Shown: positions 1-44,606 of the stretch, in pieces
How the letters are laid out: each line of letters opens with the position of its first letter
Position numbering within the stretch: position 1 is the first letter of the stretch
Virus record (IMG/VR): IMGVR_UViG_2711768040_000011
Coordinates: 1-44,606 of that record
Length of the DNA stretch: 44,606 nucleotides
Origin: a virus
Taxonomy: Duplodnaviria > Heunggongvirae > Uroviricota > Caudoviricetes
Direction: 5' to 3' (one strand)
Program-made: the position numbers and the translations under genes
The notes under the pieces: generated by a model
Databases searched by the model: none
What the model saw: only the letters and a program-made list of their open reading frames with translations
Told to the model about the DNA's origin: nothing

Positions 1-672
1 ATGTGTGGACGTTTTGCACAAGCCCAAACCCGTGAAGACTATCTGGCGTACCTGGCCGACGAAGGAGATCGTGACATCGCCTACGACCCGGAGCCTATTG
101 GCCGTTACAACGTGTCGCCCGGTACCAAAGTCCTACTGCTGAGCGAGCGAGACGAGCAGCTGCATCTCGATCCGGTTCTGTGGTCGTACGCGCCCGGGTG
201 GTGGGATAAGCAGCCGCTGATTAACGCGCGCGTCGAGACGGCGGCCACTAGCAGAATGTTCAAACCTCTCTGGCAGCATGGCCGGGCGATCTGTTTTGCG
301 GATGGATGGTTTGAATGGAAGAAGGAAGGCGACAAGAAACAGCCCTACTTCATTCACCGGGCCGATGGCCTGCCCATTTTCATGGCGGCGATCGGCAGTA
401 CGCCTTTCGAACGCGGCGATGAAGCGGAAGGATTTCTGATAGTGACGTCTGCAGCTGACAAAGGCCTGGTCGATATTCACGACCGCCGGCCGCTGGTTCT
501 GTCACCTGAAGCGGCGCGCGAATGGATGCGTCAGGATGTAGGCGGGAAAGAAGCTGAGGAGATAATTGCCGACGGTACAGTGCCCGCCGACAAGTTTATC
601 TGGCACCCTGTTACGCGCGCCGTGGGCAATGTGAAGAATCAGGGCTCGGAGCTGATCCAGCCGCTTTCGTGA
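1..672 (+). CDS. yedK: SOS response-associated peptidase (SRAP/YedK family, abasic-site DNA-protein crosslink enzyme)
   Basis: 223-aa ORF beginning MCGRFAQ (Cys2 nucleophile hallmark of SRAP); starts at window base 1. Confidence 0.85.
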   Translation: MCGRFAQAQTREDYLAYLADEGDRDIAYDPEPIGRYNVSPGTKVLLLSERDEQLHLDPVLWSYAPGWWDKQPLINARVETAATSRMFKPLWQHGRAICFADGWFEWKKEGDKKQPYFIHRADGLPIFMAAIGSTPFERGDEAEGFLIVTSAADKGLVDIHDRRPLVLSPEAAREWMRQDVGGKEAEEIIADGTVPADKFIWHPVTRAVGNVKNQGSELIQPLS

Positions 673-681
673 GTTGCGGGT

Positions 682-999
682 TTATATCGGAAGCTCGTCA
701 TCCCTCGCACGGTTGATGAAGAACGTCACCCGCCCCATCACCTCTACCTCTTCCAGTGCCGGGCCTTCTATCGCCTCGCCATCGTCCGTGATTAACGCCT
801 TACCCATCAACTTGGCGAACTGCGTATGCCCTTCGCACAGGATCAGCAACACATCGCCTGGCGTCTTTTTCGTAGCCGGCTCTATTACTGCGTACCCCGT
901 ATCAGTCTCGAGAACCCTGCTCTCGGGCTTAATGTGGCACAGAACAACCGGGGAGAGCTGGCGCTCAACGTAATCCATCGCCGGTGAAGGAAATCCCAT
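682..999 (-). CDS. UmuD'-like protein (HumD-like; LexA/S24 fold, starts at the position of processed UmuD')
   Basis: N-terminus MGFPSPAMDYVERQ matches the UmuD segment immediately after the RecA-dependent cleavage site (GFPSPAADYVEQ); C-terminal blocks resemble UmuD; start overlaps upstream stop (TGATG). Confidence 0.55.
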   Translation of the reverse strand: MGFPSPAMDYVERQLSPVVLCHIKPESRVLETDTGYAVIEPATKKTPGDVLLILCEGHTQFAKLMGKALITDDGEAIEGPALEEVEVMGRVTFFINRARDDELPI

Positions 1000-1238
1000 C
1001 AGTGAACCCTCCCCATGTTGCGCAGGATCCAGTAGTGGTTGTCTGTCCCGTCAGTCGTCTTATCCGTGAAGTCTGGCTGATAGCGATCTATCCAGGCATT
1101 GGCGTCTGTTCGGGTAAAGTGCCAGTTGAACTCCCGCAGCTTCTCGATAAAGCTGTCTGTGCTCAGATAGCGGTAGCCCTTGGGATTGAGCTGTATGACC
1201 GCAACAAAGGCGGCATGTATGTCTGCTGTGCGTGGCAT
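999..1238 (-). CDS. hypothetical protein, first gene of SOS-box cassette
   Basis: 79-aa ORF from ATG at 1238 with GAGGTG SD; translationally coupled to downstream UmuD'-like gene; LexA box 19-34 nt upstream. Confidence 0.45.
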   Translation of the reverse strand: MPRTADIHAAFVAVIQLNPKGYRYLSTDSFIEKLREFNWHFTRTDANAWIDRYQPDFTDKTTDGTDNHYWILRNMGRVH

Positions 1239-1256
1239 AATCACCTCACAAAATAA

Positions 1257-1272
1257 CTGTATAGATATACAG
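1257..1272 (-). promoter_or_regulatory. LexA (SOS) box CTGT-N8-ACAG
   Basis: Palindrome aaCTGTATAGATATACAGta at 1255-1274, matching the enterobacterial SOS box consensus, immediately upstream of the minus-strand cassette. Confidence 0.6.
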
Positions 1273-1542
1273 TATCGTTGAGTATTAGCCTTGGTCAACC
1301 CGAAATTTTCTGATTTTCGTTACTGAGAGCTTAGGTATGGTGTAAGCTATTGACGTTAGTTTGCTCTCAACAAGTTACTAACTAGGGGGTCAGGCGGGCT
1401 TCGCTCTCTTGACCCCTGACTTTCCACATTGGTAGTTGTCCACTCCCTGCATCTGTTTTTACAAAGCACATAATCATTACACAAATTAAGCTTTATGATT
1501 ATAATGCTATTGTCTCTACATCTTTTGAGCCTAACAATCAAT

Positions 1543-2655
1543 ATGAAATTATCTCAAAATCAGTCTGATGCACTTGAGTCTCTCAGGGGGTTGTCAGCTA
1601 TCGCAGTGTTAATCTGTCACTTTTTTCAGGTCTTTCTGGCTAGATTTTATCCTGATTACTTTCATGCCGATTTGATCATTGCTCAGTCTAGCGTAATGAT
1701 TTTTTTTGTTATGAGTGGCTTTCTTATTGGTGTATCAGTGCAGTCAAACATCAGTCGAAACGGAAGTTTTGACCTCATTTCGTATGCCAAATCACGATTT
1801 CTTCGTATTTACCCGCCTTTATTGTTTGCCATTATATTGTGTTTCATTTTGTCTAGCTTGGCCCCAATTTTCTTTGAAAGCGGAAGCGCCTCTTTCATGA
1901 TCCCAGATGCTTTTACACGAGGTAAATCTCTGGAAATGCCAGCAAAAGAGATTTTGGCCTCACTTACTTTCATGAATGGATTCTTGCCAGTAGGTGCAAA
2001 TTTTAACTCCCCTCTGTGGAGCCTACCGTACGAGGTGTGGTACTACGTTGTCTTTGGCCTACTTGCAACTCTACGCCCTGGGCTTGTGATTCTTGGTCTT
2101 ATTTTTTTCTTTGTCATTTCAATGGCAAATGATCGCTTCATGGCTTACTCAGTAATATGGGGAGCCGGTTTCGCAATGTCATTCTTACTTTCAAGAACTG
2201 CTTATGCTAAAGCGCTATGTGTTATCGGGCTTGCTTATTTCGGTTATCAATCTTATTTAAATGCAGGAACATTCCTGGACGGAACAACCGATCTAGAAAT
2301 GTATAAAATTACATTCGGCCTCGCATTTTCCATGCTCGTTTATATAGCACTCTTCATTTATGACCTGCCTTTCAAGGTGTTAAAGAAATCATCAAAAATT
2401 TCATACACGTTATATATCACTCATTTCCCTGTTATGCTTTTCTTCATCGGAGCTTTCGAGTACACAGTTAAAAATGATGCTTCGTTATCTGCGGTCATTG
2501 GGATCTGCGCAATGGTTGTGGCCTTAATCATTTCGCATTACGCATCACAAGTTTTTGAGAACAAAAAAGTAATGGCTGCAATGTTTATGAAAAAGGCCAT
2601 GCAAGAAAAATCAAATATCAGAAGTCCGGAGCATACGTCCCTGACACAAAAATAG
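1543..2655 (+). CDS. membrane acyltransferase (acyltransferase-3/OafA family; putative O-antigen O-acetyltransferase, lysogenic conversion)
   Basis: Multi-TM protein with ESLRGLSAIAVLICH motif typical of acyltransferase-3; AT-rich; in-frame alternative start at 1495; 3' end overlaps tailspike 3' end. Confidence 0.8.
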   Translation: MKLSQNQSDALESLRGLSAIAVLICHFFQVFLARFYPDYFHADLIIAQSSVMIFFVMSGFLIGVSVQSNISRNGSFDLISYAKSRFLRIYPPLLFAIILCFILSSLAPIFFESGSASFMIPDAFTRGKSLEMPAKEILASLTFMNGFLPVGANFNSPLWSLPYEVWYYVVFGLLATLRPGLVILGLIFFFVISMANDRFMAYSVIWGAGFAMSFLLSRTAYAKALCVIGLAYFGYQSYLNAGTFLDGTTDLEMYKITFGLAFSMLVYIALFIYDLPFKVLKKSSKISYTLYITHFPVMLFFIGAFEYTVKNDASLSAVIGICAMVVALIISHYASQVFENKKVMAAMFMKKAMQEKSNIRSPEHTSLTQK

Positions 2656-4570
2656 TCGTGCCGAGAGACTGCAGGAATGCTGGTTTTACTAGAACATTCT
2701 TGAGGCTAACTGCTACCCACGTGCTATTCGAAACGTTGGCCGCCATCACGATAGTTTGTGTCGTTGATGGCGCATTCACTCCCACCGTAGCAGACGTGTC
2801 TACAAGAGTAGAACCAGCATAATATGACACTGCAGGTAACGTAGTTGTTGCTCCATGTGTCAATGTCACAAGACCAGCTGAACCAGATGCCGACACAAGG
2901 GATGAAATCCATGCTGGGGGAGTTGCGGCAGGCCTGCCAGATCTGATTTCGCCAGTATTTACGTTTACTATAATATCCAGATTGGCATATATAGTTACAC
3001 GCAAATTATAATCTGTGCTTACGTTTAATCTGTCAGCAATAGCAAACAAGCCACTGGTTAATTCTGTTCTGTTTAAATATGCGGTAAAATCAAACCAACA
3101 CGACGCATTATCTGAAATGGTAAATAATAATGAGTTACCGTCACTTGCAGGAGCAACCTTCGATATATTCGACGGGCGCATCACTCCAGTATCGTTATTT
3201 AGATTAAGAATTTGCCACGAAGAACTAGATGAGGCATATCGTGCTGCTGCAGCACAATGCTTTGCCCTTAGCCATGGCGCAACGTTGTTTCCTGTGTACT
3301 GTAACAGATCCTCAGGGGTCTTTGTTTTCACTCCCCCCTTCTCGATAGCCCACAATCCTCTCGCCGCTCCTGCACCCATGGTGTTATAGCCTTTTTGGGT
3401 ATAGTGAACTCCTTCTGTTCCTACGTTTCCGTCACGATTAAGGAATGAAGGACACCCATCAAAAGCAGTAACAGCAATATCTCGAGCATTAACAACATAT
3501 CTCTGAGCGTTCTGGATGGTTTGCCATGTGTATTCTGGTCGGTTCTTTGGGCTGCCAACTGTACAGTTTGCGAACCTTGCCAGAGGTATATCTGCAGAAA
3601 GATTATCGATGAGATTAACAAACAAAGATCGGTAAGAATCGAACGATGTCTCGTTAAGCTGATCTGTTTCACCCTGATGGAAGAGAACATATACTTTTCC
3701 GAGCGTTAACCCCTGAGTCCCCATTCTTGATATTGCATTATTAACACCTGCAACTAATAAGCCATAATAGTCAGACGCGCCAGTAGATGCCCCCTTAGAA
3801 AGTTGAGCTAACGAGGTAGCACCACGACCACAATGAACAACAACAGCACCCCTGCCACTCAGTCGATACCATTCGTTAGTAAATTCACCCCATGCATGCC
3901 CTGAAGATGCCACTCCTGACGAGCTTACAATGGCCTGAATGATCGGTTTAATAGTACCGTCTGTGAAATCATACATCAGTGATTTCGGCAGCGGGGATGG
4001 GAATCCAGACGTATCACCAGAAAGAATGGCCTCGCCAGCGCTATTGGACTGGCCGTAGGTCACGATCAGGTCATATACATCAGGGGCTTCAAGATATTTT
4101 GTACCCCTAACGTTCTGCGCAACCTGAGATGCCGGCACTCCAGCAATACTCACCGTGCTATTAACATCGGCTAGCTGCTTACGGAGAACATCGCTAACGT
4201 CAACGAGTTGCCATTTACCCTCGCCTGTTCCGCCTGATGAGCCAGGCGTTGATCCAGAAGGAACTGTCTTGGGTAATGTCGAAAGGTCATCCCATCGGTA
4301 CCATGCGCCAGAGGTAGTGTCCTGGATGATATCTCCTGGGTTATTGACTATCGCCCCACCCTGGAAGGTTCCTACGGGATTCCAGCCAAGGGCATAGATC
4401 TGTTCGAGAACCAAAGCCTTCAGACCTTCAATCGTGTAGTGCTTATTCCCGAAGCGATCGATATACCACTCAGCAAAAGAGGTAACGAATTCATCTATTT
4501 TCCCGGCGTTAAATTTCAGGTCAATTGGGGATTCGCTCGGTACAGGCCTATTGGTAGGTGTAGTAGCCAT
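2618..4570 (-). CDS. tailspike / receptor-binding protein with SGNH (SASA/DUF303-type) esterase domain
   Basis: 650-aa ORF at distal end of tail module; central GQSNSAGEA and HQGETD blocks resemble sialate O-acetylesterase family motifs; C-terminal third is AT-rich. Confidence 0.75.
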   Translation of the reverse strand: MATTPTNRPVPSESPIDLKFNAGKIDEFVTSFAEWYIDRFGNKHYTIEGLKALVLEQIYALGWNPVGTFQGGAIVNNPGDIIQDTTSGAWYRWDDLSTLPKTVPSGSTPGSSGGTGEGKWQLVDVSDVLRKQLADVNSTVSIAGVPASQVAQNVRGTKYLEAPDVYDLIVTYGQSNSAGEAILSGDTSGFPSPLPKSLMYDFTDGTIKPIIQAIVSSSGVASSGHAWGEFTNEWYRLSGRGAVVVHCGRGATSLAQLSKGASTGASDYYGLLVAGVNNAISRMGTQGLTLGKVYVLFHQGETDQLNETSFDSYRSLFVNLIDNLSADIPLARFANCTVGSPKNRPEYTWQTIQNAQRYVVNARDIAVTAFDGCPSFLNRDGNVGTEGVHYTQKGYNTMGAGAARGLWAIEKGGVKTKTPEDLLQYTGNNVAPWLRAKHCAAAARYASSSSSWQILNLNNDTGVMRPSNISKVAPASDGNSLLFTISDNASCWFDFTAYLNRTELTSGLFAIADRLNVSTDYNLRVTIYANLDIIVNVNTGEIRSGRPAATPPAWISSLVSASGSAGLVTLTHGATTTLPAVSYYAGSTLVDTSATVGVNAPSTTQTIVMAANVSNSTWVAVSLKNVLVKPAFLQSLGTTIFVSGTYAPDF

Positions 4571-4581
4571 ATTTATTCCAT

Positions 4582-4605
4582 AAAAAACCCGGCACAGTGG
4601 CCGGG
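4582..4605 (-). terminator. rho-independent terminator-like hairpin between tail tip gene and tailspike
   Basis: cccggc-acagtg-gccggg stem-loop followed by U-run on minus strand. Confidence 0.45.
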
Positions 4606-4627
4606 TCGGGTTGGTCGGGGACGGTTC

Positions 4628-7105
4628 TTATTGATAGATGGCGTCGCTGTACTCTGCGACAGTCAGAGATACCGTGTTATCTGTGTTCGGTTTGATGCTG
4701 TTGACCTTCCATAGTTGGCTGTTCAGCTCTTCCACTGTCGCAATGAGGTAGCGCGACGGGAGCTGTACAGTGTCTCCGTTCCAGATATTGAGTTGAATCT
4801 CGGGTATTGCCGCGGTGAATCCGTACTTCGTATCGGCGCGGGCGGTGGCCGGATAGCGCAGAGTCGGGTTGCCCAGGCTGTCGGTCACCAGGACATACAT
4901 CGAGCCGGTAAACGTTATTGGCTCGCTGGTATCAAAATTATTCCCGGCGCGGCCAGTGATATAACCTTGCTGCTGGTTGCTGTCGTAGATATCCGCTATC
5001 TGCACGACGCTACCGACCTGCATGATCCCGTCCTCAAACACTTTGGCGTTCATCTTCACCCGGGAGTAGATAAGGCGCCTCGTTTCGCGCAGAGCGCGTT
5101 CCCGCGCCTGATACTCGTTACGGAAGCCGACTATCTCGATTTTGTTCGGGTTCTCCGCTTCCTGCTCGACGATAGCGCCGTTCAGAACGCGGTAGTTGAT
5201 GTACGTCTTGTTGTTCGTGGTTGGATGCACGTAGGACACCTGCACGCCGTCGTAGCCGCCAGGAAGAGTGGCCTCGTACGTCATTTTGTACTCGTCCGTC
5301 TTCATGTTGGCACGGTTGAATACGGCCGCCGGGTAGTCAACCTTTTGATCACGGGTAAACGTCAGCACGCCGTCGTCCCAGTACGCAATGACAGATGCCG
5401 CATTGCAGATCGCCTGCACGCGGTCGCCGAGAGAATCGTTCTCGTCATCAAACGTGTAGTCGAAGTAACCCAGGCGTTCGTCAGGTAAGCTTTCAGCGAT
5501 CGAGTACAGGCCGTAAAGGTCAATGCTGCTAACAGGTTGCTCACCCATAATCAGCCAGGTATGCGCCACTGCATCAGCGAACGAGCGCGAGGCCCGCAGG
5601 GTGTAATCCACCGCTTGCGTCGTCAGGTTGTAACTGATGGTCTGACGCGTCACCAGGGCGTTGTATTTGCGGTCACGGCTGCCCAGGGCGTTCTCCGTCG
5701 CCCTTACCTTCACGCGCACCAGCGTATCGGTTGGATGCACGACGTTGGTTCTGACGTTGACCGAGTGGATCTCCTCAACCTTCAGGATAGAGGCATCACT
5801 GGAGTTATCTGTGCGCTGGAAGTTAATGGCGTACTTGCCGAAACCGCCGGTCGGCGTCAGCTTATCGGTGCGGTAAAATACTTCGCTCGATGATTTGTGC
5901 GGCGTACCCTGATGGTAGGTGAACGTCTGTTGCGTTCCCGGCACCTGGTTGTAGTCATCGTCAATCTTCCAGATCGTTACCTTCCAGTCAGCGGACTTTT
6001 TGCCGCCCAGCTGCACCTGAGTGTGCAGCCACAACTGAGAGGATTCGACAGGCGAGAAGAACGGGCCTACCACGAGCGCTTCGTTATCGTTGAGTATGAA
6101 CTTTGTCGTGTTGATGGTCGCCGTTGCCGGCACGTCAGGAGGGCCAATCAGATCCCCCATCGTGAATGTGTACCACCGGACCGGGTTAACCACTGCGCCG
6201 TCGTTGGTTTCGACAGCTGAAATCAGCGTGCCGGAGAAATCGACATCCTGCGTAACGTTTCCGGTTGGCGAGCTGTAGGTGACGTTAATCGTAAAGGTAA
6301 CGGCGTGCGGCAGGACCAGGCCCATGAAGTAATCAAACTCAGGCTGCTTGACGATTTTTACTGCAATCTGCCCGCCGGAGTAAGTTCCGCTCACAACCGT
6401 AGTAGCCGTAGCAGTCTCGATCGGGAAATTATCCGATTCGTTTTGCCCGGGCACTTCCTGGCCATCCACGTCGTCGAACCCGTAGCCTTCGTTGATGGTA
6501 GGGATCACTTCACCCGGCTGGTAAAACTGGAATTCTGCACCGGCCATGCTTCCGAGGCTGGACTCTGAATAACGCACAGACTCGTAATCATATTTGCCGA
6601 TCCCGATGCACATCCACTCAGTAACGTACTTCAGGCCGCCATCCGTGTCGCTCTGGCGCACGTATTCGAACAGCGACTCCTGAATCAGGTCCGGGAACGA
6701 ACGGATTTGTCCGTAGATGTCCGGTTTTGCTTTGTAGACGCGTGCCGTATTCGTCTGGCCGGTTAGGCTATTGTTTGGCGAGTCAATCGTGTTGCCGCCG
6801 GTATTGGCTATCGCCGGCTTTGGTGCAAGGAAAGAGAATACCGCGCCGACAACTTTGAAGATCGGGCTGAGAATGTCGCCAATGATGCCCTTGGGCTGGT
6901 CGAATATCTGGACGGTGTCCAGTTCACATAGCTCAAACGCCAGCTCATCATCTTCGCCCAGCTTTACGCCGTTGCGGACGATCAGCAGATCGCGGTGAAA
7001 GGTAGCGTCATTAGCTGCAAGCCAGTCATAAAAAAGGGTGCCGTTTGGCACCCTGCAACGCAGCTTAGGCGTTCCTGGAAAATTCGATATCTCAACCAGA
7101 GCCAT
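4628..7105 (-). CDS. tail tip / host specificity protein (gpJ-like central tail fibre)
   Basis: 825-aa ORF directly downstream of NlpC/P60 tail gene in conserved tail-tip order. Confidence 0.65.
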   Translation of the reverse strand: MALVEISNFPGTPKLRCRVPNGTLFYDWLAANDATFHRDLLIVRNGVKLGEDDELAFELCELDTVQIFDQPKGIIGDILSPIFKVVGAVFSFLAPKPAIANTGGNTIDSPNNSLTGQTNTARVYKAKPDIYGQIRSFPDLIQESLFEYVRQSDTDGGLKYVTEWMCIGIGKYDYESVRYSESSLGSMAGAEFQFYQPGEVIPTINEGYGFDDVDGQEVPGQNESDNFPIETATATTVVSGTYSGGQIAVKIVKQPEFDYFMGLVLPHAVTFTINVTYSSPTGNVTQDVDFSGTLISAVETNDGAVVNPVRWYTFTMGDLIGPPDVPATATINTTKFILNDNEALVVGPFFSPVESSQLWLHTQVQLGGKKSADWKVTIWKIDDDYNQVPGTQQTFTYHQGTPHKSSSEVFYRTDKLTPTGGFGKYAINFQRTDNSSDASILKVEEIHSVNVRTNVVHPTDTLVRVKVRATENALGSRDRKYNALVTRQTISYNLTTQAVDYTLRASRSFADAVAHTWLIMGEQPVSSIDLYGLYSIAESLPDERLGYFDYTFDDENDSLGDRVQAICNAASVIAYWDDGVLTFTRDQKVDYPAAVFNRANMKTDEYKMTYEATLPGGYDGVQVSYVHPTTNNKTYINYRVLNGAIVEQEAENPNKIEIVGFRNEYQARERALRETRRLIYSRVKMNAKVFEDGIMQVGSVVQIADIYDSNQQQGYITGRAGNNFDTSEPITFTGSMYVLVTDSLGNPTLRYPATARADTKYGFTAAIPEIQLNIWNGDTVQLPSRYLIATVEELNSQLWKVNSIKPNTDNTVSLTVAEYSDAIYQ

Positions 7106-7508
7106 ATTCGAAAAACTCCACTTTGGTGAATGCCCGCTGAATGACCAGCAACGAGTCCATGCGTACGCTTCCGTTCTCGCCGCGCGAGTGCAGCGCCTGA
7201 CGGTTTAGTACCAGACCAACATGCGCCGGTTGCGCGCCGCGGTACCCGACGAATATCCCACCCTCGACCGGCTTATCCACCGGGCGCCAGAAAACGACAT
7301 CACCTTGGTAGCAGGTGAAGAAGTCCTCACCGGCTTCGTAGTCCGGCGTCTGGTGCAGTTCAATGCCGAGAACGTGCCGGTAATACAGCACCACCAGGCC
7401 CCAACAATCGACCTTCTCGAAAGAGCAGGCCCGGTTAGCCCACGGCACGCCGATCACCTTCCGAACAAAATCAGAGGTACTGCAGGCCGGTATATTCCGT
7501 TGGGTCAT
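7092..7508 (-). CDS. tail assembly protein, NlpC/P60-like (gpK-like)
   Basis: 138-aa ORF with Cys-containing CWGLV motif; position between minor tail protein and tip protein. Confidence 0.55.
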   Translation of the reverse strand: MTQRNIPACSTSDFVRKVIGVPWANRACSFEKVDCWGLVVLYYRHVLGIELHQTPDYEAGEDFFTCYQGDVVFWRPVDKPVEGGIFVGYRGAQPAHVGLVLNRQALHSRGENGSVRMDSLLVIQRAFTKVEFFEYGSG

Positions 7509-7941
7509 AGAGCCTTCCGATGTTGTTGTTCAGCGGGTTGGTGACGGACAGGGTTACTGACGCGGAGTCAGCGTCGATGTCCACTGTCTTGACGTATAAC
7601 TGCCAGGACTTAATCGGCACAGACACGTCCCCGCTGTCGAAGATCTGCCTTGTGGCCGTGATGGCCGTCAGCCGGGCCGCGCCCTTCCACTGCTTCATCA
7701 GCGCTTTGATATCCGACGACAGCCGCCCTAATTTCACCGTCGCGTCGATCACCGGCGTACCGCTCTGCTGGCTCTCTTCGATTTCAAAACGCGCGGGCGT
7801 GTACGTCTGGCCACCAAGCGTTTTCTCGAAGAACTGCTTATCGACCAGGCGGACATAACCAAATGATGGATGGTAGAACGTGATGGTGTCGTACAGACCT
7901 CGCGTCGGGCGCTGCTGCTTATACTCCCTAAAGCTCGGCAT
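7471..7941 (-). CDS. minor tail protein
   Basis: ORF with start MPSFREYK coupled to upstream stop at 7941; tail module position. Confidence 0.55.
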   Translation of the reverse strand: MPSFREYKQQRPTRGLYDTITFYHPSFGYVRLVDKQFFEKTLGGQTYTPARFEIEESQQSGTPVIDATVKLGRLSSDIKALMKQWKGAARLTAITATRQIFDSGDVSVPIKSWQLYVKTVDIDADSASVTLSVTNPLNNNIGRLYDPTEYTGLQYL

Positions 7942-8438
7942 TACGGCACCCTCGGTAGTGATTCCGGATCGCGTCCGTCCGGATAGCCAGTGACAACGAT
8001 ATCCAGCCAGGAATCCCACGGCGGCGGCAGTTCAACAATGATGTCGTCGAATTCGTCGTCGGCGTTGTAGAGGTGGTTCGCAATAACGGTCCCCGTCCAG
8101 GTCACCACCCCGCCGTCGATACTGGTTTGCACCGGCATCTGCGTGAAGTGAAGCTCCTGCAGCTGCAGGCCACTGCCGCCCAGGTTGATATTCATCCGGA
8201 ACCAGTTCAGGCCCCGGTTGAGATAGTTCGGGCTGCGCAGCCACTGTTGGAAAGCGCGCTCCTGCGCCAGGGTGAATATCCACGTCAGCGACCAGGTCAC
8301 TTTCAGGTCGTCGGTTTGGTTCTCGAATATGGCCGGGCCGACCGCTGGCTGATCGGTCTGGAACCCGGTATCGAGCGTCATGTTTTTGCTGGCCTTCTGC
8401 GCCAGCGGCAGCCAGTCGGGATAGTCGATAATTGGCAT
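7941..8438 (-). CDS. minor tail protein (distal tail component)
   Basis: 165-aa ORF immediately after tape measure gene, start overlaps TMP stop. Confidence 0.5.
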   Translation of the reverse strand: MPIIDYPDWLPLAQKASKNMTLDTGFQTDQPAVGPAIFENQTDDLKVTWSLTWIFTLAQERAFQQWLRSPNYLNRGLNWFRMNINLGGSGLQLQELHFTQMPVQTSIDGGVVTWTGTVIANHLYNADDEFDDIIVELPPPWDSWLDIVVTGYPDGRDPESLPRVP

Positions 8439-10771
8439 CAGCCCTGCCCCCTTGGCGTGCGTTTAACGTTCATGTTGCTGGTAATGGCGTTACTGATTGG
8501 GCCGCCGTTGTTCAGGTCTGCAACGATGAAATCAACGGTAAGCCCGCCGTTTGCATCTGTACCAGCCTGGGCATCGACAGAGGATGACGTATAGTTCTGG
8601 ATGTTGATTACCACCCCGCCGCCACCCCCTGCAGTCATATCCTTGTTACTGATCACCTTGCCGTTGTCGCCCGGTATCATGTACTGCTTACCGGTACTGG
8701 CCTGGTAAATCTCCGGCATGCCACCTTCGCCGACCTGGTACATTCCGCCCGCCGTTACCGGACCGCCGTTCTTACGTTTACCGAGAAGGTTCGCGCCAAT
8801 AACGCCGGCCACCGCGCCGAGACCGATCGCCGCCGCCGTACCCATTGAGGCTATTGAGGAAAGGATCGCCGCCGGGGTCCATGCCGCCGCAGTCGTTGCC
8901 GCCGCCGCTGTGCTGGTAGCAGTCTGTGTTGCCACTGCTGCCGTCTGCACTGCTGTCACCGTGCCGATAGCAGCAGTTTGTGCCGCTTGCCCCATGATGG
9001 CCGACTTCACCCACTCGATACCCATCTGGACGAACGAATTAACAACGCTGTTCAGGACCGTCATGCCTATACTGCGCATTGCGTCGCTGGCAGACATGCT
9101 GCCTGTGATGATTCCTGTCAGCGCGTTACTGGCAACCGAGCCGAGTGAATCGAAAGCTGCCGCCGCTGCTTGTGTGGCCGCGTTCTGCTGCGCCCACTCT
9201 TCCCACATCGCCGCGTTGCGCTGATCCCGATATTGCTGTTCGATAGCAGCGCGCGCAGCCTCAGCCTCCCCGACCTTTTGCGGGTAAAGCTGAGCGTATT
9301 GTTGGATATCCGAGATGTCTTTCTGATACTGACTATCCAGTCCGGCAGTTTTGCTGGTTTTACCCTGGATGGTGCTGAACTTATTGGCAGCGTCAGTACG
9401 CTCCTTTTCTGCCTTGGCCTGGGCGCGCAATGCGTTGGCGTTATCCCAGGCTTTAGCCGCGTATTGCCCGGCCAGAATGACCTGTTCCTGTGTCGCATCA
9501 TTACCGAGAGACTGCTGTGCATTAAGCACGGCCTGAGCTCGCGATAACTCACCAACGCTTCCGGCTGACAGTTCGGCTTTCTGCTTCAGTTCATCGAGTT
9601 TTTGGTTAACAGACTCTTGAGCTTTAGCGTATTGCTCTGCCTCTTTCTGAGCAGCAGACTTTCCGCCTTTCGCTTTGCTGCCAGCAGCTGAGCCGGACGT
9701 TTTAATCTCGATCGGCTTTGTGTTAGCCGCGGTCTGTGATGCTTTGGAAACAGCAGCCAGATCGCCAACCAGCATGGCAGCTTTATTGCTCAGCCCGGCC
9801 AGGGCTTTGTTTTGCGCTTCCCAGCCATCAAGTCCAAGCCAGGACCAGGTGCGCGCCCGACGCGTGAACATTTCTGCAGTGCTGTTCAGATCTGATATCT
9901 GAGCGTCTGCCGACGCCGCTTTACCCACCAGCCGGTCGAGCGCTGCAGTCATTGAGTCGATAACCGCAACCAGTCCTGTGCTTGCTCCTGTCGCCTGGTT
10001 AACAGAGTCAATCATCGACAGGAATGAGTTAGTCAGCGCGGTATTAGCCTGGGAAAGCGTGCGAGGGAGTTTCTCGAATTCTGCATTCACTGAGCCGGTT
10101 TGCTTCTGAATGGCGTTGAGAGCATCTTCTGCCGTCAGTTTGCCGTCCAGCATCAGCTGACGAAGTTCTCCAATACTTACACCCATCCCGGCGGCAATCT
10201 GGCGCGCAAGTTCAGGCATTTGCTCAAGGATGGAGTTGAACTCCTCCGCCCGGACAGTACCGGAGGAAATTGACTGACCGAACTGGCGCAGCGCATTCGC
10301 CATTTCCTCTGATGAGGATCCGCCAATGCGACCGATTTTCTGAAGCGTCTCGGTGAGCTGAATGATCTGGCCGTTCGTCGCGCCGGTATCGCGAAGTGCA
10401 GTGCTGAGAGTTTCCCACAGTTTTGCGGTGTCCTGCAGCGACCCGCCGGTTGCAGAGCTTATGCGCATCAAGGCCTGCATTGTCTGCGATGCCGCTGCAG
10501 CGCTGCCTGTCAGACGCTCAATGCGCGCGTTGAGCTGGCTCATGTTGTCAGCAGCAACGAGAAACGCCTTACCCCAGTCAACAACGAGTGAAGCCGCAAT
10601 AGCGCCGGCCACGCGGTTGATATTGGTCTGCAGCTCATCCATCTTTTTGGCTGCGTTAGTGGCAGAGTTGCCGATTGAGTCGAGTGACTTATTGGCCTTT
10701 CCCTGCGCCTTCAGCAAGCCAGAAACATCGGCCTCGATGTCGTAATAGATCTCGCCTGCTTTCTCAGACAT
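8438..10771 (-). CDS. tail tape measure protein
   Basis: 777-aa Ala/Gln-rich mostly helical protein with hydrophobic Gly-rich segment, located between chaperone and tail tip genes. Confidence 0.9.
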   Translation of the reverse strand: MSEKAGEIYYDIEADVSGLLKAQGKANKSLDSIGNSATNAAKKMDELQTNINRVAGAIAASLVVDWGKAFLVAADNMSQLNARIERLTGSAAAASQTMQALMRISSATGGSLQDTAKLWETLSTALRDTGATNGQIIQLTETLQKIGRIGGSSSEEMANALRQFGQSISSGTVRAEEFNSILEQMPELARQIAAGMGVSIGELRQLMLDGKLTAEDALNAIQKQTGSVNAEFEKLPRTLSQANTALTNSFLSMIDSVNQATGASTGLVAVIDSMTAALDRLVGKAASADAQISDLNSTAEMFTRRARTWSWLGLDGWEAQNKALAGLSNKAAMLVGDLAAVSKASQTAANTKPIEIKTSGSAAGSKAKGGKSAAQKEAEQYAKAQESVNQKLDELKQKAELSAGSVGELSRAQAVLNAQQSLGNDATQEQVILAGQYAAKAWDNANALRAQAKAEKERTDAANKFSTIQGKTSKTAGLDSQYQKDISDIQQYAQLYPQKVGEAEAARAAIEQQYRDQRNAAMWEEWAQQNAATQAAAAAFDSLGSVASNALTGIITGSMSASDAMRSIGMTVLNSVVNSFVQMGIEWVKSAIMGQAAQTAAIGTVTAVQTAAVATQTATSTAAAATTAAAWTPAAILSSIASMGTAAAIGLGAVAGVIGANLLGKRKNGGPVTAGGMYQVGEGGMPEIYQASTGKQYMIPGDNGKVISNKDMTAGGGGGVVINIQNYTSSSVDAQAGTDANGGLTVDFIVADLNNGGPISNAITSNMNVKRTPRGQG

Positions 10772-10788
10772 CAGTTTTCTCCGGGCAT

Positions 10789-10811
10789 AAAAAAACCCAC
10801 CGAGTGGTGGG
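10789..10811 (-). terminator. rho-independent terminator downstream of lipoprotein moron
   Basis: cccacc-gagt-ggtggg hairpin followed by 7 U on minus strand. Confidence 0.55.
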
Positions 10812-10828
10812 TTAGTTATTCGTGTCGT

Positions 10829-11203
10829 TTATTGGCATCGGTCTATGTATGCCTGAGGCGGCGGCGTATCTTTCGAGCTGAGGAAGTGTTCACCAAGCGT
10901 GTAATCGACACCTTTTGAGAACATCCCTTTCGATTTCATGTTCAGCTCAACGAAGAAAGGATGAAATCCAGCATACGCCCCGAAGCCGTTCTTGCCGTTA
11001 ATCTCACCGCAAACTACAGCAATGATACGGCCGTCATCGGCATCAGTCATTTTGGCTATTTTCACGTTGCGGAACTGTGCGCTAGCCGGGTCTTTAAGAT
11101 TTGCAGCAACCTCTGATTTCGCCAGTGATATAGCCTTTTCCTCGCCGGGCTTGCAGCCAGCCAGAACCAGTGGAATCGCCAAAGCCAAAAGTATTTTCTT
11201 CAC
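10829..11203 (-). CDS. lipoprotein (moron inside tail module)
   Basis: MKKILLALAIPLVLAGC signal peptide with lipobox; inserted between chaperone and tape measure genes, with its own terminator. Confidence 0.8.
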   Translation of the reverse strand: MKKILLALAIPLVLAGCKPGEEKAISLAKSEVAANLKDPASAQFRNVKIAKMTDADDGRIIAVVCGEINGKNGFGAYAGFHPFFVELNMKSKGMFSKGVDYTLGEHFLSSKDTPPPQAYIDRCQ

Positions 11204-11275
11204 CCTTATCCCCTGAGTTTTATTGTCGAGCCATATTACGCCCGGTCAGGCGTGGCTGGTATACCCATTATTAAC

Positions 11276-12019
11276 TCAGGCCGCTCTCTTTGCTGATTTT
11301 TCGCGCTCAATCATTTCCTGCCAACGGCGATCGTCATCGTCCATAACAGCGTCGTACTCTTCCCTGGTGAAGCCTTTCTGGTCCGGGTATTTGGCATTCA
11401 GCATCATTGCAAATTCGGTCATGGTGAGTTCCATCGCCTCTTCCTTGCTGATACCGAAGTGATTGCGGGCTGCCATGATGTATTCAGTCGCATGGAATTC
11501 TGGAGTCGTCTCCTTTCCTTCATGTTTCTGAAGTTTTCGAACCCTGGCCCGGCCGATAATGCCATGCATGATGAGAGACTGGGCTATGAGGATCAGGTTT
11601 TCTGGTGGGAGCGCGCCGCGGCGCCATACGAATGTACGACGACCTGTGCGAGAGGGTTCACTCCAGCCTGTTAACTCGGAAACATCTTCATCGCAGCAGG
11701 ATTGAATGACATTGATGGCCGAGAGAAGCGCCTCACGCACAAAAGCGGCAGAGCCTGCAGCATCAAGCGCCCAACGTGGAACCGAGACGTCACCGAAATA
11801 GTGGGCGTAGAACTTGCGCTGATGCTCAGGTATAGCGCTGTGAATTTCTCTCGCCGCATCAAGCATTCTCGCCACGTCGTCATTAAACAGCGCATAGAAC
11901 GTCCTGACGATATGGTCTGGCTCGCCAATGCGCGTCATGCTACGGAAAGACGGACGGAAGAAATATTCCCGCTCTCCAGCGCCTATCATGCACTCGCCAA
12001 TTTCTTTCAAAGGGGTCAT
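11276..12019 (-). CDS. putative tail assembly chaperone
   Basis: Position between major tail and tape measure genes; start ATG 12019 with GGAGA SD; no frameshift site identified. Confidence 0.45.
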   Translation of the reverse strand: MTPLKEIGECMIGAGEREYFFRPSFRSMTRIGEPDHIVRTFYALFNDDVARMLDAAREIHSAIPEHQRKFYAHYFGDVSVPRWALDAAGSAAFVREALLSAINVIQSCCDEDVSELTGWSEPSRTGRRTFVWRRGALPPENLILIAQSLIMHGIIGRARVRKLQKHEGKETTPEFHATEYIMAARNHFGISKEEAMELTMTEFAMMLNAKYPDQKGFTREEYDAVMDDDDRRWQEMIEREKSAKRAA

Positions 12020-12069
12020 ATAAATCTCCATAACCAGTATCAAGGGCAGCACGCCGCCCTTTGTAGTGA

Positions 12070-12825
12070 TTACGGTGCAGCAGTCACGGTAACAGCACAG
12101 GTATCGGTGAAGTCACCATCTGAGGTTGTAGCCGTAATTGTCGCGGTGCCGGCGGCAACAGCCGTTACCAGGCCGGTTGAGCTAACGGTTGCGATAGATG
12201 GAGCCGAGGTCGTCCAGGTGATCGCTTTGTTAGTCGCATCGGTTGGCTGAACTGCACCGCTCAGTTGCTGGGTTGCACCAACGACCAGAGAAGCAGTTGC
12301 AGGGGTAACCTCAACGCCAGTGGCTGCGATGGAATCAGCGACTTCAAATACAACGGTGTCGGCGTCGTATACTTTCCATTCGCCGGAGAAGGTGGAAATA
12401 TCGTTGGTTCCGAAATCACCAGACCACGAAGTGGTGTTCATGTAACCCTGGATATAGGTGCCAGCGTTCTCACCCGCGAAGTCGAAACGCACCCACAGGT
12501 TAGGCTGACGGCCAGCCTGAACTTCATCAAAGATATACTTCGACAGACGCCACGCGCCAATCTCGTTGTCTTTATCGGACTTTCGAAACTCTCCTTCACC
12601 GGAGATCGTCAGATCCATGTTGTTGACCAGGTTTTCCACCAGCCCTTTAGCATCATCTGCCTCTGAGTTGATGGTGTTCATCGAATAGTCGATGCCCTTA
12701 GTCGTCATAGCGCCGAGACGCTTCCATTCGGAAAGCGCTGGCACTGCGTCGGGGCAGCCAAAGGCCATGCGTAGCACAGCTACTTTCCCGATCAGCTTGC
12801 CAAAATCATTAGCACAGCCTTGCAT
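12070..12825 (-). CDS. major tail protein with C-terminal Ig-like (Big_2-type) domain (gpV-like)
   Basis: 251-aa ORF; C-terminal TPATASLVVGATQQL...TATTSDG Ig-like repeat as in lambda V; GAGAGG SD. Confidence 0.8.
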   Translation of the reverse strand: MQGCANDFGKLIGKVAVLRMAFGCPDAVPALSEWKRLGAMTTKGIDYSMNTINSEADDAKGLVENLVNNMDLTISGEGEFRKSDKDNEIGAWRLSKYIFDEVQAGRQPNLWVRFDFAGENAGTYIQGYMNTTSWSGDFGTNDISTFSGEWKVYDADTVVFEVADSIAATGVEVTPATASLVVGATQQLSGAVQPTDATNKAITWTTSAPSIATVSSTGLVTAVAAGTATITATTSDGDFTDTCAVTVTAAP

Positions 12826-12837
12826 GTGTACCTCTCA

Positions 12838-12864
12838 AATAAAAAAGGCCGCCGGATGGCAGCC
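12838..12864 (-). terminator. hairpin with U-run upstream of major tail gene
   Basis: ggcugcc-aucc-ggcggcc stem (one G-U pair) followed by UUUUUUAUUU on minus strand. Confidence 0.4.
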
Positions 12865-12883
12865 TGATGGGTTGGTGATTGGG

Positions 12884-13267
12884 TTATTCGCCGTAGACAC
12901 ACATGAACTGAAGCCGGAAGACCAGACGGCCCTCCTCAGTCAGGATAGGCGCCGGCATGTTGCCGAGATTTTGAATCAGGCCAAGACACTCATCCGTAAT
13001 GTCGTTCTGTTCGACATAATTTATGATTTCCTGGGCTTTATCTGCGGTAGCGCGGCGCTTGTCCTTGGCGGAGATGACATCCACCAGCACGTAGGGATCA
13101 GATCCGAGGTCATTTCGGATGTCGGTACCGCCGTTAGGCCTGAATACGATGAATGCGTCGGTTAATTTCTTTGTATCGTCCCATGCCAGTAACTGAACGA
13201 TGAAGCCAGTAGTAAGGCCAGCATCAACGAAATAGTTACGCACGCGCTCGTACATGGCTGGTGTCAT
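12884..13267 (-). CDS. putative tail terminator / tail completion protein
   Basis: 127-aa ORF just upstream of major tail gene in the head-tail joining block. Confidence 0.45.
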   Translation of the reverse strand: MTPAMYERVRNYFVDAGLTTGFIVQLLAWDDTKKLTDAFIVFRPNGGTDIRNDLGSDPYVLVDVISAKDKRRATADKAQEIINYVEQNDITDECLGLIQNLGNMPAPILTEEGRLVFRLQFMCVYGE

Positions 13268-13632
13268 ACTGATAGCTCCTTGCGCATTACGGCATCAATC
13301 TGGCTGCGGGTATCTTCAAAGCCTTTAGTGAGGAACTCTTTCTGCGCGGTTGCGCGGCGGAAGGTTTGTAGCACGTTCGGATCGTGTACGAAAACAGCGT
13401 AGTTCGCCGTATACCCCACACGCCCTGTCAGTCGAACGCCGTTGTTTATCAACTCCCTATACTGGCTATTAAGCAGCGTTGAGGTGTCGATCGGCGTGTA
13501 CAACGCAGCCTGTGAGCTGCCGATTATCATTGCTGACTGCAGCGCCCGGACAACCTTGCGCCCTTTCACATCGTTAATGATGCGATTTAGCCCGGCTTTG
13601 GACTGTTTAACGCCACGCACTTTGATGCCCAT
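13264..13632 (-). CDS. head-tail joining protein (HK97 gp10-like)
   Basis: 122-aa ORF coupled to neighbours by overlapping stop/start; position. Confidence 0.5.
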   Translation of the reverse strand: MGIKVRGVKQSKAGLNRIINDVKGRKVVRALQSAMIIGSSQAALYTPIDTSTLLNSQYRELINNGVRLTGRVGYTANYAVFVHDPNVLQTFRRATAQKEFLTKGFEDTRSQIDAVMRKELSV

Positions 13633-13634
13633 GG

Positions 13635-13982
13635 CTACATTCCCGTCAGGATGGCGTAATCATCCGCCAGGCGCTCGAACGTGTCGGCGTAGCGGATAAC
13701 CTGCCGCACCTCGTCGGCACCGGCCACAACCGGGTCCGCTTCGGTCGATACGCCAATCAGCAAGTAATCACCCGCAGCCGCCAGTGCATACTCAGTCCAA
13801 ACGGTATTCTTCACGACGATTTCAGATCCGATATTGCCGATGCGCTTTGACAGGCCACCTTCGTAATCACAGAGAATCGACTCAGGGGCAGAGAAGCCGA
13901 GCGAGTCACCGTATTCATCGTTACCGAGATTGCGCCAGATTGTCGCCGTCGCGGTGTATGACCAATTAGCGGTTGACGACAT
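13635..13982 (-). CDS. head-tail joining / head completion protein
   Basis: 115-aa ORF, start overlaps stop of small upstream ORF (TGATG). Confidence 0.5.
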   Translation of the reverse strand: MSSTANWSYTATATIWRNLGNDEYGDSLGFSAPESILCDYEGGLSKRIGNIGSEIVVKNTVWTEYALAAAGDYLLIGVSTEADPVVAGADEVRQVIRYADTFERLADDYAILTGM

Positions 13983-13984
13983 CA

Positions 13985-14155
13985 GTCATCCCTCCATCGC
14001 AGCACAGCGGCGCCAGTCGCCCGGATGCGCGGGCAGTTGATGAACCACTCGCCGTCCGACTTAACGTAACCGGTTGTCTCCCGCCCTGTGTCGGTCATCA
14101 CCCAGACGCGGGTGAATGAGCGCGGCAGGCCGTGCTTAACTGATTTGTACGTCAT
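13985..14155 (-). CDS. small hypothetical protein (57 aa), not in supplied ORF track
   Basis: Hand-translated MTYKSVKHGLPRSF...VLRWRDD; fills the 13982-14155 gap exactly with TGATG overlaps at both ends. Confidence 0.4.
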
Positions 14156-14535
14156 CAGCAGCCCCCGACCACCATGAACAGGCCGACACTATTACCAGCG
14201 CTGATCGGTAACTCACCGGTGCATCCGCTGGTATCGAGACGAGCCAACGAGTCGCGCAGCCAGGTAATGCTGTCGTCACCATATTCAAACGAGCGGGACG
14301 CGCCAGACGGCGCACCCTGTGATTTGATGCGGCGCGCACCAGACGACGTAGCCATAAGCGCGGCGGCGTACATCAGAATCAGCTTTGCAGTGCACTCGTC
14401 ATACCCCGCACCATCGAGGCACGGGATAATTTTGTTGACCGCGCAGAGAATTGGATCCAGCAACGCCATGGGAATGGTGTAACCCAATTCACCGAGGTAC
14501 GCCTGCACGTCTGCCGCTGTGATTGGGTCAGCCAT
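14155..14535 (-). CDS. putative head-tail connector / adaptor protein
   Basis: 126-aa ORF after capsid genes, first of a translationally coupled chain. Confidence 0.5.
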   Translation of the reverse strand: MADPITAADVQAYLGELGYTIPMALLDPILCAVNKIIPCLDGAGYDECTAKLILMYAAALMATSSGARRIKSQGAPSGASRSFEYGDDSITWLRDSLARLDTSGCTGELPISAGNSVGLFMVVGGC

Positions 14536-14537
14536 GG

Positions 14538-14903
14538 TTATTTCGCCTTCTTGGTTGCTTCCGCCAATGCCGCTTCGGCTTCGTCAGCGCGTTTTGTTTC
14601 TGCTGCCAGTGCGTCGGCGTGAGCCTTGTCTTTTGCTTCACCATCGGCGATTAGCTTTTGGTTCTGCTCCAGCGCGTCGGCGAGTTGCTTTTGCAGGCCA
14701 GAAAGGTCTGCCGCCTGCGCGGACGGAGTTGCCACTTCGAAGGTAAGCTTCTCGCCTTTCTTCTTGTCGGTTTGCTTCGCCTTGCCAGCGCTGATCCAGC
14801 GCTCAGCCGTTGCGTCGTCAACATCCACCACCGAACCAACCTCCAGTTTGCGGAGATTGGCACCGGCGTGCAGGTTACTTGCCACGATTTCTACCAGTGC
14901 CAT
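14538..14903 (-). CDS. hypothetical head-associated protein (Ala/Lys-rich C-terminus)
   Basis: 121-aa ORF directly downstream of major capsid gene. Confidence 0.45.
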   Translation of the reverse strand: MALVEIVASNLHAGANLRKLEVGSVVDVDDATAERWISAGKAKQTDKKKGEKLTFEVATPSAQAADLSGLQKQLADALEQNQKLIADGEAKDKAHADALAAETKRADEAEAALAEATKKAK

Positions 14904-14912
14904 GATTTATCC

Positions 14913-16010
14913 TTAGCTTGATGCGTGAATTACGGAGTATTTGTTGTTGATGTCCTGCTTGACCATCAACCCCATTGCACCCCAGGTGCGCCAGATGTAG
15001 TCGCTGTTGTACTCAGGACGCGGAGATGCAACGGTACCGATAGCCTGGCCGACGATTGGAGCAATGACACCTGCACTCAGTGGAACGATGACGATTTCGT
15101 TACCTGACAGTTGGCTGTCTTCTTTAATCGCCGCTACACCGGTCAGCTTCAGGATTTCATCCATGATCGTTCCGGACTGGAAGTTGTCGGAGAAGTAGCG
15201 TTCCAGGTTGGAGATGATTTCGCCGGATACATACCAGGTCTGCTCTGCATACTGGTTGTTTACGCGACGCATCTGATCACGAAGCACGATTGCCCCGGCG
15301 CGGATGTCCTGAGACGTTGCTGTGCCAGAGGTAAAATCGATGTTCAGGCCTGAAGCGCCAAGGTCGATCTGCGCTACGCGCTCATCGTCACGCAACCCTT
15401 TCCAGGTCAGACCGTCAAACACTGCGAAGTTGCCAGCTTTGTCGCGGAAGCCGTTGAAGATGTAGTCAACGTAACGACGCTGAACGTCTTCAACCGAACC
15501 ACGCTGCGCATCAGCCTGCGACTGCAATGCCTGTGGGCTGTTGAAGATTGGATCACGCCATTCGAACTTAAAGCCCGAGTCGTGAATAGGTACCATGGTG
15601 CCATCGAAGGAATAGCTGCGAGCATCCAGCGCCGCACCAACCTGACCGGACATGGAAGTATGAGCCCAGCCGCGGCCGCCGGTACGAGCGTAATCGTAAC
15701 GAGACTGCTCAATTCGCACGGAGCGAGAGAGCGGCATCAGATCGTTCAGCAGGGTGAATTCGGTATTTGGCTCGAACTGCTGAAGCACAGTTGTGTCGAA
15801 AGCGCGATACAGGCGGCGGATATCGTCAACTGCGTTCACCGCGTCGAGATAAGGGGCGTTTTCTGCATCACCACGGAACTGAGTGCGCGCCAGAAAATCA
15901 GCTGCTGCCTGAGCACTGGCGTTTCGCTCAAGTTCGAGAGCGCGCCATTGCGCCTGGTTTACCGCGAGGTTACCGGTCTTCTCGCCGATAGACTTGGAGA
16001 ATACAAACAT
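14913..16010 (-). CDS. putative major capsid protein
   Basis: 365-aa ORF between scaffold/protease-like gene and head-tail genes. Confidence 0.6.
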   Translation of the reverse strand: MFVFSKSIGEKTGNLAVNQAQWRALELERNASAQAAADFLARTQFRGDAENAPYLDAVNAVDDIRRLYRAFDTTVLQQFEPNTEFTLLNDLMPLSRSVRIEQSRYDYARTGGRGWAHTSMSGQVGAALDARSYSFDGTMVPIHDSGFKFEWRDPIFNSPQALQSQADAQRGSVEDVQRRYVDYIFNGFRDKAGNFAVFDGLTWKGLRDDERVAQIDLGASGLNIDFTSGTATSQDIRAGAIVLRDQMRRVNNQYAEQTWYVSGEIISNLERYFSDNFQSGTIMDEILKLTGVAAIKEDSQLSGNEIVIVPLSAGVIAPIVGQAIGTVASPRPEYNSDYIWRTWGAMGLMVKQDINNKYSVIHASS

Positions 16011-16020
16011 TCAGTGCTCC

Positions 16021-16455
16021 TTATTTGAACACAACGCGAATCAGATCGCCCGCCACCGCAGTGACTGCTTTATCTTCTTCGACATAAGCGAATACGGCGA
16101 CATCATCTACAACCGCAGTGATCTGACCGTTGGCTACTGCAACCGGCTGGCCTTTGGTGTAAGTGCCCGCTGCTGCTCGCACATTTAGGAACATGCCAGG
16201 CAGCGGATGAATACCAACAACCAATTCATTGGCTGGGATTGCGTCATCAACACTCAGGCAGCGCAGGTAGTCTTTGTTTGCCACATACTTGATGGCGGAT
16301 TCTGCCCCGACCACAGAGGCCGTGAACTTGTCAGCAGTACTGAAGAAGCCAACAGTACCAGGCAGAGTCGATGCAGCCGCCCCGCCTTCGCGGTTAAGCA
16401 GCGGATTAGGGAACACGCCGCCGGCGTGGATAATATGCTTTCCGTCTTTAGCCAT
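16021..16455 (-). CDS. capsid-associated structural protein (possible decoration)
   Basis: 144-aa Gly/Ala/Val-rich ORF between scaffold-like and capsid genes. Confidence 0.45.
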   Translation of the reverse strand: MAKDGKHIIHAGGVFPNPLLNREGGAAASTLPGTVGFFSTADKFTASVVGAESAIKYVANKDYLRCLSVDDAIPANELVVGIHPLPGMFLNVRAAAGTYTKGQPVAVANGQITAVVDDVAVFAYVEEDKAVTAVAGDLIRVVFK

Positions 16456-16458
16456 TTT

Positions 16459-17847
16459 TTACTCCGGCATTTCGCTGACTGATTGGGTGTTGGTTGCCTG
16501 ATGGCGGAATGCACCGTTCAGGCCGAAAGATGTCTGGCACTTGGCGTACATGGCGTCGAGCGCCTTACCGTCCAGATCCGCGACTTCGTCGTCGCTCATG
16601 TTCATCGCCAGCTTCACAGCCGCGCGCTTTTCGCCTTTCTCTTTATCGGCGTTAGCGCTCAGGCTGTTGAAAACGACGTCCACGCGATCGGCGAGTTTCT
16701 GCGCCCACGCTGGCATCTCTTCGTTATTGGCGGCCTGCTCTTTTTTCTTGGGCTTGCCGGTTTCCGGGTCGATTTCTTCATCGCCTTTTTTCTTGGCGGT
16801 GGCTTCTTCGGCCTTCATCTGGTTGTATGCGTCCATCAGCTCGGCGTCGGACTTGCCTTCAGTCGGCTTACCAGCGGCTTGCAGCGCATTGATAATCAGT
16901 TCTTTCATCGGATCGTTCTCTCCGTTGGTTTTAATCTCGTACTCAGTGGGTTTGCGCACGACTTCTACAGGTTCGCCGACGAACACGGCCTTGCCGTCAT
17001 CATCGATGAGGTACTTCTGTTTCAGGTATTTGGTGTCATTGCGGTAGATGAAGCTGTCCGGCCACACCGTTTCAGGCCAAAGCCACTTATCTTCGGTGTC
17101 ACCCTCGCGCAGCTTGTCGCTGATAGCGCGGGAGATATCGTCGAAAGAGAAATTAGAGGCATTGGTGAAGAAGAATTTGGTCTTGTTGAGCAGGCCGTCT
17201 CGGGTACAGTCGATGCCATCAGCCAGACGGGCAACTTCAATCTGCTGCTCATCACCTTCAGAGTTAACGAAGATGCCCACGCCATCCTCCGGCGTACCCG
17301 CGCCAGGCTCATCGAGCAGCACCGCCACATGGTCAAACATCATGTTGGTGGCGATCTCGTTGTACTTCTTGCCCTTCGACTCACCATTGGCGGCGATGCC
17401 GGAATACAGCAGACCGGTTGAGATGTGGATCGGGTCGGAGTTGGTACCAGCCAACATCTCATCCAGACGGTTAATCAGGCGCTTGCCCTTGTCGCTGGAT
17501 TCGGCGTACTGGCGGTTAACGTACATATCGCCCGTCACTTTCCCGTCTTTGTGGCTGACGTTCTGCAGCCATGCCCCGACGTGATACTCATTCACCGCCC
17601 GGACATCGCGCGCCGAAACATGCTTGCCGTCCACTTTCGGATGGCCCAGCGGCATCGGGTTGCGCTCGAGTGTGTTGTAGGCCTTTTCGATTTCGGCTGC
17701 CGGGTACAACTTCCGGTTCATCACAATATCGTCCACGACAGGCGTGATGCCGCGAACCACGATATGTGGCTTGCCGTCGATGGTTTCAGTGGTGATGTTT
17801 GAAGCGGAGTTGACGACGGTCAGCACGTTAACGCGGTTGCGTTTCAT
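16459..17847 (-). CDS. putative prohead scaffolding/protease protein (DUF2213-like)
   Basis: 462-aa ORF with acidic/Lys-rich C-terminal region, upstream of capsid gene. Confidence 0.55.
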   Translation of the reverse strand: MKRNRVNVLTVVNSASNITTETIDGKPHIVVRGITPVVDDIVMNRKLYPAAEIEKAYNTLERNPMPLGHPKVDGKHVSARDVRAVNEYHVGAWLQNVSHKDGKVTGDMYVNRQYAESSDKGKRLINRLDEMLAGTNSDPIHISTGLLYSGIAANGESKGKKYNEIATNMMFDHVAVLLDEPGAGTPEDGVGIFVNSEGDEQQIEVARLADGIDCTRDGLLNKTKFFFTNASNFSFDDISRAISDKLREGDTEDKWLWPETVWPDSFIYRNDTKYLKQKYLIDDDGKAVFVGEPVEVVRKPTEYEIKTNGENDPMKELIINALQAAGKPTEGKSDAELMDAYNQMKAEEATAKKKGDEEIDPETGKPKKKEQAANNEEMPAWAQKLADRVDVVFNSLSANADKEKGEKRAAVKLAMNMSDDEVADLDGKALDAMYAKCQTSFGLNGAFRHQATNTQSVSEMPE

Positions 17848-17876
17848 GCTGGGTCCTCGTTATTGGATATCTGGCA

Positions 17877-17900
17877 ATAAAAAAGGCCGCCGTAGCGACC
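17877..17900 (-). terminator. rho-independent terminator downstream of head-module moron
   Basis: ggucgc-uacg-gcggcc hairpin (one G-U) followed by UUUUUUAUU on minus strand. Confidence 0.45.
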
Positions 17901-17916
17901 TTCAGGAGCTCTGAGG

Positions 17917-18432
17917 TTATTTAAATTTAAGTTCTTTTTCAGCGTCCAAGACAATGGCATCAATAAGTTGCTGGGTCGCAATCGTCATATCATTGTATGC
18001 CACAAAATCTGGGTAACCCTCTTCGTAAACACTATGATCGGAATCAGCGTCCTGCTTGAAGAAATTATTGAGCAAATCCCTTGTATTATTGCTTAGAGAG
18101 ATTGGTGCGAGCACATAAAACCGATGGAGTTGCGCTTTTATTTGATGGAATGTATTCCAATCAACAGACCCTTTCGGCGGCGGCCTACCATACATACCAG
18201 CATTGTATTCAGCCTCGTAAAAATCTGAGGCGTGGGAATAAATTGCTTTGATTTCAAATAATTTATCAATTAATTGATTGTACGCAGCATGTTTCTTCTC
18301 CCACCATTTTTCTTTGTAAAATCGATTCAGAGCGAAAAATGCAGTAAATCCTGCTGCCACAACCCCAGTGGTGATTGGAACAACTAGAGATAAAAAGAAT
18401 GAACCGACTTCTGCCGGAGTTACACTGCTCAT
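17917..18432 (-). CDS. AT-rich membrane-anchored moron protein of unknown function
   Basis: 171-aa ORF, N-terminal TM helix (FFLSLVVPITTGVVAAGFTAFFAL); AT-rich versus flanking head genes; AAGGGTGAG SD and own terminator. Confidence 0.7.
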   Translation of the reverse strand: MSSVTPAEVGSFFLSLVVPITTGVVAAGFTAFFALNRFYKEKWWEKKHAAYNQLIDKLFEIKAIYSHASDFYEAEYNAGMYGRPPPKGSVDWNTFHQIKAQLHRFYVLAPISLSNNTRDLLNNFFKQDADSDHSVYEEGYPDFVAYNDMTIATQQLIDAIVLDAEKELKFK

Positions 18433-18471
18433 TGCTCACCCTTAAGCAACTTTATCATTTACATGATGATA

Positions 18472-19476
18472 TCACTCCGACTCGGATTTCCAAGCTTTCC
18501 TCTCTTTCGCCAGTTTCTCAGCCAGCCCCTCATTGAAGATGCTGCCGTCGTCGTTGAGCAGCACTGGGATCTGGCTGCAGTAGCAGTTGTACCGGTTGCC
18601 GTTCTCGGCGTAGAAGTCCCGAATCTCTTCGGTGGTGTAGACCTTGCCGTGGCGGCTGGCATGCCAGGTTCGCGTCGTTGGTTTTAGCGCTGACAACCAC
18701 AGTAGGCCGGTATTCAGCCCCAGCCGGTCAGCAGCCCAGTCGGTTTCGTTCCATTGTGCCTGCCGCAGTGCGCCGACCTGCTCAGTCTGAGCGATGGTCT
18801 TTGCCTTCGACATCGACACATCGAGGCGCTTGCTGATTACGCTGGCCGTCTCGCGAGGGTTCACCCCGCGCGCGACCGCATCGGTGATGATGTTGGTCAG
18901 GTCGCCGCGGGCTGTATCGCTGATGACCTTCCAGTCACTGAACGTTGTCAGCCTTGCCGCTGCCACCTGATTAAGATGACCGGGACTGCTTAAAAGCTGC
19001 TGCAGCGTCGTCTGACTGGCATACACCTGCGACTGTTGCGAGAGGTTATTGAATGCCTCAAGCGTGCCGCGCTGCGCTTCTGCGACGACGTAATCCATCG
19101 CCCAGAGATTTTGCTCGCCACCATCCAGCAGGTAATCGTCGAGAATGGCCTGCACCGCTTCCAGCAGGTCCGCCAGTTCCTGCGCCGACATGTCGTAGAT
19201 GAACTTGCCGGCGTTTACCTGGTAGAGGCGCATATCCGCGCCGTGGTCATGACAAAGGAAGTGCCAGTTATGGCTGTTAACCTCGCGCTCACGCCCGGTA
19301 AGGCGCTGGTCGAACAGAGATTTCAGCGCTCGCTTGATGCCGATATATCGCTTCTCGATATCCCGGAACATCGCGGTTACCTGCTTTGCCGATAGGGTTG
19401 GGTCAACCTTGCTGCGCGGAACTACCGGTGTCCCGACTTTCGTCTTTTGCTCCGGCGTCATCGGAAAGAGGATCAT
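18472..19476 (-). CDS. head morphogenesis protein (SPP1 gp7 / Mu F-like minor capsid protein)
   Basis: 334-aa ORF immediately downstream of portal gene; start may be an internal Met. Confidence 0.7.
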   Translation of the reverse strand: MILFPMTPEQKTKVGTPVVPRSKVDPTLSAKQVTAMFRDIEKRYIGIKRALKSLFDQRLTGREREVNSHNWHFLCHDHGADMRLYQVNAGKFIYDMSAQELADLLEAVQAILDDYLLDGGEQNLWAMDYVVAEAQRGTLEAFNNLSQQSQVYASQTTLQQLLSSPGHLNQVAAARLTTFSDWKVISDTARGDLTNIITDAVARGVNPRETASVISKRLDVSMSKAKTIAQTEQVGALRQAQWNETDWAADRLGLNTGLLWLSALKPTTRTWHASRHGKVYTTEEIRDFYAENGNRYNCYCSQIPVLLNDDGSIFNEGLAEKLAKERKAWKSESE

Positions 19477-20878
19477 CGGTCGTTACCTTTTTATTTGGAT
19501 CAGGCGGCTTAACATCTTCACGCGGCTCAAGTTCTCCCGCTTCCCTGACCTCGTTCTCATCAACAGCAGGTGTGCCGTAGGCTTGCTGGGTATCCTTCGC
19601 CACCGCAGCCATTTCCTTCATGTTGGCAATCTTCTCTTTCTCGCTTGGAGCGAGTAGATCAGACCAGGTTAACGTGATTTCGCCAGATTTAGGTGGTTCG
19701 ATAACCTCCACAGTCCAAAGCCGTTCTATAACTGCACTTGCCCGGTCAGTCTGGAACCCGTTGCGGCGACCATTACAGCGCTTGGCAAAGTCGTTTTTGT
19801 CCTGATCTGAAGCAAGCCTTCCTGTCTGCTGACCAAACAAGATGGTGAATGGCATCTGGACTGAAGATGAAAACTGGTTAGCTGACACTGTCCACGTTGG
19901 ACTCGGATCGGCAGCGGCAACGGAAAGCACTTTAGCCTCTCCGTCCTGCGTCACCAGGGCCGAATCTGTACCAGAGTTAAGCTTCTGGATAGCAGCGTTA
20001 AGCGCCTCAGCCAGCCCCGAGTAACCAGCCTTCTTGGCATCCTCCATGATTTTGTCAATCTTGGTGTCTTTCGACATGTTAATGCCGAGCTGCCTGCTGG
20101 CGTTTTTCAGGAACCCCTCAGCGCTGCCGCCGGAGGTTTTAGCCATATCCAGCAGGTCGTTATAGCCTGCACGCAAGAACGGGATGCCAGCCTGTGAGGA
20201 TTCATCTTCTGAACCCTCGCAAAAAATAATGATGCGCTCAGGATGAATTTTGATTGAGCGCATAGGACCAACAATACTGCCGTTGTCCCCTACAGGTTGC
20301 TCCTGAAAATAATAAAACTTCGGCATGGCGTAATCAGGGGACTTCTGATCCTGCTCTAATTCGCCAGGCTTTACCTGCGATTCCCATGCAGGAATCATCT
20401 TCACCAGGCCACGCTCGCGCGAATTACGCATTACGTCACGATTAACTGGCTCAGACCATTCACGACTATCGGCAAACTGAAGAATTAGGGCTGAGTAGTG
20501 ACCGACAAGGTTACGTCTATCAGCGTCCTTCACCTTGGCCCAGTATTTCTTCATGAGCTTGGTGACTTTCTTTTCCCATGGCGTCGACTTTTTAGACTTC
20601 TTCGTCTCATCGCCGTCGACGATCACCGGGGTATCAGTCCAGCATGCATCGAGCAACTTATGAACAGCACCGAACGCGGCACCGTTGCGCTCATACATGT
20701 TGTAGAAGTGGTCAAAGTCGAGGCGCTCAGGATAGCCAAATTCACACCACAGATGATGTCGCTTGGTGTTGCCTGATTTATTGAAGCCAGCCGCATAAAG
20801 CTGTCGAGATCGCGATACCTCGTTGAGGCTATTCACAATCAGCCCAGCGAGGACTTGCATTTCTGTATCGTTACTCAC
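19403..20878 (-). CDS. portal protein
   Basis: About 490 aa, directly downstream of large terminase, acidic C-terminus; start GTG 20878 or ATG 20860 (ORF open to 20950). Confidence 0.7.
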   Translation of the reverse strand: MSNDTEMQVLAGLIVNSLNEVSRSRQLYAAGFNKSGNTKRHHLWCEFGYPERLDFDHFYNMYERNGAAFGAVHKLLDACWTDTPVIVDGDETKKSKKSTPWEKKVTKLMKKYWAKVKDADRRNLVGHYSALILQFADSREWSEPVNRDVMRNSRERGLVKMIPAWESQVKPGELEQDQKSPDYAMPKFYYFQEQPVGDNGSIVGPMRSIKIHPERIIIFCEGSEDESSQAGIPFLRAGYNDLLDMAKTSGGSAEGFLKNASRQLGINMSKDTKIDKIMEDAKKAGYSGLAEALNAAIQKLNSGTDSALVTQDGEAKVLSVAAADPSPTWTVSANQFSSSVQMPFTILFGQQTGRLASDQDKNDFAKRCNGRRNGFQTDRASAVIERLWTVEVIEPPKSGEITLTWSDLLAPSEKEKIANMKEMAAVAKDTQQAYGTPAVDENEVREAGELEPREDVKPPDPNKKVTTDDPLSDDAGAKDESRDTGSSAQQG

Positions 20879-20888
20879 TGAGTTGTCC

Positions 20889-22451
20889 TTATGTGAAGAA
20901 TATCGCCCCTGAACGGCGAGGTGAGTGCAGCACGCGGTAACGGGTAGCATCCCAGTCGTGGTCTTCCTGCTGGGTATCTACGTCATCCGGGTTTTTGCTG
21001 TCGCGAACCAGCACGGGTATGCGGCTAATCCAGCCACGGCAATGCTCCAACACGTAAAAAGCAGGCTTCTCAGGAATTCCAGATTCCAGCTTCTTACCCT
21101 CAACCACCGCCTCAAGCATGTCGGCGAATACCGAAGCCCCGTTGACTCGAGAGCCTGGCTTCTTATTGGCCTCAAGCCATTCAACACCCTGATTTTCCAT
21201 TTTCTGACCGATCGATAACTCATCGTCGCCAGTGTTGAAAATGGCGCTATCAGCTGGGCCAGGAATAACCTCCGAGCAAATTCCCGGCACAATGTTGAGT
21301 TGGCCCTGCGTGACCCCGTCGATTTGAATCTCTTCCGGCTCGTCGACGTCTTCGCCCACAAGCCGCTTGTCAATCCACGCCACGCCTTTCGCGACGTTGG
21401 TGGATGACATGTTCAGGCCTTTGTTCAGCTCGTCAGGCGGGCAGCCGTACCATTCTCCGATCAGGATTATCGAACCAGCCGGCGGGCAGAACTGTCGACC
21501 ATCTGGCAGCTCGGCGGCAGTGCCGTCAGCTTGGGCCCACCAGAGGTTAGAGAACGGCTTCGACTCACCCCAGTCATGGGAGCGGTCGACGGTCCAACTA
21601 TCCGGTATGCGGAACGGCTTAATGACGTGCAGCGCTTCATTCCACAGGTGGTCAAATCGTCCGCCACTGGTCACATCCCAGGAGCCCTCTACCCAGGCCT
21701 TGCGTCGGTTAGGGTCTTTGATGGCCATCAGGGTCGCGATGTACTGCGGGTCGAGGTACGGGTTTTCTTTAAACGAGCCGTGGATTGCCACGCGGGTCAG
21801 CGTGATTTCCTCTTCTCGCTCAGTCTGAGGGTTGAATACCATTTGCCGGTCGCGCTGTACGGTTCCGCGCGGCGCTGGCTCAATGAAGCGCTTCTTCACC
21901 CAGGTATGCCCGATGCCAAACGGGTTGGTCGTGCTGAATGTCTCTAGCGGGATTGGCCTCAGTAACTTGCCATTCTCCAGCGGGTAGTTTTCCGGCCTGA
22001 ACGATGAACGTCGGCACGAGAACATCATTTCGTAGAATTCCGGGGACTGCTGTTTAGTCAGCTCGTTAAAGCCGATAAACGGGAATTCCTGCCCGTGGAA
22101 ATCCCAGTAGTCGTCTGCCTCTTTGCCGAAGCGGAAGAGAAGTTCCTCGCTTGTGGGCCATACCCATCGCAATTCGCTCGCAGATGACAGATAGCGCGCA
22201 CCGTCGTTGAATAGGCGAAACATACGCTTCGACTGAGTGATGATGTCGGCAAGGTTCTTATATTCGGTGTCGAAAATGACGCCGCGCCAGAACGAGCCAT
22301 AACCCACGCCGACATTACGCCTGAACCTGGCTAACTGCGCAGCTGTCTTGCCCGGTCCGCGAGTGCCCTCGAACAGGATTTCGTTACACGGGCAGCTCAG
22401 CGCCAGGGACTGAGATCCAGGCAGTGGCTTCCATACAGCTTTGTAATTCAT
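20889..22451 (-). CDS. terminase large subunit
   Basis: 520-aa ORF with Walker A-like FEGTRGPGKT and C-terminal nuclease-type acidic motifs. Confidence 0.9.
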   Translation of the reverse strand: MNYKAVWKPLPGSQSLALSCPCNEILFEGTRGPGKTAAQLARFRRNVGVGYGSFWRGVIFDTEYKNLADIITQSKRMFRLFNDGARYLSSASELRWVWPTSEELLFRFGKEADDYWDFHGQEFPFIGFNELTKQQSPEFYEMMFSCRRSSFRPENYPLENGKLLRPIPLETFSTTNPFGIGHTWVKKRFIEPAPRGTVQRDRQMVFNPQTEREEEITLTRVAIHGSFKENPYLDPQYIATLMAIKDPNRRKAWVEGSWDVTSGGRFDHLWNEALHVIKPFRIPDSWTVDRSHDWGESKPFSNLWWAQADGTAAELPDGRQFCPPAGSIILIGEWYGCPPDELNKGLNMSSTNVAKGVAWIDKRLVGEDVDEPEEIQIDGVTQGQLNIVPGICSEVIPGPADSAIFNTGDDELSIGQKMENQGVEWLEANKKPGSRVNGASVFADMLEAVVEGKKLESGIPEKPAFYVLEHCRGWISRIPVLVRDSKNPDDVDTQQEDHDWDATRYRVLHSPRRSGAIFFT

Positions 22452-23098
22452 CCACCGAGCACCCCGTCCTGATGTTTCTGCGCTGCCGCCTCCCAGTCAT
22501 CCACGTTGTCACTGGTTGGCACCAGCATGACGTTATGGGTGACCTCTTTCGTTTCAGCCTTATTCTCGATGCTGTATGCCTCACGCTCGAGGCCGATCAG
22601 CGTCTTTAGGCTGTCGCTCAGGTCTTTCATGGATTTAACGCGGGAAGGCAGGCTGATCACTTTCTGATAAATTTCATTGAGCCGGTCCCGCCCTTTATCG
22701 TCGGGGTCAAACATGATGTCGCCCAACTGCTCGAGCGCGCTTACATCTGCGCACTGCGCACCAAGTTCATCGAATAGCGTGTTGGTCAGTTCACGAGCCC
22801 GGCGGATGTCTCCCCGGTGCTCCATGCGTACCGTGGCAATTACCTCGGCAGTCGCCTCTATCAGTACGCGCTCGGTCAAAGTGCTTTCGTTGCGTACCTG
22901 TTTGCGTACCTCCTGTTTGCGTACCAGATCATCAGCCTTTTGCTGAATCTTCGCATTGAGGTCACGCGACCAGTCGTCACGCTTGGCACGCTTACGGATA
23001 GCGCCTTCGCTAATACCGTGCTGTGAAGCAATTTCTCGGAGGGACATCACTCCGGCCCGGTACGCCGTCTCGATGGCCTCCCAGTCCGGTTTGCTCAT
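22448..23098 (-). CDS. terminase small subunit
   Basis: 216-aa ORF with N-terminal HTH (MSLREIASQHGISEGAIRKRAKRD), overlapping start of large terminase. Confidence 0.7.
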   Translation of the reverse strand: MSKPDWEAIETAYRAGVMSLREIASQHGISEGAIRKRAKRDDWSRDLNAKIQQKADDLVRKQEVRKQVRNESTLTERVLIEATAEVIATVRMEHRGDIRRARELTNTLFDELGAQCADVSALEQLGDIMFDPDDKGRDRLNEIYQKVISLPSRVKSMKDLSDSLKTLIGLEREAYSIENKAETKEVTHNVMLVPTSDNVDDWEAAAQKHQDGVLGG

Positions 23099-23101
23099 TC
23101 G

Positions 23102-23320
23102 TTACTCCGTTGTTTGTCCTGCTGGCTGTTCGGTCTGCTCTGCCGGTACTGGCGTAAACTGCACGCGCTTCACATCGGCCGGAGCGAAATAAAGCCACTC
23201 GCCCGTCTCTGTCGCCAGCGGCACAAAGCCATTAACCAACTCAGGCTGACGTCGTGACATCTTGCCCGTGAAGGTTTCGCCTGTTTGAGTGGTTAGCGTG
23301 ATTTGGTAGATGTCGGACAT
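23102..23320 (-). CDS. small hypothetical protein
   Basis: 72-aa ORF from ATG 23320 with GAGGG SD, directly upstream of terminase small subunit. Confidence 0.45.
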   Translation of the reverse strand: MSDIYQITLTTQTGETFTGKMSRRQPELVNGFVPLATETGEWLYFAPADVKRVQFTPVPAEQTEQPAGQTTE

Positions 23321-23349
23321 GAAGACCCTCACAAGCCACTGTTGAAGAA

Positions 23350-23375
23350 AATGCCATCAGCATGGTGATGGCATT
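23350..23375 (-). terminator. terminator-like hairpin downstream of AT-rich moron
   Basis: 10-bp inverted repeat aatgccatca/tgatggcatt with 6-nt loop, followed by U-rich tract on minus strand. Confidence 0.4.
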
Positions 23376-23397
23376 ACAATTCAATAATATGGCTGTA

Positions 23398-23979
23398 TTA
23401 TTTTGCAGTTTTGTATTCAATAAACCCGTCAAAAATCAGACTATCGATGGTCATCATTTTCGTAAGTTTTTCCATAACCTCAGGATTTTCTTGCATATCA
23501 ACAAGCCATCTCCTCACGCCATTAGCTATATCATTACATAACTCAATAACATCTAATTGCAGAACACCATTAAAAGCATTCATATGTGCATGAAGGTTTT
23601 CTCGCGCAGGGGTCGTTATCTTAAACTTCCTTAGCTTCGTTTCATCAACGCCTTCATGCAAACATGCATTCCTTAAACTCCAACAGTCTTCTGCAGTGAA
23701 TGAGACTACGGGTTTTTGCGCCCTTAAGCTTTGCTTTATTCCTTCAGGCATGCTCTGAACCATTGCAGGGCTGGTGAGACTTAAATAGTCATACATGTTA
23801 TCAGCGTTATATCTTGGCTTAAGATAGCGATTAAACCAGTCCTTGTACCTCGCGCCATTTCCTTTGATTTTATCCTCTGTCGCGCCACAGATGTCAGGAA
23901 GTGATATTGCTATGAATAAAGCACCAAACCAATTCTTTTTAGACAAGCAATCATCTATTCCACTCAGCAACTGTTGCAT
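23398..23979 (-). CDS. AT-rich moron protein with HEPN-like R-x4-H motif (candidate abortive-infection/defence protein)
   Basis: ORF open to 24060 (GTG); ATG 23979 with AAGGTG SD gives 193 aa; AT-rich; contains SLRNACLHEG (R-x4-H). Confidence 0.6.
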   Translation of the reverse strand: MQQLLSGIDDCLSKKNWFGALFIAISLPDICGATEDKIKGNGARYKDWFNRYLKPRYNADNMYDYLSLTSPAMVQSMPEGIKQSLRAQKPVVSFTAEDCWSLRNACLHEGVDETKLRKFKITTPARENLHAHMNAFNGVLQLDVIELCNDIANGVRRWLVDMQENPEVMEKLTKMMTIDSLIFDGFIEYKTAK

Positions 23980-24047
23980 ATATGAGCACCTTATTTTGTT
24001 GTAGACAGAGCCTACAATACAACCAGATGCAACTATTAAGAAAACCT

Positions 24048-24527
24048 TTACTTCAAGCACTGAGTGCTTAGATATTCCTGAAGATAGCCAACCTGCTTCA
24101 TCACTGTGGCGATTCTTTCTCTGAGGGTGAAATAATCCCGTTCAGCGGAGTCAGTAAGTCGGGGGCCGGAAGCATCGCCCATGCCGCTGGAGCCGGTCGT
24201 TCCGTTCGCGGGACAGTTTGCGTTGAGCTGCAGCCGCTTACGGCCAGCAATGACATCGCTATGCAGACGCTCAATGGTTTCTTTCGCATCAGCTAGTTCT
24301 CCGGTGTATTTGGCATCCAGTGCAGCGACATCACGCTGGCGGGCCTGCATGTCTTTTATGGTGGTGTTAGCCAGGCTGAGTTTCTCAGTGGCTTTATCGC
24401 GCTGGTCTTTATAAGCGATGGCGTTGTCGCGGTAGTGGTTAATCGCCCAGGCCATGGAAACGAGCAGGCAGATAACGACAGCACAGATGATTGCTGTTAA
24501 TCGGCTCATTTCTGGCCCCACTCGCAA
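24048..24527 (-). CDS. Rz: i-spanin Rz
   Basis: 159-aa ORF with N-terminal TM, coiled-coil middle, downstream of endolysin, with Rz1 embedded. Confidence 0.8.
24101..24289 (-). CDS. Rz1: o-spanin Rz1 (lipoprotein embedded in Rz in alternate frame)
   Basis: 62-aa [23 protein letters not shown] (lipobox), Pro-rich, entirely inside Rz. Confidence 0.75.
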
Positions 24528-25000
24528 ACTTCGCGCTCAATCTCGCGCCGGGTTATCAGTCCCTTCCACTGCTTGCCACCGGCATACGTCCAGCGTTGCA
24601 GTTCTTTGCATGCCCCCGGCACGTCTCCGGCGTTCAGCTTCTTCAGCAGCGTCGAGCTGGCAAAAGCACCAGAGCCAACGTTATAGGTGAAGGAGTAAAG
24701 CGCGGCGCGGGTTGGCTCAGGAATGCGAACCTTGATCAGCGGGTCGATAGCATTTGCCACCTTTCGCAGATCGGCCTTCAGCATGTTGTCGCACTCTTTG
24801 TCGGTGTATCGGTGACCGCGGCGAATGTCCGCTCCGGTGTGCCCATCGCAAACAGTCCAGACGCCGACCACATCCTGATAGGCGTAATAGCGCCGTCCTT
24901 CCAGCCCATCGGCATTGCCCAGCATTACTGCAGCAATGGTGATGGCTCCGGATCCGCCAACAATGGCACCCACCAGCTTATTCCTCAACGTTGGGTTCAT
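24506..25000 (-). CDS. SAR endolysin (lysozyme, T4/P21 R-like)
   Basis: 164-aa ORF with N-terminal hydrophobic signal-arrest-release segment ([20 protein letters not shown]) followed by lysozyme-like region. Confidence 0.8.
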
Positions 25001-25202
25001 CTCGGCTCCTGCTGCGGCGGTTGTCTTCGCGGATCTTGAAATAGAGATTCGTCAGATACGTCAGTACGGCAATGATGATACCCACCAGCACGCCGATAGC
25101 GTTCCACTGCTCGGGGCTGTAGGCATTAAGCATGCCGTTTAGGATGCTCCCGGCTGAAGCGCCATAGGCAGCACCAGTGGTTATTTTTTCCATGCGATAC
25201 AT
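24978..25202 (-). CDS. holin (pinholin-type, dual-start motif)
   Basis: 74-aa ORF starting MYRM (dual Met starts), TM segments, charged C-terminus; immediately upstream of SAR endolysin. Confidence 0.75.
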
Positions 25203-25302
25203 GCTCTCACCTCGCGTAGTTAGCGGGTGCTGTTCGTGTAGTGGGAAAGGCCGTCAAACACGATAGCTACGGGGCATCTGAAAGTGATTGTCTGCGGCCT
25301 GA

Positions 25303-25327
25303 ATAAAAAACCCGGCGACAGGCCGGG
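25303..25327 (-). terminator. rho-independent terminator in late-operon leader (tR'-like)
   Basis: cccggc-cuguc-gccggg hairpin followed by 8 U on minus strand, between tRNA and holin. Confidence 0.6.
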
Positions 25328-25381
25328 AAGATGAGGGTAAGGCAATGTCGGCTCTACGGCCTATCCCAGCTGGCGGGATTC

Positions 25382-25457
25382 TGGTGCTGATTGACGGAGT
25401 TGAACCGCCGACATCCTGCTTACAAGGCAGGCGCTCTACCTACTGAGCTAAATCAGC
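25382..25457 (-). tRNA. tRNA-Thr (anticodon UGU), phage-encoded
   Basis: 76-nt cloverleaf GCTGATT...AATCAGC-A-CCA: 7-bp acceptor stem, U8, GG in D-loop, anticodon loop CTTGTAA, T-loop TTCAACT, encoded CCA. Confidence 0.8.
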
Positions 25458-25549
25458 CAATAAAAAAGCCCCGCACGATGGCGAGGCTGGTTATTCATTC
25501 ATGTCACACACAACAATGGCAACATATACGAATTATTCTGCTCATTTGT

Positions 25550-26050
25550 TCATTGAAAAGCAAGCACGTTGTGAACATTTTTTGCAACTTTGTTCACATT
25601 ATCGCGGCTGATAAAGGCATTTTGCAGCGGTTGATACAGGCAGAACAGTGCCGCGTTAAGTGTTTCCTTCACCTCCCGGCGTATGGTGGATATGCTCGGG
25701 TGCTTATACTGATTCCCGCCACGCGTCTTCATCACTCGAGGTTTGCTCACAGCGTGCTGCCAGCTGGCGATGCGGATCTCACTGGAGTTGCAGACGTAAT
25801 AGGCGAAGACAACACGCCAGGCGTTCTCGTCGATATTTTTCAGGTAATGGCGCAGCACTGCGTCAATCAGCATACCGTCGTCGTCGCTACATACCGGGCG
25901 AGATGCCTGCTGCGGTTCGACGGTCGCCATAAACTTGGCAATCATGTTGATCATCGCCTTGTCTATCTTCCCGGTCTGCGACCATGCACCCCACAACTGG
26001 AGCCACTGATCAATCCACTGATGCTGCTCGTTGGTTAATTCCAGTTTCAT
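25550..26050 (-). CDS. putative late-gene antiterminator Q
   Basis: 166-aa ORF immediately upstream of tRNA/terminator/lysis genes; N-terminal QWIDQWLQLWGAWS block typical of one Q family. Confidence 0.55.
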   Translation of the reverse strand: MKLELTNEQHQWIDQWLQLWGAWSQTGKIDKAMINMIAKFMATVEPQQASRPVCSDDDGMLIDAVLRHYLKNIDENAWRVVFAYYVCNSSEIRIASWQHAVSKPRVMKTRGGNQYKHPSISTIRREVKETLNAALFCLYQPLQNAFISRDNVNKVAKNVHNVLAFQ

Positions 26051-26162
26051 GCGGCCTCCTTCTTTGGCTGGTTGGTTTTGGTCTGGCTGTGCTTTGCTAT
26101 TGGCGGCAGACTGGCGCGCTTAACGCTTTCGGCCTGGTATCTGGCTATCTGGTCACTGGTCA

Positions 26163-26375
26163 TCAAATCGCCCTCGGCCTAGTTACGCACACAGAAATTC
26201 GGTAATGCTCACCTGCATCAAATACGAATCCTTTTGCGTAAGTGGATAGCCCATCAGATACCGTCTTCCTTGCTAGCCTGTCAGCCGCGTGTTGTGCCTG
26301 CCTCTTGCTCATCCTGATAGCGTTAAAATCGGCGTCCGTCAGCGGGCCACCTATGCCGAAAACTGGCTTTATCAT
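26163..26375 (-). CDS. small hypothetical protein (nin region)
   Basis: 70-aa ORF between NinG and Q, start overlaps NinG stop. Confidence 0.4.
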   Translation of the reverse strand: MIKPVFGIGGPLTDADFNAIRMSKRQAQHAADRLARKTVSDGLSTYAKGFVFDAGEHYRISVCVTRPRAI

Positions 26376-27004
26376 GCTGCCTCCTGTTGACGGGCGCGGC
26401 GCTTCTCCAGCGCGCGGGCTTTACGGGTGAAAATGGATTTGATGCGTTGCAGGTATTGGATGTCGAACCGGCGGACGGAGTTATCGTTGTTTATCGCCTC
26501 AACTTTTTCGGCACCGATGCGCTCGATAAGGCCCTGTTCAAATGCCTTTTGCGCGCCGTCCCGATCCCGGTTGCAATAGACACACTGGGCAGCGGTATTG
26601 TGAAGGTTGAAAGCCAGATGCGCGGCAGCGCCACGGGTGCGATAGTGTCCGCAGTCCATGGTTCCGCCAAACTTCTGCTCTGGCAGCCTGCCGCAGCTGA
26701 TGCACGGCTTACCTGCATCCCTCAGACGGACGTACCGGTTGAATGCCGCCTGCGCTTCCGATCTCCACTGCGGTTTCGTTTTTAGCGCCACCTTTCTCGC
26801 TTTCAGATCCCGGCGTTCCGCGCGCTCTTTCTCTTTGCGCTCCTTGATGCGCTTAGCCGCGGCTTTAACCTTCTCCTTTTCGCGCTCCTCCATCGCGAGG
26901 ATTGCGCCGTGCTCCGGACAGCACCAGCGGATCCGGATGTCGTGGAATTTCGGCACGAAGTATTCACCGCATACTTTGCACTTACGGCGGGATGGTTTAC
27001 GCAT
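26372..27004 (-). CDS. ninG: NinG/Rap recombination protein
   Basis: Start [16 protein letters not shown], multiple Cys pairs and Arg/Lys-rich coiled region as in lambda NinG; ORF open to 27082. Confidence 0.75.
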
Positions 27005-27665
27005 GGGCACCACCTTGAACCTGTACCAGCGTGAGGTTTCCGCAGAACACGGCACCGGTATCGATGTACATCTGGTTGGCATACTTCAGGGGCTGGCGCG
27101 CTGGGGTGTGTCCGAAGATAAACAGATCAGCACCGGATATCGGCGAGACAATGCCGTCCTGAGCGTCGCTAACCCGCTCACGATTCCAGATGACCATTTC
27201 TTTCGGCACTGGCTTATCAAATTCATATTCGTTGTGCGGGTAGTCAGCGTGACAGATGACTATTTTTCGATCGGAGGTAACCAACTCGATGATGAGTGGT
27301 AACTCAGCCGCTTTGTGAACCAGAGCCTTAGCCAGCACTTCTTTGTCATAGTCGAGATTGAAGAACCAACCGCCACCATTTACCAGCCAGTGATTGACGT
27401 TTCCATACTCCGACAGCCCATCAATCATCATCTGCTCATGGTTTCCTCGCACAGCCCGGAGCCAAGGCATAGTAATCAACTCCAGGCACTCGACGTTTTC
27501 CGCGCCGCGGTCAACAAGGTCTCCAACCGAAATCAGCAAATCACACGCAGGGTCGAACGAAACTTTTTCGAGCTCATTCATCAGCAGCGTGTAGCACCCA
27601 TGCAGATCGCCGACGACGAAAATATTGCGCCATTCAGCGCCATTAATGCGTTGATACATGCTCAT
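26997..27665 (-). CDS. ninI: serine/threonine protein phosphatase (lambda NinI-like metallophosphoesterase)
   Basis: GDLHGC, GDLVDRG, GNHE and HADYP metallophosphatase motifs; near-colinear with lambda NinI; start MSMYQ at 27665. Confidence 0.9.
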
Positions 27666-27832
27666 GCAGATTTTCTCCTCGCCGCGAGACGCAGCCATTT
27701 CTGATCCACCAGACGGGCGGTGTAGCCCTTCAGTGTCGGGATGTCGGACGGCTTAACCGCAGGCTTACGCTGGCGGCGCGCAGGAACGCGGAATATTTCG
27801 TTTGTGATGATGCGGGAAAGTGGAGTAGACAT
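27662..27832 (-). CDS. small hypothetical protein (56 aa, NinF-position), not in supplied ORF track
   Basis: Hand-translated [23 protein letters not shown]...; AGGAGG SD; ATGA overlaps with NinB stop and phosphatase start. Confidence 0.45.
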
Positions 27833-28287
27833 CAGGCCTCCTGCTTATCGCGCAGCTGCTGGTATTCACAGCTCTGCGGAATGGTCAGGTGGCAGCCGAT
27901 ATTCATCGCCCAGGCTTCGACCTTGCACAGGAAGATGTACATTTCGCCAGTTTCCAGATCAGACGTATGGCGGAGGGATTGGACGGTGGTGACCTCGCCG
28001 GACACGACGTCTACACGGTCTTTGCTTTCGTAGCCGAGATAGGTGTGCTTCATCGCGTCTTTGACCCACTCAGGCGTAGCGAAGGTCTTGCCGCGGGCGA
28101 TGAGGTACTCGCTGATTTCCGTGTACCACATGTGGCTGAGCGCGTTCTGTGACAGGCTGCGCTTCTCTCGCCACGGCTTAACCTGCAGGCGGAAGCACTG
28201 CCCGGCATCCAGCAATGGCTGAATCTGCTGGCCGATGGCCGCGAAGTTGCCACGATGGAGTTTGATACCGTCTACTGGCAGAGTCAT
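27832..28287 (-). CDS. ninB: NinB recombination protein
   Basis: 151-aa ORF with EKRSLSQNA block resembling lambda NinB; position ahead of nin genes. Confidence 0.7.
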   Translation of the reverse strand: MTLPVDGIKLHRGNFAAIGQQIQPLLDAGQCFRLQVKPWREKRSLSQNALSHMWYTEISEYLIARGKTFATPEWVKDAMKHTYLGYESKDRVDVVSGEVTTVQSLRHTSDLETGEMYIFLCKVEAWAMNIGCHLTIPQSCEYQQLRDKQEA

Positions 28288-28499
28288 ACGGCCTCCTTAA
28301 CGGAAACCGCAGAATGCAGAAAATCGCAGGTGCATTTCTGCATCTGTGACAATGTGAGGAGTTCAGATTGTGGTCGCATTTAAGTCCCCTTAAATGCGCA
28401 GAAGTCACCAATGGGTGTTCAGACCATCAGCAAAGAAAGTATGGACGGTTGATTCAACAAAATCAACTGAAGAGAAAGGCCTCCGGAGAGGCCAATGAG

Positions 28500-28781
28500 T
28501 TAGTCGTCCACGCGTTTAAAGCACTGCGGGCAAACATCATTTCCACCGTGTTCTTCGTATGCGCTTTTAACAGCATCAGTCATCTCTTTAAAGCTTTCGA
28601 ATAGATGACTACCGTTGCTTTTTTTATAAGCTCCGGCTGCGTATTTGTAGATGTCGGACTCTTCTATGCCCTCATCAACATAAGTGCCCTCATGATGAGG
28701 GCACTGCGTTAAAGCGCCAACCCTACCAAGCATCTCCAATGCCCAACACTCTTGTTTCATGCAAAGTTGATCGATACTCAT
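28500..28781 (-). CDS. hypothetical Cys-containing small protein (AT-rich cassette)
   Basis: 93 aa from ATG 28781 with AGGAGG SD; Cys pairs incl. CPQC; AT-rich. Confidence 0.5.
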   Translation of the reverse strand: MSIDQLCMKQECWALEMLGRVGALTQCPHHEGTYVDEGIEESDIYKYAAGAYKKSNGSHLFESFKEMTDAVKSAYEEHGGNDVCPQCFKRVDD

Positions 28782-29047
28782 AACGCCTCCTGTTGGTTTT
28801 ACATCGCCAAATGAATGTACCACCATGCAAGAGGAAATGAAGCAGTTAAATTGTAAAACATGTGTATATATCAATGAGTTAAAATAGTTTGCTATTTTTC
28901 TTACAGCCTTGCTGCGTCGAATGGGTTAGGCATGGCGACCTCTACACGAGCTGAAAATATAAGCCGCTACAGCCAAATCCTGAATTGCTGTTATTGCCAG
29001 CATCCAACCATAAATGCTGTCATTGAAATGCCACGCCAGCGCTGTAA

Positions 29048-29263
29048 TCACGGCTTCACCTCCTTAGCCGTTTTGACGATTGCAGCGAGGCACTTCTTGC
29101 ATGGAACCTGCAATGAACCCTGCTCAATGCTCAACAGTGCATGCTGAGCGTCCTGAAACAACCAGTCAGAAAATTGAGGCTTATGTCCGCACCATGTTTC
29201 TGTTTCATGCTTCGCAAGTTTTACGCCGTCACGATAGTCATATTTGATGATGTGATTACTCAC
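29048..29263 (-). CDS. small hypothetical protein (AT-rich cassette)
   Basis: 71-aa ORF, GTG start with AGGAGG SD, overlaps Lar stop. Confidence 0.45.
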   Translation of the reverse strand: MSNHIIKYDYRDGVKLAKHETETWCGHKPQFSDWLFQDAQHALLSIEQGSLQVPCKKCLAAIVKTAKEVKP

Positions 29264-29559
29264 GGCTGTACCTCCTGCTGCGGTGCTGCAATTAGTTCTA
29301 GCGTGAAGCCGTCTTGCTTAAGACTATCAATGTAAGCCGCAGTTCTCCTGCGCTCGCCAGCACATGCCAGCGTTTCTGGGTCGTAAAACCACACCTTCAT
29401 TCGGCTATTCCATGCAGAAATTGCTTCAGCCTTATTGCGCTTTAATGGCCCATGAGCACCACATTTGCAGTGGACGTAGCGCTTCTTTCCCATAATACTG
29501 AATGAGTAGCCAATACCAAGCGCTGTCGATTCGCAAAATGGGCAGAGTAGTGGAGTCAT
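29260..29559 (-). CDS. lar: Lar-family restriction alleviation protein
   Basis: CPFCES...VHCKCGAHGP...AISAWNSR motif set typical of Lar/RalR family; AGGAGG SD. Confidence 0.7.
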   Translation of the reverse strand: MTPLLCPFCESTALGIGYSFSIMGKKRYVHCKCGAHGPLKRNKAEAISAWNSRMKVWFYDPETLACAGERRRTAAYIDSLKQDGFTLELIAAPQQEVQP

Positions 29560-30260
29560 TTATCCTCCTGCTGAGGTGCTGCTGAAGATGCAAAAATATC
29601 AATCAGCGTATCTTCTCCCATGCTATTGCAATGAGCCTGAAGCCTATTGATGATTGCCTGAAGAGCAAACTTCGGAACCATATTTTCCTTACCTATCTGC
29701 GGGCAGTTTTCGGTACCGAACCAAAATTGCTCGATCTGCAGCAGCAGACCATTTTTGCCTTCAGTTGCACTGAATACGCCGAACGCTTCAATGTCGTATG
29801 CTTTCGCAATCACAGGAGAGTTGCCATCGGCACCCTGAAGCATGGCGGCGCGGCGCTCCCAGTCAGCTATTGCGGCTGAATGTTCCATCGAGTCGTCGCC
29901 AAACTCAGCATGTGCGCACTCGTCTGCCGCATTGGCGGCAGTTTTCGCAATCGTCAAGAGATCTGACAGGAGCGAATCAGATATCGGTGCTGGCGGGGCG
30001 GTGTAAAGCGGCTCACATTCCCAGCCTTGCTTTTGCCAGGATGCCAGGACATTTTTTGAATCTGTCAGAAGGCCGTGATTCTCGTAATAAAGCGATCGCC
30101 ACGCCACAGGATCCGCTTCGAGAGATGCCAGCGCGATACGAAACACCTCTGCAGTCATGCTGCGAGGCGACTGATTGTCATGCGCTGGGTCGGTAAGGAA
30201 GCCAGTAATAAACGCCTTCAATTGCTGATTGTGAATATCGCGTTTGTCGATGTTGCTCAT
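29556..30260 (-). CDS. hypothetical protein
   Basis: ORF start MSNIDKRD (ATG 30260; ORF open to 30275); coupled to neighbours. Confidence 0.5.
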   Translation of the reverse strand: MSNIDKRDIHNQQLKAFITGFLTDPAHDNQSPRSMTAEVFRIALASLEADPVAWRSLYYENHGLLTDSKNVLASWQKQGWECEPLYTAPPAPISDSLLSDLLTIAKTAANAADECAHAEFGDDSMEHSAAIADWERRAAMLQGADGNSPVIAKAYDIEAFGVFSATEGKNGLLLQIEQFWFGTENCPQIGKENMVPKFALQAIINRLQAHCNSMGEDTLIDIFASSAAPQQEDK

Positions 30261-30904
30261 TGGGCGGTCCTCCAACCTTCACATTCAATGTCACTGCAGC
30301 CATCGAAATCGTATGGATTTAGCTGCCAGCTAATCTTTCCGCAGCAAGGGCAATTCCAGCGAACCTTACCGCTGCGTGATTTTTTTCGGTTGTGCTTTTT
30401 CAGCCACTCAGGCATGACAAGCCCTGCCGCCTGAACCATGGTGCGTCGGTTAAACTCATTGATGCTGAACGTGCGGCGCTTAGCCTTGTCAGCTAAAGCA
30501 AAAGGAATCCAGACAATGCCAGGCTCTGCCGTGTTGGCGGATACAAAAACGAATGCCTTACTGAAGTCGTCAGTTGGAAGGCCTCCATGTTGCAACCAGT
30601 ACACATCGTTACCGTTCCAACTGCCTTTTTTGTAGGCCACATAGGACTCACAGCCAGGCTCAATAACACTTTCGGTAGGTATGTACTGACAATCGACATG
30701 CCAGACAGCCATGGAATCAACACTGTCAGCGCAAACCGGCTGATCAATCTCTCTACCCAATTCCCAGCTTCTTTGAGCTTCTTCACGGGTGTACACGTGG
30801 GCGCGGTCTATATTGGAGCTATATCCGTTGCCGTTGTGGCAGTGGAATGACGCGTTACTGCCAACCGTTTCGCGAGTACAAAGCATGTAAAATCTATCGC
30901 TCAT
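30257..30904 (-). CDS. hypothetical protein with C-terminal CPCCG Cys cluster
   Basis: 215-aa ORF, overlapping start/stop with neighbours. Confidence 0.5.
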   Translation of the reverse strand: MSDRFYMLCTRETVGSNASFHCHNGNGYSSNIDRAHVYTREEAQRSWELGREIDQPVCADSVDSMAVWHVDCQYIPTESVIEPGCESYVAYKKGSWNGNDVYWLQHGGLPTDDFSKAFVFVSANTAEPGIVWIPFALADKAKRRTFSINEFNRRTMVQAAGLVMPEWLKKHNRKKSRSGKVRWNCPCCGKISWQLNPYDFDGCSDIECEGWRTAQ

Positions 30905-31335
30905 GACTGCACTCCTTTGCGAAGCTCGTCGGCGAAGTTCTCAGCATCTGCGGCCATGCCAGCAGCCTCTTCAGACATCCTCATGCTTCGGCTACGCAGA
31001 GCCTGCTGTCGTTCTCGCTTATGTGCGGCAAACATCTCCACACCCTGCGCCCGCACTTCAGCCAGGAAAGCGTCGGTGGCTGGGGTTTTGACCTTATTCG
31101 CAGCGAACTCAATTTTTTCTTTCGTGTCTCTGCCGATTTCGCTTGAGCCCAACTTTCCGATGAAGCTAACGATTTGGTCAGGGAACTGCTTCAGCCCCGC
31201 ATTCTCCGCAGCCAGCGCAGCGAATGTGGTTTCAAACACGTTAAGCAGAGTCGTAACTTCTGCCGGTGACATGTGCTCACCACATTCTGCATTCACCCTG
31301 GCGTTTTTAATCAGATCTTCGTATTTGTTGCTCAT
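30901..31335 (-). CDS. hypothetical protein
   Basis: 144 aa from ATG 31335 with GGGGGAGGG SD; the longer ORF to 31692 is a composition-odd extension. Confidence 0.5.
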   Translation of the reverse strand: MSNKYEDLIKNARVNAECGEHMSPAEVTTLLNVFETTFAALAAENAGLKQFPDQIVSFIGKLGSSEIGRDTKEKIEFAANKVKTPATDAFLAEVRAQGVEMFAAHKRERQQALRSRSMRMSEEAAGMAADAENFADELRKGVQS

Positions 31336-31631
31336 ACCCCTACCCTCCCCCAAACCATCAATACTCGCTTCATCGCCGCGCTGTTGCGGCACTCCTGAAA
31401 TATTCCGTTGGTGCAGCTGCGCGCGGTACCATCTTGCTCTTCCGGCGTCGCCAGGCGGTAAGTCACCGTTCGCCAGACCTTGCTCACGCGCACAATCTTC
31501 CTGGCCCGCTCCAGATCGATAGCGTTCTTGGTGATGCAGTTGATGGTCATGACGCACTCTGTGGCCACATCCTTCGCAGTGAAGGTCCGGTGCGTTTCGA
31601 GATAACGCAGAATTGCCTGTTTGCCTTTCAT
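31332..31631 (-). CDS. hypothetical protein
   Basis: 99-aa ORF between helicase and downstream genes, coupled overlaps. Confidence 0.45.
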   Translation of the reverse strand: MKGKQAILRYLETHRTFTAKDVATECVMTINCITKNAIDLERARKIVRVSKVWRTVTYRLATPEEQDGTARSCTNGIFQECRNSAAMKRVLMVWGRVGV

Positions 31632-33067
31632 CAGAAGCCCCCTTTCTTTTTCGGCTGCTGCTCGCGCCCGCGACGTTCTGCGGCGGCGGCATGCTGGTCT
31701 GTGTCGTAAATTGCCCCGTTAATCTGATTGCAATAAACCGTTCCGGTACTGCCGTGGCGGTTGAGTCGCAGGATTAACTCGGTTTCGCCCGGCGGCACGC
31801 TGTCATCGAAAGCACCTTCCCGGTGGATACCAACCCAGTAGTCGCAGTCCTGCTCAATCTGTCCTGTGTCGCGGGAATCACTCGGCAACGGGCGTTTATT
31901 CACTCGCTTCTCCAGTTCGCGGTTGAGCTGAGTCAGCAGCACGACGACGCAGCCAAGCTCTTTGGCCAGGTTCTTCAACCCTTTGGTGATCATCCCGTAG
32001 GCCAGGTCATTACGGTCTGCTTTTTCGGCGGTCATCAGCGTCAGGTAGTCAACCAGAATCATGCCTACGCAGCCTTTCTCGCGCTTAATTCGACGGCATT
32101 CGGTAACGATATGCGCCAGTGACAGGCCAGGAGTGTCGTCGATGTACAGCATGTCGATTTCACTCAGCCGCCCGGCTGTTGCGATCGCCTTCTTAAAGTC
32201 GCCGTCGTAGTCGCCCTGATACTGGTCATCGGCATCATCCGTGGCGGGCATGTAAAAAATGCTCGGGTTAATGCCCGACTTCTGACCAACCAGTTTTTCG
32301 AGGATCTGGTCGCCTGGCATTTCCAGGCTGAACATCAGCGCCGGCTTTTTCTCACGAACCGCGCAGTTGATCGCCATCTGCCCGTACAGGGTTGTTTTGC
32401 CCATTTTTGGCCTTGCGCCAATTACGAACAGAGAGCCTTTAACCAGACCTTTCGGCGCCAGCAGCCGGTCGAGTGACGGGATACCGGTACTCATGCCGCG
32501 CTGTTCGCCTGAGGGGTCAAATCGTTTTTCCAGATCTGCTACCCAGTCATCCATAACCTCGCCGAACGACCGCAACCCACGACGATTTCCGGTTTTTGAA
32601 TGATCTGCGAGCTGGGTGAAGATACCCTGAATGGCCTCATACTTCTGCGTAGCGCTCATACCGTTGCGGGAATACAGCAGCTCAGTAGCTTCGGTCAGAC
32701 GGTTGATACCGTAGCGCTCCATTGCGGCTTCCCGGACTGATTCTGCGTATGCCACGATGTTTGCTGCGCTTGGAGTGTTCTTGGCTATCTCCGCCAGGTA
32801 AGCAAAGCCACCTACCTGCTCCGCGAGCCCTTTTCCTTCAAGCGCGTCGAACAATGTCAGACCATCGACTGGCTTGTTGTCGCGGAACATCTGGCGCATC
32901 TCGGCAAAGATCAGCTGGTGAGGTCGGCTGTAGAACGACTCAGGCTTGAGCATCGCCAGAACCTTCTGGACTCGCTCGCTGTTGTCATCATCCAGCAGCA
33001 GGCCACCGATAACGCTCTGCTCCGCTTCGAGGTTTTGTGGCACAGCCATGAATTCAGCGGTCATCAC
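31631..33067 (-). CDS. replicative DNA helicase (DnaB family)
   Basis: 478-aa ORF with Walker A GARPKMGKTT and DnaB-like helicase blocks; overlaps O-like gene stop. Confidence 0.9.
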   Translation of the reverse strand: MMTAEFMAVPQNLEAEQSVIGGLLLDDDNSERVQKVLAMLKPESFYSRPHQLIFAEMRQMFRDNKPVDGLTLFDALEGKGLAEQVGGFAYLAEIAKNTPSAANIVAYAESVREAAMERYGINRLTEATELLYSRNGMSATQKYEAIQGIFTQLADHSKTGNRRGLRSFGEVMDDWVADLEKRFDPSGEQRGMSTGIPSLDRLLAPKGLVKGSLFVIGARPKMGKTTLYGQMAINCAVREKKPALMFSLEMPGDQILEKLVGQKSGINPSIFYMPATDDADDQYQGDYDGDFKKAIATAGRLSEIDMLYIDDTPGLSLAHIVTECRRIKREKGCVGMILVDYLTLMTAEKADRNDLAYGMITKGLKNLAKELGCVVVLLTQLNRELEKRVNKRPLPSDSRDTGQIEQDCDYWVGIHREGAFDDSVPPGETELILRLNRHGSTGTVYCNQINGAIYDTDQHAAAAERRGREQQPKKKGGF

Positions 33068-33959
33068 GATCCCCCTCGCGCACTTCGATGTAGAGCTTTT
33101 CGGTCAGGAACTTATCGAATTTCATGCGGCGCCAGGTTTTCCCGGATTTCTGGTCTGGTCGGTCTTCAAGCATCCAGCGGCAGTTTTGAGCGATATATCG
33201 CAGATAGCTTCTGAAACCGTCCATATCCATCGGCTTGCCGTCCAGGTTGCGGGCAATCTTGTTAGCCTTACCCCAGAAGGTGCGGATCAGATTGCGTCGC
33301 TCATCAGTGAGGCATCTCCATCCCCGGGCTTCAGGCAGTTCGTCTTTCAGGCATTGCCATACTTCATCGCATGACAAACGGGACTTTTTCTCTTCAGCGG
33401 GGTTCTGGTCATTTGCGACATACTTACTACCTTTAGGTAGTAAGTTATTTAATATATTGTTATCTGTGGACACCGGCTGGACATCGGCTGGACACACATC
33501 CTCCACAGGCATTGTTATTACTGCGTTTGCGCTGGACACTGGCTGGACATCGGCTGGACAAAAATTTGACTGATATTCGTCATATTTGACCACTTTTAGA
33601 ACAGTAAAACGGTTGTTCGATTTGGTGGTGATCATGCCCAGATTCTGGAATTTACGGAGCAGTGATTTAACGCGATCAGCGGTCAAACCCGTTTCCATTG
33701 CCAGCGTGTTACGCCCGGTGATGAACTCGCCGCGCTCGCAGATCACATCGCCAACATCAGTCGATACCAGTGTCTGTTCGTGATTAGCGCGCAGGAGCAG
33801 GTGAACCCATAAATGAGCCGCCTCAGCGTCCTTGTAGAACGGCACATCCATAATTTTACGGTGCAGCAAGGCAAACCCCTTACCGTCATTCGTGCGCGGT
33901 TTCTGGAGCCTTCTGGCCTCTCTGGCTTCGGCTAAATTGGATACGTTACCCACGGCCAC
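33054..33959 (-). CDS. replication initiation protein (lambda O-like) containing ori iterons
   Basis: 301-aa ORF upstream of helicase; DNA iterons inside the gene encode duplicated CPADVQPVS peptide; GTG start with AAGGAGAG SD. Confidence 0.7.
   Translation of the reverse strand: MAVGNVSNLAEAREARRLQKPRTNDGKGFALLHRKIMDVPFYKDAEAAHLWVHLLLRANHEQTLVSTDVGDVICERGEFITGRNTLAMETGLTADRVKSLLRKFQNLGMITTKSNNRFTVLKVVKYDEYQSNFCPADVQPVSSANAVITMPVEDVCPADVQPVSTDNNILNNLLPKGSKYVANDQNPAEEKKSRLSCDEVWQCLKDELPEARGWRCLTDERRNLIRTFWGKANKIARNLDGKPMDMDGFRSYLRYIAQNCRWMLEDRPDQKSGKTWRRMKFDKFLTEKLYIEVREGDRDDR
33465..33565. repeat. replication origin iterons (two clusters of GGCTGGACA-type repeats) followed by AT-rich segment
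   Basis: tggacaccggctggacatcggctggaca ... gctggacactggctggacatcggctggacaaaaatttgactgatattcgtcatatttgacc. Confidence 0.6.
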
Positions 33960-34185
33960 TCTCCTTACGTTTCAATTCTTCCAGGATGGCGCGCATCTTC
34001 TCTGCCACAATCGGGTTAACCGAGCGGATGAAGCGGTCGCGGGCTATGTTTTTATGTACAGCGGTATGGTAATAGCGTGGATTTTTTGCCATTATTCCTC
34101 CTGCAATGAGTGCACACGATTTGCATCTGAAGGCCAGTTCTGTTCGCGCAGACTGGCTTTCGCCATTTTTGATACTTCCCATCAC
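33946..34185 (-). CDS. small hypothetical protein
   Basis: 79-aa ORF between YdaT-like gene and O-like gene. Confidence 0.4.
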   Translation of the reverse strand: MMGSIKNGESQSARTELAFRCKSCALIAGGIMAKNPRYYHTAVHKNIARDRFIRSVNPIVAEKMRAILEELKRKESGRG

Positions 34186-34724
34186 ATAACCCCCAGCATC
34201 GACGTGACCATCGTCATCAGTGGTCCTACCTGCTCCGGCATGAGGCGGAACAGCGAAGCTATACCCTCGCTTACCTCTTTCAGCTTCTGATGCTCTGGGG
34301 CGTCCAAAAGCACGGCCTGTTTAGCTTCAGCACACTCTTTCATCGCAGAAGCGATCAGCGACATCGTGTCGTTCTGCGGCGCCAGGCGGTTGCGGTACTC
34401 CAGCGGCAATACGGACATGATTGCGGGTGTCAGCTGGCGCACGTTCTCGCGGTACTGTTCGGAGTCGAAACGGTTATCCAGGAAGCGGAACAGCTTCTGG
34501 CGCGCACGGCTGATGTCGTCAGGAAAGCTGATGGCGGTCCCGCCCTGCTCCCGGTATTCGTTGATGATCAGTGCCGAAACGACGTCCTGATTGTCCAGCG
34601 CCGAAGACCATGCCCGGACCGCATCGCGGATCTTTTCGTGGTCAGGCGCCGCCTTAGGTTGAGCGCGGTTTATCATCGCTCCCGGGTGTATTCCGGTATT
34701 GTGTTGATACGCAAGTGAATGCAT
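34182..34724 (-). CDS. YdaT-like protein (functional CII-equivalent family of Rac-type prophages)
   Basis: INEYREQGG and LTPAIMSVLPLEYRNRL blocks resemble Rac YdaT; located directly downstream of Cro-like gene. Confidence 0.6.
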   Translation of the reverse strand: MHSLAYQHNTGIHPGAMINRAQPKAAPDHEKIRDAVRAWSSALDNQDVVSALIINEYREQGGTAISFPDDISRARQKLFRFLDNRFDSEQYRENVRQLTPAIMSVLPLEYRNRLAPQNDTMSLIASAMKECAEAKQAVLLDAPEHQKLKEVSEGIASLFRLMPEQVGPLMTMVTSMLGVM

Positions 34725-34741
34725 TGCTTTCCCTTTCGTGG

Positions 34742-34975
34742 TTAGGCCGCAGTATCACGCGGCGATGCGAATACCAGGCTTTCTTTTAGGACCGGAGCCT
34801 GGCGGTGAAAATTCTTCGTGCCTTTCTCGATAGCAGATGCCATTTCTGGAGATGCCCGGCGATTTCCGTAGGCGATCTGGTCCAGGTAACCTGGCGTCGT
34901 GTTAGCCAACTTTGCGAGCTGCGCCCATTCGTCGGTAGTGGCGGCCTTGCGCCAGCGGTGTAGTTCAGTGCTCAT
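34742..34975 (-). CDS. Cro-like / YdaS-like HTH regulator
   Basis: 77-aa ORF with HTH (WAQLAKLANTTPGYLDQIAYG), divergent from cI across operator region. Confidence 0.65.
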   Translation of the reverse strand: MSTELHRWRKAATTDEWAQLAKLANTTPGYLDQIAYGNRRASPEMASAIEKGTKNFHRQAPVLKESLVFASPRDTAA

Positions 34976-35007
34976 TGGTGTCTCCGGGTGAGTCGTTTGA
35001 TTTGGAG

Positions 35008-35073
35008 TTTAGCGTTATGCTAAATACTACGCAAGCATCATTTAGCAATTTGCACATTTATCATTTTGCTAAA
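35008..35073. promoter_or_regulatory. OR-like operator cluster (TTTAGC-N5-GCTAAA palindromes) with divergent promoters
   Basis: TTTAGCgttatGCTAAA at 35008-35024, TTTATCattttGCTAAA at 35057-35073, weaker site at 35041-35057. Confidence 0.5.
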
Positions 35074-35091
35074 AGCAGTAACAATGCAGGT

Positions 35092-35769
35092 ATGGAAAAT
35101 AAAGAAATCAGAAAAGCCAACCTGGAAGCGCTGTACGAGAAGCGTCAGCACGAGTCTGGAATGACCAAAGCGCAGTTTGCCGAGCTCATCGAGACAAGTC
35201 CGGCTGCGCTTAGCCAGCTACTGGGACCAAACCCTCATCGCAATATCGGCGATAAGATGGCTCGCAAAATTGAAACTGCGCTTGATCTGCCTTTTGGCTG
35301 GATGGATGTTTTACACGCCAGTGAAGAACCTTCGAACGTTGCATTTCGAGGACTGAACGAGACAAAAGGAAGTTATCCTGTAATCAGCTGGGTAAGCGCG
35401 GGGCAATGGATGGAAGCTGTAGAACCTTATCACCGAAGAGCGATAGATCGCTGGTATGACACGACTGTTGACTGCTCAGAAGATTCATTCTGGCTGGACG
35501 TTAAAGGGGATTCTATGACCTCCCCGGCTGGACTGAGCATACCCGAGGGAGCAGCGATACTTGTTGATCCTGAAGTCGAGCCGCGCAACGGAAAGCTGGT
35601 TGTCGCGAAGCTAGAAGGCGATAACGAAGCGACCTTTAAGAAGCTTGTAATCGATGCCGGCAGACGCTTCCTAAAGCCCCTTAACCCCGCATATCCAATG
35701 CTAGAAATTAATGGAAACTGCAAAATCATCGGCGTTGTGGTTGATGCCAAAATACTAAACATCCCATAA
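35092..35769 (+). CDS. cI: CI-type prophage repressor (HTH + LexA-like S24 autopeptidase)
   Basis: N-terminal HTH, Ala-Gly cleavage site (SAGQW), GDSM Ser and FKKL Lys motifs; ATG 35092 (ORF open from 34975). Confidence 0.9.
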   Translation: MENKEIRKANLEALYEKRQHESGMTKAQFAELIETSPAALSQLLGPNPHRNIGDKMARKIETALDLPFGWMDVLHASEEPSNVAFRGLNETKGSYPVISWVSAGQWMEAVEPYHRRAIDRWYDTTVDCSEDSFWLDVKGDSMTSPAGLSIPEGAAILVDPEVEPRNGKLVVAKLEGDNEATFKKLVIDAGRRFLKPLNPAYPMLEINGNCKIIGVVVDAKILNIP

Positions 35770-35788
35770 CCTCACGCAAAACCCCTCA

Positions 35789-35813
35789 AGCCCGCCATCG
35801 CGCGGGCTTTTTT
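35789..35813 (+). terminator. rho-independent terminator after cI
   Basis: agcccgc-catcgc-gcgggct hairpin followed by TTTTTT. Confidence 0.6.
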
Positions 35814-35885
35814 ACGTCCCGAATTCCTTCGCTGTAAATTTTTAATCGCTTATTAATCAATACGCTAAATAAAACCATTCAACAA

Positions 35886-35927
35886 TTTAGCATTTTGCTA
35901 TTGCGCATAATTTAGCATCACGCTAAA
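35886..35927. promoter_or_regulatory. OL-like operator cluster (TTTAGC-N5-GCTAAA)
   Basis: Perfect TTTAGCatcacGCTAAA at 35911-35927 and partial TTTAGCattttGCTAtt at 35886-35902. Confidence 0.45.
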
Positions 35928-36124
35928 TTCACCCTATCGAAACGAAACATCGACAGCTGAGCGAAGTTAGCCAGCGGCGAAGTGGAGATTCGGTCAGTCG
36001 AACGGCGCGACAGTAAACCATGCGTCGGACCATAGGCGGGCTCAGGAAGAGCGGCAATTATGGCTAAACGATTTACCAGCAGCTCTTTGCGAGGGGCTGA
36101 CGGTAAACAATCAGAGGGGTGTAT

Positions 36125-36466
36125 ATGTCAGATAAAAAAATGGCGCCACTACTGCTCAATGTAGACGCCAGCGAAGTGCTTACCCAGACCGGGGAGCTTT
36201 TAAAGTTACTTGAACTTCCAGCCAGCTCCCTTCAGGGAATTCCTGAGCATGTCGTCGATCTGTTTTTTGACCGTGTCCGTGGCCTGATTGACAACATCGT
36301 CCTTAGTGATTTCGCGACCACAGTCAGCACAACTGACGCCGGTGAAATTTGTCTCAAAGTCAAAATCATCGGGCTGGTTGAACATCTCACTTCCGCAGTC
36401 AGGGCACACGGTCCGCATGGTTTGCATGAACATATCCTTTCTACTGTTGGGGAGCTTAAAGAGTAA
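36125..36466 (+). CDS. hypothetical protein (first gene of early-left operon); conflicts with antisense ORF
   Basis: 113-aa ORF with GAGGGG SD, same strand as downstream early genes; not Arg-rich. Confidence 0.4.
   Translation: MSDKKMAPLLLNVDASEVLTQTGELLKLLELPASSLQGIPEHVVDLFFDRVRGLIDNIVLSDFATTVSTTDAGEICLKVKIIGLVEHLTSAVRAHGPHGLHEHILSTVGELKE
36206..36433 (-). CDS. alternative antisense small zinc-ribbon protein (two CxxCG pairs)
   Basis: MFMQTMRTVCPDCG...CADCG ORF with AAAGGA SD; fully overlaps 36125-36466 on opposite strand, so only one is likely real. Confidence 0.3.
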   Translation of the reverse strand: MFMQTMRTVCPDCGSEMFNQPDDFDFETNFTGVSCADCGREITKDDVVNQATDTVKKQIDDMLRNSLKGAGWKFK

Positions 36467-36655
36467 GCGATTTCTTGCTGTTGGGGAATAGCGGGAAAGC
36501 GCGCGCCGGGCGCGGATAAATACCCCGGCAATAACTGGAATGTTTTGTAGTGCAGTGAATTGCAGCTGCATCGACGGCAACCGGAAGATAAGCACCCGGC
36601 GCTGCACCACAAAGCATTTCTCCCGCATCAGCGGGTAACGACAGAGGGTAAGGGG

Positions 36656-36952
36656 ATGATCGACGACATCAAGCGCATCGACTCAATGATAAATGCGCTT
36701 CGCAATATGAAACAGGACATCAAGCGTCAGCAGAAACTAAGTGAAATAAACAGTTTAGACCTGTCGCCGAAGCAAGCTCAAAAGCGCAATGCCGATGCTG
36801 ACTGGATTGCGATGGAACAGATTAAGCGTCGGCATGAGCTGCACGCTCTGTCTGTTGAGCTTGGGTTCGCTGAGCGCCGGGAAAGTTATGCTCCATTTGA
36901 ATTAACTGACGGGTGGCACCGATTCGACCACAAGCCGCGCGAACCTCAATAG
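36656..36952 (+). CDS. hypothetical protein
   Basis: 98 aa from ATG 36656 with GGGTAAGGGG SD (ORF open from 36560). Confidence 0.5.
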   Translation: MIDDIKRIDSMINALRNMKQDIKRQQKLSEINSLDLSPKQAQKRNADADWIAMEQIKRRHELHALSVELGFAERRESYAPFELTDGWHRFDHKPREPQ

Positions 36953-37107
36953 CCGCCTAACCAGCGGCTTTTTCATACCTGGAGTCATTTACGAGTGGCT
37001 CAAGTTATGACAACCGGCGGCCATCCACCGCCCATTGAAACACTGAATAAATGCGTTGAAGTCTTGTATTAACCGTTCCGTTCGCCGCGATAAGGCCAAG
37101 AGGATTT

Positions 37108-37317
37108 ATGAGTGATTTGGAGTTGGGCTTAAAGATATACGCATTATGGTTTGTCGGGACGTTTCTGCTCGGCATAGCAATCAACTCGCTGACGAAAAAA
37201 GAACATCGCCAGCCACTTTCAAAACTAGCCATTGACCATGTACGCATGTCTTCCGCAATAACCATTGTGGGCCTGATTGTGTGCGGTATGGGCTGGTTCT
37301 TATTCAAGGTGGTGTGA
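37108..37317 (+). CDS. small membrane protein (two predicted TM helices)
   Basis: 69-aa ORF, AAGAGGA SD, hydrophobic segments. Confidence 0.55.
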   Translation: MSDLELGLKIYALWFVGTFLLGIAINSLTKKEHRQPLSKLAIDHVRMSSAITIVGLIVCGMGWFLFKVV

Positions 37318-37318
37318 G

Positions 37319-37477
37319 ATGACAGTCACCCACAACGGCAAGCAGTACACCGCCAAAAAGCTCAACGATAACGAGTGGCAGCTGACGTCGGTATCTAACC
37401 CGCGTGAAAAGCTGACGATGAACCGCTGGCATATGAAGCTGGCTGGCCTCCTGGAACAGGTTGAGGTGAAGGCATGA
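37319..37477 (+). CDS. small hypothetical protein
   Basis: 52-aa ORF MTVTHNGKQY... starting right after previous stop. Confidence 0.4.
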   Translation: MTVTHNGKQYTAKKLNDNEWQLTSVSNPREKLTMNRWHMKLAGLLEQVEVKA

Positions 37478-37683
37478 TCAACCACTACGGCACCACCCCG
37501 CTCATTCGCCAGTGCGTCACGCCCGGCATGATGGCATTGCATGAAGGCCGCACATATCGCGTCTCAGCAGTCATTCAGGAGCGCAAATGGGTATACCTGC
37601 ACACTGACGCAGAAATAATCCGACTCAGTGACTGCGTGATTGACGTCCTTCTTGACGGTCACGGCAACCCTATCCAGCACTAA
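37474..37683 (+). CDS. small hypothetical protein
   Basis: 69-aa ORF with ATGA overlap to upstream ORF. Confidence 0.45.
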   Translation: MINHYGTTPLIRQCVTPGMMALHEGRTYRVSAVIQERKWVYLHTDAEIIRLSDCVIDVLLDGHGNPIQH

Positions 37684-37753
37684 CCACCCTATTCAACCGT
37701 TCGGCCTGGCATTACGCGGGCGGGATCTGCACATCCAAATTTCAGGAGAAACC

Positions 37754-38725
37754 ATGAGCGAAGTAACGGACTTAACTGTCATCGAAATCAAGCCGGAACA
37801 GGCCCCAGTGCTTTACGTAGCGGGCGGCCTTGACGCGTACCTTGAGCAAATCCGCCAGGCTGTAAACGAAGTGCCGGACCTGTCCACGAAGAAAGGCCGT
37901 GACCGTGTTGCCTCTCTGGCAGCGCAGGTGTCCCGCAGCAAGACGGCAATCGAAAAGCCGGGCCGTGAGTACCTGAAGCGCCTGAAAGAGGCTGTGCGTC
38001 CGGCTGAGGCCGAAATTAAGCGATTCGTTGATGCCTGCGACGAGCTGCGCGATGCGACCCGCCGCCCACTCACCGAATGGGAAGCCGAGCAGGAACGCAT
38101 TAAGGCTGAAGAAGCCATGAACGCGATGCACGCCGAAGCGCTGGAGATGAACATCAGGTTCGATCAGGAACTGGCTGCCAAGTTCGAAGCGGACCACGAA
38201 ATGGCTCTACTGATGAACAAGGATTTTGACCGTGACCGCGAAGAGCAGCGCCGTCTGGCGGAACAGGCTCAGCGTGAACGTGATGAGCGGCTGAAACAGG
38301 AAGCGGCAGAACAAGCCCGCCGCGATGCCGAAGCGAAGCACAAAGCGGAGATTGAAGCCGCAGCGCGCCGTGAAGCCGAAGAGAAAGCCCGCGCTGAACT
38401 GGCGGAGCGCCAGCGCGTCGAAGCGGAACAGCGTGCAGCTCGCGAGAAGCAGGAAGCGGAAGCCCGGGCGGAACGCGAAAAAGCCGCGGCGGTTGAAGCC
38501 GAGCGCCTGAAGGCCAAACAGGCCGAAGATGCCCGCCTGGCCGAAGAGAAGCGCCTCGCCGATGAGCAGGCAAAGCGTGAAGCTGACGTTAAGCACCGCA
38601 AGACGGTCGGCACCAACATCGTTAACGCGCTCACCAGCCAAACCAGCTTAACCCGCGAGCAGGCTATCGAAGTGCTTACCGCTCTGAAAGATGACCTGAT
38701 CCCCTGCGCGAAAATTCATTACTGA
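37754..38725 (+). CDS. coiled-coil protein with long E/A/R/K-rich low-complexity region
   Basis: Start MSEVTDLTVIEIK with AGGAGA SD (ORF open from 37640); about 150 aa of AEQARRDAEAKHKAEIEAAARREAEEKARAE-type repeats. Confidence 0.6.
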   Translation: MSEVTDLTVIEIKPEQAPVLYVAGGLDAYLEQIRQAVNEVPDLSTKKGRDRVASLAAQVSRSKTAIEKPGREYLKRLKEAVRPAEAEIKRFVDACDELRDATRRPLTEWEAEQERIKAEEAMNAMHAEALEMNIRFDQELAAKFEADHEMALLMNKDFDRDREEQRRLAEQAQRERDERLKQEAAEQARRDAEAKHKAEIEAAARREAEEKARAELAERQRVEAEQRAAREKQEAEARAEREKAAAVEAERLKAKQAEDARLAEEKRLADEQAKREADVKHRKTVGTNIVNALTSQTSLTREQAIEVLTALKDDLIPCAKIHY

Positions 38726-38732
38726 GGCAACC

Positions 38733-39017
38733 ATGAACGCATACCTCACTTACGACCGCATCGAAGATCGGCGCTGGGCTGAGCAGCAGATCACCGACGA
38801 GAAAGAGAAGTGGATCGACGACCGGGCGCAGAAAATCATCGACATGATGCCTAAAGAGCCGTCCGGCCTCTTCCACTTCACGATCCCGATAGACTCCAGC
38901 CCATACGAAGGGCTTCGCAGCGATAAAGCTGGCGAGGCCTACAACGATTTCATTTCGGTAGTTGCTTACGCCCAGGCGGAATACGACTGGGAACACCGTA
39001 CCGGCTGCCCGTTTTAA
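38733..39017 (+). CDS. hypothetical protein
   Basis: 94-aa ORF between coiled-coil gene and bet. Confidence 0.5.
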   Translation: MNAYLTYDRIEDRRWAEQQITDEKEKWIDDRAQKIIDMMPKEPSGLFHFTIPIDSSPYEGLRSDKAGEAYNDFISVVAYAQAEYDWEHRTGCPF

Positions 39018-39035
39018 TTTTTGAGGGATTTAACA

Positions 39036-39782
39036 ATGAGTACTGCACTTTCCACCATGGCCGGGAAACTGGCCGCACGCCTCGGCATGGATGCCGGTAC
39101 AGACCTGATGAATACGCTGAAGAATACAGCGTTCAAAGGTGGCAACGTCACGGACGAGCAGTTTACAGCCCTGTTGATCGTCGCCAACCAGTACGGCCTG
39201 AACCCATGGACCAAAGAGATTTACGCATTCCCAGATAAAGGCGGGATTGTCCCGGTCGTCGGCGTTGATGGATGGGCTCGCATTATCAACGAGCATCCTC
39301 AGTTTGACGGCATGGAGTTCTCTTACGACAAGGAGGAAGGCGCGTGTACCTGCAAGATTTACCGCAAAGACCGTAAGCACCCGACCATCGTCACCGAGTA
39401 CATGGGAGAGTGCAAACGCAACACTCAGCCATGGCAGTCCCACCCTACCCGCATGCTTCGCCACAAGACGCTGATCCAGTGCGCGCGTCTGGCCTTTGGT
39501 TTCGCTGGCATCTTCGACCAGGACGAGGCAGAGCGAGTAATTGAAGGAACAACGGCAGAGGTTCATGCGGGCCATGAATCAGATAGCCGCCGCCCGGAAC
39601 TGATCGCAAAAGGTGAGTCCGCCGCGCGCCTTGGAACCGTTAAGTATCAGGAGTTCTGGGTGGCGCTGAGCGCCGAAGAGAAACAGGTGATCGGCGCAGT
39701 TGAGAAACGACGCATGTATGACATGAGTCTTGCTGTCGACAACGCCGAACCTGTCAATGTCGCAGAGACGGAGGCTGAATGA
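39036..39782 (+). CDS. bet: recombination protein Bet (RecT-family single-strand annealing protein)
   Basis: Long colinear identity blocks with lambda Bet as recalled (LLIVANQYGLNPWTKEIYAFPDK, MLRHK, IQCARLAFGFAGI); GAGGGA SD. Confidence 0.9.
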   Translation: MSTALSTMAGKLAARLGMDAGTDLMNTLKNTAFKGGNVTDEQFTALLIVANQYGLNPWTKEIYAFPDKGGIVPVVGVDGWARIINEHPQFDGMEFSYDKEEGACTCKIYRKDRKHPTIVTEYMGECKRNTQPWQSHPTRMLRHKTLIQCARLAFGFAGIFDQDEAERVIEGTTAEVHAGHESDSRRPELIAKGESAARLGTVKYQEFWVALSAEEKQVIGAVEKRRMYDMSLAVDNAEPVNVAETEAE

Positions 39783-40396
39783 TAGAGCAACGCACCCCTG
39801 AATGGTTTGCTGCGCGCTGCGGCAAGGTCACAGCCAGTCGCCTGGCTGATGTCATGGCCCGGACTAAGTCGGGCTACTCCACCAGCCGCCAGAACTACAT
39901 GGCCGAGCTGATTTGCCAACGGCTGACCGGGAAGCTGGAGGAAGGGTTTTCGAATGCCGCGATGATGCGCGGCACTGAACTTGAGCCAGTGGCACGCGAA
40001 ATGTACGCGCTGAATGAGTTCAATGCGGAAATCACTGAAGTTGGACTCATCGATCACCCAACCATACCCGGATTCGCAGCCAGCCCGGACGGACTTGTAA
40101 ACGACGACGGGCTTATCGAAATCAAATGCCCCAATACCTGGACCCATATCGAAACGCTGAAAACCGGTGAACCAAAGCGCCAGTACATGCTGCAAATGCA
40201 TGCACAGATGATGTGCACCGGGCGGAAATGGTGTGATTTCGTTAGTTTCGATGATCGCCTGCCGCCTGACCTCGCCTATTTCAAGAAGCGTATTCATTTC
40301 GATGAAGAGCTGGCGCGCGAAATCGAGTCTGAGGTTAAGACCTTCCTTGCAGATCTGGAATCTGAAATTCAGAAAATCACAGAGCGTGCAGCATGA
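39779..40396 (+). CDS. YqaJ-type viral recombinase exonuclease (Exo partner of Bet)
   Basis: 205-aa ORF with PD-(D/E)xK-like blocks (ASPDG...IEIKC), ATGA overlap with bet stop. Confidence 0.8.
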   Translation: MIEQRTPEWFAARCGKVTASRLADVMARTKSGYSTSRQNYMAELICQRLTGKLEEGFSNAAMMRGTELEPVAREMYALNEFNAEITEVGLIDHPTIPGFAASPDGLVNDDGLIEIKCPNTWTHIETLKTGEPKRQYMLQMHAQMMCTGRKWCDFVSFDDRLPPDLAYFKKRIHFDEELAREIESEVKTFLADLESEIQKITERAA

Positions 40397-40487
40397 AGGC
40401 ACTCATCACCCGGGAGCTTAAAGCTCCTTTTTTATTGCTGGCGTTCACCTTCAACCGAATTAACCGACAGTTCCGGGAGCATTGACC

Positions 40488-40706
40488 ATGGACATCATCG
40501 ATACCGCAGCAGAGATTGAAGAGCTTCAGCGTAACGCTGCCCTTTCCGCTCACCGCATCGACCGTAATGCCGTTTCAGCGGAGCATTGCGAAGAATGCGA
40601 CGAACCAATTCCCGAACCGCGGCGCGCTGCCGTTCCCGGCTGCCAGACGTGTGCAGAGTGCCAATCCGTCATCGAGCTGAAGAATAAGCAAAGGGGGTTG
40701 CAGTGA
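40488..40706 (+). CDS. TraR/DksA-family C4 zinc-finger protein
   Basis: CEEC...CQTCAEC spacing typical of phage TraR-like proteins; ATG 40488. Confidence 0.65.
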   Translation: MDIIDTAAEIEELQRNAALSAHRIDRNAVSAEHCEECDEPIPEPRRAAVPGCQTCAECQSVIELKNKQRGLQ

Positions 40707-41371
40707 AAGAGCGCGGAATGATTTTCAACGGCGAGATGGTGCGCGCCATCCTCGACGGCAAAAAGACGCAGACGCGGCGCATCATGAAGGTTCAGCCGTC
40801 TGATGGTTTCCACCCAACGCATAACGGTTACGATCTGGATTTAAACGCACACTGGTACACACCTGGCGTGATCGATAAAAACGGATACCTGCAACCTGCA
40901 AAGAAAGATGCATTTGGCGTTGCTGATGAGAATGAAGGCTATACCTGCCCGTTCGGTGCCGTCGGCGATCGCATCTGGGTGCGCGAAACGTGGGCTGAAG
41001 CTGGTGCTGGCGCGCCGGACCTGAAACTTTATCGCGCGGATTACCCTGAGCATGTTCCAACTCATTACGAGAATGTGCCGCTGGCTGATGAAATACGCTG
41101 GACGCCTTCGATTCACATGCCGCGCTGGGCTAGTCGTCTAACTCTGGAGATTACCGGAGTGCGAGTTGAGCGATTGCAGGCCATTACCCTTGGGGATATC
41201 TGTAAGGAAATCGGCTGCGGTCTTTACGACTTCCGCCCTGCTACTTATGGCTTTCAGGTGTGGGAAGAACTGTGGAAGTCCATCTACGGCGAAGAAAACT
41301 GGCAGGCCAACCCCTGGGTCTGGGTAATCGAATTTAAGGTGGTGCCCAATGTTCAGGATAATCCAGCCTAA
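40703..41371 (+). CDS. hypothetical protein (possible ASCH/PUA-like domain)
   Basis: 222-aa ORF; N-terminal FNGEMVRAILDGKKTQTRR block resembles ASCH-type domains. Confidence 0.45.
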   Translation: MKERGMIFNGEMVRAILDGKKTQTRRIMKVQPSDGFHPTHNGYDLDLNAHWYTPGVIDKNGYLQPAKKDAFGVADENEGYTCPFGAVGDRIWVRETWAEAGAGAPDLKLYRADYPEHVPTHYENVPLADEIRWTPSIHMPRWASRLTLEITGVRVERLQAITLGDICKEIGCGLYDFRPATYGFQVWEELWKSIYGEENWQANPWVWVIEFKVVPNVQDNPA

Positions 41372-41663
41372 TACCTGGTACGCCGATCCCCACGGCGCGT
41401 CCTGCAAAATCCTCCGCGCTACCCACGAAGTAATCCACTACATCCGCAACGGTCGCACCTGCATCGCCAGCATTGGCCGCTTTCAACATGAATTCGAGCC
41501 GCTGATCAAAGCACAGGCTGAGCGGATCGCCGAAGAAATCGAAACAGCAAAGCACATCGAAAAATTAAGGAGCATGAGACGTGATCGGAATACTCAAGCC
41601 GGTACCGGAATCGCAATGGCCGGTACGATGCCACGACCCCAAGCGGAGCAACGTGTGGGCTAA
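41349..41663 (+). CDS. hypothetical protein
   Basis: 104-aa ORF overlapping neighbours; no motif recognised. Confidence 0.4.
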   Translation: MFRIIQPNTWYADPHGASCKILRATHEVIHYIRNGRTCIASIGRFQHEFEPLIKAQAERIAEEIETAKHIEKLRSMRRDRNTQAGTGIAMAGTMPRPQAEQRVG

Positions 41664-41922
41664 CTCTTACTTTCTTGTTCAGGAGTTTCAGGAAGAGAAC
41701 GGTGTTATTCGCCTGACGGTGAACACCACCAGCATTGGCAGCTCTGGCCGGTGGAAGGATGGCATCAGTTGGGATGCATTGCAGGAGATAAAGTCAGCCG
41801 TTGGCTATGGGGATCGGGATGCCGTGGAGATTTACCCGCGGGATTATGATGTGGTGAACGTGGCGAACATGCGCCACCTGTGGATTACGCCGGAGCCAAT
41901 TAGCTTCGCCTGGCGGAAGTAA
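41581..41922 (+). CDS. hypothetical protein
   Basis: 113-aa ORF (GTG start; alternative GTG at 41653 removes overlap); ends immediately before IS left end. Confidence 0.45.
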   Translation: MIGILKPVPESQWPVRCHDPKRSNVWANSYFLVQEFQEENGVIRLTVNTTSIGSSGRWKDGISWDALQEIKSAVGYGDRDAVEIYPRDYDVVNVANMRHLWITPEPISFAWRK

Positions 41923-42012
41923 ACAGCATCAGCGCATCGCCGTGTGGCGGGTGACATCCCGCCAAATAACGACGATCAACTGAACATCAACACATTATAT
42001 GTACATACGACC

Positions 42013-43104
42013 ATGAACATTCAGATCAAAACACTATCTGTCCGAATTAAAGACAAGCACGCAGCCGTTTTGCGGCAGATGGCCTTTGAGGTCAATCAGA
42101 TCTTTAATCTGGCAAACGAGATAACCAGCGCAGCATACGGCAACGCTGGCTTTTTTGGCGCGCAAAAACCGCAATGGCTATCGGCGTTTGATGTTCAGAA
42201 ACCGCTCCTTAAAGAGCGAAAAGAGCGCGGGTATACCATCCCCAGCCATACCGTACAGGAAATCGCAGCAATTCACGGCAAGGCACGGAAGCAATTTAAA
42301 CGCTCTCGCTTACGCTGGCGAGTCAGTGGGGGATCTCGCCGTTCGTTGGGTTGGGTGCCGTTTAAAATAGGCAGCGCTGTCTGGAAAAATGGCGCGGTGC
42401 GGTTCGCTGGCAGGATTTTTAATGTCTGGGATAGCTACGGCTTGGGAGGATTTAAATTCCGTGCTGGAAGCTTTTCAGAAGACAGCCGTGGACGCTGGTA
42501 CTTCAATGTTTGCGTAGAGGTCGAAACTGTCCCATCAACGGCCACTTCCGCCGTGGGTATCGATTTAGGGCTGAAAGACTACGCCACCCCGTCAGAAGGT
42601 GATCCGCTGATTGCCGGTAGATTCTATCGAGATCTGGAGCCTGCATTAGGAAAGGCACAGCGTGCAAACAAAAAAGCCCGTGTACGCGCCATACACGCCA
42701 AAATTAAGAACCGCCGCAAAGATGCCCTGCACAAGTACAGCACGGCGCTGGTTAACAGCCATGCGGCAATATTCGTAGGCGACGCGAGCAGTAAGAAACT
42801 GGTTAAAACCAAAATGGCAAAAAGCATTTTGGACGCTGGCTGGTTCATGCTCAAAACACAACTGGAATATAAAGCGATTGCGCGGTCAGTGGTGTTTGAA
42901 GTGGTCAACGAAAGTTATTCCACCCAAGCTTGTTCGTGTTGCGGGGCTATCTCCGCCAACAGTCCGAAAGGTAGAGCAGGCCTGCGAATAAGAGAATGGA
43001 CTTGTTGTGAGTGCGGAACCACTCATGACCGCGACGTGAACGCCGCAAAGAACATTCTCGCGGCGGGGCATCGCCGTCTAGCTGTAGGAATCCCCTTCCT
43101 TTAG
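42013..43104 (+). CDS. tnpB: TnpB (RNA-guided endonuclease / IS605 OrfB family transposase accessory protein)
   Basis: RuvC-like blocks (SAVGIDLGLKDYAT; DRDVNAAKNIL) and C-terminal zinc finger CSCCG...CCECG; ATG 42013. Confidence 0.85.
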   Translation: MNIQIKTLSVRIKDKHAAVLRQMAFEVNQIFNLANEITSAAYGNAGFFGAQKPQWLSAFDVQKPLLKERKERGYTIPSHTVQEIAAIHGKARKQFKRSRLRWRVSGGSRRSLGWVPFKIGSAVWKNGAVRFAGRIFNVWDSYGLGGFKFRAGSFSEDSRGRWYFNVCVEVETVPSTATSAVGIDLGLKDYATPSEGDPLIAGRFYRDLEPALGKAQRANKKARVRAIHAKIKNRRKDALHKYSTALVNSHAAIFVGDASSKKLVKTKMAKSILDAGWFMLKTQLEYKAIARSVVFEVVNESYSTQACSCCGAISANSPKGRAGLRIREWTCCECGTTHDRDVNAAKNILAAGHRRLAVGIPFL

Positions 43105-43187
43105 GACGGGGAGGATGTCAAGCAACTGATAGCCAGTTATGAGCTGGCTATTGGGTGCGAAAGCACTGCTCAGTTATCCCCCATTTT

Positions 43188-43215
43188 GCCCGGCCCCGCG
43201 CCGGGCGCTCTTTTT
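43188..43215 (+). terminator. hairpin plus T-run at right end of IS element (terminator and/or IS right-end structure)
   Basis: gcccggc-cccgc-gccgggc followed by gctcTTTTT. Confidence 0.45.
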
Positions 43216-43228
43216 CTGGAGATCACAG

Positions 43229-43444
43229 ATGAATGACAGCATCCTGGTTACAAGCGAAATCCTTGCGCGCTACAAAATATCGCGCAGCACGCTCTATTTC
43301 TGGAGCACTCCCGCACGTATGCCATCCAGCTTTTCATGCCCATTCCCGAAACCAACCATCCCCGGAAATCCGAAGCGCTGGCGTGAGTCAGAAATCAAGT
43401 CATGGGAAGACAAGGTCAACTTTGCTAAAGGGGATACCCAATAA
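43229..43444 (+). CDS. alpA: AlpA-family phage regulatory protein / excisionase
   Basis: 71-aa ORF MNDSILVTSEILARYKISRSTLYFW (AlpA-type HTH), GGAGA SD, adjacent to integrase. Confidence 0.7.
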   Translation: MNDSILVTSEILARYKISRSTLYFWSTPARMPSSFSCPFPKPTIPGNPKRWRESEIKSWEDKVNFAKGDTQ

Positions 43445-44606
43445 TCTCCTGCAAATGCTTCTGCCAGATATCCAGCCATTCATGCTGATCGTCCATATAG
43501 TCATGAAGGTTGTATCTGGCCATAACCCCGCCCATCTGATGTCCGAGCAACTTTTCTATAACGTGTGGTGGAGCGCCAAGCTCGGACAGGCGCGTGGCCA
43601 CCGTTCTCCGCAAATCATGTAATGACCACTCCTTCATTCCGTTCTTACGCACTACCTGCATTGAGTACGTCGAGACAAGCGTCTGCCCAGGTGGGACATC
43701 TTCTTTATCCCGGAACTGTGCTGGAGTCAGAACGTGCTTAGTGATTGATCCGCGTTGATGCTCTTGCAGAAGCCTGACCGCAGTATCCGGCAACGCACGA
43801 CGAATAGTTTTACCGGTCTTATAATCCTCTGCCGGCACAGTCCAGGACCTTTCTTTGAAATCGAACCACTCCCATCTCGACTTTCTTATTTCTGCGGCGC
43901 GGCATCCGGTTAGAATCATGAACCTGATTACCAGTTGTTGAGAGGGAGGCAGAGAGAAAAGAGTATCCCACACCTGCTTTATCTCACTATCTGAAAGCCG
44001 CCTCTCCTTCATCTTCGCTGCTATACCGACATCCGATTTTCGTAACGACTCCAGTGGATTGGTTTTGATTACTCCCCTGTTGTGGCAGAACCGGAAAGCA
44101 CGCTTGGTCAGAGACAGCATCTCACCTGATATGACACTCCTCCCCATTGCATCGAAAACCTCAAGCCAGTTCGCCTTCACTGTCTGGTCCACAATAGCCT
44201 TCCCTAGCCGCGGGCTAATGTGCTTTTTGAAGCTTTTACCGTTCGCATCAATTTTAATGAGCCCCTCCGGGATACAGTAATGCTTCACCCAGTACTCATA
44301 GGCCTCATCGACTGTCAGCGCTTCTATTCTTTCAGCCTTCTCCACCAGCACTTTCTGCCGGGGATCATACCCCTCGCTCAACCACGCTCTGAACTGCTGT
44401 CTTCTGTCTCTCGCCTGAGAGAGTGAAATAGTTGGATAGTCACCAATGCTTAACTGCACAGGCTTGCCCAGCCAGCGATACCGATAGAAGAATGTGATAG
44501 AACCGGTTATGCTTAGACGCACATTCAGTCCGTTTGAATCAGAGAGAACCTCAACCTTCTCCCTGCGCTTTCCGAGCGACTTTCGTAACTTAGTATCTGT
44601 GAGCAC
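43425..44606 (-). CDS. int: tyrosine integrase (P4-like), N-terminus runs off window end
   Basis: HxxR block (HDLRRTVAT), LLGH and catalytic Tyr region (ARYNLHDY); first codon at the window edge. Confidence 0.9.
   Translation of the reverse strand: MLTDTKLRKSLGKRREKVEVLSDSNGLNVRLSITGSITFFYRYRWLGKPVQLSIGDYPTISLSQARDRRQQFRAWLSEGYDPRQKVLVEKAERIEALTVDEAYEYWVKHYCIPEGLIKIDANGKSFKKHISPRLGKAIVDQTVKANWLEVFDAMGRSVISGEMLSLTKRAFRFCHNRGVIKTNPLESLRKSDVGIAAKMKERRLSDSEIKQVWDTLFSLPPSQQLVIRFMILTGCRAAEIRKSRWEWFDFKERSWTVPAEDYKTGKTIRRALPDTAVRLLQEHQRGSITKHVLTPAQFRDKEDVPPGQTLVSTYSMQVVRKNGMKEWSLHDLRRTVATRLSELGAPPHVIEKLLGHQMGGVMARYNLHDYMDDQHEWLDIWQKHLQEIIGYPL

What the first reader, a model, noticed from the sequence alone, without database searches (positions are those of the whole stretch)
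1495..4570. AT-rich conversion module: acyltransferase-3 gene convergent with, and overlapping, an esterase-bearing tailspike
The acyltransferase gene and the last third of the tailspike gene are visibly more AT-rich than the rest of the prophage, and the two genes overlap tail-to-tail by 38 bp (2618-2655). This suggests a horizontally acquired block joining a putative O-antigen acetylation gene to the receptor-binding C-terminus. The phage appears to both modify the surface polysaccharide and recognise or process it.
Basis: partly seen in the sequence, partly recalled or inferred. Interest (0 to 1): 0.6.

Follow-up and report, generated by a model that had tools for sequence, protein, structure and literature searches.

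The report
Esterase tailspike plus O-acetyltransferase cassette
At one end of an E. coli prophage, a low-GC 2.6-kb block carries the sugar-deacetylating, receptor-binding part of the tailspike and a membrane O-acetyltransferase gene. Both features are real, and the block has moved as one unit between different phage types, but it is an ordinary example of the known pairing of a receptor-binding protein with a serotype-conversion gene.

Summary
ORF 1495/1543-2655 (+) is an Acyl_transf_3 protein. ORF 2618-4570 (-) is a 650-aa tailspike with an N-terminal adaptor, a SASA/SGNH acetylesterase domain and a C-terminal beta-sandwich. The two genes overlap tail-to-tail by 38 bp.

GC drops to 0.39-0.47 (GC3 0.36-0.40), against 0.54 (GC3 about 0.65-0.70) in the prophage backbone. 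The low-GC block covers tailspike residues about 160-650, not only the last third. The acyltransferase most likely starts at 1543.

Window 1465-4097 recurs with the same 38-bp overlap and the same promoter. It is found in a Lelliottia siphovirus prophage and in two P22-like prophages whose tailspikes carry a different N-terminal adaptor. Receptor-binding part and acyltransferase diverge together (93/85, 90/87, 84/78, 71/55 % identity), so the block is one mobile cassette.

A control tempers the interest. In this prophage family the slot after the tailspike nearly always holds a glycan-modification module (AT3, AT3-SGNH, gtrABC or GNAT). AT3 is no commoner after esterase tailspikes (7/13) than after others (7/14).

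Verdict: a new member of a known kind, namely a serotype-converting prophage with an esterase receptor-binding protein. Whether the two enzymes act on the same acetyl group is untested.

The parts
1275..1464 (.). Left junction and spacer of the variable slot. Backbone homology with all family relatives ends at ~1274-1290. The segment contains a strong hairpin (about 1385-1418).
   Evidence: blastn against all fetched loci: L066, L051, L043, L012, L050, L003, L053, L055 and L061 all stop matching at 1274-1288. RNAfold of 1370-1435 gives -24.8 kcal/mol.
1465..4097 (.). Mobile low-GC cassette: acyltransferase with its promoter, plus the receptor-binding three quarters of the tailspike gene.
   Evidence: Exactly this span matches the P22-like prophages L001/L002 (73.7% nt), and 1500-4162 matches L078 (77.7% nt). 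Inside-window GC is 0.425 against 0.537 outside.
1476..1505 (+). Predicted sigma-70 promoter of the acyltransferase (-35 TTACAC/TACACA, -10 TATAAT at 1500-1505).
   Evidence: Consensus scan scores 10 of 12 matches. Both hexamers are conserved in L001 and L003 although the surrounding sequence has diverged. This is a prediction only.
1543..2655 (+). AT3-only membrane O-acyltransferase, 370 aa.
   Evidence: PF01757 E=4e-24; phrog_3333 'O-acetyltransferase' E=2e-30. R15-X10-H26, F54-F55-x-x-S58-G59, R85-x-x-R88, H294 and E339 are conserved in >=93% of 94 homologues. ATG 1543 is conserved in L001, L003 and L078.
2618..2655 (.). 38-bp tail-to-tail overlap of the two coding regions.
   Evidence: The same overlap is present in L003 (9916-9953), L001 (6624-6661), L078 (6865-6902) and L081 (11013-11050). 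L011 has no overlap; its acyltransferase stops earlier.
2621..3262 (-). Tailspike C-terminal all-beta domain (aa ~437-650), the most variable part and presumably the specificity-determining part. It ends in the conserved ...SGTYAPDF.
   Evidence: AlphaFold model strands 308-518 of the truncated construct, pLDDT mostly 83-96. Identity to relatives falls here to 42-78%, against 75-97% in the esterase domain.
3359..4072 (-). SASA/SGNH-fold carbohydrate O-acetylesterase domain (aa 167-404). Nucleophile Ser175 lies in GQSN (codon 4046-4048) and His389 is at codon 3404-3406.
   Evidence: PF03629 scores 40.6 bits against a cutoff of 24.8. Y-G-Q-S-N and H389 are invariant in 37 homologues. Foldseek probability 1.0 to acetylxylan and sialic-acid esterases 1zmb, 2apj, 7kmm and 8f9p.
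4166..4570 (-). Tailspike N-terminal adaptor (aa 1-135) belonging to the siphovirus backbone, not to the cassette.
   Evidence: PF18668 Tail_spike_N. It matches PDB 9occ_G 'putative tail protein gp13' over residues 1-135 (E=1e-30). Identity is 96-100% to L012/L003 but 15-23% to the P22-like tailspikes. Shared at nucleotide level with E. coli and Enterobacter prophages carrying other receptor-binding parts.
4586..4607 (-). Terminator-like hairpin with a T-run, between the TipJ gene and the tailspike start.
   Evidence: Consensus scan: 8-bp stem with 6 GC pairs, followed by TTTTAT. Function not tested.
4628..7105 (-). TipJ-family host-specificity / tail-tip protein (context); the conserved backbone gene upstream of the tailspike.
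   Evidence: phrog_469 E=1e-253. Its 90%-identity cluster is named TipJ family and holds 3,453 members, mostly Enterobacter hormaechei and E. coli.

Best explanation
Window 1275-4570 is the host-recognition and serotype-conversion end of a complete temperate siphovirus prophage of Escherichia coli.

The 650-aa protein is a modular tailspike. A backbone-specific N-terminal adaptor (aa 1-135) attaches it to the tail tip. It carries an SGNH/SASA-type carbohydrate O-acetylesterase domain (aa ~160-410) and a C-terminal beta-sandwich (aa ~437-650).

By analogy with characterised esterase tailspikes, the virion binds an O-acetylated surface polysaccharide, most probably the O-antigen. It strips acetyl groups rather than cutting the chain, and in this way works its way to the outer membrane.

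The convergent 370-aa AT3-only membrane acyltransferase is a lysogenic-conversion gene with its own promoter. In the lysogen it O-acetylates a surface glycan. The most likely effect is to change the receptor, so that the resident phage type and other glycan-dependent phages adsorb poorly. This is the classical logic of Sf6 Oac, BTP1 GtrC/OafB and P22 or Hf4s Gtr.

Receptor-binding part and acyltransferase form one low-GC cassette. It is exchanged by recombination between phages of different morphotypes, at a slot flanked by conserved backbone sequence.

Shown: gene structure, domains, conserved catalytic motifs, composition, cassette boundaries, co-divergence, and the generic nature of the slot.
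Inferred: the substrate, the position acetylated, expression in the lysogen, and the exclusion effect.
For: Domains and motifs. The AT3 motifs R/K-X10-H and RXXR are those described as functionally essential in OafA/OafB and OacA (PMC9558356).

Fold: the model has pLDDT 85.9. It matches carbohydrate acetylesterases and the cyanophage Pan3 tailspike in the PDB. In BFVD it matches KP8 gp84, Vi-phage ViI/Vi06 tail proteins and the Pectobacterium phage PP99 tailspike.

Virion role: the gene follows TipJ and carries a Tail_spike_N adaptor. The same receptor-binding part, at 53-56% identity, forms tail proteins of lytic Klebsiella N4-like and T7-like phages. KP8 gp84 is listed in that phage's table of predicted gene products as a tail fibre protein with an SGNH-esterase domain (PMC6950046).

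Prophage context: integrase, CI-like repressor and Rz are present. The exact proteins occur on about 79 E. coli contigs.

Cassette: boundaries 1465-4097 against P22-like prophages. The 38-bp overlap, the promoter and the start codon are conserved. Receptor-binding part / AT3 identities co-vary: 93/85, 90/87, 84/78, 71/55 %. GC3 is 0.36-0.40 against 0.65-0.70.

Slot: backbone homology ends at ~1275-1290 in all relatives. Relatives carry AT3, AT3-SGNH, gtrABC, GT2+Wzx, or GNAT plus polysaccharide deacetylase at the same place.

Precedents: G7C gp63.1 deacetylates O-antigen and needs the acetyl group to infect (PMC10743462). Sf6 Oac and BTP1 OafB block their own tailspikes (PMC9558356). The Hf4s Gtr cluster abolishes its own adsorption (bioRxiv 10.1101/2021.06.09.447823).
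Against: No experiment or tool here identifies the glycan, the acetylated position, or any esterase or transferase activity.

An acetyltransferase is an odd way to exclude a phage whose spike removes acetyl groups. Exclusion works only if the AT3 acetylates a position or sugar the esterase cannot clear. The esterase acid residue of the triad is not clearly conserved (E at His-3 is not in the >=90% list).

The receptor-binding part does not need the phage-borne AT3. Lytic Klebsiella phages and several prophages (L012/13, L074, L077, L027) carry related parts without it.

The promoter is a consensus match only.

Co-divergence of the two genes is expected from tight linkage alone and does not prove functional matching.
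Confidence: 0.72

Rival explanations
1. Writer-eraser pair on the same mark. The AT3 installs exactly the O-acetyl group that the tailspike esterase recognises and removes. The cassette would be self-contained. The lysogen's acetylation shields it from phages that need the unmodified glycan. Virions of the cassette-bearing phage can still penetrate acetylated cells, including lysogens of heteroimmune phages with the same cassette, and are not trapped on debris because the spike destroys its own receptor.
For: The two genes are inherited together across five lineages, two virion morphotypes and at least three host genera, with co-varying divergence. Esterase tailspike plus AT3 pairs arose several times with unrelated AT3s and esterases: L032, L023, L050, the G7C-gp63.1-like L053, and the E. 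coli GDSL spikes L059/L060. G7C strictly requires O-acetylation of its receptor. A 2026 paper raises an acetylation/deacetylation interplay for Klebsiella prophages (PMC13123978).
Against: AT3 is not enriched after esterase spikes: 7/13 against 7/14 lineages, Fisher p=1.0. Close AT3 relatives (37-42% identity) sit next to a beta-helix tailspike (L072) and next to a 931-aa convergent protein without a Pfam match, at most presumably a tailspike (L068). Related receptor-binding parts work in phages without any AT3. Linkage alone explains the co-divergence.
Confidence: 0.2
2. No functional coupling. The AT3 is a generic moron that happens to occupy the universal cargo slot next to the tailspike. 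It may acetylate a polymer other than the phage receptor, such as ECA, colanic acid or capsule, for host benefit such as immune evasion or resistance to unrelated phages. It travels with the receptor-binding part only because recombination breakpoints lie in the conserved flanks.
For: The slot holds many different modules in relatives, regardless of spike chemistry. Backbone homology ends at the same two points in all relatives. AT3-only proteins have diverse substrates (PMC9558356). L012/13 replace the AT3 with another gene while keeping an esterase spike.
Against: In the P22-like prophages the flanks differ (P22 head-binding domain on one side, S24 peptidase and host genes on the other). Yet the block boundaries still enclose both genes, and the overlap is retained. 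Every experimentally studied tailspike-adjacent conversion gene read about here (Sf6 oac, BTP1 gtrC/oafB, P22 and Hf4s gtr) modifies the phage's own receptor.
Confidence: 0.25
3. The 38-bp overlap is a regulatory device. Convergent transcription without an intervening terminator lets late-operon read-through silence the AT3 during lytic growth. Equally, AT3 transcription in the lysogen could damp leaky tailspike expression by antisense RNA.
For: The overlap is conserved in at least four lineages at 74-83% nucleotide identity. No terminator-like site lies between the genes; the only plus-strand candidate is at 3306-3321, inside the tailspike gene.
Against: The overlap is simply explained. The AT3 frame lacks an earlier stop and reads through the antisense of the strongly conserved tailspike end (...SGTYAPDF). 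The AT3 tail 'EHTSL' is conserved because the tailspike is. The 55%-identical orthologue in L011 stops earlier and does not overlap. No RNA data exist.
Confidence: 0.1
4. The low GC reflects amino-acid and codon constraints of a membrane protein rather than foreign origin.
For: AT3 proteins are rich in Phe, Ile and Leu, and the AT3 gene is the most AT-rich segment at 0.397.
Against: GC3, which is largely independent of amino-acid content, is 0.36-0.40 over the AT3 and also over the soluble esterase and C-terminal domains, against 0.65-0.70 in neighbouring genes. The same block is low-GC in Enterobacter, Lelliottia and other contexts (0.38-0.46 against flanks mostly 0.48-0.55, though two right flanks are only 0.41-0.46). 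Comparative mapping shows actual exchange.
Confidence: 0.03

Closest known systems
Shigella phage Sf6 oac (OacA) next to the tailspike gene, and related serotype-converting modules (P22/Hf4s gtrABC, BTP1 gtrC/oafB, PhiV10 O-acetyltransferase)
   Same: A temperate phage with an AT3-only O-acyltransferase (R/K-X10-H and RXXR motifs) sitting beside the tailspike gene at the prophage end. The expected role is lysogenic conversion of the receptor glycan and superinfection exclusion (PMC9558356).
   Different: In those phages the tailspike is a glycosidase (endorhamnosidase or beta-helix). Here it is an acetylesterase, so spike and conversion enzyme have chemically opposite activities. Sequence identity of the AT3 to any phage-database record is <=27%. 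The two genes overlap by 38 bp and move as one block.
Coliphage G7C tailspike gp63.1 (O-antigen deacetylase), plus the Pectobacterium PP99/Possum, Acinetobacter Aristophanes and Salmonella Vi-phage esterase spikes
   Same: A virion receptor-binding protein whose enzymatic domain has an SGNH-fold esterase rather than a depolymerase. The presumed mechanism is the same: bind and deacetylate the polysaccharide. The model gives fold-level matches to PP99 and Vi-phage proteins.
   Different: These are lytic phages without a conversion gene. G7C's esterase is GDSL-type with its own accessory domains (PF21562, PF21988), which are absent here; they do occur in relative L053. The window protein belongs to the SASA (PF03629) branch, and no sequence-level PDB hit covers its esterase part.
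SGNH-domain receptor-binding proteins of Klebsiella pneumoniae prophages (PLoS Biol 2026, PMC13123978)
   Same: Temperate phages of Enterobacterales with esterase-type receptor-binding proteins. Two such proteins were shown to be active on p-nitrophenyl acetate. The paper reports prophage-encoded acetyltransferases in 5-30% of prophages and discusses an acetylation/deacetylation interplay.
   Different: That work is statistical and concerns the capsule. In the passages read it does not describe a physically fused, co-transferred esterase-RBP plus AT3 cassette. The host here is E. coli, and the likely target is the O-antigen.
Klebsiella phage KP8 gp84 and T7-like Klebsiella phage tail proteins (VLCpiA3a/b, K48PH164C1, phi1_146018 and others)
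   Same: The closest characterised-phage homologues of the whole receptor-binding part, esterase plus C-terminal domain, at 53-56% identity over 93-96% of it. KP8 gp84 is also the best BFVD fold match.
   Different: These are lytic phages with different N-terminal adaptors, no acyltransferase and Klebsiella hosts. Activity and substrate are not determined for them either.

Membership tests
Acyl_transf_3 (PF01757), AT3-only O-acyltransferases (OacA/Lag-1/WbaK type) | Full-length match to the AT3 profile above the curated threshold | tested here: met
   85.7 bits against a cutoff of 31, residues 26-347 of 386, profile positions 3-321 of 326. phrog_3333 'O-acetyltransferase' E=1.6e-30.
Acyl_transf_3 (PF01757), AT3-only O-acyltransferases (OacA/Lag-1/WbaK type) | Conserved functional motifs: R/K-X10-H in TM1 and RXXR in the first cytoplasmic loop | tested here: met
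   R15...H26 and R85-F-L-R88 are present and conserved in 93-99% of 94 homologues. FFxxSG (54-59), H294 and E339 are also conserved. The motifs are as described in PMC9558356.
Acyl_transf_3 (PF01757), AT3-only O-acyltransferases (OacA/Lag-1/WbaK type) | No fused periplasmic SGNH domain (AT3-only architecture); polytopic membrane protein | tested here: met
   370 aa with only the AT3 domain. There are 7 distinct Kyte-Doolittle peaks >=1.6; this crude method probably undercounts the roughly 10 expected helices.
Acyl_transf_3 (PF01757), AT3-only O-acyltransferases (OacA/Lag-1/WbaK type) | Transfers acetyl to a defined surface glycan (O-antigen) | not testable with these tools
   Needs NMR/MS of LPS from lysogen against cured or AT3-deleted strains.
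SASA / SGNH-fold carbohydrate O-acetylesterases (PF03629) | Profile match above threshold | tested here: met
   40.6 bits against a cutoff of 24.8, residues 167-404, profile positions 3-222 of 226.
SASA / SGNH-fold carbohydrate O-acetylesterases (PF03629) | Catalytic Ser in block I (GQSN) and catalytic His in block V | tested here: met
   Y172-G-Q-S175-N176 and H389 are invariant across 37 homologues down to 25% identity. The acid partner of the triad is uncertain: E at His-3 is not >=90% conserved.
SASA / SGNH-fold carbohydrate O-acetylesterases (PF03629) | SGNH flavodoxin-like fold | tested here: met
   The model has pLDDT 85.9. Foldseek probability 1.0 to 1zmb, 2apj (TMt 0.72-0.75), 7kmm and sialic-acid esterase 8f9p.
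SASA / SGNH-fold carbohydrate O-acetylesterases (PF03629) | Esterase activity on acetylated sugars | not testable with these tools
   Needs recombinant protein tested on pNP-acetate and on host polysaccharide.
G7C gp63.1-type esterase tailspikes | Virion attachment module plus esterase domain in one tail protein | tested here: met
   Tail_spike_N (PF18668), a match to the solved tail protein 9occ_G, and gene position after TipJ.
G7C gp63.1-type esterase tailspikes | G7C-specific domains (PF21562 Gp63_3rd_G7C, PF21988 G7C_GBD) and a GDSL-type esterase | tested here: not met
   None of these domains is found in the window protein. They are found in relative L053. The window protein therefore works like gp63.1 but is not a member of that family.
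G7C gp63.1-type esterase tailspikes | Deacetylation of the receptor is required for infection | not testable with these tools
   Needs a catalytic mutant phage and acetylation-deficient hosts.
Serotype-converting temperate phage module (tailspike-adjacent glycan-modification genes) | Modification gene adjacent to the tailspike at the end of a complete prophage | tested here: met
   Integrase 43425-44606, CI-like repressor 34975-35769, Rz 24048-24527, and structural genes 4628 to about 23000. AT3 and tailspike lie at the opposite end.
Serotype-converting temperate phage module (tailspike-adjacent glycan-modification genes) | Independent expression in the lysogen | tested here: inconclusive
   A conserved sigma-70-like promoter is present and the gene points opposite to the late operon. 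No expression data exist.
Serotype-converting temperate phage module (tailspike-adjacent glycan-modification genes) | The same slot is used for alternative modification modules in relatives | tested here: met
   AT3, AT3-SGNH, gtrABC, GT2+Wzx, and GNAT plus polysaccharide deacetylase occur at the same position in more than 25 related loci.
Serotype-converting temperate phage module (tailspike-adjacent glycan-modification genes) | The lysogen's O-antigen is altered and own-phage adsorption reduced | not testable with these tools
   Needs wet-lab adsorption and structural analysis.

The most novel reading that the evidence does not exclude
The esterase receptor-binding part and the AT3 would form a matched writer/eraser cassette acting on the same O-acetyl group. 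The lysogen 'locks' its O-antigen by acetylation against phages that need the bare glycan. Only virions carrying the cognate esterase can 'unlock' it. The cassette then spreads between unrelated phage backbones as a self-sufficient exclusion-with-bypass unit.

A related lead comes from relatives outside the window. Some prophages pair, or replace, the AT3 with a Tat-exported copy of the esterase. Three esterase tailspike genes carry an in-frame Tat-like leader. This suggests lysogens may also convert their surface by exported deacetylases.
Probability: 0.2. Interest if true: 0.65.

Novelty: new member of a known kind. Interest (0 to 1): 0.35.

Why it matters
The locus is a clean, well-delimited example of how host range and serotype conversion are packaged together. 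One 2.6-kb block carries both the part of the virion that reads a surface sugar and an enzyme that rewrites surface sugars. That block has moved between siphovirus and P22-like podovirus backbones in Escherichia, Enterobacter and Lelliottia.

For phage therapy and serotyping, it is a reminder that O-acetylation status can be prophage-borne and is invisible to typing based on the O-antigen gene cluster.

If the two enzymes turned out to act on the same acetyl group, it would be a simple natural writer/eraser system governing phage-phage competition. The data here do not show that. The control survey indicates that the pairing is what one expects from a generic cargo slot.

Tried and rejected
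(1) A genome-contig scan with the receptor-binding-part alignment was wasted.

(2) I tested the attractive idea that AT3 genes pair preferentially with esterase tailspikes, using 27 de-duplicated lineages. The result was 7/13 against 7/14 (Fisher p=1.0). gtrABC showed only a weak, non-significant tendency to avoid esterase spikes (1/13 against 5/14, p=0.16). The idea is rejected as unsupported. The tally is small, hand-curated and not phylogenetically corrected, and 'unknown' receptor-binding parts may hide esterases.

(3) I tested whether deeper relatives of this AT3 clade (37-42% identity) stay linked to SASA spikes. They do not. They sit next to a 931-aa convergent protein without a Pfam match (E. 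coli), next to a beta-helix spike (Providencia), or in a non-phage chromosomal context (Rahnella).

(4) Apparent truncations of the AT3 in L002 (319 aa) and L078 (252 aa) are gene-caller artefacts. The 370-aa frame is intact in both.

(5) My first local AT3 HMM missed divergent AT3s such as the L032 one; Pfam found them.

(6) A search for a remnant of the 506-aa esterase gene in window 1275-1491 found nothing.

(7) Junction-pattern scans found no further backbone types. Viral contigs gave 0 hits. The metagenome scan gave one copy of the same prophage (L081) and one 1.8-kb fragment.

(8) megablast and blastn against 5,426 complete E. coli genomes found no copy of the cassette, only distant esterase domains in 6 genomes.

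(9) Low GC as a membrane-protein artefact was rejected by the GC3 values.

Full report
**1. What is there**

The window is a complete temperate prophage. An integrase lies at 43425-44606, a CI-like S24 repressor at 34975-35769 and Rz at 24048-24527. Structural genes on the minus strand run from about 23000 down to a TipJ-family tail-tip gene at 4628-7105. Exact copies of its tailspike, acyltransferase, TipJ and SRAP proteins are on about 67-101 contigs, named Escherichia coli wherever a source name is listed. A near-identical copy lies in a food metagenome (L081).

The finding sits at the left end, and the two ORFs exist as described. ORF 1495..2655 (+) is an Acyl_transf_3 protein (PF01757, 85.7 bits against a cutoff of 31; phrog_3333 'O-acetyltransferase'). 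ORF 2618..4570 (-) is a 650-aa protein with Tail_spike_N (aa 67-123) and a SASA carbohydrate-esterase domain (aa 167-404). They overlap tail-to-tail by 38 bp.

**2. Composition**

One-kb windows inside 1300-4100 average 0.425 GC. Outside they average 0.537 +/- 0.031, and only 5 of 398 outside windows are <=0.45.

Third-position GC makes the point independently of amino-acid content:

| Segment | GC3 |
|---|---|
| AT3 | 0.40 |
| Tailspike C-terminal domain | 0.355 |
| Esterase domain | 0.39 |
| Tailspike N-terminal adaptor | 0.48 |
| TipJ | 0.70 |
| SRAP | 0.65 |

The AT-rich block therefore covers about three quarters of the tailspike gene (aa ~160-650), not the last third. It stops where the backbone-specific adaptor begins.

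**3. Gene models**

A sigma-70-like promoter (-35 TTACAC/TACACA, -10 TATAAT at 1500-1505) overlaps the ATG at 1495. The promoter hexamers and the ATG at 1543 are conserved in relatives, whereas the 1495 ATG is not (L001 has ACG there). The acyltransferase is therefore most likely 1543-2655, giving 370 aa, the length of the orthologues.

It has the AT3 signature residues R15-X10-H26, FFxxSG (54-59), R85xxR88, H294 and E339. Each is conserved in 93-99% of 94 homologues. The first two motif classes are those reported as functionally essential in OafA/OafB and OacA (PMC9558356). It has no fused SGNH domain, so it is AT3-only, like Sf6 OacA.

**4. The tailspike**

Residues 1-135 match a solved tail protein (9occ_G, E=1e-30) and other tailspike N-termini.

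A model of residues 130-650, built on 37 homologues, has mean pLDDT 85.9. It shows an alpha/beta SGNH-type domain followed by an all-beta C-terminal domain. Its best PDB matches are carbohydrate acetylesterases (1zmb, 2apj, 7kmm, mammalian sialic-acid esterase 8f9p) and the cyanophage Pan3 tailspike. Its best viral matches are Klebsiella phage KP8 gp84, Salmonella Vi-phage tail proteins and the Pectobacterium PP99 tailspike.

The GQSN serine (S175) and H389 are invariant in homologues down to 25% identity.

The same receptor-binding part, at 53-56% identity over its whole length, forms tail proteins of lytic N4-like (KP8) and T7-like Klebsiella phages. KP8 gp84 is listed in that phage's gene-product table as a tail fibre protein with an SGNH-esterase domain (PMC6950046).

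The protein is thus a virion receptor-binding protein with an intact-looking acetylesterase site. It works like G7C gp63.1 but is not a member of that family, because it lacks the G7C-specific domains. Those domains do occur in relative L053.

**5.

blastn of window 1-8000 against fetched relatives gives a clear picture.

- Two P22-like prophages match only the block: L001/L002 (Enterobacter cloacae) match window 1465-4097, and L078 matches 1500-4162. That is the AT3 with its promoter plus tailspike aa ~158-650. Their tailspikes start with the unrelated P22 head-binding domain, and their other flank is an S24 peptidase followed by host genes.
- A Lelliottia siphovirus prophage (L003) shares the whole backbone and the block. 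It has an extra 506-aa esterase gene inserted beyond the AT3.
- A close backbone relative (L012/L013; 89% nt identity over 1-1274 and 3203-8000) has a different receptor-binding allele. The esterase domain is 75% identical, the C-terminal domain is 42-62% identical, and there is no AT3.

All four carriers (window, L003, L001/2, L078) keep the identical 38-bp overlap.

Receptor-binding part and AT3 identities to the window co-vary: 93/85 (L003), 90/87 (L078), 84/78 (L001) and 71/55 (L011). In L011 the AT3 stops earlier and there is no overlap.

The overlap has a simple origin. The AT3 frame runs on through the antisense of the strongly conserved tailspike end ...SGTYAPDF, which yields the conserved AT3 tail ...EHTSL..K.

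**6. The slot is generic**

In every relative of this siphovirus family, backbone homology ends at window ~1274-1290. On the other side it ends inside the tailspike N-terminus.

Between these points, relatives carry many combinations.

| RBD type of the tailspike | Downstream module | Loci |
|---|---|---|
| Pectate-lyase-type | gtrABC | L036-41, L043 |
| Unknown | gtrABC | L045-49, L054, L066 |
| Beta-helix | AT3 | L061, L062 |
| Glycerophosphodiesterase-type | AT3 | L063 |
| GDSL-esterase | AT3 or AT3-SGNH | L050, L059, L060 |
| G7C-gp63.1-like | AT3 | L053 |
| SASA | GT2 + Wzx-like + distant AT3 | L006-8, L014 |
| Not classified | GNAT plus polysaccharide deacetylase | L067 |

A de-duplicated tally gives AT3 downstream of 7/13 esterase-type and 7/14 other spikes (Fisher p=1.0). 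More distant members of this AT3 clade sit beside a beta-helix tailspike (Providencia) and beside a 931-aa convergent protein without a Pfam match (E. coli).

The esterase plus acetyltransferase pairing is therefore recurrent but not preferential. The general architecture, a variable receptor-binding part followed by a convergent glycan-modification module, is the known one for serotype-converting phages. Examples are Sf6 oac, P22 and Hf4s gtr, and BTP1 gtrC/oafB.

**7. Mechanism**

*Shown:* domains, motifs, fold, position in the tail module, prophage completeness, and cassette exchange.

*Inferred from characterised systems:* the virion spike binds an O-acetylated surface polysaccharide and deacetylates it without cutting it. 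G7C gp63.1 does this, and there the acetyl group is required for infection (PMC10743462). The AT3, expressed from its own promoter in the lysogen, O-acetylates a surface glycan.

I commit to the classical reading. The AT3 alters the receptor glycan at a position the spike cannot clear. This reduces adsorption of the same and other glycan-dependent phages.

The main rivals are these:
- The AT3 writes the very acetyl group the spike erases, giving exclusion of competitors with self-bypass.
- There is no functional coupling at all.

Sequence data cannot separate these. The relevant experiments are listed under next steps.

**8. Novelty**

Each of the following is already described:
- esterase tailspikes;
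- AT3 conversion genes next to tailspikes;
- most recently, the abundance of SGNH receptor-binding proteins and acetyltransferases in Klebsiella prophages (PMC13123978).

What is added here is a precisely delimited cassette carrying both. It has a conserved gene overlap, and it is shared between siphovirus and P22-like podovirus backbones in three genera. It is absent from 5,426 complete E. coli genomes.

I rate it a new member of a known kind, of modest interest. The most interesting leads lie outside the window. They are the Tat-exported esterase paralogues that accompany or replace the AT3, and the Tat-like in-frame leaders on three esterase tailspike genes.

Noticed in passing
L003 11296-12816; L012/L013 8005-9525; L035 7253-8485: Relatives carry a second, non-virion esterase gene just downstream of the esterase tailspike. 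It has a Tat-type signal peptide (e.g. VSISRRSLLKLTGAATLAVPATSFA). In L003 and L012 it is a 506-aa SASA protein, 31-33% identical to the spike's esterase domain. In L035 it is a 410-aa GDSL protein, 41% identical to that locus's own spike. L012 has it instead of the AT3; L003 has both. This could be lysogenic conversion by an exported deacetylase.
   Followed up: partly
L018 5563-5658; L019 5566-5658; L025 5293-5364: Three esterase tailspike genes are open in frame for 24-32 codons upstream of the canonical start (L018 and L019 are P22-like, MSDITPNVV / MTEITPNVV; L025 starts MTTYNTGNPI). The extension begins with Met and reads like a Tat signal (MKRRTLLKSLLGLTSLLPVKFAASQ, MNRRSFFKSIASFVALTPFSSLSSQ, MRRRSFLKGGLVLSAAYPYTVSSS). 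The DNA has diverged while the Tat-like features are kept. The other tailspike genes checked, including the window's, have no such extension. A possible dual-start, exported form of a tailspike; unexplained.
   Followed up: partly
window ~1275-1290 and ~4100-4180: These are family-wide recombination junctions. All related siphovirus prophages lose backbone homology at the same two points. Between them they carry alternative pairs of receptor-binding part and glycan-modification module: AT3, AT3-SGNH, gtrABC, GT2+Wzx, or GNAT plus polysaccharide deacetylase.
   Followed up: yes
window 4586-4607 (-): A terminator-like GC-rich hairpin with a T-run lies between the TipJ stop and the tailspike start. 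Its translation (…FYGIN) recurs upstream of the tailspike in many relatives, so it is a conserved element at the adaptor-side edge of the slot.
   Followed up: no
window 1385-1418: A strong hairpin (GGGGGTCAGG...TTGACCCCT; -24.8 kcal/mol for 1370-1435) lies in the 190-bp spacer between the backbone and the cassette. This spacer has no counterpart in L001, L003 or L012; only a 46-bp stretch just upstream of the hairpin (1337-1382) matches one relative (L062). It has no T-run, so it is not a canonical terminator.
   Followed up: no
window 1700-1707 (T8), 2102-2108 (T7), 1621-1626 (T6): There are long T homopolymers inside the AT3 coding region. The AT3 protein cluster contains split or truncated versions in some E. 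coli assemblies (for example HII2032094 and HII2032095, 203 + 171 aa). This may reflect slipped-strand inactivation or phase variation, or simply assembly errors.
   Followed up: no
window 41944-43104 (+): An IS605-family TnpB/InsQ (Cas12f-like TNB domain) gene lies inside the prophage next to the integrase. The exact protein is on 490 contigs.
   Followed up: no
window 23301-24300: This is the second-lowest GC island of the window (0.43). It contains a 220-aa ORF (23398-24060, -) with no Pfam match, immediately downstream of Rz. It is probably another moron.
   Followed up: no
window 25382-25457 (-): A tRNA-Thr (anticodon TGT) is encoded inside the prophage.
   Followed up: no
window 1-1298: Beyond the conversion slot the prophage end carries an SRAP (SOS-response-associated peptidase) gene, a 105-aa ORF starting MGFPSP (relatives annotate it as an S24/UmuD-like peptidase) and a phrog_3893 gene. 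In relatives this is a full umuDC-like Pol V pair. The backbone GC (~0.55) and the TipJ cluster membership (mostly Enterobacter hormaechei) suggest an Enterobacter-type phage resident in E. coli.
   Followed up: partly
L059 (E. coli XJ5.2, NZ_CP074354.1) 9385-12277: A related prophage has qnrS1, together with IS3 and Tn3 fragments, inserted into its tail-gene region just upstream of the NlpC/P60 and TipJ genes.
   Followed up: no

What the first reader, a model, noticed from the sequence alone, without database searches (positions are those of the whole stretch)
10789..11203. Lipoprotein moron with its own terminator inside the tail gene cluster
A 124-aa lipobox protein (LVLAGC) is inserted between the putative tail chaperone and the tape measure gene and is followed by a strong hairpin with a 7-U terminator. 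This position is normally occupied only by G/GT chaperone genes. It is a candidate superinfection-exclusion or envelope-modifying factor expressed from the lysogen.
Basis: partly seen in the sequence, partly recalled or inferred. Interest (0 to 1): 0.5.

Follow-up and report, generated by a model that had tools for sequence, protein, structure and literature searches.

The report
Swappable lipoprotein cargo before tape-measure gene
A small exported lipoprotein gene of unknown function sits as optional, swappable cargo at the classic "moron" site between the tail-chaperone and tape-measure genes of a lambdoid prophage; this arrangement is already known from phages HK97 and ES18, and the terminator after it belongs to the phage backbone, not to the insert.

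Summary
A 124-aa ORF (10829-11203, minus strand) has a conserved lipobox (Cys17) and is followed by an 8-bp G+C-rich hairpin with seven T, 18 nt before the tape-measure (TMP) start.

The gene is optional cargo, not a tail part. Across 97 related tail modules the same junction is empty (11), holds this lipoprotein (44), or holds other cargo (about 40). An empty-site allele delimits a 448-bp cassette.

The terminator is not the insert's own. All 53 unique junctions, including empty ones, carry a hairpin, T-run and GCCCGGAG directly 5' of the TMP start, with 13 stem variants that keep pairing. It lies outside the cassette.

The site is the archetypal moron site (HK97 gene 15). In ES18, gp20 is a homologous lipoprotein at the same junction and is already annotated "possible moron".

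The protein belongs to a very large, uncharacterised, exported family with a cystatin/NTF2-like fold and no Pfam entry. It is under strong purifying selection (dN/dS 0.06). It recurs in many phage backbones, often next to the TMP gene.

A superinfection-exclusion or envelope role is plausible but untested. There is no homology to known exclusion proteins. Promoter evidence is limited to a conserved TAnnAT with no -35.

Verdict: new member of a known kind; modest interest.

The parts
10829..11203 (-). Lipoprotein gene (124 aa). Signal peptide is residues 1-16, and the lipid-modified Cys17 codon is 11155..11153. Lys at +2 predicts outer-membrane sorting. Cys65 and Cys123 are invariant.
   Evidence: phrog_2320 E=1.4e-32. 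AF2 model pLDDT 81.
10820..11267 (-). 448-bp cargo cassette (leader + ORF + 9-nt trailer), defined against the empty-site allele. Its boundaries are ambiguous by 4 nt because of ATAA microhomology.
   Evidence: L081 reads TGAgataataa|ataactaaccc, whereas the filled alleles carry the cassette between these flanks. G+C is about 0.49 against about 0.55 in the flanks.
11233..11238 (-). Candidate -10 hexamer TAATAT in the 72-nt leader. No recognisable -35.
   Evidence: In 24 unique leaders, positions 1, 2, 5 and 6 are invariant while 3 and 4 vary (TAATAT, TATGAT, TAAGAT, TAAAAT). It was not reported by the consensus scan.
10789..10813 (-). Intrinsic-terminator-like hairpin (8 bp, 4-nt loop) plus 7 T. 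This is a resident backbone element, not part of the cassette.
   Evidence: It is present at 53/53 unique junctions whatever the cargo, in 13 stem types that keep pairing. It is absent from the lytic relative CobraSix.
10769..10788 (-). Conserved ATGCCCGGAG block with the TMP SD (GGAG, 10782..10779) and the TMP start codon (10771..10769).
11276..12019 (-). DUF6246/phrog_791 gene in the tail-chaperone position; it forms the left border of the cargo hotspot.
8438..10771 (-). Tape measure protein (777 aa, TMP_3); it forms the right border of the hotspot.
25311..26050 (-). Late-control region: the Q antiterminator gene (25550..26050), a PR'-like site (25559..25532) and two strong terminators (25488..25467, 25327..25311). 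This implies antiterminated late transcription that can read through the internal hairpins.
   Evidence: Pfam PF06530; scan.

Best explanation
The feature is a 448-bp accessory cassette dropped into a cargo hotspot of an ES18-type tail module, between the DUF6246 gene (chaperone position) and the tape-measure gene, in a lambdoid, Q-regulated prophage.

Shown:
- The cassette is optional and exchangeable among close relatives.
- It encodes a lipoprotein under strong purifying selection. The protein belongs to a very large family of exported proteins with a cystatin/NTF2-like fold and no assigned function.
- The downstream hairpin and T-run is a conserved backbone element fixed to the 5' side of the TMP ribosome-binding site, present whether or not cargo is there.

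Inferred:
- Lsp/Lol process the protein and anchor it in the inner leaflet of the outer membrane (Lys at +2), facing the periplasm, probably stabilised by a Cys65-Cys123 disulfide.
- The resident terminator stops any transcript that is not Q-modified (from a weak cassette promoter or read-in) from entering the TMP and tail-tip genes. Q-modified polymerase reads through it during lytic growth, so the lipoprotein is also made late.
- The most likely role is an envelope-level block on incoming or re-adsorbing phages, that is superinfection exclusion or protection of progeny, acting in the periplasm near the outer membrane. This matches other envelope-targeted cargo placed in tail operons.

Approximate confidence by part: optional cargo at a hotspot 0.9; terminator is backbone 0.9; exported outer-membrane lipoprotein 0.8; anti-phage exclusion function 0.35. 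The overall figure of 0.6 is for the whole statement taken together.
For: Optional and swappable cargo:
- E. coli CUPF06 and L73 prophages have 36- and 61-nt gaps.
- E. coli O22:H8 154 and three other strains carry a different 119-aa secreted protein at the same site.
- Census of 97 junctions: 44 with the lipoprotein, 3 with a family member as the last gene of larger cargo, 38 with other cargo, 11 empty.
- A clean empty-site allele exists.
- Related phages carry KilA-N, Arc or antirepressor cargo here, while lytic CobraSix has none.

Terminator is backbone:
- 53/53 unique junctions have a perfect 7-8-bp hairpin (dG -9.5 to -13.5) plus a T-run.
- The 13 stem types include AACCCACC/GGTGGGTT, AACCCGC/GCGGGTT, GACCCTCT/GGAGGGTT and AACCTCGC/GCGAGGTT.

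Q system.

The protein:
- Homologues of 85-98% identity sit at the same junction in Enterobacter, Klebsiella aerogenes, Salmonella and E. coli.
- dN/dS is 0.06.
- The family has 14,025 representatives at E<=1e-3.
- Family members carry different anchors or fusions: lipid, Sec signal or TM helix, and PG_binding_1 or SPOR domains.

Family members at moron-type sites in unrelated backbones:
- P2-like SEN5, between ogr and int.
- Downstream of or next to cI-like repressors.
- On the opposite strand between the chaperone and TMP genes in Gordonia phages.
- Between tail genes K and I.

Precedents:
- HK97 gp15, at this same junction, is a prophage-expressed exclusion protein (PMC3594210).
- Lipoproteins in the structural cluster of mEpimmI phages exclude phages (PMC11893012).
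- P-FimU lies between the tail tube and chaperone genes (PMC12952977 and bioRxiv 10.1101/2024.03.05.583538).
Against: - No expression data are available.
- There is no sigma-70 consensus promoter in the 72-nt leader, only a conserved TAnnAT without a -35, so lysogen expression is unproven.
- There is no sequence match to Cor, Llp, SieA or any PADLOC, NCBIfam or annotated PHROG exclusion family. The tested mEp021 Lpp is visibly unrelated in length and sequence (no formal comparison was run).
- Cargo type does not co-vary with the J C-terminus: it is 87-93% identical in lipoprotein-bearing, other-cargo and empty prophages. This argues against a Cor/Llp-style pairing with the phage's own receptor-binding protein.
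- The fold is generic and does not indicate a function.
- The G+C deviation is small.
Confidence: 0.6

Rival explanations
1. The lipoprotein is made only as part of the Q-dependent late operon and acts during lytic growth, not in the lysogen. It might mask envelope receptors so that progeny are not wasted on debris or sibling cells (like T5 Llp, or the 'anti-Kronos' effect), or it might condition the envelope before lysis.
For: - The gene is co-oriented with the late operon and embedded in it.
- No consensus promoter is present.
- The cassette has no terminator of its own.
- Q, PR' and tR' architecture is present.
- Progeny protection by tail-operon-embedded genes is documented (bioRxiv 10.1101/2024.03.05.583538).
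Against: - The TAnnAT in the leader is conserved.
- Family members lie downstream of or next to cI-like repressors, next to int/att in a P2-like phage, and on the opposite strand in Gordonia phages. These positions point to expression independent of late transcription, at least elsewhere in the family.
Confidence: 0.25
2. The lipoprotein is a host-fitness or virulence factor unrelated to phage exclusion. For example, it could be a periplasmic inhibitor or binder (cystatin-like) of a host or competitor enzyme such as a protease or a peptidoglycan hydrolase, or a Bor-like resistance factor.
For: - The fold is cystatin/latexin/NTF2-like.
- Other family members are fused to PG_binding_1 or SPOR domains.
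- The family is very large.
- Cargo type is not coupled to the J type.
Against: - Every context examined is a phage or prophage. Family genes frequently abut TMP or tail-tip genes, which is easier to explain by a phage-directed role.
- There is no match to Bor or to known inhibitor families.
Confidence: 0.2
3. The protein is a structural or assembly component of the tail, a second chaperone-like gene.
For: - It lies between the chaperone-position gene and the TMP gene.
- It is conserved in many prophages with the 775-aa TMP.
Against: - It is absent from, or replaced in, modules with 90-100% identical DUF6246 and TMP.
- Its signal peptide and lipobox send it out of the cytoplasm, where tails assemble.
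- Its homologues occur at non-tail sites.
Confidence: 0.03

Closest known systems
HK97 gene 15 moron (gp15, YebO-like superinfection exclusion protein)
   Same: It occupies the same genomic slot, between the tail assembly chaperone gene and the tape-measure gene of a lambdoid siphophage. It is optional relative to relatives, its product is small and envelope-targeted, and gp15 is expressed from the prophage and blocks DNA entry (PMC3594210).
   Different: There is no sequence relationship. gp15 is an inner-membrane helix protein, whereas this product is a lipoprotein predicted to go to the outer membrane. By the moron definition quoted in that review, a moron has its own promoter and terminator, whereas here the terminator is a resident backbone element and a promoter is unproven.
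Phage ES18 genes 18-20 ('possible morons'), especially gp20
   Same: It has the same tail-module family (gene 17 = DUF6246) and the same junction. The same hairpin/T-run/GCCCGGAG block sits before the TMP gene. gp20 is a lipoprotein (lipobox LTAC) with the same domain motif (DPESAKF...VNAKNSYGGYTG) and is the last gene before the hairpin.
   Different: gp20 is only distantly similar: it matches the family HMM at E=1.7e-12, and its 34% tblastn identity is to the LMessi homologue, not to the window protein. It has a 40-aa extra linker and is part of a three-gene cargo. Its function is equally unknown.
Cor (phi80/N15/HK022), T5 Llp and mEpimmI Lpp exclusion lipoproteins
   Same: They are small phage-encoded lipoproteins placed in or beside structural genes, and they act at the outer membrane to exclude phages (PMC11893012; PMC3594210).
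   Different: No homology is detectable. The mEp021 Lpp looks unrelated in length and sequence by eye; no formal comparison was run. Those genes lie next to the receptor-binding genes and match the phage's own receptor. Here the gene lies before the TMP gene and does not co-vary with J.
Ltp of Streptococcus thermophilus phage TP-J34
   Same: It is a prophage lipoprotein that mediates superinfection exclusion (abstract of PMC3952083). From my own knowledge, not checked here, it acts by blocking DNA injection through the incoming phage's tape-measure protein. That is a possible model for a TMP-linked periplasmic blocker.
   Different: Ltp comes from a Gram-positive host, is unrelated in sequence, and is encoded in the lysogeny module, not in the tail operon.

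Membership tests
Moron (as defined in the review PMC3594210, citing Juhala/Hendrix 2000) | Extra DNA present in one genome and absent at the same site in close relatives | tested here: met
   Empty-site alleles L081, L016, L017, L059, L060 and others; a 448-bp indel with ATAA microhomology.
Moron (as defined in the review PMC3594210, citing Juhala/Hendrix 2000) | Own promoter | tested here: inconclusive
   No site scoring 9/12 or better in the leader. A TAnnAT hexamer is conserved across 24 leader variants but has no -35.
Moron (as defined in the review PMC3594210, citing Juhala/Hendrix 2000) | Own terminator | tested here: not met
   The terminator lies outside the indel and is present at empty sites and with every kind of cargo. 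The unit does still end at a terminator.
Moron (as defined in the review PMC3594210, citing Juhala/Hendrix 2000) | Base composition deviating from the flanks | tested here: met
   G+C is 0.48-0.50 against about 0.55 in the flanks, a weak deviation. The alternative cassette in L015 is 0.37.
Moron (as defined in the review PMC3594210, citing Juhala/Hendrix 2000) | Expression from the repressed prophage | not testable with these tools
   Needs RNA-seq or a promoter fusion.
Bacterial lipoprotein (Lgt/Lsp/Lol substrate) | Positively charged n-region, hydrophobic core, lipobox [LVI][ASTVI][GAS]C | tested here: met
   MKKILLALAIPLVLAGC. The lipobox is kept as LAGC, LSGC or LAAC in 31 alleles. Pfam LPAM_1 scores 18.9 bits, just below the cut-off of 20.
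Bacterial lipoprotein (Lgt/Lsp/Lol substrate) | Residue +2 decides sorting (Asp = inner-membrane retention) | tested here: met
   Lys at +2 in all alleles, so outer-membrane sorting is predicted by the +2 rule. This is an inference, not a localisation experiment.
phrog_2320 / ES18 gp20-like exported domain family (no Pfam entry) | HMM match and the conserved motif DPxSAxF ... CGxxNxKNxxGxYxG | tested here: met
   phrog_2320 E=1.4e-32. Invariant D38, P39, S41, F44, C65, G66, N72, G75, Y77 and G79 in 49 sequences. ES18 gp20 hits the family HMM at 1.7e-12.
Known superinfection-exclusion or defence protein families (Cor, Llp, SieA, PADLOC systems) | Sequence-profile match | tested here: not met
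   No PADLOC or NCBIfam hit. All seven PHROG hits are 'unknown function'. No PDB sequence hit.
Known superinfection-exclusion or defence protein families (Cor, Llp, SieA, PADLOC systems) | Cor/Llp-type linkage to the cognate receptor-binding protein | tested here: not met
   The J C-terminus is 87-93% identical in prophages with the lipoprotein, with other cargo and with an empty site. The gene is not adjacent to J.
Intrinsic (Rho-independent) terminator | G+C-rich stem-loop directly followed by a U-run, with pairing conserved across relatives | tested here: met
   8 bp (5 G-C in the scan's count) plus 7 U. 53/53 junctions keep a perfect stem, in 13 stem types.
Intrinsic (Rho-independent) terminator | Termination activity, and read-through by Q-modified polymerase | not testable with these tools
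   Only the architecture (Q, PR'-like site, tR'-like terminators) is shown.

The most novel reading that the evidence does not exclude
The DPxSAxF/CGxxNxKN domain family may be a widespread, still unnamed class of periplasmic anti-injection factors aimed at the tape-measure or tail-tip complex of incoming siphophages. That would explain three things: why its genes are so often placed directly beside TMP genes in unrelated tail modules of Gamma- and Alphaproteobacteria and of Actinobacteria (on the opposite strand in Gordonia phages); why it sits between tail genes K and I in lambda-like phages; and why ES18-type modules keep a terminator-insulated landing pad in front of the TMP gene.
Probability: 0.2. 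Interest if true: 0.6.

Novelty: new member of a known kind. Interest (0 to 1): 0.3.

Why it matters
In itself this is a textbook-style accessory gene at the textbook site, so it changes little. Three by-products are of some use.

1. It points to a very large exported protein family (about 14,000 clusters at 50% identity) with no Pfam entry and no known function. The family is carried by phages of several phyla, is under strong selection and is easy to test.
2. It shows that the 'moron terminator' here is a conserved backbone insulator glued to the TMP ribosome-binding site. This defines a cargo landing pad where cassettes are exchanged.
3. It gives a ready natural experiment for exclusion or progeny-protection assays: near-isogenic empty, lipoprotein and other-cargo alleles.

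Tried and rejected
Searches and comparisons that led nowhere:
- megablast of the region against the phage collection found only a TMP fragment in CobraSix.
- PDB sequence search and Foldseek against PDB gave no significant match.
- The afdb50 library was unavailable.
- The papers of Cumby 2012, Tsao 2018 and Casjens 2005 are not held. ES18 is therefore cited from its GenBank annotation and HK97 gp15 from the review PMC3594210.
- No paper was found on DUF6246, or on Gordonia phages combined with chaperone, tape-measure and lipoprotein terms.

Ideas tested and dropped:
- mEpimmI Lpp as a homologue: not supported. mEp021 gp81 is a 72-aa protein downstream of J that looks unrelated by eye; no formal comparison was run.
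- A link to the Tai systems: the paper places Tai genes elsewhere.
- A sigma-70 promoter CTGACC-16-GACAAT in the leader: the CTGACC is not conserved among alleles.

Method limits:
- RNAalifold and MAFFT could not keep hairpins of different stem length in register. Stem conservation was therefore scored per sequence.

Correction:
- I first assumed the window was E. coli M37H. That holds only for 10600-11500 (100% identity). M37H has an extra HNH gene and its J C-terminus is only 89% identical.

Full report
**Observation.** On the minus strand, ORF 10829..11203 encodes 124 aa from a GTG preceded by GGGGA. The N-terminus MKKILLALAIPLVLAGC is a standard lipoprotein signal with Cys17; Pfam LPAM_1 scores 18.9 bits, just under its cut-off of 20. 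Fifteen nucleotides after the stop lies AACCCACC-ACTC-GGTGGGTT (10813..10794), running into seven T (to 10789). Next come ATGCCCGGAG, carrying the TMP Shine-Dalgarno, and the TMP ATG at 10771.

**Setting.** The window is a lambdoid prophage.
- Its structural genes are all on the minus strand, downstream of a Q antiterminator gene (25550..26050, PF06530).
- Downstream of Q there is a PR'-like site and two strong terminators (25488..25467, 25327..25311), followed by the lysis genes.
- A CI-like repressor lies at 34975..35769.
- The stretch 10600-11500 is 100% identical to E. coli M37H, whose related prophage sits at tRNA-Arg/yfdC. The window as a whole is not that prophage.
- Other hairpin-plus-T-run sites lie inside the late operon at 17903, 12865 and 7054. 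Late transcription must therefore read through terminators, as expected for Q-modified polymerase (established lambdoid biology; an inference here).

**The gene is optional, exchangeable cargo.**
- In lytic phage CobraSix, DUF6246 abuts the TMP gene.
- In E. coli CUPF06 and L73 prophages the gap is 36 and 61 nt.
- E. coli O22:H8 154 and three other strains have 90-98% identical flanks but a different, A+T-rich 119-aa protein with a Sec signal. hhalign suggests it is a distant relative of the same family (probability 83%, E 9e-6).
- Klebsiella phage 2b and Erwinia phage Midgardsormr38 carry KilA-N, Arc and antirepressor genes at this site.
- I surveyed 97 junctions from genome and IMG/VR contigs; the sample is biased towards close relatives. 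Of these, 44 carry the 124-aa lipoprotein, 3 carry a family member as the last gene of a larger cargo (ES18, L110, L117), 38 carry other cargo, 11 are empty and 2 could not be resolved, one of which also carries the lipoprotein and is counted among the 44.
- The empty allele L081 reads TGAgataataa|ataactaaccc. Filled alleles have the cassette exactly between these flanks. This defines a 448-bp unit (11267..10820) bounded by ATAA microhomology.

**The terminator belongs to the backbone.** All 53 unique junction sequences carry a perfect 7-8-bp hairpin (dG -9.5 to -13.5 kcal/mol), a T-run and (A/T)TGCCCGGAG directly 5' of the TMP start. This holds whether the site is empty, holds the lipoprotein or holds multi-kb cargo. 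There are 13 stem types that preserve pairing through changes on both arms, such as ACC/GGT versus GC/GC, CTCT/GGAG and GCGGGG versus GCGAGG. The hairpin lies outside the indel. ES18's record annotates the same element as a putative terminator. I read it as an insulator fixed to the TMP gene: it stops unmodified polymerase and is read through by Q-modified polymerase. Termination and read-through themselves are not shown.

**Promoter.** The consensus scan finds nothing in the 72-nt leader. In 24 leader variants the hexamer at 11238..11233 keeps positions 1, 2, 5 and 6 (TA..AT) while positions 3 and 4 vary (TAATAT, TATGAT, TAAGAT, TAAAAT). No -35 is recognisable. Klebsiella-type cassettes share a different leader that reads as TTGTCG-17-TACGAT followed by GGGGATAGGGAT-ATG. 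Expression from the lysogen therefore remains a hypothesis.

**The protein.**
- Close homologues (85-98% identity) occur in E. coli, E. marmotae, Enterobacter, K. aerogenes, Salmonella and Citrobacter, always at this junction.
- Thirty-one unique alleles give a median dN/dS of 0.06 at dS 0.68. Cys17, Cys65 and Cys123 are invariant.
- The core motif is DPxSAxF...CGxxNxKNxxGxYxG.
- A profile search finds 14,025 cluster representatives at E<=1e-3. Even so, there is no Pfam, NCBIfam or PADLOC match, and all PHROG matches are 'unknown function'.
- Family members are always exported, by a lipid anchor, a Sec signal or a TM helix. Some are fused to PG_binding_1 or SPOR domains.

**Contexts of family members elsewhere.**
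- Immediately before the TMP gene: Klebsiella phage vB_VIPKPNMC05 (after the G/T chaperone genes), a Pseudomonas prophage, a Rhizorhabdus prophage and several IMG/VR contigs.
- On the opposite strand between the frameshifted chaperone gene and the TMP gene: Gordonia phages.
- After the TMP gene, together with Arc and antirepressor genes.
- Between tail genes K and I: Fraca, LMessi, AUS531phi and a metagenomic phage.
- Between ogr and int in P2-like SEN5.
- Beside cI-like repressors, and near Ant and an O-antigen acetylase in PAJU2.
- By my own grouping, about 7 of 37 distinct non-window-type members in one sample abut a TMP or TMP-like ORF. Five of those ORFs are confirmed by Pfam. This spread across backbones is the signature of mobile cargo. 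The excess next to TMP genes is unexplained.

**Comparison with what is known.**
- The slot between chaperone and TMP genes is where 'moron' was first defined. HK97 gene 15 lies there, and its product is a prophage-expressed exclusion protein (PMC3594210).
- ES18, which has the same tail-module family, has genes 18-20 annotated 'possible moron', and gp20 is a homologous lipoprotein.
- Exclusion genes embedded in tail operons are documented for mEpimmI phages and for Pseudomonas F10-like phages.
- The present protein matches no annotated exclusion family. The tested mEp021 Lpp looks unrelated by eye, although no formal comparison was run.
- The cargo type does not track the J C-terminus.

**Mechanism and verdict.** The best-supported reading is as follows. 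The cassette is optional cargo encoding an outer-membrane-anchored periplasmic lipoprotein. It sits in a terminator-insulated landing pad in front of the TMP gene. It is made at least during late transcription and possibly at a low level in the lysogen. Its most likely role is to protect the lysogen, or the progeny phage, at the envelope. The first three statements are well supported; the function is a guess with about one chance in three. The rivals are a late-only lytic role, a non-phage fitness role such as an enzyme inhibitor, and a structural role, which the evidence effectively excludes. This is a new member of a known kind, and its interest is modest.

Noticed in passing
window 10769-10813 (-); L001, L015-L025, L030, L042-L121: A hairpin + T-run + (A/T)TGCCCGGAG block directly 5' of the TMP start is conserved in every temperate DUF6246-type tail module examined: 53 unique sequences with 13 stem variants that keep pairing. 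It is absent from the lytic relative CobraSix. It behaves like a built-in insulator or landing pad for cargo.
   Followed up: yes
L028, L032, L122, L123, L142, L158, L165, L169, L190 (also L180, L192): Genes of the same exported-domain family lie directly next to tape-measure genes in unrelated tail modules of Klebsiella, Pseudomonas, Rhizorhabdus and Gordonia phages (opposite strand in Gordonia) and of several metagenomic phages. This is far more often than random placement would give. Whether it reflects site permissiveness or a functional link to the TMP is unexplained.
   Followed up: partly
L001, L095-L121 (cargo between DUF6246 and TMP): In Klebsiella-type multi-gene cargo, unrelated ORFs, many with signal peptides or lipoboxes, share a leader of about 60 nt ending in GGGGATAGGGAT-ATG. 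The upstream terminator's T-run overlaps a -35-like TTGTCG, followed after 17 nt by TACGAT (or TAATCT). This looks like a modular terminator-promoter-RBS cassette structure.
   Followed up: partly
L015 3261-3620 (-); L025, L082-L085: The alternative cargo in E. coli O22:H8 154, GB089, 09-00049 and OkiPb01715 is an A+T-rich 119-aa Sec-signal protein. hhalign places it as a distant relative of the lipoprotein family (probability 83%). One family member therefore seems to have been swapped for another that has a different anchor.
   Followed up: partly
window 7035-7054 (-): A strong terminator-like hairpin (8 bp, 6 G-C, then TTTTTTAT; z = -4.3) lies inside the 5' end of the TipJ ORF, about 50 nt after its ATG, and not in an intergenic gap.
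   Followed up: no
window 12846-12865 (-) and 17882-17903 (-): Further strong hairpin + T-run sites sit at gene boundaries inside the late operon, one before the major tail gene and one in the head region. Their tails (TTTTTATTTG and TTTATTGCCA) are similar to the TTTTTATGCC tail before the TMP gene.
   Followed up: no
window 25311-25559 (-): There is a classical lambdoid late-control layout: a PR'-like site overlapping the end of the Q gene, then two strong terminators before the lysis genes.
   Followed up: partly
window 1495-2655 (+) and 2618-4570 (-): An Acyl_transf_3 (O-antigen acetylase-like) gene lies convergent with a tailspike carrying an SASA/SGNH esterase domain. This is a likely pair for lysogenic conversion and receptor destruction.
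   Followed up: no
window 41944-43104 (+): An IS605 OrfB/TnpB-like gene (OrfB_IS605 + Cas12f1-like TNB domains) lies near the far end of the window.
   Followed up: no
alignment A4; window 10783-10798 (-): On the MAFFT alignment, RNAalifold preferred pairing the GGG of the terminator's 3' arm with the CCC just 5' of the TMP Shine-Dalgarno. This is probably an alignment artefact, but both GGG and GCCC are nearly invariant.
   Followed up: no
L014 16397-16864 (E. coli M37H): The M37H prophage, identical to the window over the lipoprotein region, carries an HNH endonuclease gene between the NlpC/P60 gene and the upstream tail gene. The window lacks this gene.
   Followed up: no

What the first reader, a model, noticed from the sequence alone, without database searches (positions are those of the whole stretch)
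17877..18432. AT-rich membrane-protein moron splitting the head module
A 171-aa ORF with one N-terminal TM helix, of strikingly lower GC than the flanking head morphogenesis and scaffold genes, with its own SD and a downstream terminator hairpin. This gene-plus-terminator architecture is typical of morons; its function is unknown (candidate abortive-infection or exclusion protein).
Basis: partly seen in the sequence, partly recalled or inferred. Interest (0 to 1): 0.6.

Follow-up and report, generated by a model that had tools for sequence, protein, structure and literature searches.

The report
Swappable membrane-protein gene in prophage hotspot
A small AT-rich gene for an inner-membrane protein sits as optional cargo, with a terminator, in a highly variable slot between two head genes of an E. 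coli-type lambdoid prophage; it belongs to a widespread uncharacterised family that travels on many mobile elements and is a reasonable but untested candidate for a phage-exclusion protein.

Summary
A 171-aa ORF lies at 17917..18432 on the minus strand. Its GC is 39.9% (GC3 36.6%), against 55-58% (GC3 72-74%) in the flanking head genes. It has one N-terminal TM helix, a Shine-Dalgarno site and a downstream hairpin plus T-run.

The gap between the Mu F-like gene and the DUF2213 gene is a hypervariable cargo slot. In 75 phage contigs whose DUF2213 gene is at least 92% identical, the gap runs from 122 nt (empty, 4 loci) to 1154 nt. It holds more than 20 unrelated cargos, and this family is the commonest (15 of 75). 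The terminator belongs to the slot edge and is shared by unrelated cargos.

The protein has no Pfam, NCBIfam or PADLOC match; its only match is phrog_17948, of unknown function. The model is a membrane-anchored cytoplasmic four-helix bundle with an invariant RFYxEKWWEKK motif. Conservation is high next to the membrane and low at the far tip.

Homologs survive intact in eroded prophages. They also occur near xis/int, after N, on an ICE, on a plasmid and beside restriction, AbiE and GmrSD genes.

Moron status is well supported. A role in defence or exclusion is inferred only.

The parts
17917..18432 (-). Cargo gene: 171-aa bitopic inner-membrane protein. It has a short periplasmic N-tail, a TM helix at about residues 11-35, the juxtamembrane motif RFYKEKWWEKK (residues 37-47) and a cytoplasmic four-helix bundle.
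   Evidence: ORF. phrog_17948, E 3e-30. Family alignment. AF2 model, pLDDT 86.7. Topology by the positive-inside rule in 73/73 members.
18437..18445 (-). Shine-Dalgarno-like site TAAGGGTG, ending 4 nt before the ATG.
   Evidence: Sequence read directly.
18466..18493 (-). Sigma-70-like promoter candidate: TTGGAA, 16 nt, then TG-n-TATCAT (extended -10). The -35 lies inside the 3' end of the Mu F-like gene and the -10 overlaps its stop codon. Its function is inferred, not shown.
   Evidence: Score 10, p about 0.01 against shuffles, in the 8 loci with the same allele. A similar element is in L005. It is not found upstream of other alleles.
17876..17903 (-). Intrinsic-terminator-like hairpin (GAAGGTCGC-TACG-GCGGCCTTT) followed by a T-run. 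It forms the conserved right edge of the cargo slot.
   Evidence: The same hairpin follows unrelated cargos in 49 of 75 slots and in none of the 4 empty slots. Stems are kept while loops vary, and three stem types occur. It is 89.8% identical over 49 nt to the annotated terminator of ES18 gene 3.
17848..17875 (-). Conserved junction carrying the ribosome-binding site of the DUF2213 gene (ATTGCC...AATAACGAGGACCCAGC). It is present in cargo-bearing slots and, in its last ~25 nt, in empty ones.
18472..19476 (-). Left boundary of the slot: Mu F-like head morphogenesis gene.
   Evidence: PF04233, E 1.3e-11; phrog_758, E 1e-141.
16459..17847 (-). Right boundary of the slot: DUF2213 / phrog_760 gene (possible prohead protease or scaffold).
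   Evidence: PF09979, E 5e-5; phrog_760, E 7e-199.

Best explanation
The gene is optional cargo (a moron) in a recombination-prone, hypervariable slot between the Mu F-like and DUF2213 head genes of a group of lambdoid prophages of Enterobacterales. This part is shown, and I put it at about 0.9.

The slot is bounded on the left by the 3' end of the Mu F-like gene. On the right it is bounded by a conserved terminator hairpin plus the ribosome-binding site of the DUF2213 gene. Unrelated AT-rich genes, and old, deeply diverged alleles of this gene, are swapped in and out between these conserved edges.

During lytic growth, Q-modified RNA polymerase would read through the hairpin so the downstream capsid genes are made. 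A Q gene lies at 25550..26050. In the lysogen, any transcript started locally would stop at the hairpin. These two steps are inferred.

The product is a single-pass inner-membrane protein with its N-terminus outside and a cytoplasmic four-helix bundle. I propose it is a self-contained, single-gene protein that protects the host of the mobile element against other phages, by superinfection exclusion or abortive infection. I put this functional part at about 0.4-0.45. In this model the variable membrane-distal tip of the bundle recognises a phage or injection-related component at the inner face of the membrane. The conserved TM helix and tryptophan-rich juxtamembrane collar then act at the membrane, either by blocking DNA entry or by oligomerising to leak the membrane. 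The division into sensor and effector is an inference from the conservation pattern alone.
For: Cargo status:
- Flanks are 85-96% identical in relatives that carry a 74-aa gene, a 158-aa gene or an unannotated gene instead.
- In 75 IMG/VR loci the gap ranges from 122 to 1154 nt, with 4 empty slots and more than 20 cargo types. This family is in 15 of them.
- GC is 36-42% for the family in every context examined.

The protein is real and under constraint:
- 64 close homologs and 184 hits at E<=0.001 among 1.84 billion cluster representatives, at 150-190 aa.
- dN/dS is 0.12 in the one unsaturated pair.
- The motif Y39, E41-K42-W43-W44-E45 is invariant in the close family.

Old alleles are shuffled into the slot:
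- Synonymous differences are saturated (pS 0.8-0.9) between alleles whose flanks are about 85% identical in DNA.
- The N-terminal and C-terminal parts have different histories.

Structure and topology:
- AF2 model with pLDDT 86.7: the TM helix continues into helix 1 of a four-helix bundle.
- In 73 of 73 members, K+R count is 0.25 on the N-side and 4.1 on the C-side of the TM helix.
- Conservation is 0.91 in the juxtamembrane motif and 0.75-0.76 at the membrane-near ends. It is 0.47-0.57 at the distal tip. The same polarity holds in the distant alignment.

Benefit in the prophage state:
- In Salmonella strain s1 the intact gene is the only ORF left of a <1.3-kb prophage remnant between ycgN and dsbB.
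- In Gibbsiella the gene survives with only the first ~85 codons of the DUF2213 gene, beside PDC-M09A/B and an OLD-like ATPase.
- In E. coli A14 the gene is 100% identical and sits in a truncated prophage.

Other carriers and neighbours:
- After the N gene in Pantoea.
- Next to xis/int in phages CobraSix and OS31 and in an Enterobacter MAG.
- On an ICE in Salmonella houtenae.
- On Yersinia ruckeri plasmid pYR7, near a HEPN-associated-domain protein and a restriction endonuclease.
- After AbiEii plus GmrSD in a Syntrophobacteraceae MAG.
- Convergent with a type III restriction enzyme and PDC-S02 in a deltaproteobacterial MAG.
Against: - There is no homology to any characterised defence, exclusion or abortive-infection protein. 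PADLOC gives no match for the protein. Only sporadic weak hits (LeoBC, Csx28, tm_HEPN; E 3e-4 to 3e-3) appear in a few of 73 distant members.
- Fold searches return only generic four-helix bundles.
- None of the other 10 slot cargos tested is a known defence gene. They include HNH homing endonucleases and a Rap1a type VI immunity protein.
- A consensus promoter is not conserved across alleles. The gene shares the strand of the late operon, 39 nt after the Mu F-like gene, so late co-transcription is certain and lysogenic expression is unproven.
- Almost all of the protein is cytoplasmic, which is unlike most injection blockers.
- In Vreelandella Mu-like prophages a homolog lies directly upstream of the endolysin gene, a holin-like position.
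- The context evidence is a handful of loci, not an enrichment statistic.
Confidence: 0.45

Rival explanations
1. The protein serves the phage's own lytic cycle. It would be made late with the head genes and act at the membrane, for example as a lysis-timing factor (holin- or antiholin-like) or as a late-acting block on superinfection of an already infected cell.
For: It has the same strand as the late operon and lies 39 nt after the Mu F-like gene. A promoter is not conserved across alleles. In two Vreelandella Mu-like prophages a homolog sits between a Mor-like gene and the M15 endolysin gene. It is a small single-TM protein.
Against: The window has its own lysis cassette 6 kb away (lysozyme 24506..25000, Rz 24048..24527). 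Phages with at least 92% identical head genes lack the gene or carry unrelated cargo. The gene is kept intact in remnants with no lysis or structural genes. It also occurs on an ICE, on a plasmid and in defence islands. The conserved terminator only makes sense for transcripts not modified by Q.
Confidence: 0.15
2. It is a lysogenic-conversion or addiction factor unrelated to phages. Examples would be a membrane protein that changes envelope physiology or stress tolerance, or a membrane toxin that stabilises the element.
For: Many morons alter host physiology (general knowledge; reviewed in papers cited). The gene is retained in eroded prophages. It is carried by several kinds of mobile element. 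No defence homology was found.
Against: No partner antitoxin gene is conserved beside it; it stands alone in the slot. The variable tip with a conserved membrane end and the deep allelic diversity shuffled between near-identical phages fit a conflict system better than housekeeping physiology. Several neighbours are restriction or Abi genes.
Confidence: 0.15
3. It is a counter-defence (anti-defence) gene of the phage, as is common for cargo of variable accessory regions.
For: Variable accessory regions flanked by core genes often hold anti-defence genes (bioRxiv 10.1101/2023.04.06.535777). The gene is expressed with late genes. Its alleles diverge fast.
Against: Retention as the only intact gene of decayed prophages, and residence in chromosomal defence islands, on an ICE and on a plasmid, are not expected for a gene useful only to an infecting phage. 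Membrane anchoring is unusual for known anti-defence proteins. Late expression is too late to counter most defences.
Confidence: 0.08
4. It is a minor head or assembly protein, or a non-coding or spurious ORF.
For: Only its position inside the head module.
Against: There is no structural homology. The slot is empty or differently filled in phages with near-identical head genes. The ORF is conserved in length, with dN/dS 0.12, and has hundreds of homologs.
Confidence: 0.02

Closest known systems
HK97 gp15 moron (YebO-like inner-membrane superinfection-exclusion protein; Cumby et al. 2012, cited)
   Same: It is a small membrane protein encoded by an AT-rich moron inside the late structural operon of a lambdoid phage, on the same strand as its neighbours, and thought to protect the lysogen. 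A Cronobacter relative of this prophage carries both a homolog of this gene and a YebO-like gene before the tape-measure gene.
   Different: There is no sequence relationship: no PF13974 hit. The slot differs (head module here, tail module there). This protein is larger and has a folded cytoplasmic four-helix bundle. Function has been shown for gp15 but not here.
P22/lambda SieB (PF14163), prophage abortive-infection membrane protein
   Same: It is a prophage-borne membrane protein with a cytoplasmic C-terminal part. The Pantoea homolog sits just after the N gene, where, to my recollection, lambda carries sieB in its pL operon.
   Different: There is no Pfam match at E <= 0.1. From memory, SieB has two TM helices. 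No internal-start Esc-type self-immunity product was looked for.
Hotspots of antiviral systems in P2/P4 (Rousset et al. 2022, PMC9122126) and phage accessory regions (Silas et al., bioRxiv 10.1101/2023.04.06.535777)
   Same: Conserved core genes flank a site where many unrelated, AT-rich cargos alternate among otherwise near-identical elements.
   Different: The phage group and position differ: between the Mu F-like and DUF2213 head genes of lambdoid prophages. Cargos are mostly single small genes. None of the 10 cargos tested matched a known defence family, so calling this a defence hotspot is not justified.
Tab (Pseudomonas phage JBD26) and Tai: defence genes inside or beside late operons (PMC10884400, PMC11364771)
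   Same: They are prophage morons lodged in or beside packaging and morphogenesis operons that defend the lysogen.
   Different: Tab and Tai are soluble proteins that block tail assembly, and each has a partner that protects the carrier phage. No partner gene is present here, and this protein is membrane-anchored. There is no homology.
Csx28 (Cas13b accessory membrane pore)
   Same: From memory, it has a similar size and layout: an N-terminal TM helix plus a helical cytoplasmic domain that oligomerises into a pore.
Four-helix-bundle ligand-binding domains of chemoreceptors (Tar/Tsr) and designed 4HB proteins
   Different: The similarity is generic, with 3-13% identity. The chemoreceptor bundles are periplasmic and end in a second TM helix. 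This bundle is predicted to be cytoplasmic and ends free.

Membership tests
Moron (sensu Juhala/Hendrix: extra gene unit in a phage operon) | Present in some genomes and absent from closely related ones at the same position. | tested here: met
   Four empty slots and more than 20 alternative cargos occur among 75 loci whose DUF2213 gene is at least 92% identical. Three Klebsiella phages carry other cargo.
Moron (sensu Juhala/Hendrix: extra gene unit in a phage operon) | Nucleotide composition unlike the neighbouring genes. | tested here: met
   GC 39.9% and GC3 36.6% against 55-58% and 72-74%. The same holds in 12 other loci.
Moron (sensu Juhala/Hendrix: extra gene unit in a phage operon) | Followed by its own factor-independent terminator. 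| tested here: met
   Hairpin plus T-run at 17903..17876. It is conserved, with varying loops and three stem types, in 49 of 75 slots and absent from empty slots. The test is at sequence level only.
Moron (sensu Juhala/Hendrix: extra gene unit in a phage operon) | Preceded by its own promoter. | tested here: inconclusive
   TTGGAA-16-TGnTATCAT lies upstream of this allele (p about 0.01) and of the L005 allele. No significant consensus promoter lies upstream of the other alleles.
Moron (sensu Juhala/Hendrix: extra gene unit in a phage operon) | Expressed from the repressed prophage. | not testable with these tools
   This needs RNA-seq or 5'-RACE on a lysogen.
Prophage defence hotspot (as in P2/P4) | Conserved flanks with many unrelated alternative cargos. 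| tested here: met
Prophage defence hotspot (as in P2/P4) | A substantial share of cargos are recognisable defence systems. | tested here: not met
   Ten alternative cargos were scanned. PADLOC matched only homing-endonuclease models, for the HNH cargo. Pfam found HNH_3, Rap1a and zinc ribbons only.
Known anti-phage defence families (PADLOC-DB 2.0) | Significant profile match. | tested here: not met
   No families at E <= 10 for the protein. Only scattered weak hits appear among 73 relatives.
SieB (PF14163) and YebO/HK97 gp15 (PF13974) | Pfam profile match. | tested here: not met
   No Pfam family at E <= 0.1. None in 73 relatives at E <= 0.01.
Holins | Small TM protein encoded in the lysis cassette next to the endolysin gene. 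| tested here: not met
   In the window the gene is about 6 kb from the lysis genes. Only the Vreelandella Mu-like homologs adjoin an endolysin gene. No holin Pfam match was found.
Phage head structural or assembly proteins | Homology to a known head protein, or conservation with the head module. | tested here: not met
   The gene is dispensable by comparison.
phrog_17948 (PHROGs, function unknown) | Profile match over the full length. | tested here: met
   E 3.4e-30, residues 11-170 against profile positions 5-167 of 185.

The most novel reading that the evidence does not exclude
ORF171 would be the founding, testable member of a widespread single-gene immune family. Its parts are a TM helix, the tryptophan collar F-x-x-E-K-W-W-E-K and a cytoplasmic four-helix bundle. 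The family is carried by prophage cargo slots, ICEs, plasmids and defence islands from Enterobacterales to Deltaproteobacteria. In this reading the fast-changing distal tip of the bundle senses an invading phage at the inner face of the membrane, and the conserved membrane end executes exclusion or abortive infection. The Mu F | DUF2213 gap would then be a new reservoir of mostly unknown conflict genes inside a capsid operon.
Probability: 0.35. Interest if true: 0.65.

Novelty: new member of a known kind. Interest (0 to 1): 0.5.

Why it matters
Morons and cargo hotspots are a known kind of feature, so the architecture itself is not surprising. Three things here are new and usable.

1. A precisely bounded, highly variable slot inside the head operon of a common group of Klebsiella, Enterobacter, E. 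coli, Citrobacter and Salmonella prophages. Nearly all its cargos have no known function, which makes it a ready list of candidates for conflict genes.

2. A well-defined, uncharacterised protein family with no Pfam, NCBIfam or PADLOC model. It has a confident structure model, a uniform predicted topology and an invariant motif to mutate.

3. Natural experiments (eroded prophages that keep only this gene) suggesting it pays its way in the host.

If the defence role is confirmed, it adds a one-gene membrane system that current defence-finding tools miss.

Tried and rejected
- **HIV gp41 hits.** Profile hits at E about 1e-3 cover only the tryptophan-rich stretch. I treat them as compositional.
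- **Csx28, tm_HEPN and LeoBC.** The PADLOC hits touch 1-3 of 73 distant members at E 3e-4 to 3e-3. I reject them as membership.
- **Gibbsiella locus.** I first read it as an independent chromosomal defence-island context. tblastn and blastn then showed it is a remnant of the same prophage slot, with the 5' end of the DUF2213 gene still attached. I reclassified it.
- **Promoter.** A promoter conserved across the slot was sought and not found.
- **dN/dS.** It could be estimated for only one allele pair, because synonymous sites are saturated in the others. No test for positive selection at the tip was possible.
- **Literature.** No paper mentions WP_053265478, and it is not in the DefensePredictor supplements. 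Brenes & Laub 2025, on E. coli prophage defence systems, is not held. I could not check whether this family was tested there.
- **Search caps.** The look-up cap for encoding contigs was reached, so no enrichment statistic for defence neighbours was computed.
Full report
**1. The observation**

The ORF runs 17917..18432 on the minus strand, starts at ATG and encodes 171 aa. Its GC is 39.9% and GC3 is 36.6%. The upstream Mu F-like gene (18472..19476) has 58.2/73.7 and the downstream DUF2213 gene (16459..17847) has 55.5/71.7. Only 1.6% of 516-nt windows in the 44.6-kb window are as AT-rich.

A Shine-Dalgarno-like TAAGGGTG ends 4 nt before the ATG. After the stop codon there is a 9-pair stem-loop at 17903..17882 followed by TTTTTT. 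It folds at -16.1 kcal/mol, z = -2.0. A sigma-70-like element, TTGGAA-16-TGnTATCAT, lies at 18493..18466 and straddles the stop codon of the Mu F-like gene.

**2. The surroundings**

The window is a complete lambdoid prophage. Its genes, in order:
- integrase 43425..44606 and TnpB 41944..43104;
- CI-type repressor 34975..35769, YdaT and DnaB;
- NinB, NinG and the Q antiterminator at 25550..26050;
- lysozyme and Rz;
- large terminase 20889..22451 and portal 19403..20950;
- the Mu F-like gene, the cargo gene and the DUF2213 gene;
- decoration protein and major capsid protein (DUF6260);
- tail genes, a tailspike with a SASA esterase domain, and an acyltransferase.

The segment 17850..18500 is 100% identical to E. 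coli A14 (NZ_CP028760.1), where the protein is WP_053265478.1, "hypothetical". There the prophage is truncated: its early region and terminase are gone.

**3. The position is a hypervariable cargo slot**

Three Klebsiella phages share the flanks at about 85% DNA identity. In the gap they carry a 74-aa gene, a 158-aa gene or an unannotated ORF.

I fetched 80 IMG/VR loci whose DUF2213 gene is at least 92% identical to the window's. Of these, 75 hold both flanks. In those 75:
- The gap from the Mu F-like stop to the DUF2213 start is 122 nt in four loci, with no ORF and no hairpin. It reaches 1154 nt in others.
- More than 20 unrelated cargos occur.
- The 171-aa family is the commonest, in 15 of 75 loci. 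One of these looks disrupted, and eight carry an allele at least 98.8% identical to the window's.
- Other cargos include HNH_3 homing endonucleases (230 and 201 aa), a Rap1a type VI immunity protein on the opposite strand, a two-TM zinc-ribbon protein, a secreted 138-aa protein, and many small proteins with no match.
- None of the ten cargos scanned matched a known defence family in PADLOC.

This sample is the top 80 of 488 hits and is redundant, so the fractions are rough.

**4. Terminator and promoter**

The hairpin plus T-run is the conserved right edge of the slot. It follows unrelated cargos in 49 of 75 slots and is absent from the four empty slots and from the HNH cargos. The stems are kept while the loops vary (TACG, CACG, TATC, TTCG, AATG and others). 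Three different stem sequences occur: GGTCGC/GCGGCC, CCCGC/GCGGG and CCCAGC/GCTGGG. That pattern is what selection for structure produces. A 49-nt stretch covering it is 89.8% identical to the annotated terminator of the ES18 gene 3 moron.

The promoter-like element is significant against shuffles (p about 0.01) only for the window's allele. A similar one precedes the L005 allele. Other alleles show nothing above chance. Autonomous transcription is therefore plausible but not established. The indirect argument is that a conserved terminator in front of essential capsid genes is useful only against polymerase that Q has not modified, that is, against locally started transcripts in the lysogen. 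This is an inference, following the classical moron model.

**5. The protein**

It matches only phrog_17948, of unknown function, at E 3e-30. Nothing matches in Pfam, NCBIfam, PADLOC or PDB sequences.

Homologs:
- 64 close homologs at 29-95% identity, 166-188 aa, all "hypothetical", from Klebsiella, Enterobacter, Citrobacter, Cronobacter, Salmonella, Serratia, Yersinia, Raoultella, Gibbsiella and Pantoea.
- 184 hits at E <= 0.001 among 1.84 billion cluster representatives.
- More than 200 hits with a profile, reaching Deltaproteobacteria, Rhodospirillaceae and others. All are single-domain proteins of 150-190 aa with no fusions.

Conserved positions:
- Invariant in the close family: A26, A27, Y39, E41-K42-W43-W44-E45, A164, E167, L168.
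- In the distant alignment: W44 is invariant, and F38, E41, W43 and L168 are conserved at 90% or more.

In 73 of 73 members there is a single hydrophobic helix. The K+R count is 0.25 on its N-side and 4.1 on its C-side. By the positive-inside rule the roughly 10-residue N-tail is periplasmic and the bundle is cytoplasmic.

Conservation is polar. It is 0.91 in the juxtamembrane motif, 0.76 at the helix 2/3 turn and 0.75 at the C-terminal end of helix 4. In an up-down-up-down bundle all three lie next to the membrane. At the distal tip (residues 63-101 and 127-155) it is 0.47-0.57. The distant alignment shows the same pattern: 0.71, 0.46 and 0.44 against 0.16-0.25. The spatial reading follows from the order of helices; I had no coordinates to check it.

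**6. Evolution**

The one allele pair that is not saturated gives dN/dS 0.12. All other pairs are saturated at synonymous sites (pS 0.8-0.9), with pN 0.17-0.45. Yet the flanking head genes of the same phages are 85-96% identical in protein. For example, in L039 the Mu F-like protein is 91% identical, DUF2213 is 96.5%, and the cargo is 38%.

The alleles are therefore old and are moved between phages by recombination in the conserved edges. They have not diverged in place. The first 60 residues and the rest have different histories, and two types of N-terminus occur (MSSVTP... and MPASTFD...). The family is AT-rich (36-42% GC) wherever it is found.

**7. Where else the family occurs**

- **Same slot.** Prophages of Klebsiella, E. 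coli, K. aerogenes, Citrobacter, Cronobacter, Enterobacter, Kluyvera, Leclercia and Tatumella, and a 41.6-kb circular Salmonella Newport replicon that is the phage itself.
- **Eroded prophages that keep the gene.**
  - In Salmonella strain s1 the intact gene (77% identical) lies between the core genes ycgN and dsbB. It is flanked only by about 40 nt of the Mu F-like 3' end, scraps of terminase and the hairpin stem.
  - In Gibbsiella quercinecans (several assemblies) the gene remains with only the first ~85 codons of the DUF2213 gene. It sits beside PDC-M09A/B and an OLD-like ATPase.
  - E. coli A14 also keeps it in a truncated prophage.
- **Other prophage positions.**
  - Just after the N gene and the CI repressor in Pantoea piersonii.
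  - Next to xis/int in phages CobraSix and OS31 and in an Enterobacter MAG.
  - Between a Mor-like gene and the M15 endolysin gene in two Vreelandella Mu-like prophages.
- **Other mobile elements.** An ICE in Salmonella houtenae, and Yersinia ruckeri plasmid pYR7, near a HEPN-associated-domain protein and a restriction endonuclease.
- **Defence neighbourhoods.**
  - After AbiEi/AbiEii and GmrSD and before an HNH-effector-like gene in a Syntrophobacteraceae MAG.
  - Convergent with a type III restriction enzyme and PDC-S02 in a deltaproteobacterial MAG.

**8. How it most likely works**

Shown: the gene is dispensable, mobile, single-gene cargo under purifying selection. It encodes a bitopic membrane protein with a confident bundle model.

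Inferred: it benefits the carrier cell in the prophage state, because it is retained in remnants. It belongs to a conflict system, because old alleles are shuffled, the tip is variable, and mobile-element and defence neighbours are common.

The most economical mechanism is a one-protein exclusion or abortive-infection device. The cytoplasmic tip would recognise a phage component or an entry-related host component at the inner leaflet. The conserved TM helix and tryptophan collar would then either block transfer across the membrane or assemble into a leak.

My estimates are:

| Explanation | Probability |
|---|---|
| Cargo (moron) claim | about 0.9 |
| Anti-phage role | about 0.4-0.45 |
| Late lytic function such as lysis timing | 0.15 |
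| Phage-unrelated conversion or addiction factor | 0.15 |
| Counter-defence | 0.08 |
| Structural or spurious | 0.02 |

**9. Comparison with what is known**

In kind, the nearest analogue is the HK97 gp15 moron. It is a small inner-membrane protein inside a late operon that excludes superinfecting phage. The two are not related: there is no YebO match, the slot differs, and this protein has a folded cytoplasmic domain.

SieB, Tab/Tai and Csx28 share single aspects but fail membership tests. The slot resembles P2/P4 hotspots and phage accessory regions in architecture (PMC9122126), but known defence systems were not found among its cargos.

I found no publication on this family or this slot. 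One relevant paper, Brenes & Laub 2025, could not be read.

**10. Verdict**

The finding is real and the moron reading is right. It is a new member of a known kind, not a new kind. Its value is as a well-bounded, experimentally tractable candidate: an unannotated protein family with a clear motif, together with a cargo slot full of unknown genes.

Noticed in passing
window 23398..24060 (-): A second AT-rich island (GC about 40%) holds a 220-aa ORF with no Pfam match. It lies between the 216-aa ORF just upstream of the large terminase gene (22448..23098) and the Rz/lysozyme genes. It is another moron-like cargo candidate, at a position where relatives carry other genes such as PhageMetallopep, DUF6953 or DUF2158.
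   Followed up: partly
window 10829..11203 (-): An ORF lies between the DUF6246 tail gene and the tape-measure gene, the position of the HK97 gp15 moron. In E. coli A14 the corresponding gene is annotated as a NYN-domain protein. A Cronobacter relative carries a YebO-like (gp15-like) gene there (L050 17840..18106). No Pfam hit was found for the 124-aa ORF as called here.
   Followed up: partly
window 1495..2655 (+) and 2618..4570 (-): An AT-rich (39-45% GC) Acyl_transf_3 gene converges on a tailspike gene with a SASA carbohydrate-esterase domain. This is probably a surface-polysaccharide modification (lysogenic conversion) pair at the prophage end.
   Followed up: no
window 41944..43104 (+): A TnpB (OrfB_IS605 / Cas12f-like TNB) gene lies next to the prophage integrase gene (43425..44606). 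In E. coli A14 a TnpB copy abuts the truncated portal gene, which suggests it took part in the deletion that truncated that prophage.
   Followed up: no
L048 21560..22645 (E. coli A14, NZ_CP028760.1): RefSeq annotates the truncated portal gene (Phage_portal_3 / DUF1073 type) as 'anti-CBASS protein Acb1 family protein'. This looks like a naming artefact for this portal family.
   Followed up: no
window 17853..17901; L004 (ES18) 3001..3049: The terminator and junction sequence of the slot is 89.8% identical over 49 nt to the annotated terminator of the ES18 gene 3 moron. That moron lies between the terminase and portal genes in a phage whose head genes are only 31-36% identical. The short terminator module appears to move between different moron sites.
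   Followed up: partly
L085 (IMG/VR) slot, minus strand; four other loci have the same cargo: One alternative cargo of the slot is a signal-peptide protein with a Rap1a type VI-secretion immunity domain (E 6e-19), encoded opposite to the late operon. A prophage head operon would here be carrying immunity to a bacterial toxin.
   Followed up: partly
L098, L095, L076, L102, L108, L110 slots: HNH_3 homing-endonuclease genes (230 and 201 aa) occupy the same slot, without the terminator hairpin. Their cutting could be what makes this site recombination-prone.
   Followed up: no
Family alignment A1, residues 1-25: Two sharply different N-terminal types (MSSVTPAEVGSFFLSL... and MPASTFDVMDFxSKxGVG...) are combined with otherwise similar C-terminal domains. 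Recombination therefore also occurs inside the gene.
   Followed up: partly
window 28500..28874 (-): A lambda ea8.5-like gene (E 8e-21) sits in another AT-rich patch (43% GC) of the nin region.
   Followed up: no

Follow-up and report, generated by a model that had tools for sequence, protein, structure and literature searches.

The late operon of a lambdoid prophage was found to carry, in an exchangeable low-GC cassette next to Rz, a gene for a stand-alone protein of 193 residues that is predicted to have a HEPN-like fold and, judged from this fold and a conserved Arg/His site, is probably a one-protein phage-exclusion nuclease. In the more specific reading that we prefer, and whose chances we regard as about evenly balanced, the product is a latent solo HEPN endoribonuclease, which on being triggered by a phage would cut tRNA or mRNA and abort the infection. 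This reading draws on the fold prediction, on the conservation and placement of an arginine and a histidine (R103 and H108), on the solo status of the gene, on the exchangeability of the cassette, and on the recurrence of relatives at cargo sites.

Locus, start codon and cassette boundaries

The analysed viral DNA (IMGVR_UViG_2711768040_000011:1-44606) is 44,606 nt long and is referred to, at its full length, as the window; by its gene content it is a lambdoid prophage. The following features were located in it:

43425-44606, minus strand: integrase
34975-35769: CI-like S24 repressor
25550-26050: Q
24048-25202: holin, lysozyme and Rz, following Q
24048-24527: Rz (PF03245, E 1e-42)
23323-24049, minus strand: low-GC exchangeable cassette of 727 bp, from one base past the Rz stop codon to the start of the 72-76-aa ORF
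23987-23992, minus strand: Shine-Dalgarno AAGGTG, read from the sequence, 7 nt 5' of the ATG at 23979 and favouring the 193-aa start
23398-23979, minus strand: 193-aa ORF, predicted stand-alone HEPN-like protein (phrog_18591; WP_047658998.1 in E. coli 23CRST004)
23893-23895, minus strand: codon of D29, candidate helix-2 acidic residue (P28-D29-I-C31 motif) in the predicted helix 17-35
23656-23673, minus strand: codons of R103-N-A-C-L-H108, predicted catalytic Rx4H motif within SLRNACLHEG
23350-23375, minus strand: perfect 10-bp inverted repeat with a 6-nt loop, 22 nt past the stop codon and followed by UUCUUC
23102-23332: conserved 72-76-aa ORF (phrog_6581), between the cassette and TerS
22448-23098: TerS, small terminase subunit (phrog_1206)
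20889-22451: TerL

The minus-strand ORF can be read from two start codons, a GTG (23398-24060, 220 aa) and an ATG (23398-23979, 193 aa). The Met at 23979 is the same in 25/25 close homologues, all of which are 188-195 aa long, and the RefSeq annotation of the ORF gives the 193-aa form. The GTG start was discarded because of its overlap with Rz, a hydrophobic extension that is absent from the homologues, and the good ribosome-binding site at the ATG; the ATG is the real start. The low-GC ORF of 193-220 aa that an earlier, sequence-only reading of this DNA had proposed is real, and of its two lengths the shorter was retained. The gene has the orientation of the late operon and lies 68 bp downstream of Rz, just ahead of the 72-76-aa ORF and the terminase genes; its earlier placement between Rz and TerS is right as to location, except that this one small ORF (23102-23332) intervenes before TerS.

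The GC content of the cassette is 0.392 vs 0.559 in either flank, and only 0.2% of all 727-bp segments of the 44.6-kb window are equally AT-rich. The HEPN-like ORF itself has a GC of 0.395 and a GC3 of 0.39, compared with 0.54-0.58 and 0.59-0.67, respectively, for the neighbouring genes. The boundaries were determined with BLAST against E. coli prophages with common flanks: homology ends at 23322 for XJ5.2 and at 23357 for AST215 and returns at 24050 and 24052, respectively, while for M37H it extends up to 23330 and is back only at 24388, owing to a different lysis gene in M37H. In all three prophages the slot is filled by unrelated small genes (~66-69 aa). As homology breaks at these points with other genes in between, 23323-24049 constitutes an exchangeable cassette. 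It is carried by 1/5,426 complete E. coli genomes, and the exact 193-aa protein is found on 384 public contigs, where its label is always hypothetical.

Morons, as recognized in comparisons of HK97 and HK022, are extra gene units in phage late operons that are patchily present, deviate in composition, and possess a promoter and a terminator of their own. The cassette shares with them the presence or absence in a swapped slot and the deviant composition (GC 0.39 vs 0.56). The earlier designation as a moron can hence be kept in the sense of an exchangeable, compositionally foreign cassette. As to transcription signals, no sigma-70-like promoter was detected on the coding strand, and the downstream hairpin, with its short U-rich tail, is terminator-like. 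The hairpin, previously described as an inverted-repeat terminator, is a perfect repeat (23350-23375; dG -12.8 kcal/mol; fold z-score -2.85 for the 81-nt region); a rule-based terminator scan did not call it, and a role as terminator is plausible from its sequence.

The sole other equally AT-rich island of the window (1100-2655, plus strand, GC ~0.40) is located near the tail spike. It contains an Acyl_transf_3 ORF (1495-2655), which looks like an O-antigen-modifying cargo gene and adjoins the gene for a tail-spike protein with a SASA sialate-O-acetylesterase-like domain (2618-4570, minus strand).

The prophage of E. coli 23CRST004 is near-identical, at 99.6-99.7% over window positions 18502-28409. 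It has ~700 bp more between TerS and the 72-aa ORF (window 23093-23137; 23CRST004 locus 19086-19805), with an opposite-strand ORF for a 170-aa hypothetical protein (WP_095907981.1), and this insertion marks a second variable slot one gene away from the cassette. The nin-region block differs as well (window 28410-31368, 23CRST004 locus 25078-28602): in 23CRST004 it includes an annotated "Abi family protein" (locus 26073-26969), in the window the ORFs 29556-30275, 30257-30904 and 30901-31692, none of which has a Pfam match. Elsewhere in the window, a YdaT-toxin-family ORF (34182-34724, minus strand) is found next to the immunity region, not far from the CI-like repressor, and a TnpB/IS605 OrfB-like gene with a Cas12f1-like TNB domain (41944-43104, plus strand) adjoins the integrase just inside the prophage end.

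Genomic settings of relatives and expression signals

In Klebsiella and Raoultella, homologues with 61% identity are likewise located directly after Rz, there with an HK97-type HNH/Terminase_4 packaging module instead. In E. cancerogenus and phage ECP1 the gene follows the lysis genes and has other neighbours; the homologue of Escherichia phage ECP1 (34% identity; KY979108.1 8614-9087, extract 4001-4474) occupies a position for which GenBank annotates no gene. The Klebsiella, Enterobacter and ECP1 prophages with the gene in this post-Rz place differ in terminase type. Prophage cargo sites are also where distant family members are encountered: a prophage of Arthrobacter has the gene upstream of its terminase, in Qipengyuania and in Acinetobacter phage TCUAN1 it is located beside the integrase, and Gordonia phage Bowser encodes it on the strand of the integrase side. 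In Aeromonas, a further member shares an island with Fic and NERD genes, and one relative, in Methylomonas, has a neighbourhood that is neither phage- nor defence-related, which counts against the preferred reading.

No neighbour of the HEPN-like gene is conserved across the homologous loci, and a nucleotidyltransferase (MNT) lies beside it in 0/11 of those with Pfam listings, the phage records being judged by annotation only. The 72-76-aa ORF occurs in prophages with or without the cassette and is for this reason no dedicated partner or antitoxin. With neighbours varying and this ORF existing where the HEPN-like gene does not, a partner or antitoxin gene was discarded as a candidate.

On the coding strand upstream of the gene, no sigma-70-like promoter was detected in the window, the Klebsiella locus or the E. 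cancerogenus locus. Together with the position within the late operon, this speaks against the preferred reading, as the gene may be expressed in the lytic cycle only, a poorer fit to defence of a lysogen. Its main rival, which we consider unlikely, is that the gene encodes a late-expressed RNase, transcribed from the Q-antiterminated late promoter and serving the lytic cycle of the phage itself rather than the protection of the lysogen, for example by degrading host or competitor RNA or by countering host defence during the burst. The lack of a promoter-like site would suit such an enzyme, as would the late-operon orientation between Rz and the 72-76-aa ORF with the terminase beyond it, and the same post-Rz place in several prophage lineages. 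Consensus scans overlook many real promoters in AT-rich DNA, however, and a general RNase active late would damage virion production. The gene is moreover dispensable, given its rarity among complete E. coli genomes and the unrelated small genes in the slot of close prophages, and the distant members beside integrases or on the lysogeny-side strand are in settings typical of lysogen-expressed cargo.

Predicted fold, conserved residues and family

The AlphaFold2 model of the 193-aa protein (pLDDT 86, pTM 0.82) comprises helices 2-13 and 17-35, a helical insert (41-95), helix 96-106, a beta-hairpin (119-143) containing H132, and helices 144-162 and 166-180. In this model, R103 forms part of the final turn of helix 96-106, and H108 belongs to the loop that follows. 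In HEPN domains, the motif is found at the end of helix 3 or in the following loop, and an insert is typically present between helices 2 and 3 (PMC3710099); the modelled placement of R103 and H108 and the long insert ahead of helix 96-106 (residues 54-95) match this arrangement. Judged solely by secondary-structure position in the model, the two residues would overlay known catalytic residues, and the protein is predicted to have a HEPN-like fold. In a ranked fold listing, YutE, ST0689, sacsin HEPN, Las1, Csm6 and 4nqf are included, with the VP30 C-terminal domain at rank 7, and HI0074, AbiA, LsoA, AbiV and others follow further down. A Foldseek search of the model against the PDB yielded no significant match, and a structure search of BFVD returned only two uncharacterised phage relatives.

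The segment SLRNACLHEG, from which the sequence-only reading had derived a HEPN-like signature, does contain R-x4-H, spanning R103 to H108 (nt 23656-23673). By itself, this pattern is uninformative: among the 34 long ORFs of the window, Rx4H occurs in 13 and Rx4-6H in 21, and the motif alone was discarded as evidence. Conservation was assessed in 119 diverse family members with 25-65% identity to the query. R103 and H108 are kept in 118/119 each, as are P28 and D29, followed by W48 and W158 (116/119 each), C31 (114/119), H132 (113/119) and C148 (108/119). It is the near-invariance of R103 and H108 and their structural position, not the occurrence of the motif, that carry weight. On this conservation and the predicted placement at a helix end, the HEPN-like interpretation is supported, whereas the motif by itself would not have sufficed for it, as the sequence-only reading had indicated in calling its assignment one by motif only; the structure prediction suggested as a check for it gave a HEPN-like fold, albeit one lacking a significant Foldseek match in the PDB.

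HEPN domains have a conserved acidic residue in helix 2, close to the motif (PMC3710099), for which D29 is the candidate here; it stands outside any Ex3[KR] motif. Directly after the conserved R, they usually have a polar residue (N, D or H; PMC3710099). N104 takes this position in the query protein and the enterobacterial subfamily, whereas in the wider family it is Cys in 101/119 and Asn in 17/119 members, a preference for Cys that is atypical for HEPN and argues against the preferred reading. Besides the Rx4H motif, the family has a conserved set of Cys and His residues, consisting of C31, C99, C106 (C104 in most relatives), H132 and C148, which could constitute a metal-binding or redox-sensing site.

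These residues also enter into a rather improbable alternative, namely that the HEPN-like fold lacks nuclease activity, with R and H being non-catalytic, and that the protein has a binding, regulatory or structural function or is a metal or redox enzyme that employs the Cys/His set (C31, C99, C104/C106, H132, C148). There are several HEPN families that are non-catalytic substrate-binding domains (PMC3710099), and the near-invariance of four Cys and a second His, the Cys in place of a polar residue after R in most members, and the lack of a sequence-level tie to any HEPN family would agree with a function of this type. Such non-catalytic families are, however, characteristically devoid of Rx4-6H (PMC3710099), while R and H are each retained in 118/119 members here, and the model places the motif as in catalytic HEPN domains.

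In PHROGs, the protein is assigned to phrog_18591, a group of unknown function. No match for it was obtained in Pfam, NCBIfam or PADLOC (PADLOC-DB v2.0.0), and Pfam found no HEPN or other relevant domain in the 119 sampled relatives or in four distant phage homologues. A sequence search of the PDB with two family profiles gave no relevant match, and none at E<=10; hhalign of the family profile against a single DUF4145 and a single Abi-family sequence gave no informative match. That neither the curated HEPN models of Pfam, NCBIfam and PADLOC nor the PDB sequences are matched weighs against the preferred reading. With a profile built from 19 sequences, exhaustive searching by HMMER detected 1,896 cluster representatives (50% identity clusters) at E<=1e-3, with 761 at E<=1e-10. 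Most of the best 150 of these 1,896 matches are single-domain proteins of 155-210 aa; of ten longer members searched for fusion partners with Pfam, nine had no domain and one had TPR repeats. The source name is "hypothetical protein" in every case seen. Members are encoded by Enterobacteriaceae prophages, by phages of Acinetobacter, Bacillus (SPbeta-like), Gordonia (Bowser gp32) and Arthrobacter, and in the genomes of Methylomonas, Nitrospira, Qipengyuania, Aeromonas and others. Taxonomically, phrog_18591 extends over Proteobacteria, Actinobacteria, phages of Firmicutes, Nitrospira and Armatimonadetes.

Known HEPN systems, proposed mechanism and significance

By analogy, the closest functional precedent for the 193-aa protein is HepS (STM14_3211; PDB 9OIJ/9OIK) of Salmonella prophage Gifsy-1, a solo HEPN abortive-infection anticodon nuclease with the residues R100/N101/H105 and no partner (PMC13043305). 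HepS is a tetramer that is non-toxic and inactive at rest and is switched on by the siphovirus tail-tip protein J, whereupon it cuts the anticodon loops of tRNA-Thr, tRNA-Ile and tRNA-Ser; Gifsy-1 escapes its own HepS via a variant of its J protein (PMC13043305). Like HepS, the protein described here is stand-alone, shorter than 250 aa and predicted to have one HEPN-type domain, with R-N-x3-H near the same position (R100/H105 vs R103/H108). Both occupy an accessory slot of an Enterobacteriaceae lambdoid prophage with no conserved partner or inhibitor gene, and the relatives of both span Bacillus-type to enterobacterial hosts. In contrast, a sequence relation between the two is not detectable, which was tested indirectly, with the family profiles against a PDB copy containing the 9OIK peptide chain. 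Searches for the HepS gene by an R100/H105 fingerprint and by RN...H.I did not find it in Gifsy-1 of LT2 (NC_010392) or in Salmonella phages SW-37, FSL SP-016 and SPN3UB.

A further solo prophage protein of similar size (~190 aa) is gp57r of mycobacteriophage Butters, a prophage-expressed, non-toxic HEPN-motif defence protein with escape mutants in tail genes (bioRxiv 10.1101/2023.01.03.522681). Its Rx4H motif is RDRCAH, near residue 95; unlike the present protein, it falls outside phrog_18591, and hhalign with the family profile gave a probability of 0.1%. The toxins of HEPN/MNT modules (7ae2, 8xdj, 5yep SO_3166) have an adjacent MNT, which is missing here. Compared with these toxins and with minimal HEPN domains (2hsb, 1wol, 1ylm, 1jog), the 193-aa protein is 50-70 residues longer, has in its model an added helical insert (54-95), the beta-hairpin 119-143 and an extra C-terminal helix, and does not match Pfam HEPN/DUF86. 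It also differs from the Csx1/Csm6 HEPN proteins of type III CRISPR systems (8y7f, 6r9r, 8jbc) in being a single domain without a CARF sensor or CRISPR context. The lactococcal AbiV and AbiD/AbiF (Abi_2) are single-protein HEPN abortive-infection factors as well, but the Pfam models Abi_2 and AbiV do not match here, and AbiV typically lacks the motif H (PMC3710099), which phrog_18591 keeps.

It is very improbable that the protein instead acts as a toxin and keeps the prophage stable as part of a toxin-antitoxin or addiction module, the antitoxin being an antisense RNA or encoded by a small ORF nearby: the ORF 23102-23332 does lie directly downstream, and the opposite strand has two promoter-like sites (23351-23401) directed into the gene's 3' end, but their number is at chance level (2 found vs 2.1 expected), that ORF is also present in prophages devoid of the HEPN-like gene, neither an MNT nor any other neighbour is conserved, and the solo HEPN protein HepS works without an antitoxin.

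A tRNA-Thr(UGU) gene is located between Q and the holin gene (25382-25457, minus strand). In those Klebsiella and E. cancerogenus prophages in which the HEPN-like gene occurs, Q is followed by a tRNA of this kind, too. The E. coli AST215 prophage, which does not carry the HEPN-like gene, has the tRNA as well. The tRNA shares its anticodon loop with the host's thrU, only the stem being different. A functional link between tRNA and gene, imaginable as HepS targets tRNA-Thr, is unsupported in view of the gene-less prophage and the shared anticodon loop.

For the solo HEPN endoribonuclease that we favour, the following course of events is proposed. The cassette would provide a single-gene accessory function, expressed in the lysogen. 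HEPN proteins are generally metal-independent endoRNases that form a composite active site by dimerisation (PMC3710099), and by analogy with other HEPN enzymes we infer that the product would be a metal-independent endoribonuclease in which the R103-N104-x3-H108 motifs of two protomers come together to form the active site, with D29 on helix 2 assisting in catalysis. The enzyme would stay inactive until it receives a cue from an infecting phage. Once activated, it would cut tRNA or mRNA, translation would stop and the infection would abort, which would protect the lysogen population and, with it, the prophage.

HEPN RNases are already established as abortive-infection effectors of prophages, and single-protein HEPN defences of prophages were only lately shown to sense phage structural proteins and to cut tRNAs (HepS, Nature 2026; PMC13043305). 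As read here, phrog_18591 would be an uncurated, fairly large family of that kind, with the beta-hairpin, the Cys/His set and the late-operon slot as its particular features. What this locus suggests is a second family of solo HEPN-like proteins, widespread, not detectably related to HepS in sequence and without a model in Pfam, NCBIfam or PADLOC-DB v2.0.0.

Only tentatively, and with more doubt than confidence, phrog_18591 may be seen as a large uncurated HEPN branch of self-contained sensor-effector immune RNases that bring along their own regulatory parts and that have a new trigger and a new RNA target. If so, the beta-hairpin insert and the conserved Cys/His site beside Rx4H would be these regulatory parts, and a prophage harbouring the gene in its late operon would be obliged, upon induction, either to put up with its own nuclease or to make use of it, comparable to the evasion of HepS by Gifsy-1. 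Should expression be confined to the late phase, the question would be why a phage keeps a latent RNase among its own late genes. If the protein is a defence nuclease, it would offer a testable system with R103, H108, D29 and H132 as clear candidates for catalytic mutants, and the slot just after Rz would indicate where the lambdoid prophages of E. coli, Klebsiella and Enterobacter, hosts that are relevant to phage therapy, may hold more cargo of this type.

What the first reader, a model, noticed from the sequence alone, without database searches (positions are those of the whole stretch)
28476..29559. AT-rich cassette in the nin region: Lar anti-restriction protein plus two small unknown Cys-containing proteins
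Three consecutive small genes (99, 71 and 93 aa), each with an AGGAGG-type SD, appear AT-rich relative to neighbours and end at a hairpin at 28478-28493. The first is a Lar/RalR-type restriction alleviation protein; the other two have no assignable function but carry Cys pairs (CPQC, CGHK...CKKC). They may be additional anti-defence factors co-travelling with Lar.
Basis: partly seen in the sequence, partly recalled or inferred. Interest (0 to 1): 0.5.

Follow-up and report, generated by a model that had tools for sequence, protein, structure and literature searches.

The report
Ordinary lambdoid accessory genes: Lar, Ea8.5
This stretch of a phi80-like prophage holds four small early genes that are shuffled independently between phages: a Lar-family gene, an uncharacterised zinc-motif gene, a tiny hydrophobic ORF and a clear copy of lambda's ea8.5. 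It is a mosaic accessory region, not a linked anti-defence cassette.

Summary
The three genes are real, on the minus strand, at the stated coordinates. Each has an AGGAGG ribosome-binding site, and the hairpin at 28478-28493 is present.

The description is incomplete in four ways:
- A fourth ORF of 41 aa (28926-29051) was missed.
- A 144-nt AT-rich spacer separates ea8.5 from the other genes.
- The low-GC zone runs further, from about 28300 to 30900.
- The hairpin belongs to the conserved ninB leader, not to the cassette.

Identities:
- The 99-aa protein passes the curated Lar cut-offs. It is only 27% identical to Rac RalR and carries an extra conserved C-terminal domain.
- The 93-aa protein is not unassignable. 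It is an Ea8.5 orthologue: 51% identical to lambda Ea8.5 over all 93 residues, Pfam PF20735, with solved homologue 2M7A.
- The 71-aa protein belongs to a large uncharacterised phage family (PHROG 4090). Cys25, Cys55 and Cys58 are invariant and His41 nearly so. A confident model finds no solved structural analogue.

Linkage fails. Gene-2 homologues sit next to Lar only in this one haplotype. Elsewhere they have many other neighbours, joined through a recurring "AAPQQEVKP" boundary sequence.

Only Lar has a homology-based anti-restriction reading. Ea8.5 is tied in the literature to the lysis-lysogeny decision. Overall this is ordinary, of low to moderate interest.

The parts
29260..29559 (-). 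Lar-family gene, 99 aa. The N-terminal zinc-ribbon-like domain covers residues 1-53 (C6, C9, C31, C33 and a WN.R motif). A conserved C-terminal domain covers residues 54-99 and is absent from Rac RalR. The start is an ATGA overlap with the upstream gene.
29048..29263 (-). Gene 2, 71 aa, GTG start with a GTGA overlap onto the Lar stop codon. It is a PHROG 4090 member. C25, C55 and C58 are invariant and H41 is at least 90% conserved, a putative zinc site. Function is unknown.
It has a GTG start, an AGGAGG site and a GTGA overlap with gene 2. It is moderately hydrophobic. A 38-aa form occurs upstream of gene 2 in two other phages (L030, L034) and downstream of it in L008.
   Evidence: (called in L006).
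28782..28925 (-). AT-rich spacer of 144 nt (GC 0.375) between orf41 and ea8.5. It has no convincing sigma-70 promoter and no significant RNA structure.
   Evidence: It is conserved together with ea8.5 in E. coli HL15.
28500..28781 (-). Orthologue of lambda ea8.5, 93 aa, acidic (pI 4.8). The C27-x2-H30 and C84-x2-C87 motifs are conserved with both solved homologues.
28478..28493 (-). Terminator-like hairpin followed by a T-rich tail. It is the first element of the conserved ninB leader and is shared with prophages that lack ea8.5.
28288..28477 (-). Remainder of the conserved, strongly structured ninB leader. It includes the phi80 'IR4' hairpin and an ORF of 31 aa (28284-28379) equivalent to phage 82 orf33.
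29556..30904 (-). Two upstream genes (215 aa at 30257-30904, and 234/239 aa at 29556-30275). ATGA overlaps join them to Lar, so they form one translationally coupled chain with Lar, gene 2 and orf41.
29045..29064 (-). Boundary repeat that contains the ribosome-binding site (AGGAGGTGAAGCCGTGA). Related copies lie at 29257-29289 and 29564-29582. It encodes the shared '..QEVKP' C-terminal tails.
   Evidence: (families D6, D7).

Best explanation
The region is the variable accessory slot between the replication genes and ninB in the early-right (pR) operon of a phi80/CobraSix-like lambdoid prophage of Enterobacteriaceae.

It holds independently mobile small genes of the kind usually found in the exo-xis or 'ea' region of the early-left operon:
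- a Lar-family gene;
- a PHROG 4090 gene with a conserved Cys/His motif;
- a 41-aa hydrophobic ORF;
- after a spacer, an ea8.5 orthologue.

The 215-aa gene, the 234-aa gene, Lar, gene 2 and orf41 are joined by 4-nt stop/start overlaps. They are probably translated as one coupled chain from the N-antiterminated early transcript (inferred). ea8.5 is a separate module. The hairpin after it is the first element of the conserved ninB leader, which is positionally like lambda tR2 (inferred).

The block was probably assembled by recombination at a recurring boundary sequence that contains the ribosome-binding site. This sequence adds an '..AAPQQEVKP' tail to whatever gene lies upstream (recurrence shown; mechanism inferred).

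Functions, all inferred by homology:
- Lar most likely alleviates type I (EcoKI-like) restriction early in infection.
- Ea8.5 most likely acts through protein-protein contacts on the lysis-lysogeny decision.
- Gene 2 is probably a small zinc-binding early protein whose target is unknown.
For: Context:
- The window matches phi80, CobraSix, HK639 and HK225 in its early region.
- Gene order is helicase, small genes, NinB, NinE, phosphatase, NinG, Q.
- The same slot holds entirely different genes in phi80, CobraSix and E. coli HL15, G3/10 and KCJ3K291.

Identities:
- Lar scores are above the curated cut-offs.
- Ea8.5 is supported by PF20735, PDB 2M7A and 51% identity to lambda Ea8.5.
- Gene 2 matches PHROG 4090 at E 3e-42. 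A profile search finds 416 representative clusters at E <= 0.001. Median dN/dS is 0.10. The model has pLDDT 94.9.

Independence of the modules:
- The identical Lar + gene 2 pair also sits in an early-left region after Rad52/SSB/Abc2 (L008).
- Gene-2 homologues sit between the recombination genes and int in P22-like prophages and in mEp043, without Lar. They also occur in early operons of virulent Jerseyvirus and Kagunavirus phages.
- Lar is the upstream neighbour in only 1 of 41 distinct cases.
- RalR in Rac and ea8.5 in lambda both lie in the recombination-to-xis region.

Boundary motif: 25 of 41 distinct upstream proteins end in a QEVK-type tail, and 19 overlap gene 2 by 4 nt. The window has its own repeats of the motif.

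Hairpin: it is shared with prophages that have other upstream genes.

Literature:
- Lar and Ral are believed to enhance de novo EcoKI methylation; the mechanism is unknown (PMC3177214).
- Extra copies of ea8.5 or of the whole exo-xis region modulate cII-dependent transcription (PMC3824215).
- The Ea8.5 fold is a homeodomain/zinc-finger hybrid (PMC8614690).
Against: - No expression or functional data exist for any of these four genes.
- The Pfam Lar score is only 1 bit above its cut-off, and identity to RalR is 27%. Restriction alleviation may therefore not be conserved, especially given the added C-terminal domain.
- Zinc binding by gene 2 is inferred from conserved C/H/C/C only. The model coordinates could not be inspected.
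- The tight translational coupling of Lar and gene 2, and their joint transfer to another genomic position (L008), could still reflect cooperation within this particular haplotype.
- The early-left regions where the homologues live are also where known counter-defence genes such as abc2 reside. An anti-defence role for gene 2 is therefore not excluded.
Confidence: 0.75

Rival explanations
1. One reading: the three genes form a functional anti-defence cassette. Lar blocks type I restriction, and the two Cys-containing proteins are further anti-restriction or anti-defence factors that travel with it.
For: - All are small early proteins with conserved Cys/His motifs in a hypervariable accessory slot.
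- Lar and gene 2 are translationally coupled.
- Lar and gene 2 moved together into an early-left locus next to abc2 (L008).
- Ea8.5 is strongly acidic (pI 4.8), as some DNA-mimic anti-restriction proteins are. That comparison is from general knowledge.
Against: - Linkage is confined to one haplotype: 8 of 65 loci, all with a gene 2 identical to the window's.
- Ea8.5 and gene-2 homologues occur without Lar.
- The three proteins are not homologous to one another.
- In the held literature Ea8.5 is tied to cII-dependent transcription, cell division and lysogeny, not to defence.
- ea8.5 is separated from the rest by a 144-nt spacer.
Confidence: 0.12
2. ea8.5 is a moron: an autonomous unit with its own promoter in the AT-rich spacer and its own terminator at 28478-28493, expressed from the repressed prophage to benefit the lysogen.
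For: - The spacer is AT-rich (GC 0.375), and a terminator-like hairpin lies 6 nt after the stop codon.
- Spacer, gene and hairpin are conserved as a unit, at 91% identity, in E. coli HL15 behind a different upstream gene.
Against: - No sigma-70-like site with at least 9 of 12 matches lies in the spacer. The best is a weak extended -10 candidate.
- The hairpin is shared with prophages that lack ea8.5 and is contiguous with the ninB leader.
- In lambda, ea8.5 lies in the exo-xis region, whose genes are described as among the earliest transcribed on infection (abstracts listed).
Confidence: 0.1
3. The Lar-family gene acts as a RalR-type DNase toxin of a type I toxin-antitoxin pair rather than as a restriction-alleviation factor.
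For: Rac RalR, the founding Lar, was reported to be a non-specific DNase toxin countered by the sRNA RalA (PMC4041452).
Against: - Identity to RalR is only 27%.
- Scans found no Rfam match and no opposite-strand promoter or terminator pair across the gene.
- Rac's neighbouring gene rcbA, which the antitoxin RalA overlaps, has no counterpart here; gene 2 is unrelated to RcbA.
Confidence: 0.05

Closest known systems
Lar / RalR of the E. coli K-12 Rac prophage (Pfam PF14354, NCBIfam TIGR03655)
   Same: - The N-terminal ~53 residues align with RalR, including CPFC, a second Cys pair and the EA..WN.R motif.
- Scores exceed both curated cut-offs.
- The domain is basic (pI about 9.5, against 9.1 for RalR).
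- It is an early phage accessory gene.
   Different: - Identity is only 27%.
- There is an additional conserved acidic C-terminal domain (residues 54-99).
- The gene sits upstream of ninB in the pR operon rather than between recT and xis.
- No RalA or rcbA counterpart is present.
- Activity is untested.
Bacteriophage lambda Ea8.5 (Pfam PF20735; NMR structures 2M7A and 2M7B of prophage homologues)
   Same: - Same length (93 aa), with 51% identity along the full length.
- The C-x2-H and C-x2-C motifs are conserved.
- Same acidic pI of 4.8.
- It is preceded by a non-coding spacer, as in lambda.
   Different: It lies next to ninB in the early-right operon, not in the exo-xis region of the early-left operon. 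The biochemical function is unresolved even for lambda Ea8.5.
PHROG 4090: small hypothetical proteins such as mEp043 gp32 and Salmonella phage SETP3 ORF48
   Same: - Full-length match (E 3e-42).
- 77% identical to mEp043 gp32.
- Same C/H/C/C pattern.
- Expressed from early-type accessory gene clusters.
   Different: The neighbours differ. In most relatives the gene follows a 61-63-aa protein or a DUF551/EaA-type protein, not Lar. In mEp043 and in L008 it is followed by a DUF4752 protein.
Boundary or linker sequences of mosaic lambdoid phages (concept from comparative genomics of lambdoid phages; cited from general knowledge)
   Same: A short conserved sequence at gene junctions recurs between otherwise unrelated neighbouring genes. 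This is consistent with module exchange by recombination at those sites.
   Different: Here the boundary includes the ribosome-binding site and start codon of the downstream gene. It therefore imposes a common '..AAPQQEVKP' tail on unrelated upstream proteins.

Membership tests
Lar restriction-alleviation family (PF14354 / TIGR03655) | Profile score above the curated cut-off. | tested here: met
   PF14354 scores 29.7 bits against 28.6. TIGR03655 scores 46.9 against 39.6. PHROG 599 gives E 1.7e-11.
Lar restriction-alleviation family (PF14354 / TIGR03655) | Zinc-ribbon-like Cys pairs and the WN.R motif aligned with Rac RalR. | tested here: met
   BLASTP gives 27% identity over 48 residues, with CPFC and WN.R aligned. 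In the subfamily, C31 and C33 are invariant and C6 and C9 are at least 90% conserved.
Lar restriction-alleviation family (PF14354 / TIGR03655) | Single-domain protein of about 55-70 aa, as in RalR (64 aa) and phi80 gp59 (68 aa). | tested here: not met
   The protein is 99 aa. Residues 54-99 form a conserved extra domain present in 18 of 19 aligned sequences; one extra-long member diverges near its C-terminal end.
Lar restriction-alleviation family (PF14354 / TIGR03655) | Alleviates EcoKI-type restriction and enhances modification. | not testable with these tools
   Known only for Rac Lar (PMC3177214).
Lambda Ea8.5 family (PF20735) | Profile score above the cut-off and full-length collinearity with lambda Ea8.5. 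| tested here: met
   PF20735 scores 76 bits against 27. Identity to lambda Ea8.5 is 51% over residues 1-93, E 5e-34. 2M7A gives E 1.3e-19.
Lambda Ea8.5 family (PF20735) | Cys/His motifs of the zinc-finger part are conserved. | tested here: met
   C27, H30, C84 and C87 align with Cys/His in 2M7A, 2M7B and lambda Ea8.5. Their identity as the metal ligands was not checked against the structures.
Lambda Ea8.5 family (PF20735) | Location in the exo-xis region of the early-left operon. | tested here: not met
   Here, and in E. coli HL15, the gene lies immediately upstream of the ninB leader. In lambda it lies between ea22 and xis.
PHROG 4090 (gene 2) | Full-length profile match. | tested here: met
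   E 3.1e-42, residues 1-69 matched to profile positions 1-69 of 71. The family has no Pfam, NCBIfam or PADLOC model.
Co-evolving anti-defence cassette | Conserved co-localisation of the member genes across diverged relatives. | tested here: not met
   Lar is upstream of gene 2 only in loci whose gene 2 is identical to the window's. There are 40 other distinct upstream neighbours. Ea8.5 occurs alone elsewhere.
Moron (autonomous promoter-gene-terminator unit), for ea8.5 | Own promoter upstream and own terminator downstream. | tested here: inconclusive
   A terminator-like hairpin is present but shared with the ninB-leader backbone. No promoter reaches 9 of 12 matches.
RalR/RalA type I toxin-antitoxin | Antisense or trans sRNA antitoxin next to the toxin gene. 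| tested here: inconclusive
   No Rfam hit at E <= 1. Consensus scans find no opposite-strand promoter/terminator pair over the gene. No RNA data are available.

The most novel reading that the evidence does not exclude
Gene 2 represents a widespread family of about 70-aa phage proteins with a conserved Cys/His motif. The family has 416 clusters at the 50% identity level and occurs in both temperate and virulent phages. It has no Pfam model, and a confident model finds no solved structural analogue. The most novel reading not excluded is that this family is a new host-takeover or counter-defence effector, expressed in the first minutes of infection. In this haplotype it might cooperate with the extended Lar protein, to which it is translationally coupled.
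Probability: 0.2. Interest if true: 0.55.

Novelty: new member of a known kind. Interest (0 to 1): 0.25.

Why it matters
The result corrects an over-reading. The '93-aa unknown' is lambda's ea8.5, and the apparent cassette is a chance assembly of independently mobile modules.

Three practical points follow:
1. 'Lar family' labels rest on one characterised protein. This subfamily has an untested extra domain.
2. PHROG 4090 is a compact, well-conserved and easily cloned family of unknown function, and a reasonable candidate for anti-defence or host-takeover screens.
3. The recurring boundary that contains the ribosome-binding site shows how such genes are swapped between the early-left and early-right operons of lambdoid phages.

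Tried and rejected
- PADLOC models: no hits for any of the six proteins tested. This is uninformative, because PADLOC covers defence rather than anti-defence.
- Sequence search of solved structures with Lar (single sequence and profile) and with gene 2 (single sequence and profile): only chance-level hits. Weak APOBEC 'PCxxC' and ClpX zinc-domain matches (E about 0.4) were rejected as insignificant.
- First structure model of gene 2, built from 30 close homologues: poor (pLDDT 61). It was replaced by a model from a 118-sequence alignment (pLDDT 94.9).
- Is gene 2 related to RcbA, the neighbour of ralR in Rac? No.
- Are the three proteins remote homologues of one another? hhalign probabilities are about 2%.
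- Is the 234-aa upstream protein Ea22-like? There is no significant similarity to lambda Ea22 or to the mEp043 Ea22-like protein.
- Is there a second Lar gene in the window, such as a phi80 gp59 homologue? None was found.
- Rfam search over 28100-29700: nothing at E <= 1.
- Spacer 28782-28925: no significant RNA fold (z -0.7) and no good promoter.
Alignment A1 was used instead.
- Kwan et al. 2013, the Ea8.5 structure paper, is not in the held library.
Full report
OBSERVATION

All relevant genes are on the minus strand. The ORF list and the sequence show, in the direction of transcription:
- a 215-aa gene (30257-30904);
- a 234/239-aa gene (29556-30275);
- a 99-aa gene (29260-29559);
- a 71-aa gene with a GTG start (29048-29263);
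- a 41-aa ORF with a GTG start (28926-29051);
- a 144-nt spacer;
- a 93-aa gene (ATG at 28781, stop at 28500-28502);
- a 212-nt non-coding stretch;
- ninB (27832-28287).

The 99-, 71-, 41- and 93-aa ORFs each have AGGAGG 6-8 nt before the start codon. The genes from the 215-aa gene through orf41 are chained by 4-nt ATGA or GTGA stop/start overlaps.

GC content of the stated interval is 0.464, against 0.530 for the window. This is the 8th percentile of equal-length windows. The spacer (0.375) and the 93-aa gene (0.45) are the lowest. Lar is 0.50, and the two upstream genes are 0.50-0.515. ninB is 0.58 (GC3 0.76). So there is a moderately AT-rich zone from about 28300 to 30900, not a sharply bounded cassette.

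The hairpin GGCCTC-TCCG-GAGGCC followed by TTTCTCTT is at 28478-28493. Its dG is -13.0 kcal/mol.

CONTEXT

The window is a lambdoid prophage whose early region matches phi80, Enterobacter phage CobraSix, HK639 and HK225. A rough ORF map, read by position and by analogy with those phages, puts integrase at the right end. The early-left genes lie on the plus strand. The early-right operon lies on the minus strand. Only the genes from the 215-aa gene to NinG were profile-searched.

The early-right operon reads: O-like gene, DnaB-type helicase, small genes, NinB, NinE, Ser/Thr phosphatase, NinG, Q, lysis genes, terminase. The finding therefore lies in the variable slot between the replication genes and ninB.

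That slot holds completely different genes in phi80, CobraSix and E. coli HL15, G3/10 and KCJ3K291.

The four exact proteins are already public:
- The Lar, gene 2 and Ea8.5 proteins are each seen on about 435-490 contigs, and orf41 on 49.
- The records are named from E. coli, Salmonella enterica and Enterobacter.
- The annotations are 'Lar family restriction alleviation protein' for one and 'hypothetical protein' for the other three.

GENE BY GENE

(1) The 99-aa protein
- It passes Pfam PF14354 narrowly (29.7 bits against 28.6) and NCBIfam TIGR03655 comfortably (46.9 against 39.6). It also matches PHROG 599.
- Compared with Rac RalR, taken from MG1655, it is 27% identical over 48 residues. CPFC and WN.R are aligned.
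- Homologues at 64-99% identity, mostly from Enterobacter, conserve the whole length. This includes a C-terminal domain (residues 54-99, with invariant E69, R70, R71, T73, Y76 and I77) that RalR and phi80 gp59 lack.
- It is a Lar-family member by sequence, of an extended subfamily. Restriction alleviation has been shown only for Rac Lar, and its mechanism is unknown (PMC3177214). RalR has also been described as a DNase toxin (PMC4041452).

(2) The 71-aa protein (gene 2)
- It matches PHROG 4090 over its full length (E 3e-42). No Pfam, NCBIfam or PADLOC model matches it.
- Close homologues form 47 clusters at 61-91% identity, all labelled hypothetical.
- A profile search of 1.84 billion representative proteins finds 416 clusters at E <= 0.001, most of those listed being 60-90 aa long.
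- In a 118-sequence alignment, C25, C55 and C58 are invariant. G26, F36 and H41 are at least 90% conserved. This pattern suggests a zinc site.
- Median dN/dS against 27 homologues is 0.10, so it is a real gene under purifying selection.
- AlphaFold2 with the deep alignment gives pLDDT 94.9. The model has a short beta region and two helices.
- Homologues occur in temperate phages (mEp043, mEp213, IME10) and in virulent ones (Jerseyvirus SETP3, Kagunavirus, Klebsiella and Vibrio phages). They always lie among small genes of unknown function.

(3) orf41
- In L008, L030 and L034 a 38-aa version keeps the GTG start, the ribosome-binding site and a stop codon embedded in the next gene's ribosome-binding site.
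- It lies downstream of gene 2 in the window and in L008, but upstream of gene 2 in L030 and L034.
- dN/dS is 0.12-0.20, based on few substitutions.
- Hydropathy is moderate, with a maximum of 1.49 over 19 residues.
- One record calls the 38-aa form a 'putative membrane protein'.
- It is probably a real tiny gene.

(4) The 93-aa protein
- It matches Pfam PF20735 (Lambda_ea8_5) at E 3.7e-21.
- It matches the solved prophage homologues 2M7A (E 1.3e-19, full length) and 2M7B.
- It is 51% identical to lambda Ea8.5 itself over all 93 residues.
- C27-x2-H30 and C84-x2-C87 are conserved in all of these.
- The window protein and lambda Ea8.5 are both acidic (pI 4.8). This favours protein partners over DNA binding (inference).
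- The literature describes a homeodomain/zinc-finger hybrid fold. It also reports yeast two-hybrid partners and early work on cell-division synchrony (PMC8614690). Extra copies of ea8.5 or of the whole exo-xis region modulate cII-dependent transcription (PMC3824215).
- No held paper links the exo-xis genes to anti-defence.

ARE THE GENES LINKED?

I collected 65 loci with gene-2 homologues. I mapped the window's proteins onto them and extracted the ORF immediately upstream of each.
- Lar is upstream in 8 loci, all with a gene 2 identical to the window's. Seven of these carry the whole block from the 215-aa gene through NinE. One, L008, carries just Lar + gene 2 + an orf41-like sequence, in an early-left region after Rad52/SSB/Abc2.
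- The other 40 distinct upstream neighbours are unrelated. They include a 61-63-aa protein (the commonest), DUF551/EaA-type proteins and small zinc-ribbon-like proteins.
- Ea8.5 homologues occur next to ninB without Lar or gene 2 in E. coli HL15, and in lambda's exo-xis region.
- The three proteins are not detectably homologous to one another.

So the co-travelling hypothesis fails beyond this single haplotype.

A unifying point is that characterised or annotated relatives of all three live in the recombination-to-xis accessory region of the early-left operon:
- ralR in Rac;
- ea8.5 in lambda;
- gene 2 in mEp043 and in P22-like prophages.

Here they occupy the analogous accessory slot of the early-right operon.

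HOW THE MOSAIC IS BUILT

Of the 41 distinct upstream proteins, 25 end in a '..(A)APQQEVK(P/S)'-type tail, and 19 overlap gene 2 by 4 nt. The tail is encoded by the sequence that carries gene 2's ribosome-binding site and start codon.

The window contains related copies of this boundary at the 239-aa/Lar, Lar/gene 2 and gene 2/orf41 junctions (families D6 and D7).

This fits recombination at short conserved gene boundaries. The recurrence is shown here; the mechanism is inferred.

THE HAIRPIN AND THE ninB LEADER

- The 28478-28493 hairpin is conserved in E. coli G3/10 and KCJ3K291 behind different upstream genes.
- It is absent from phi80 and CobraSix, which share the rest of the leader.
- It therefore belongs to the ninB-leader backbone and is positionally like lambda tR2 (inference).
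- Consistent with this, no convincing promoter lies in the spacer before ea8.5. The 'moron' reading is therefore weak.

VERDICT

Of the interpretation:
- 'Lar' holds at family level.
- 'Unassignable' is wrong for the Ea8.5 orthologue.
- 'Co-travelling anti-defence factors' is not supported.

The region is an ordinary mosaic accessory segment of a lambdoid prophage, made of known families. The one open item is the function of the PHROG 4090 family.

Noticed in passing
window 28288-28510, minus strand: The non-coding leader upstream of ninB folds into five or six consecutive hairpins. Its MFE is -81.1 kcal/mol, against -54.3 +/- 4.4 for shuffles (z -6.1). It has no Rfam match. Parts of it match more than 1000 E. 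coli genomes, and its core recurs in phi80, HK225, HK639, CobraSix and phage 82-type phages, with long invariant runs. Its role is unexplained; it could act in termination or antitermination, in RNA processing, or in translational control.
   Followed up: partly
window 28375-28400 (phi80 'IR4') compared with L076 (phage 82) about 115-143: This hairpin keeps the same GGGA (GNRA-type) loop in two sequence types whose inner stems differ: GCGCATTTAAG/CTTAAATGCG versus GCGCTAAACG/CGTTTATGCGC. That amounts to several compensatory changes. dG is -13.3 and -14.4 kcal/mol. The loop doubles as the ribosome-binding site of a small ORF, and the 3' arm holds that ORF's ATG. This suggests translational control.
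   Followed up: partly
window 28284-28379, minus strand: An ORF of 31 aa (MRPQSELLTLSQMQKCTCDFLHSAVSVKEAV) has a stop codon that overlaps the ninB start as ATGA. It is the counterpart of phage 82 'orf33' and of HK225 gp59. The reading frame is kept despite a 3-nt length difference, and the core SQMQKCTC.FLH is conserved. Whether the conservation is due to the peptide or to RNA structure is unresolved.
   Followed up: partly
window 29564-29582, 29257-29289 and 29045-29064; loci L020-L047: A recurring boundary sequence contains the ribosome-binding site (..GCAGCACCGCAGCAGGAGGTnAAGCCGTGA). It gives unrelated upstream proteins (Lar, DUF551/EaA-type, zinc-ribbon proteins, a 63-aa protein) the same C-terminal '..AAPQQEVKP' tail. 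It is a likely recombination joint for cassette shuffling.
   Followed up: partly
window 29556-30904, minus strand: The 215-aa (PHROG 2457) and 234/239-aa genes upstream of Lar have no Pfam or NCBIfam assignment. They are translationally coupled to Lar. The 234-aa protein shows 28-53% partial similarity to sequences that lie shortly upstream of gene-2 homologues in other phages. It is not similar to lambda Ea22.
   Followed up: partly
window 1-1000: The left end carries what look like non-phage genes: a 223-aa ORF starting MCGRFAQ... and a 105-aa ORF on the opposite strand. Their identities were judged from sequence appearance only (YedK/SRAP-like and UmuD-like). If correct, one prophage boundary lies near 1-2.6 kb.
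   Followed up: no
L016 (E. coli K-12 Rac) 6839-7009: Rac also encodes YdaE, a 56-aa protein annotated as 'zinc-binding protein', in the same early-left operon as ralR. This is another case of small Cys-rich early proteins clustering in these accessory regions.
   Followed up: no
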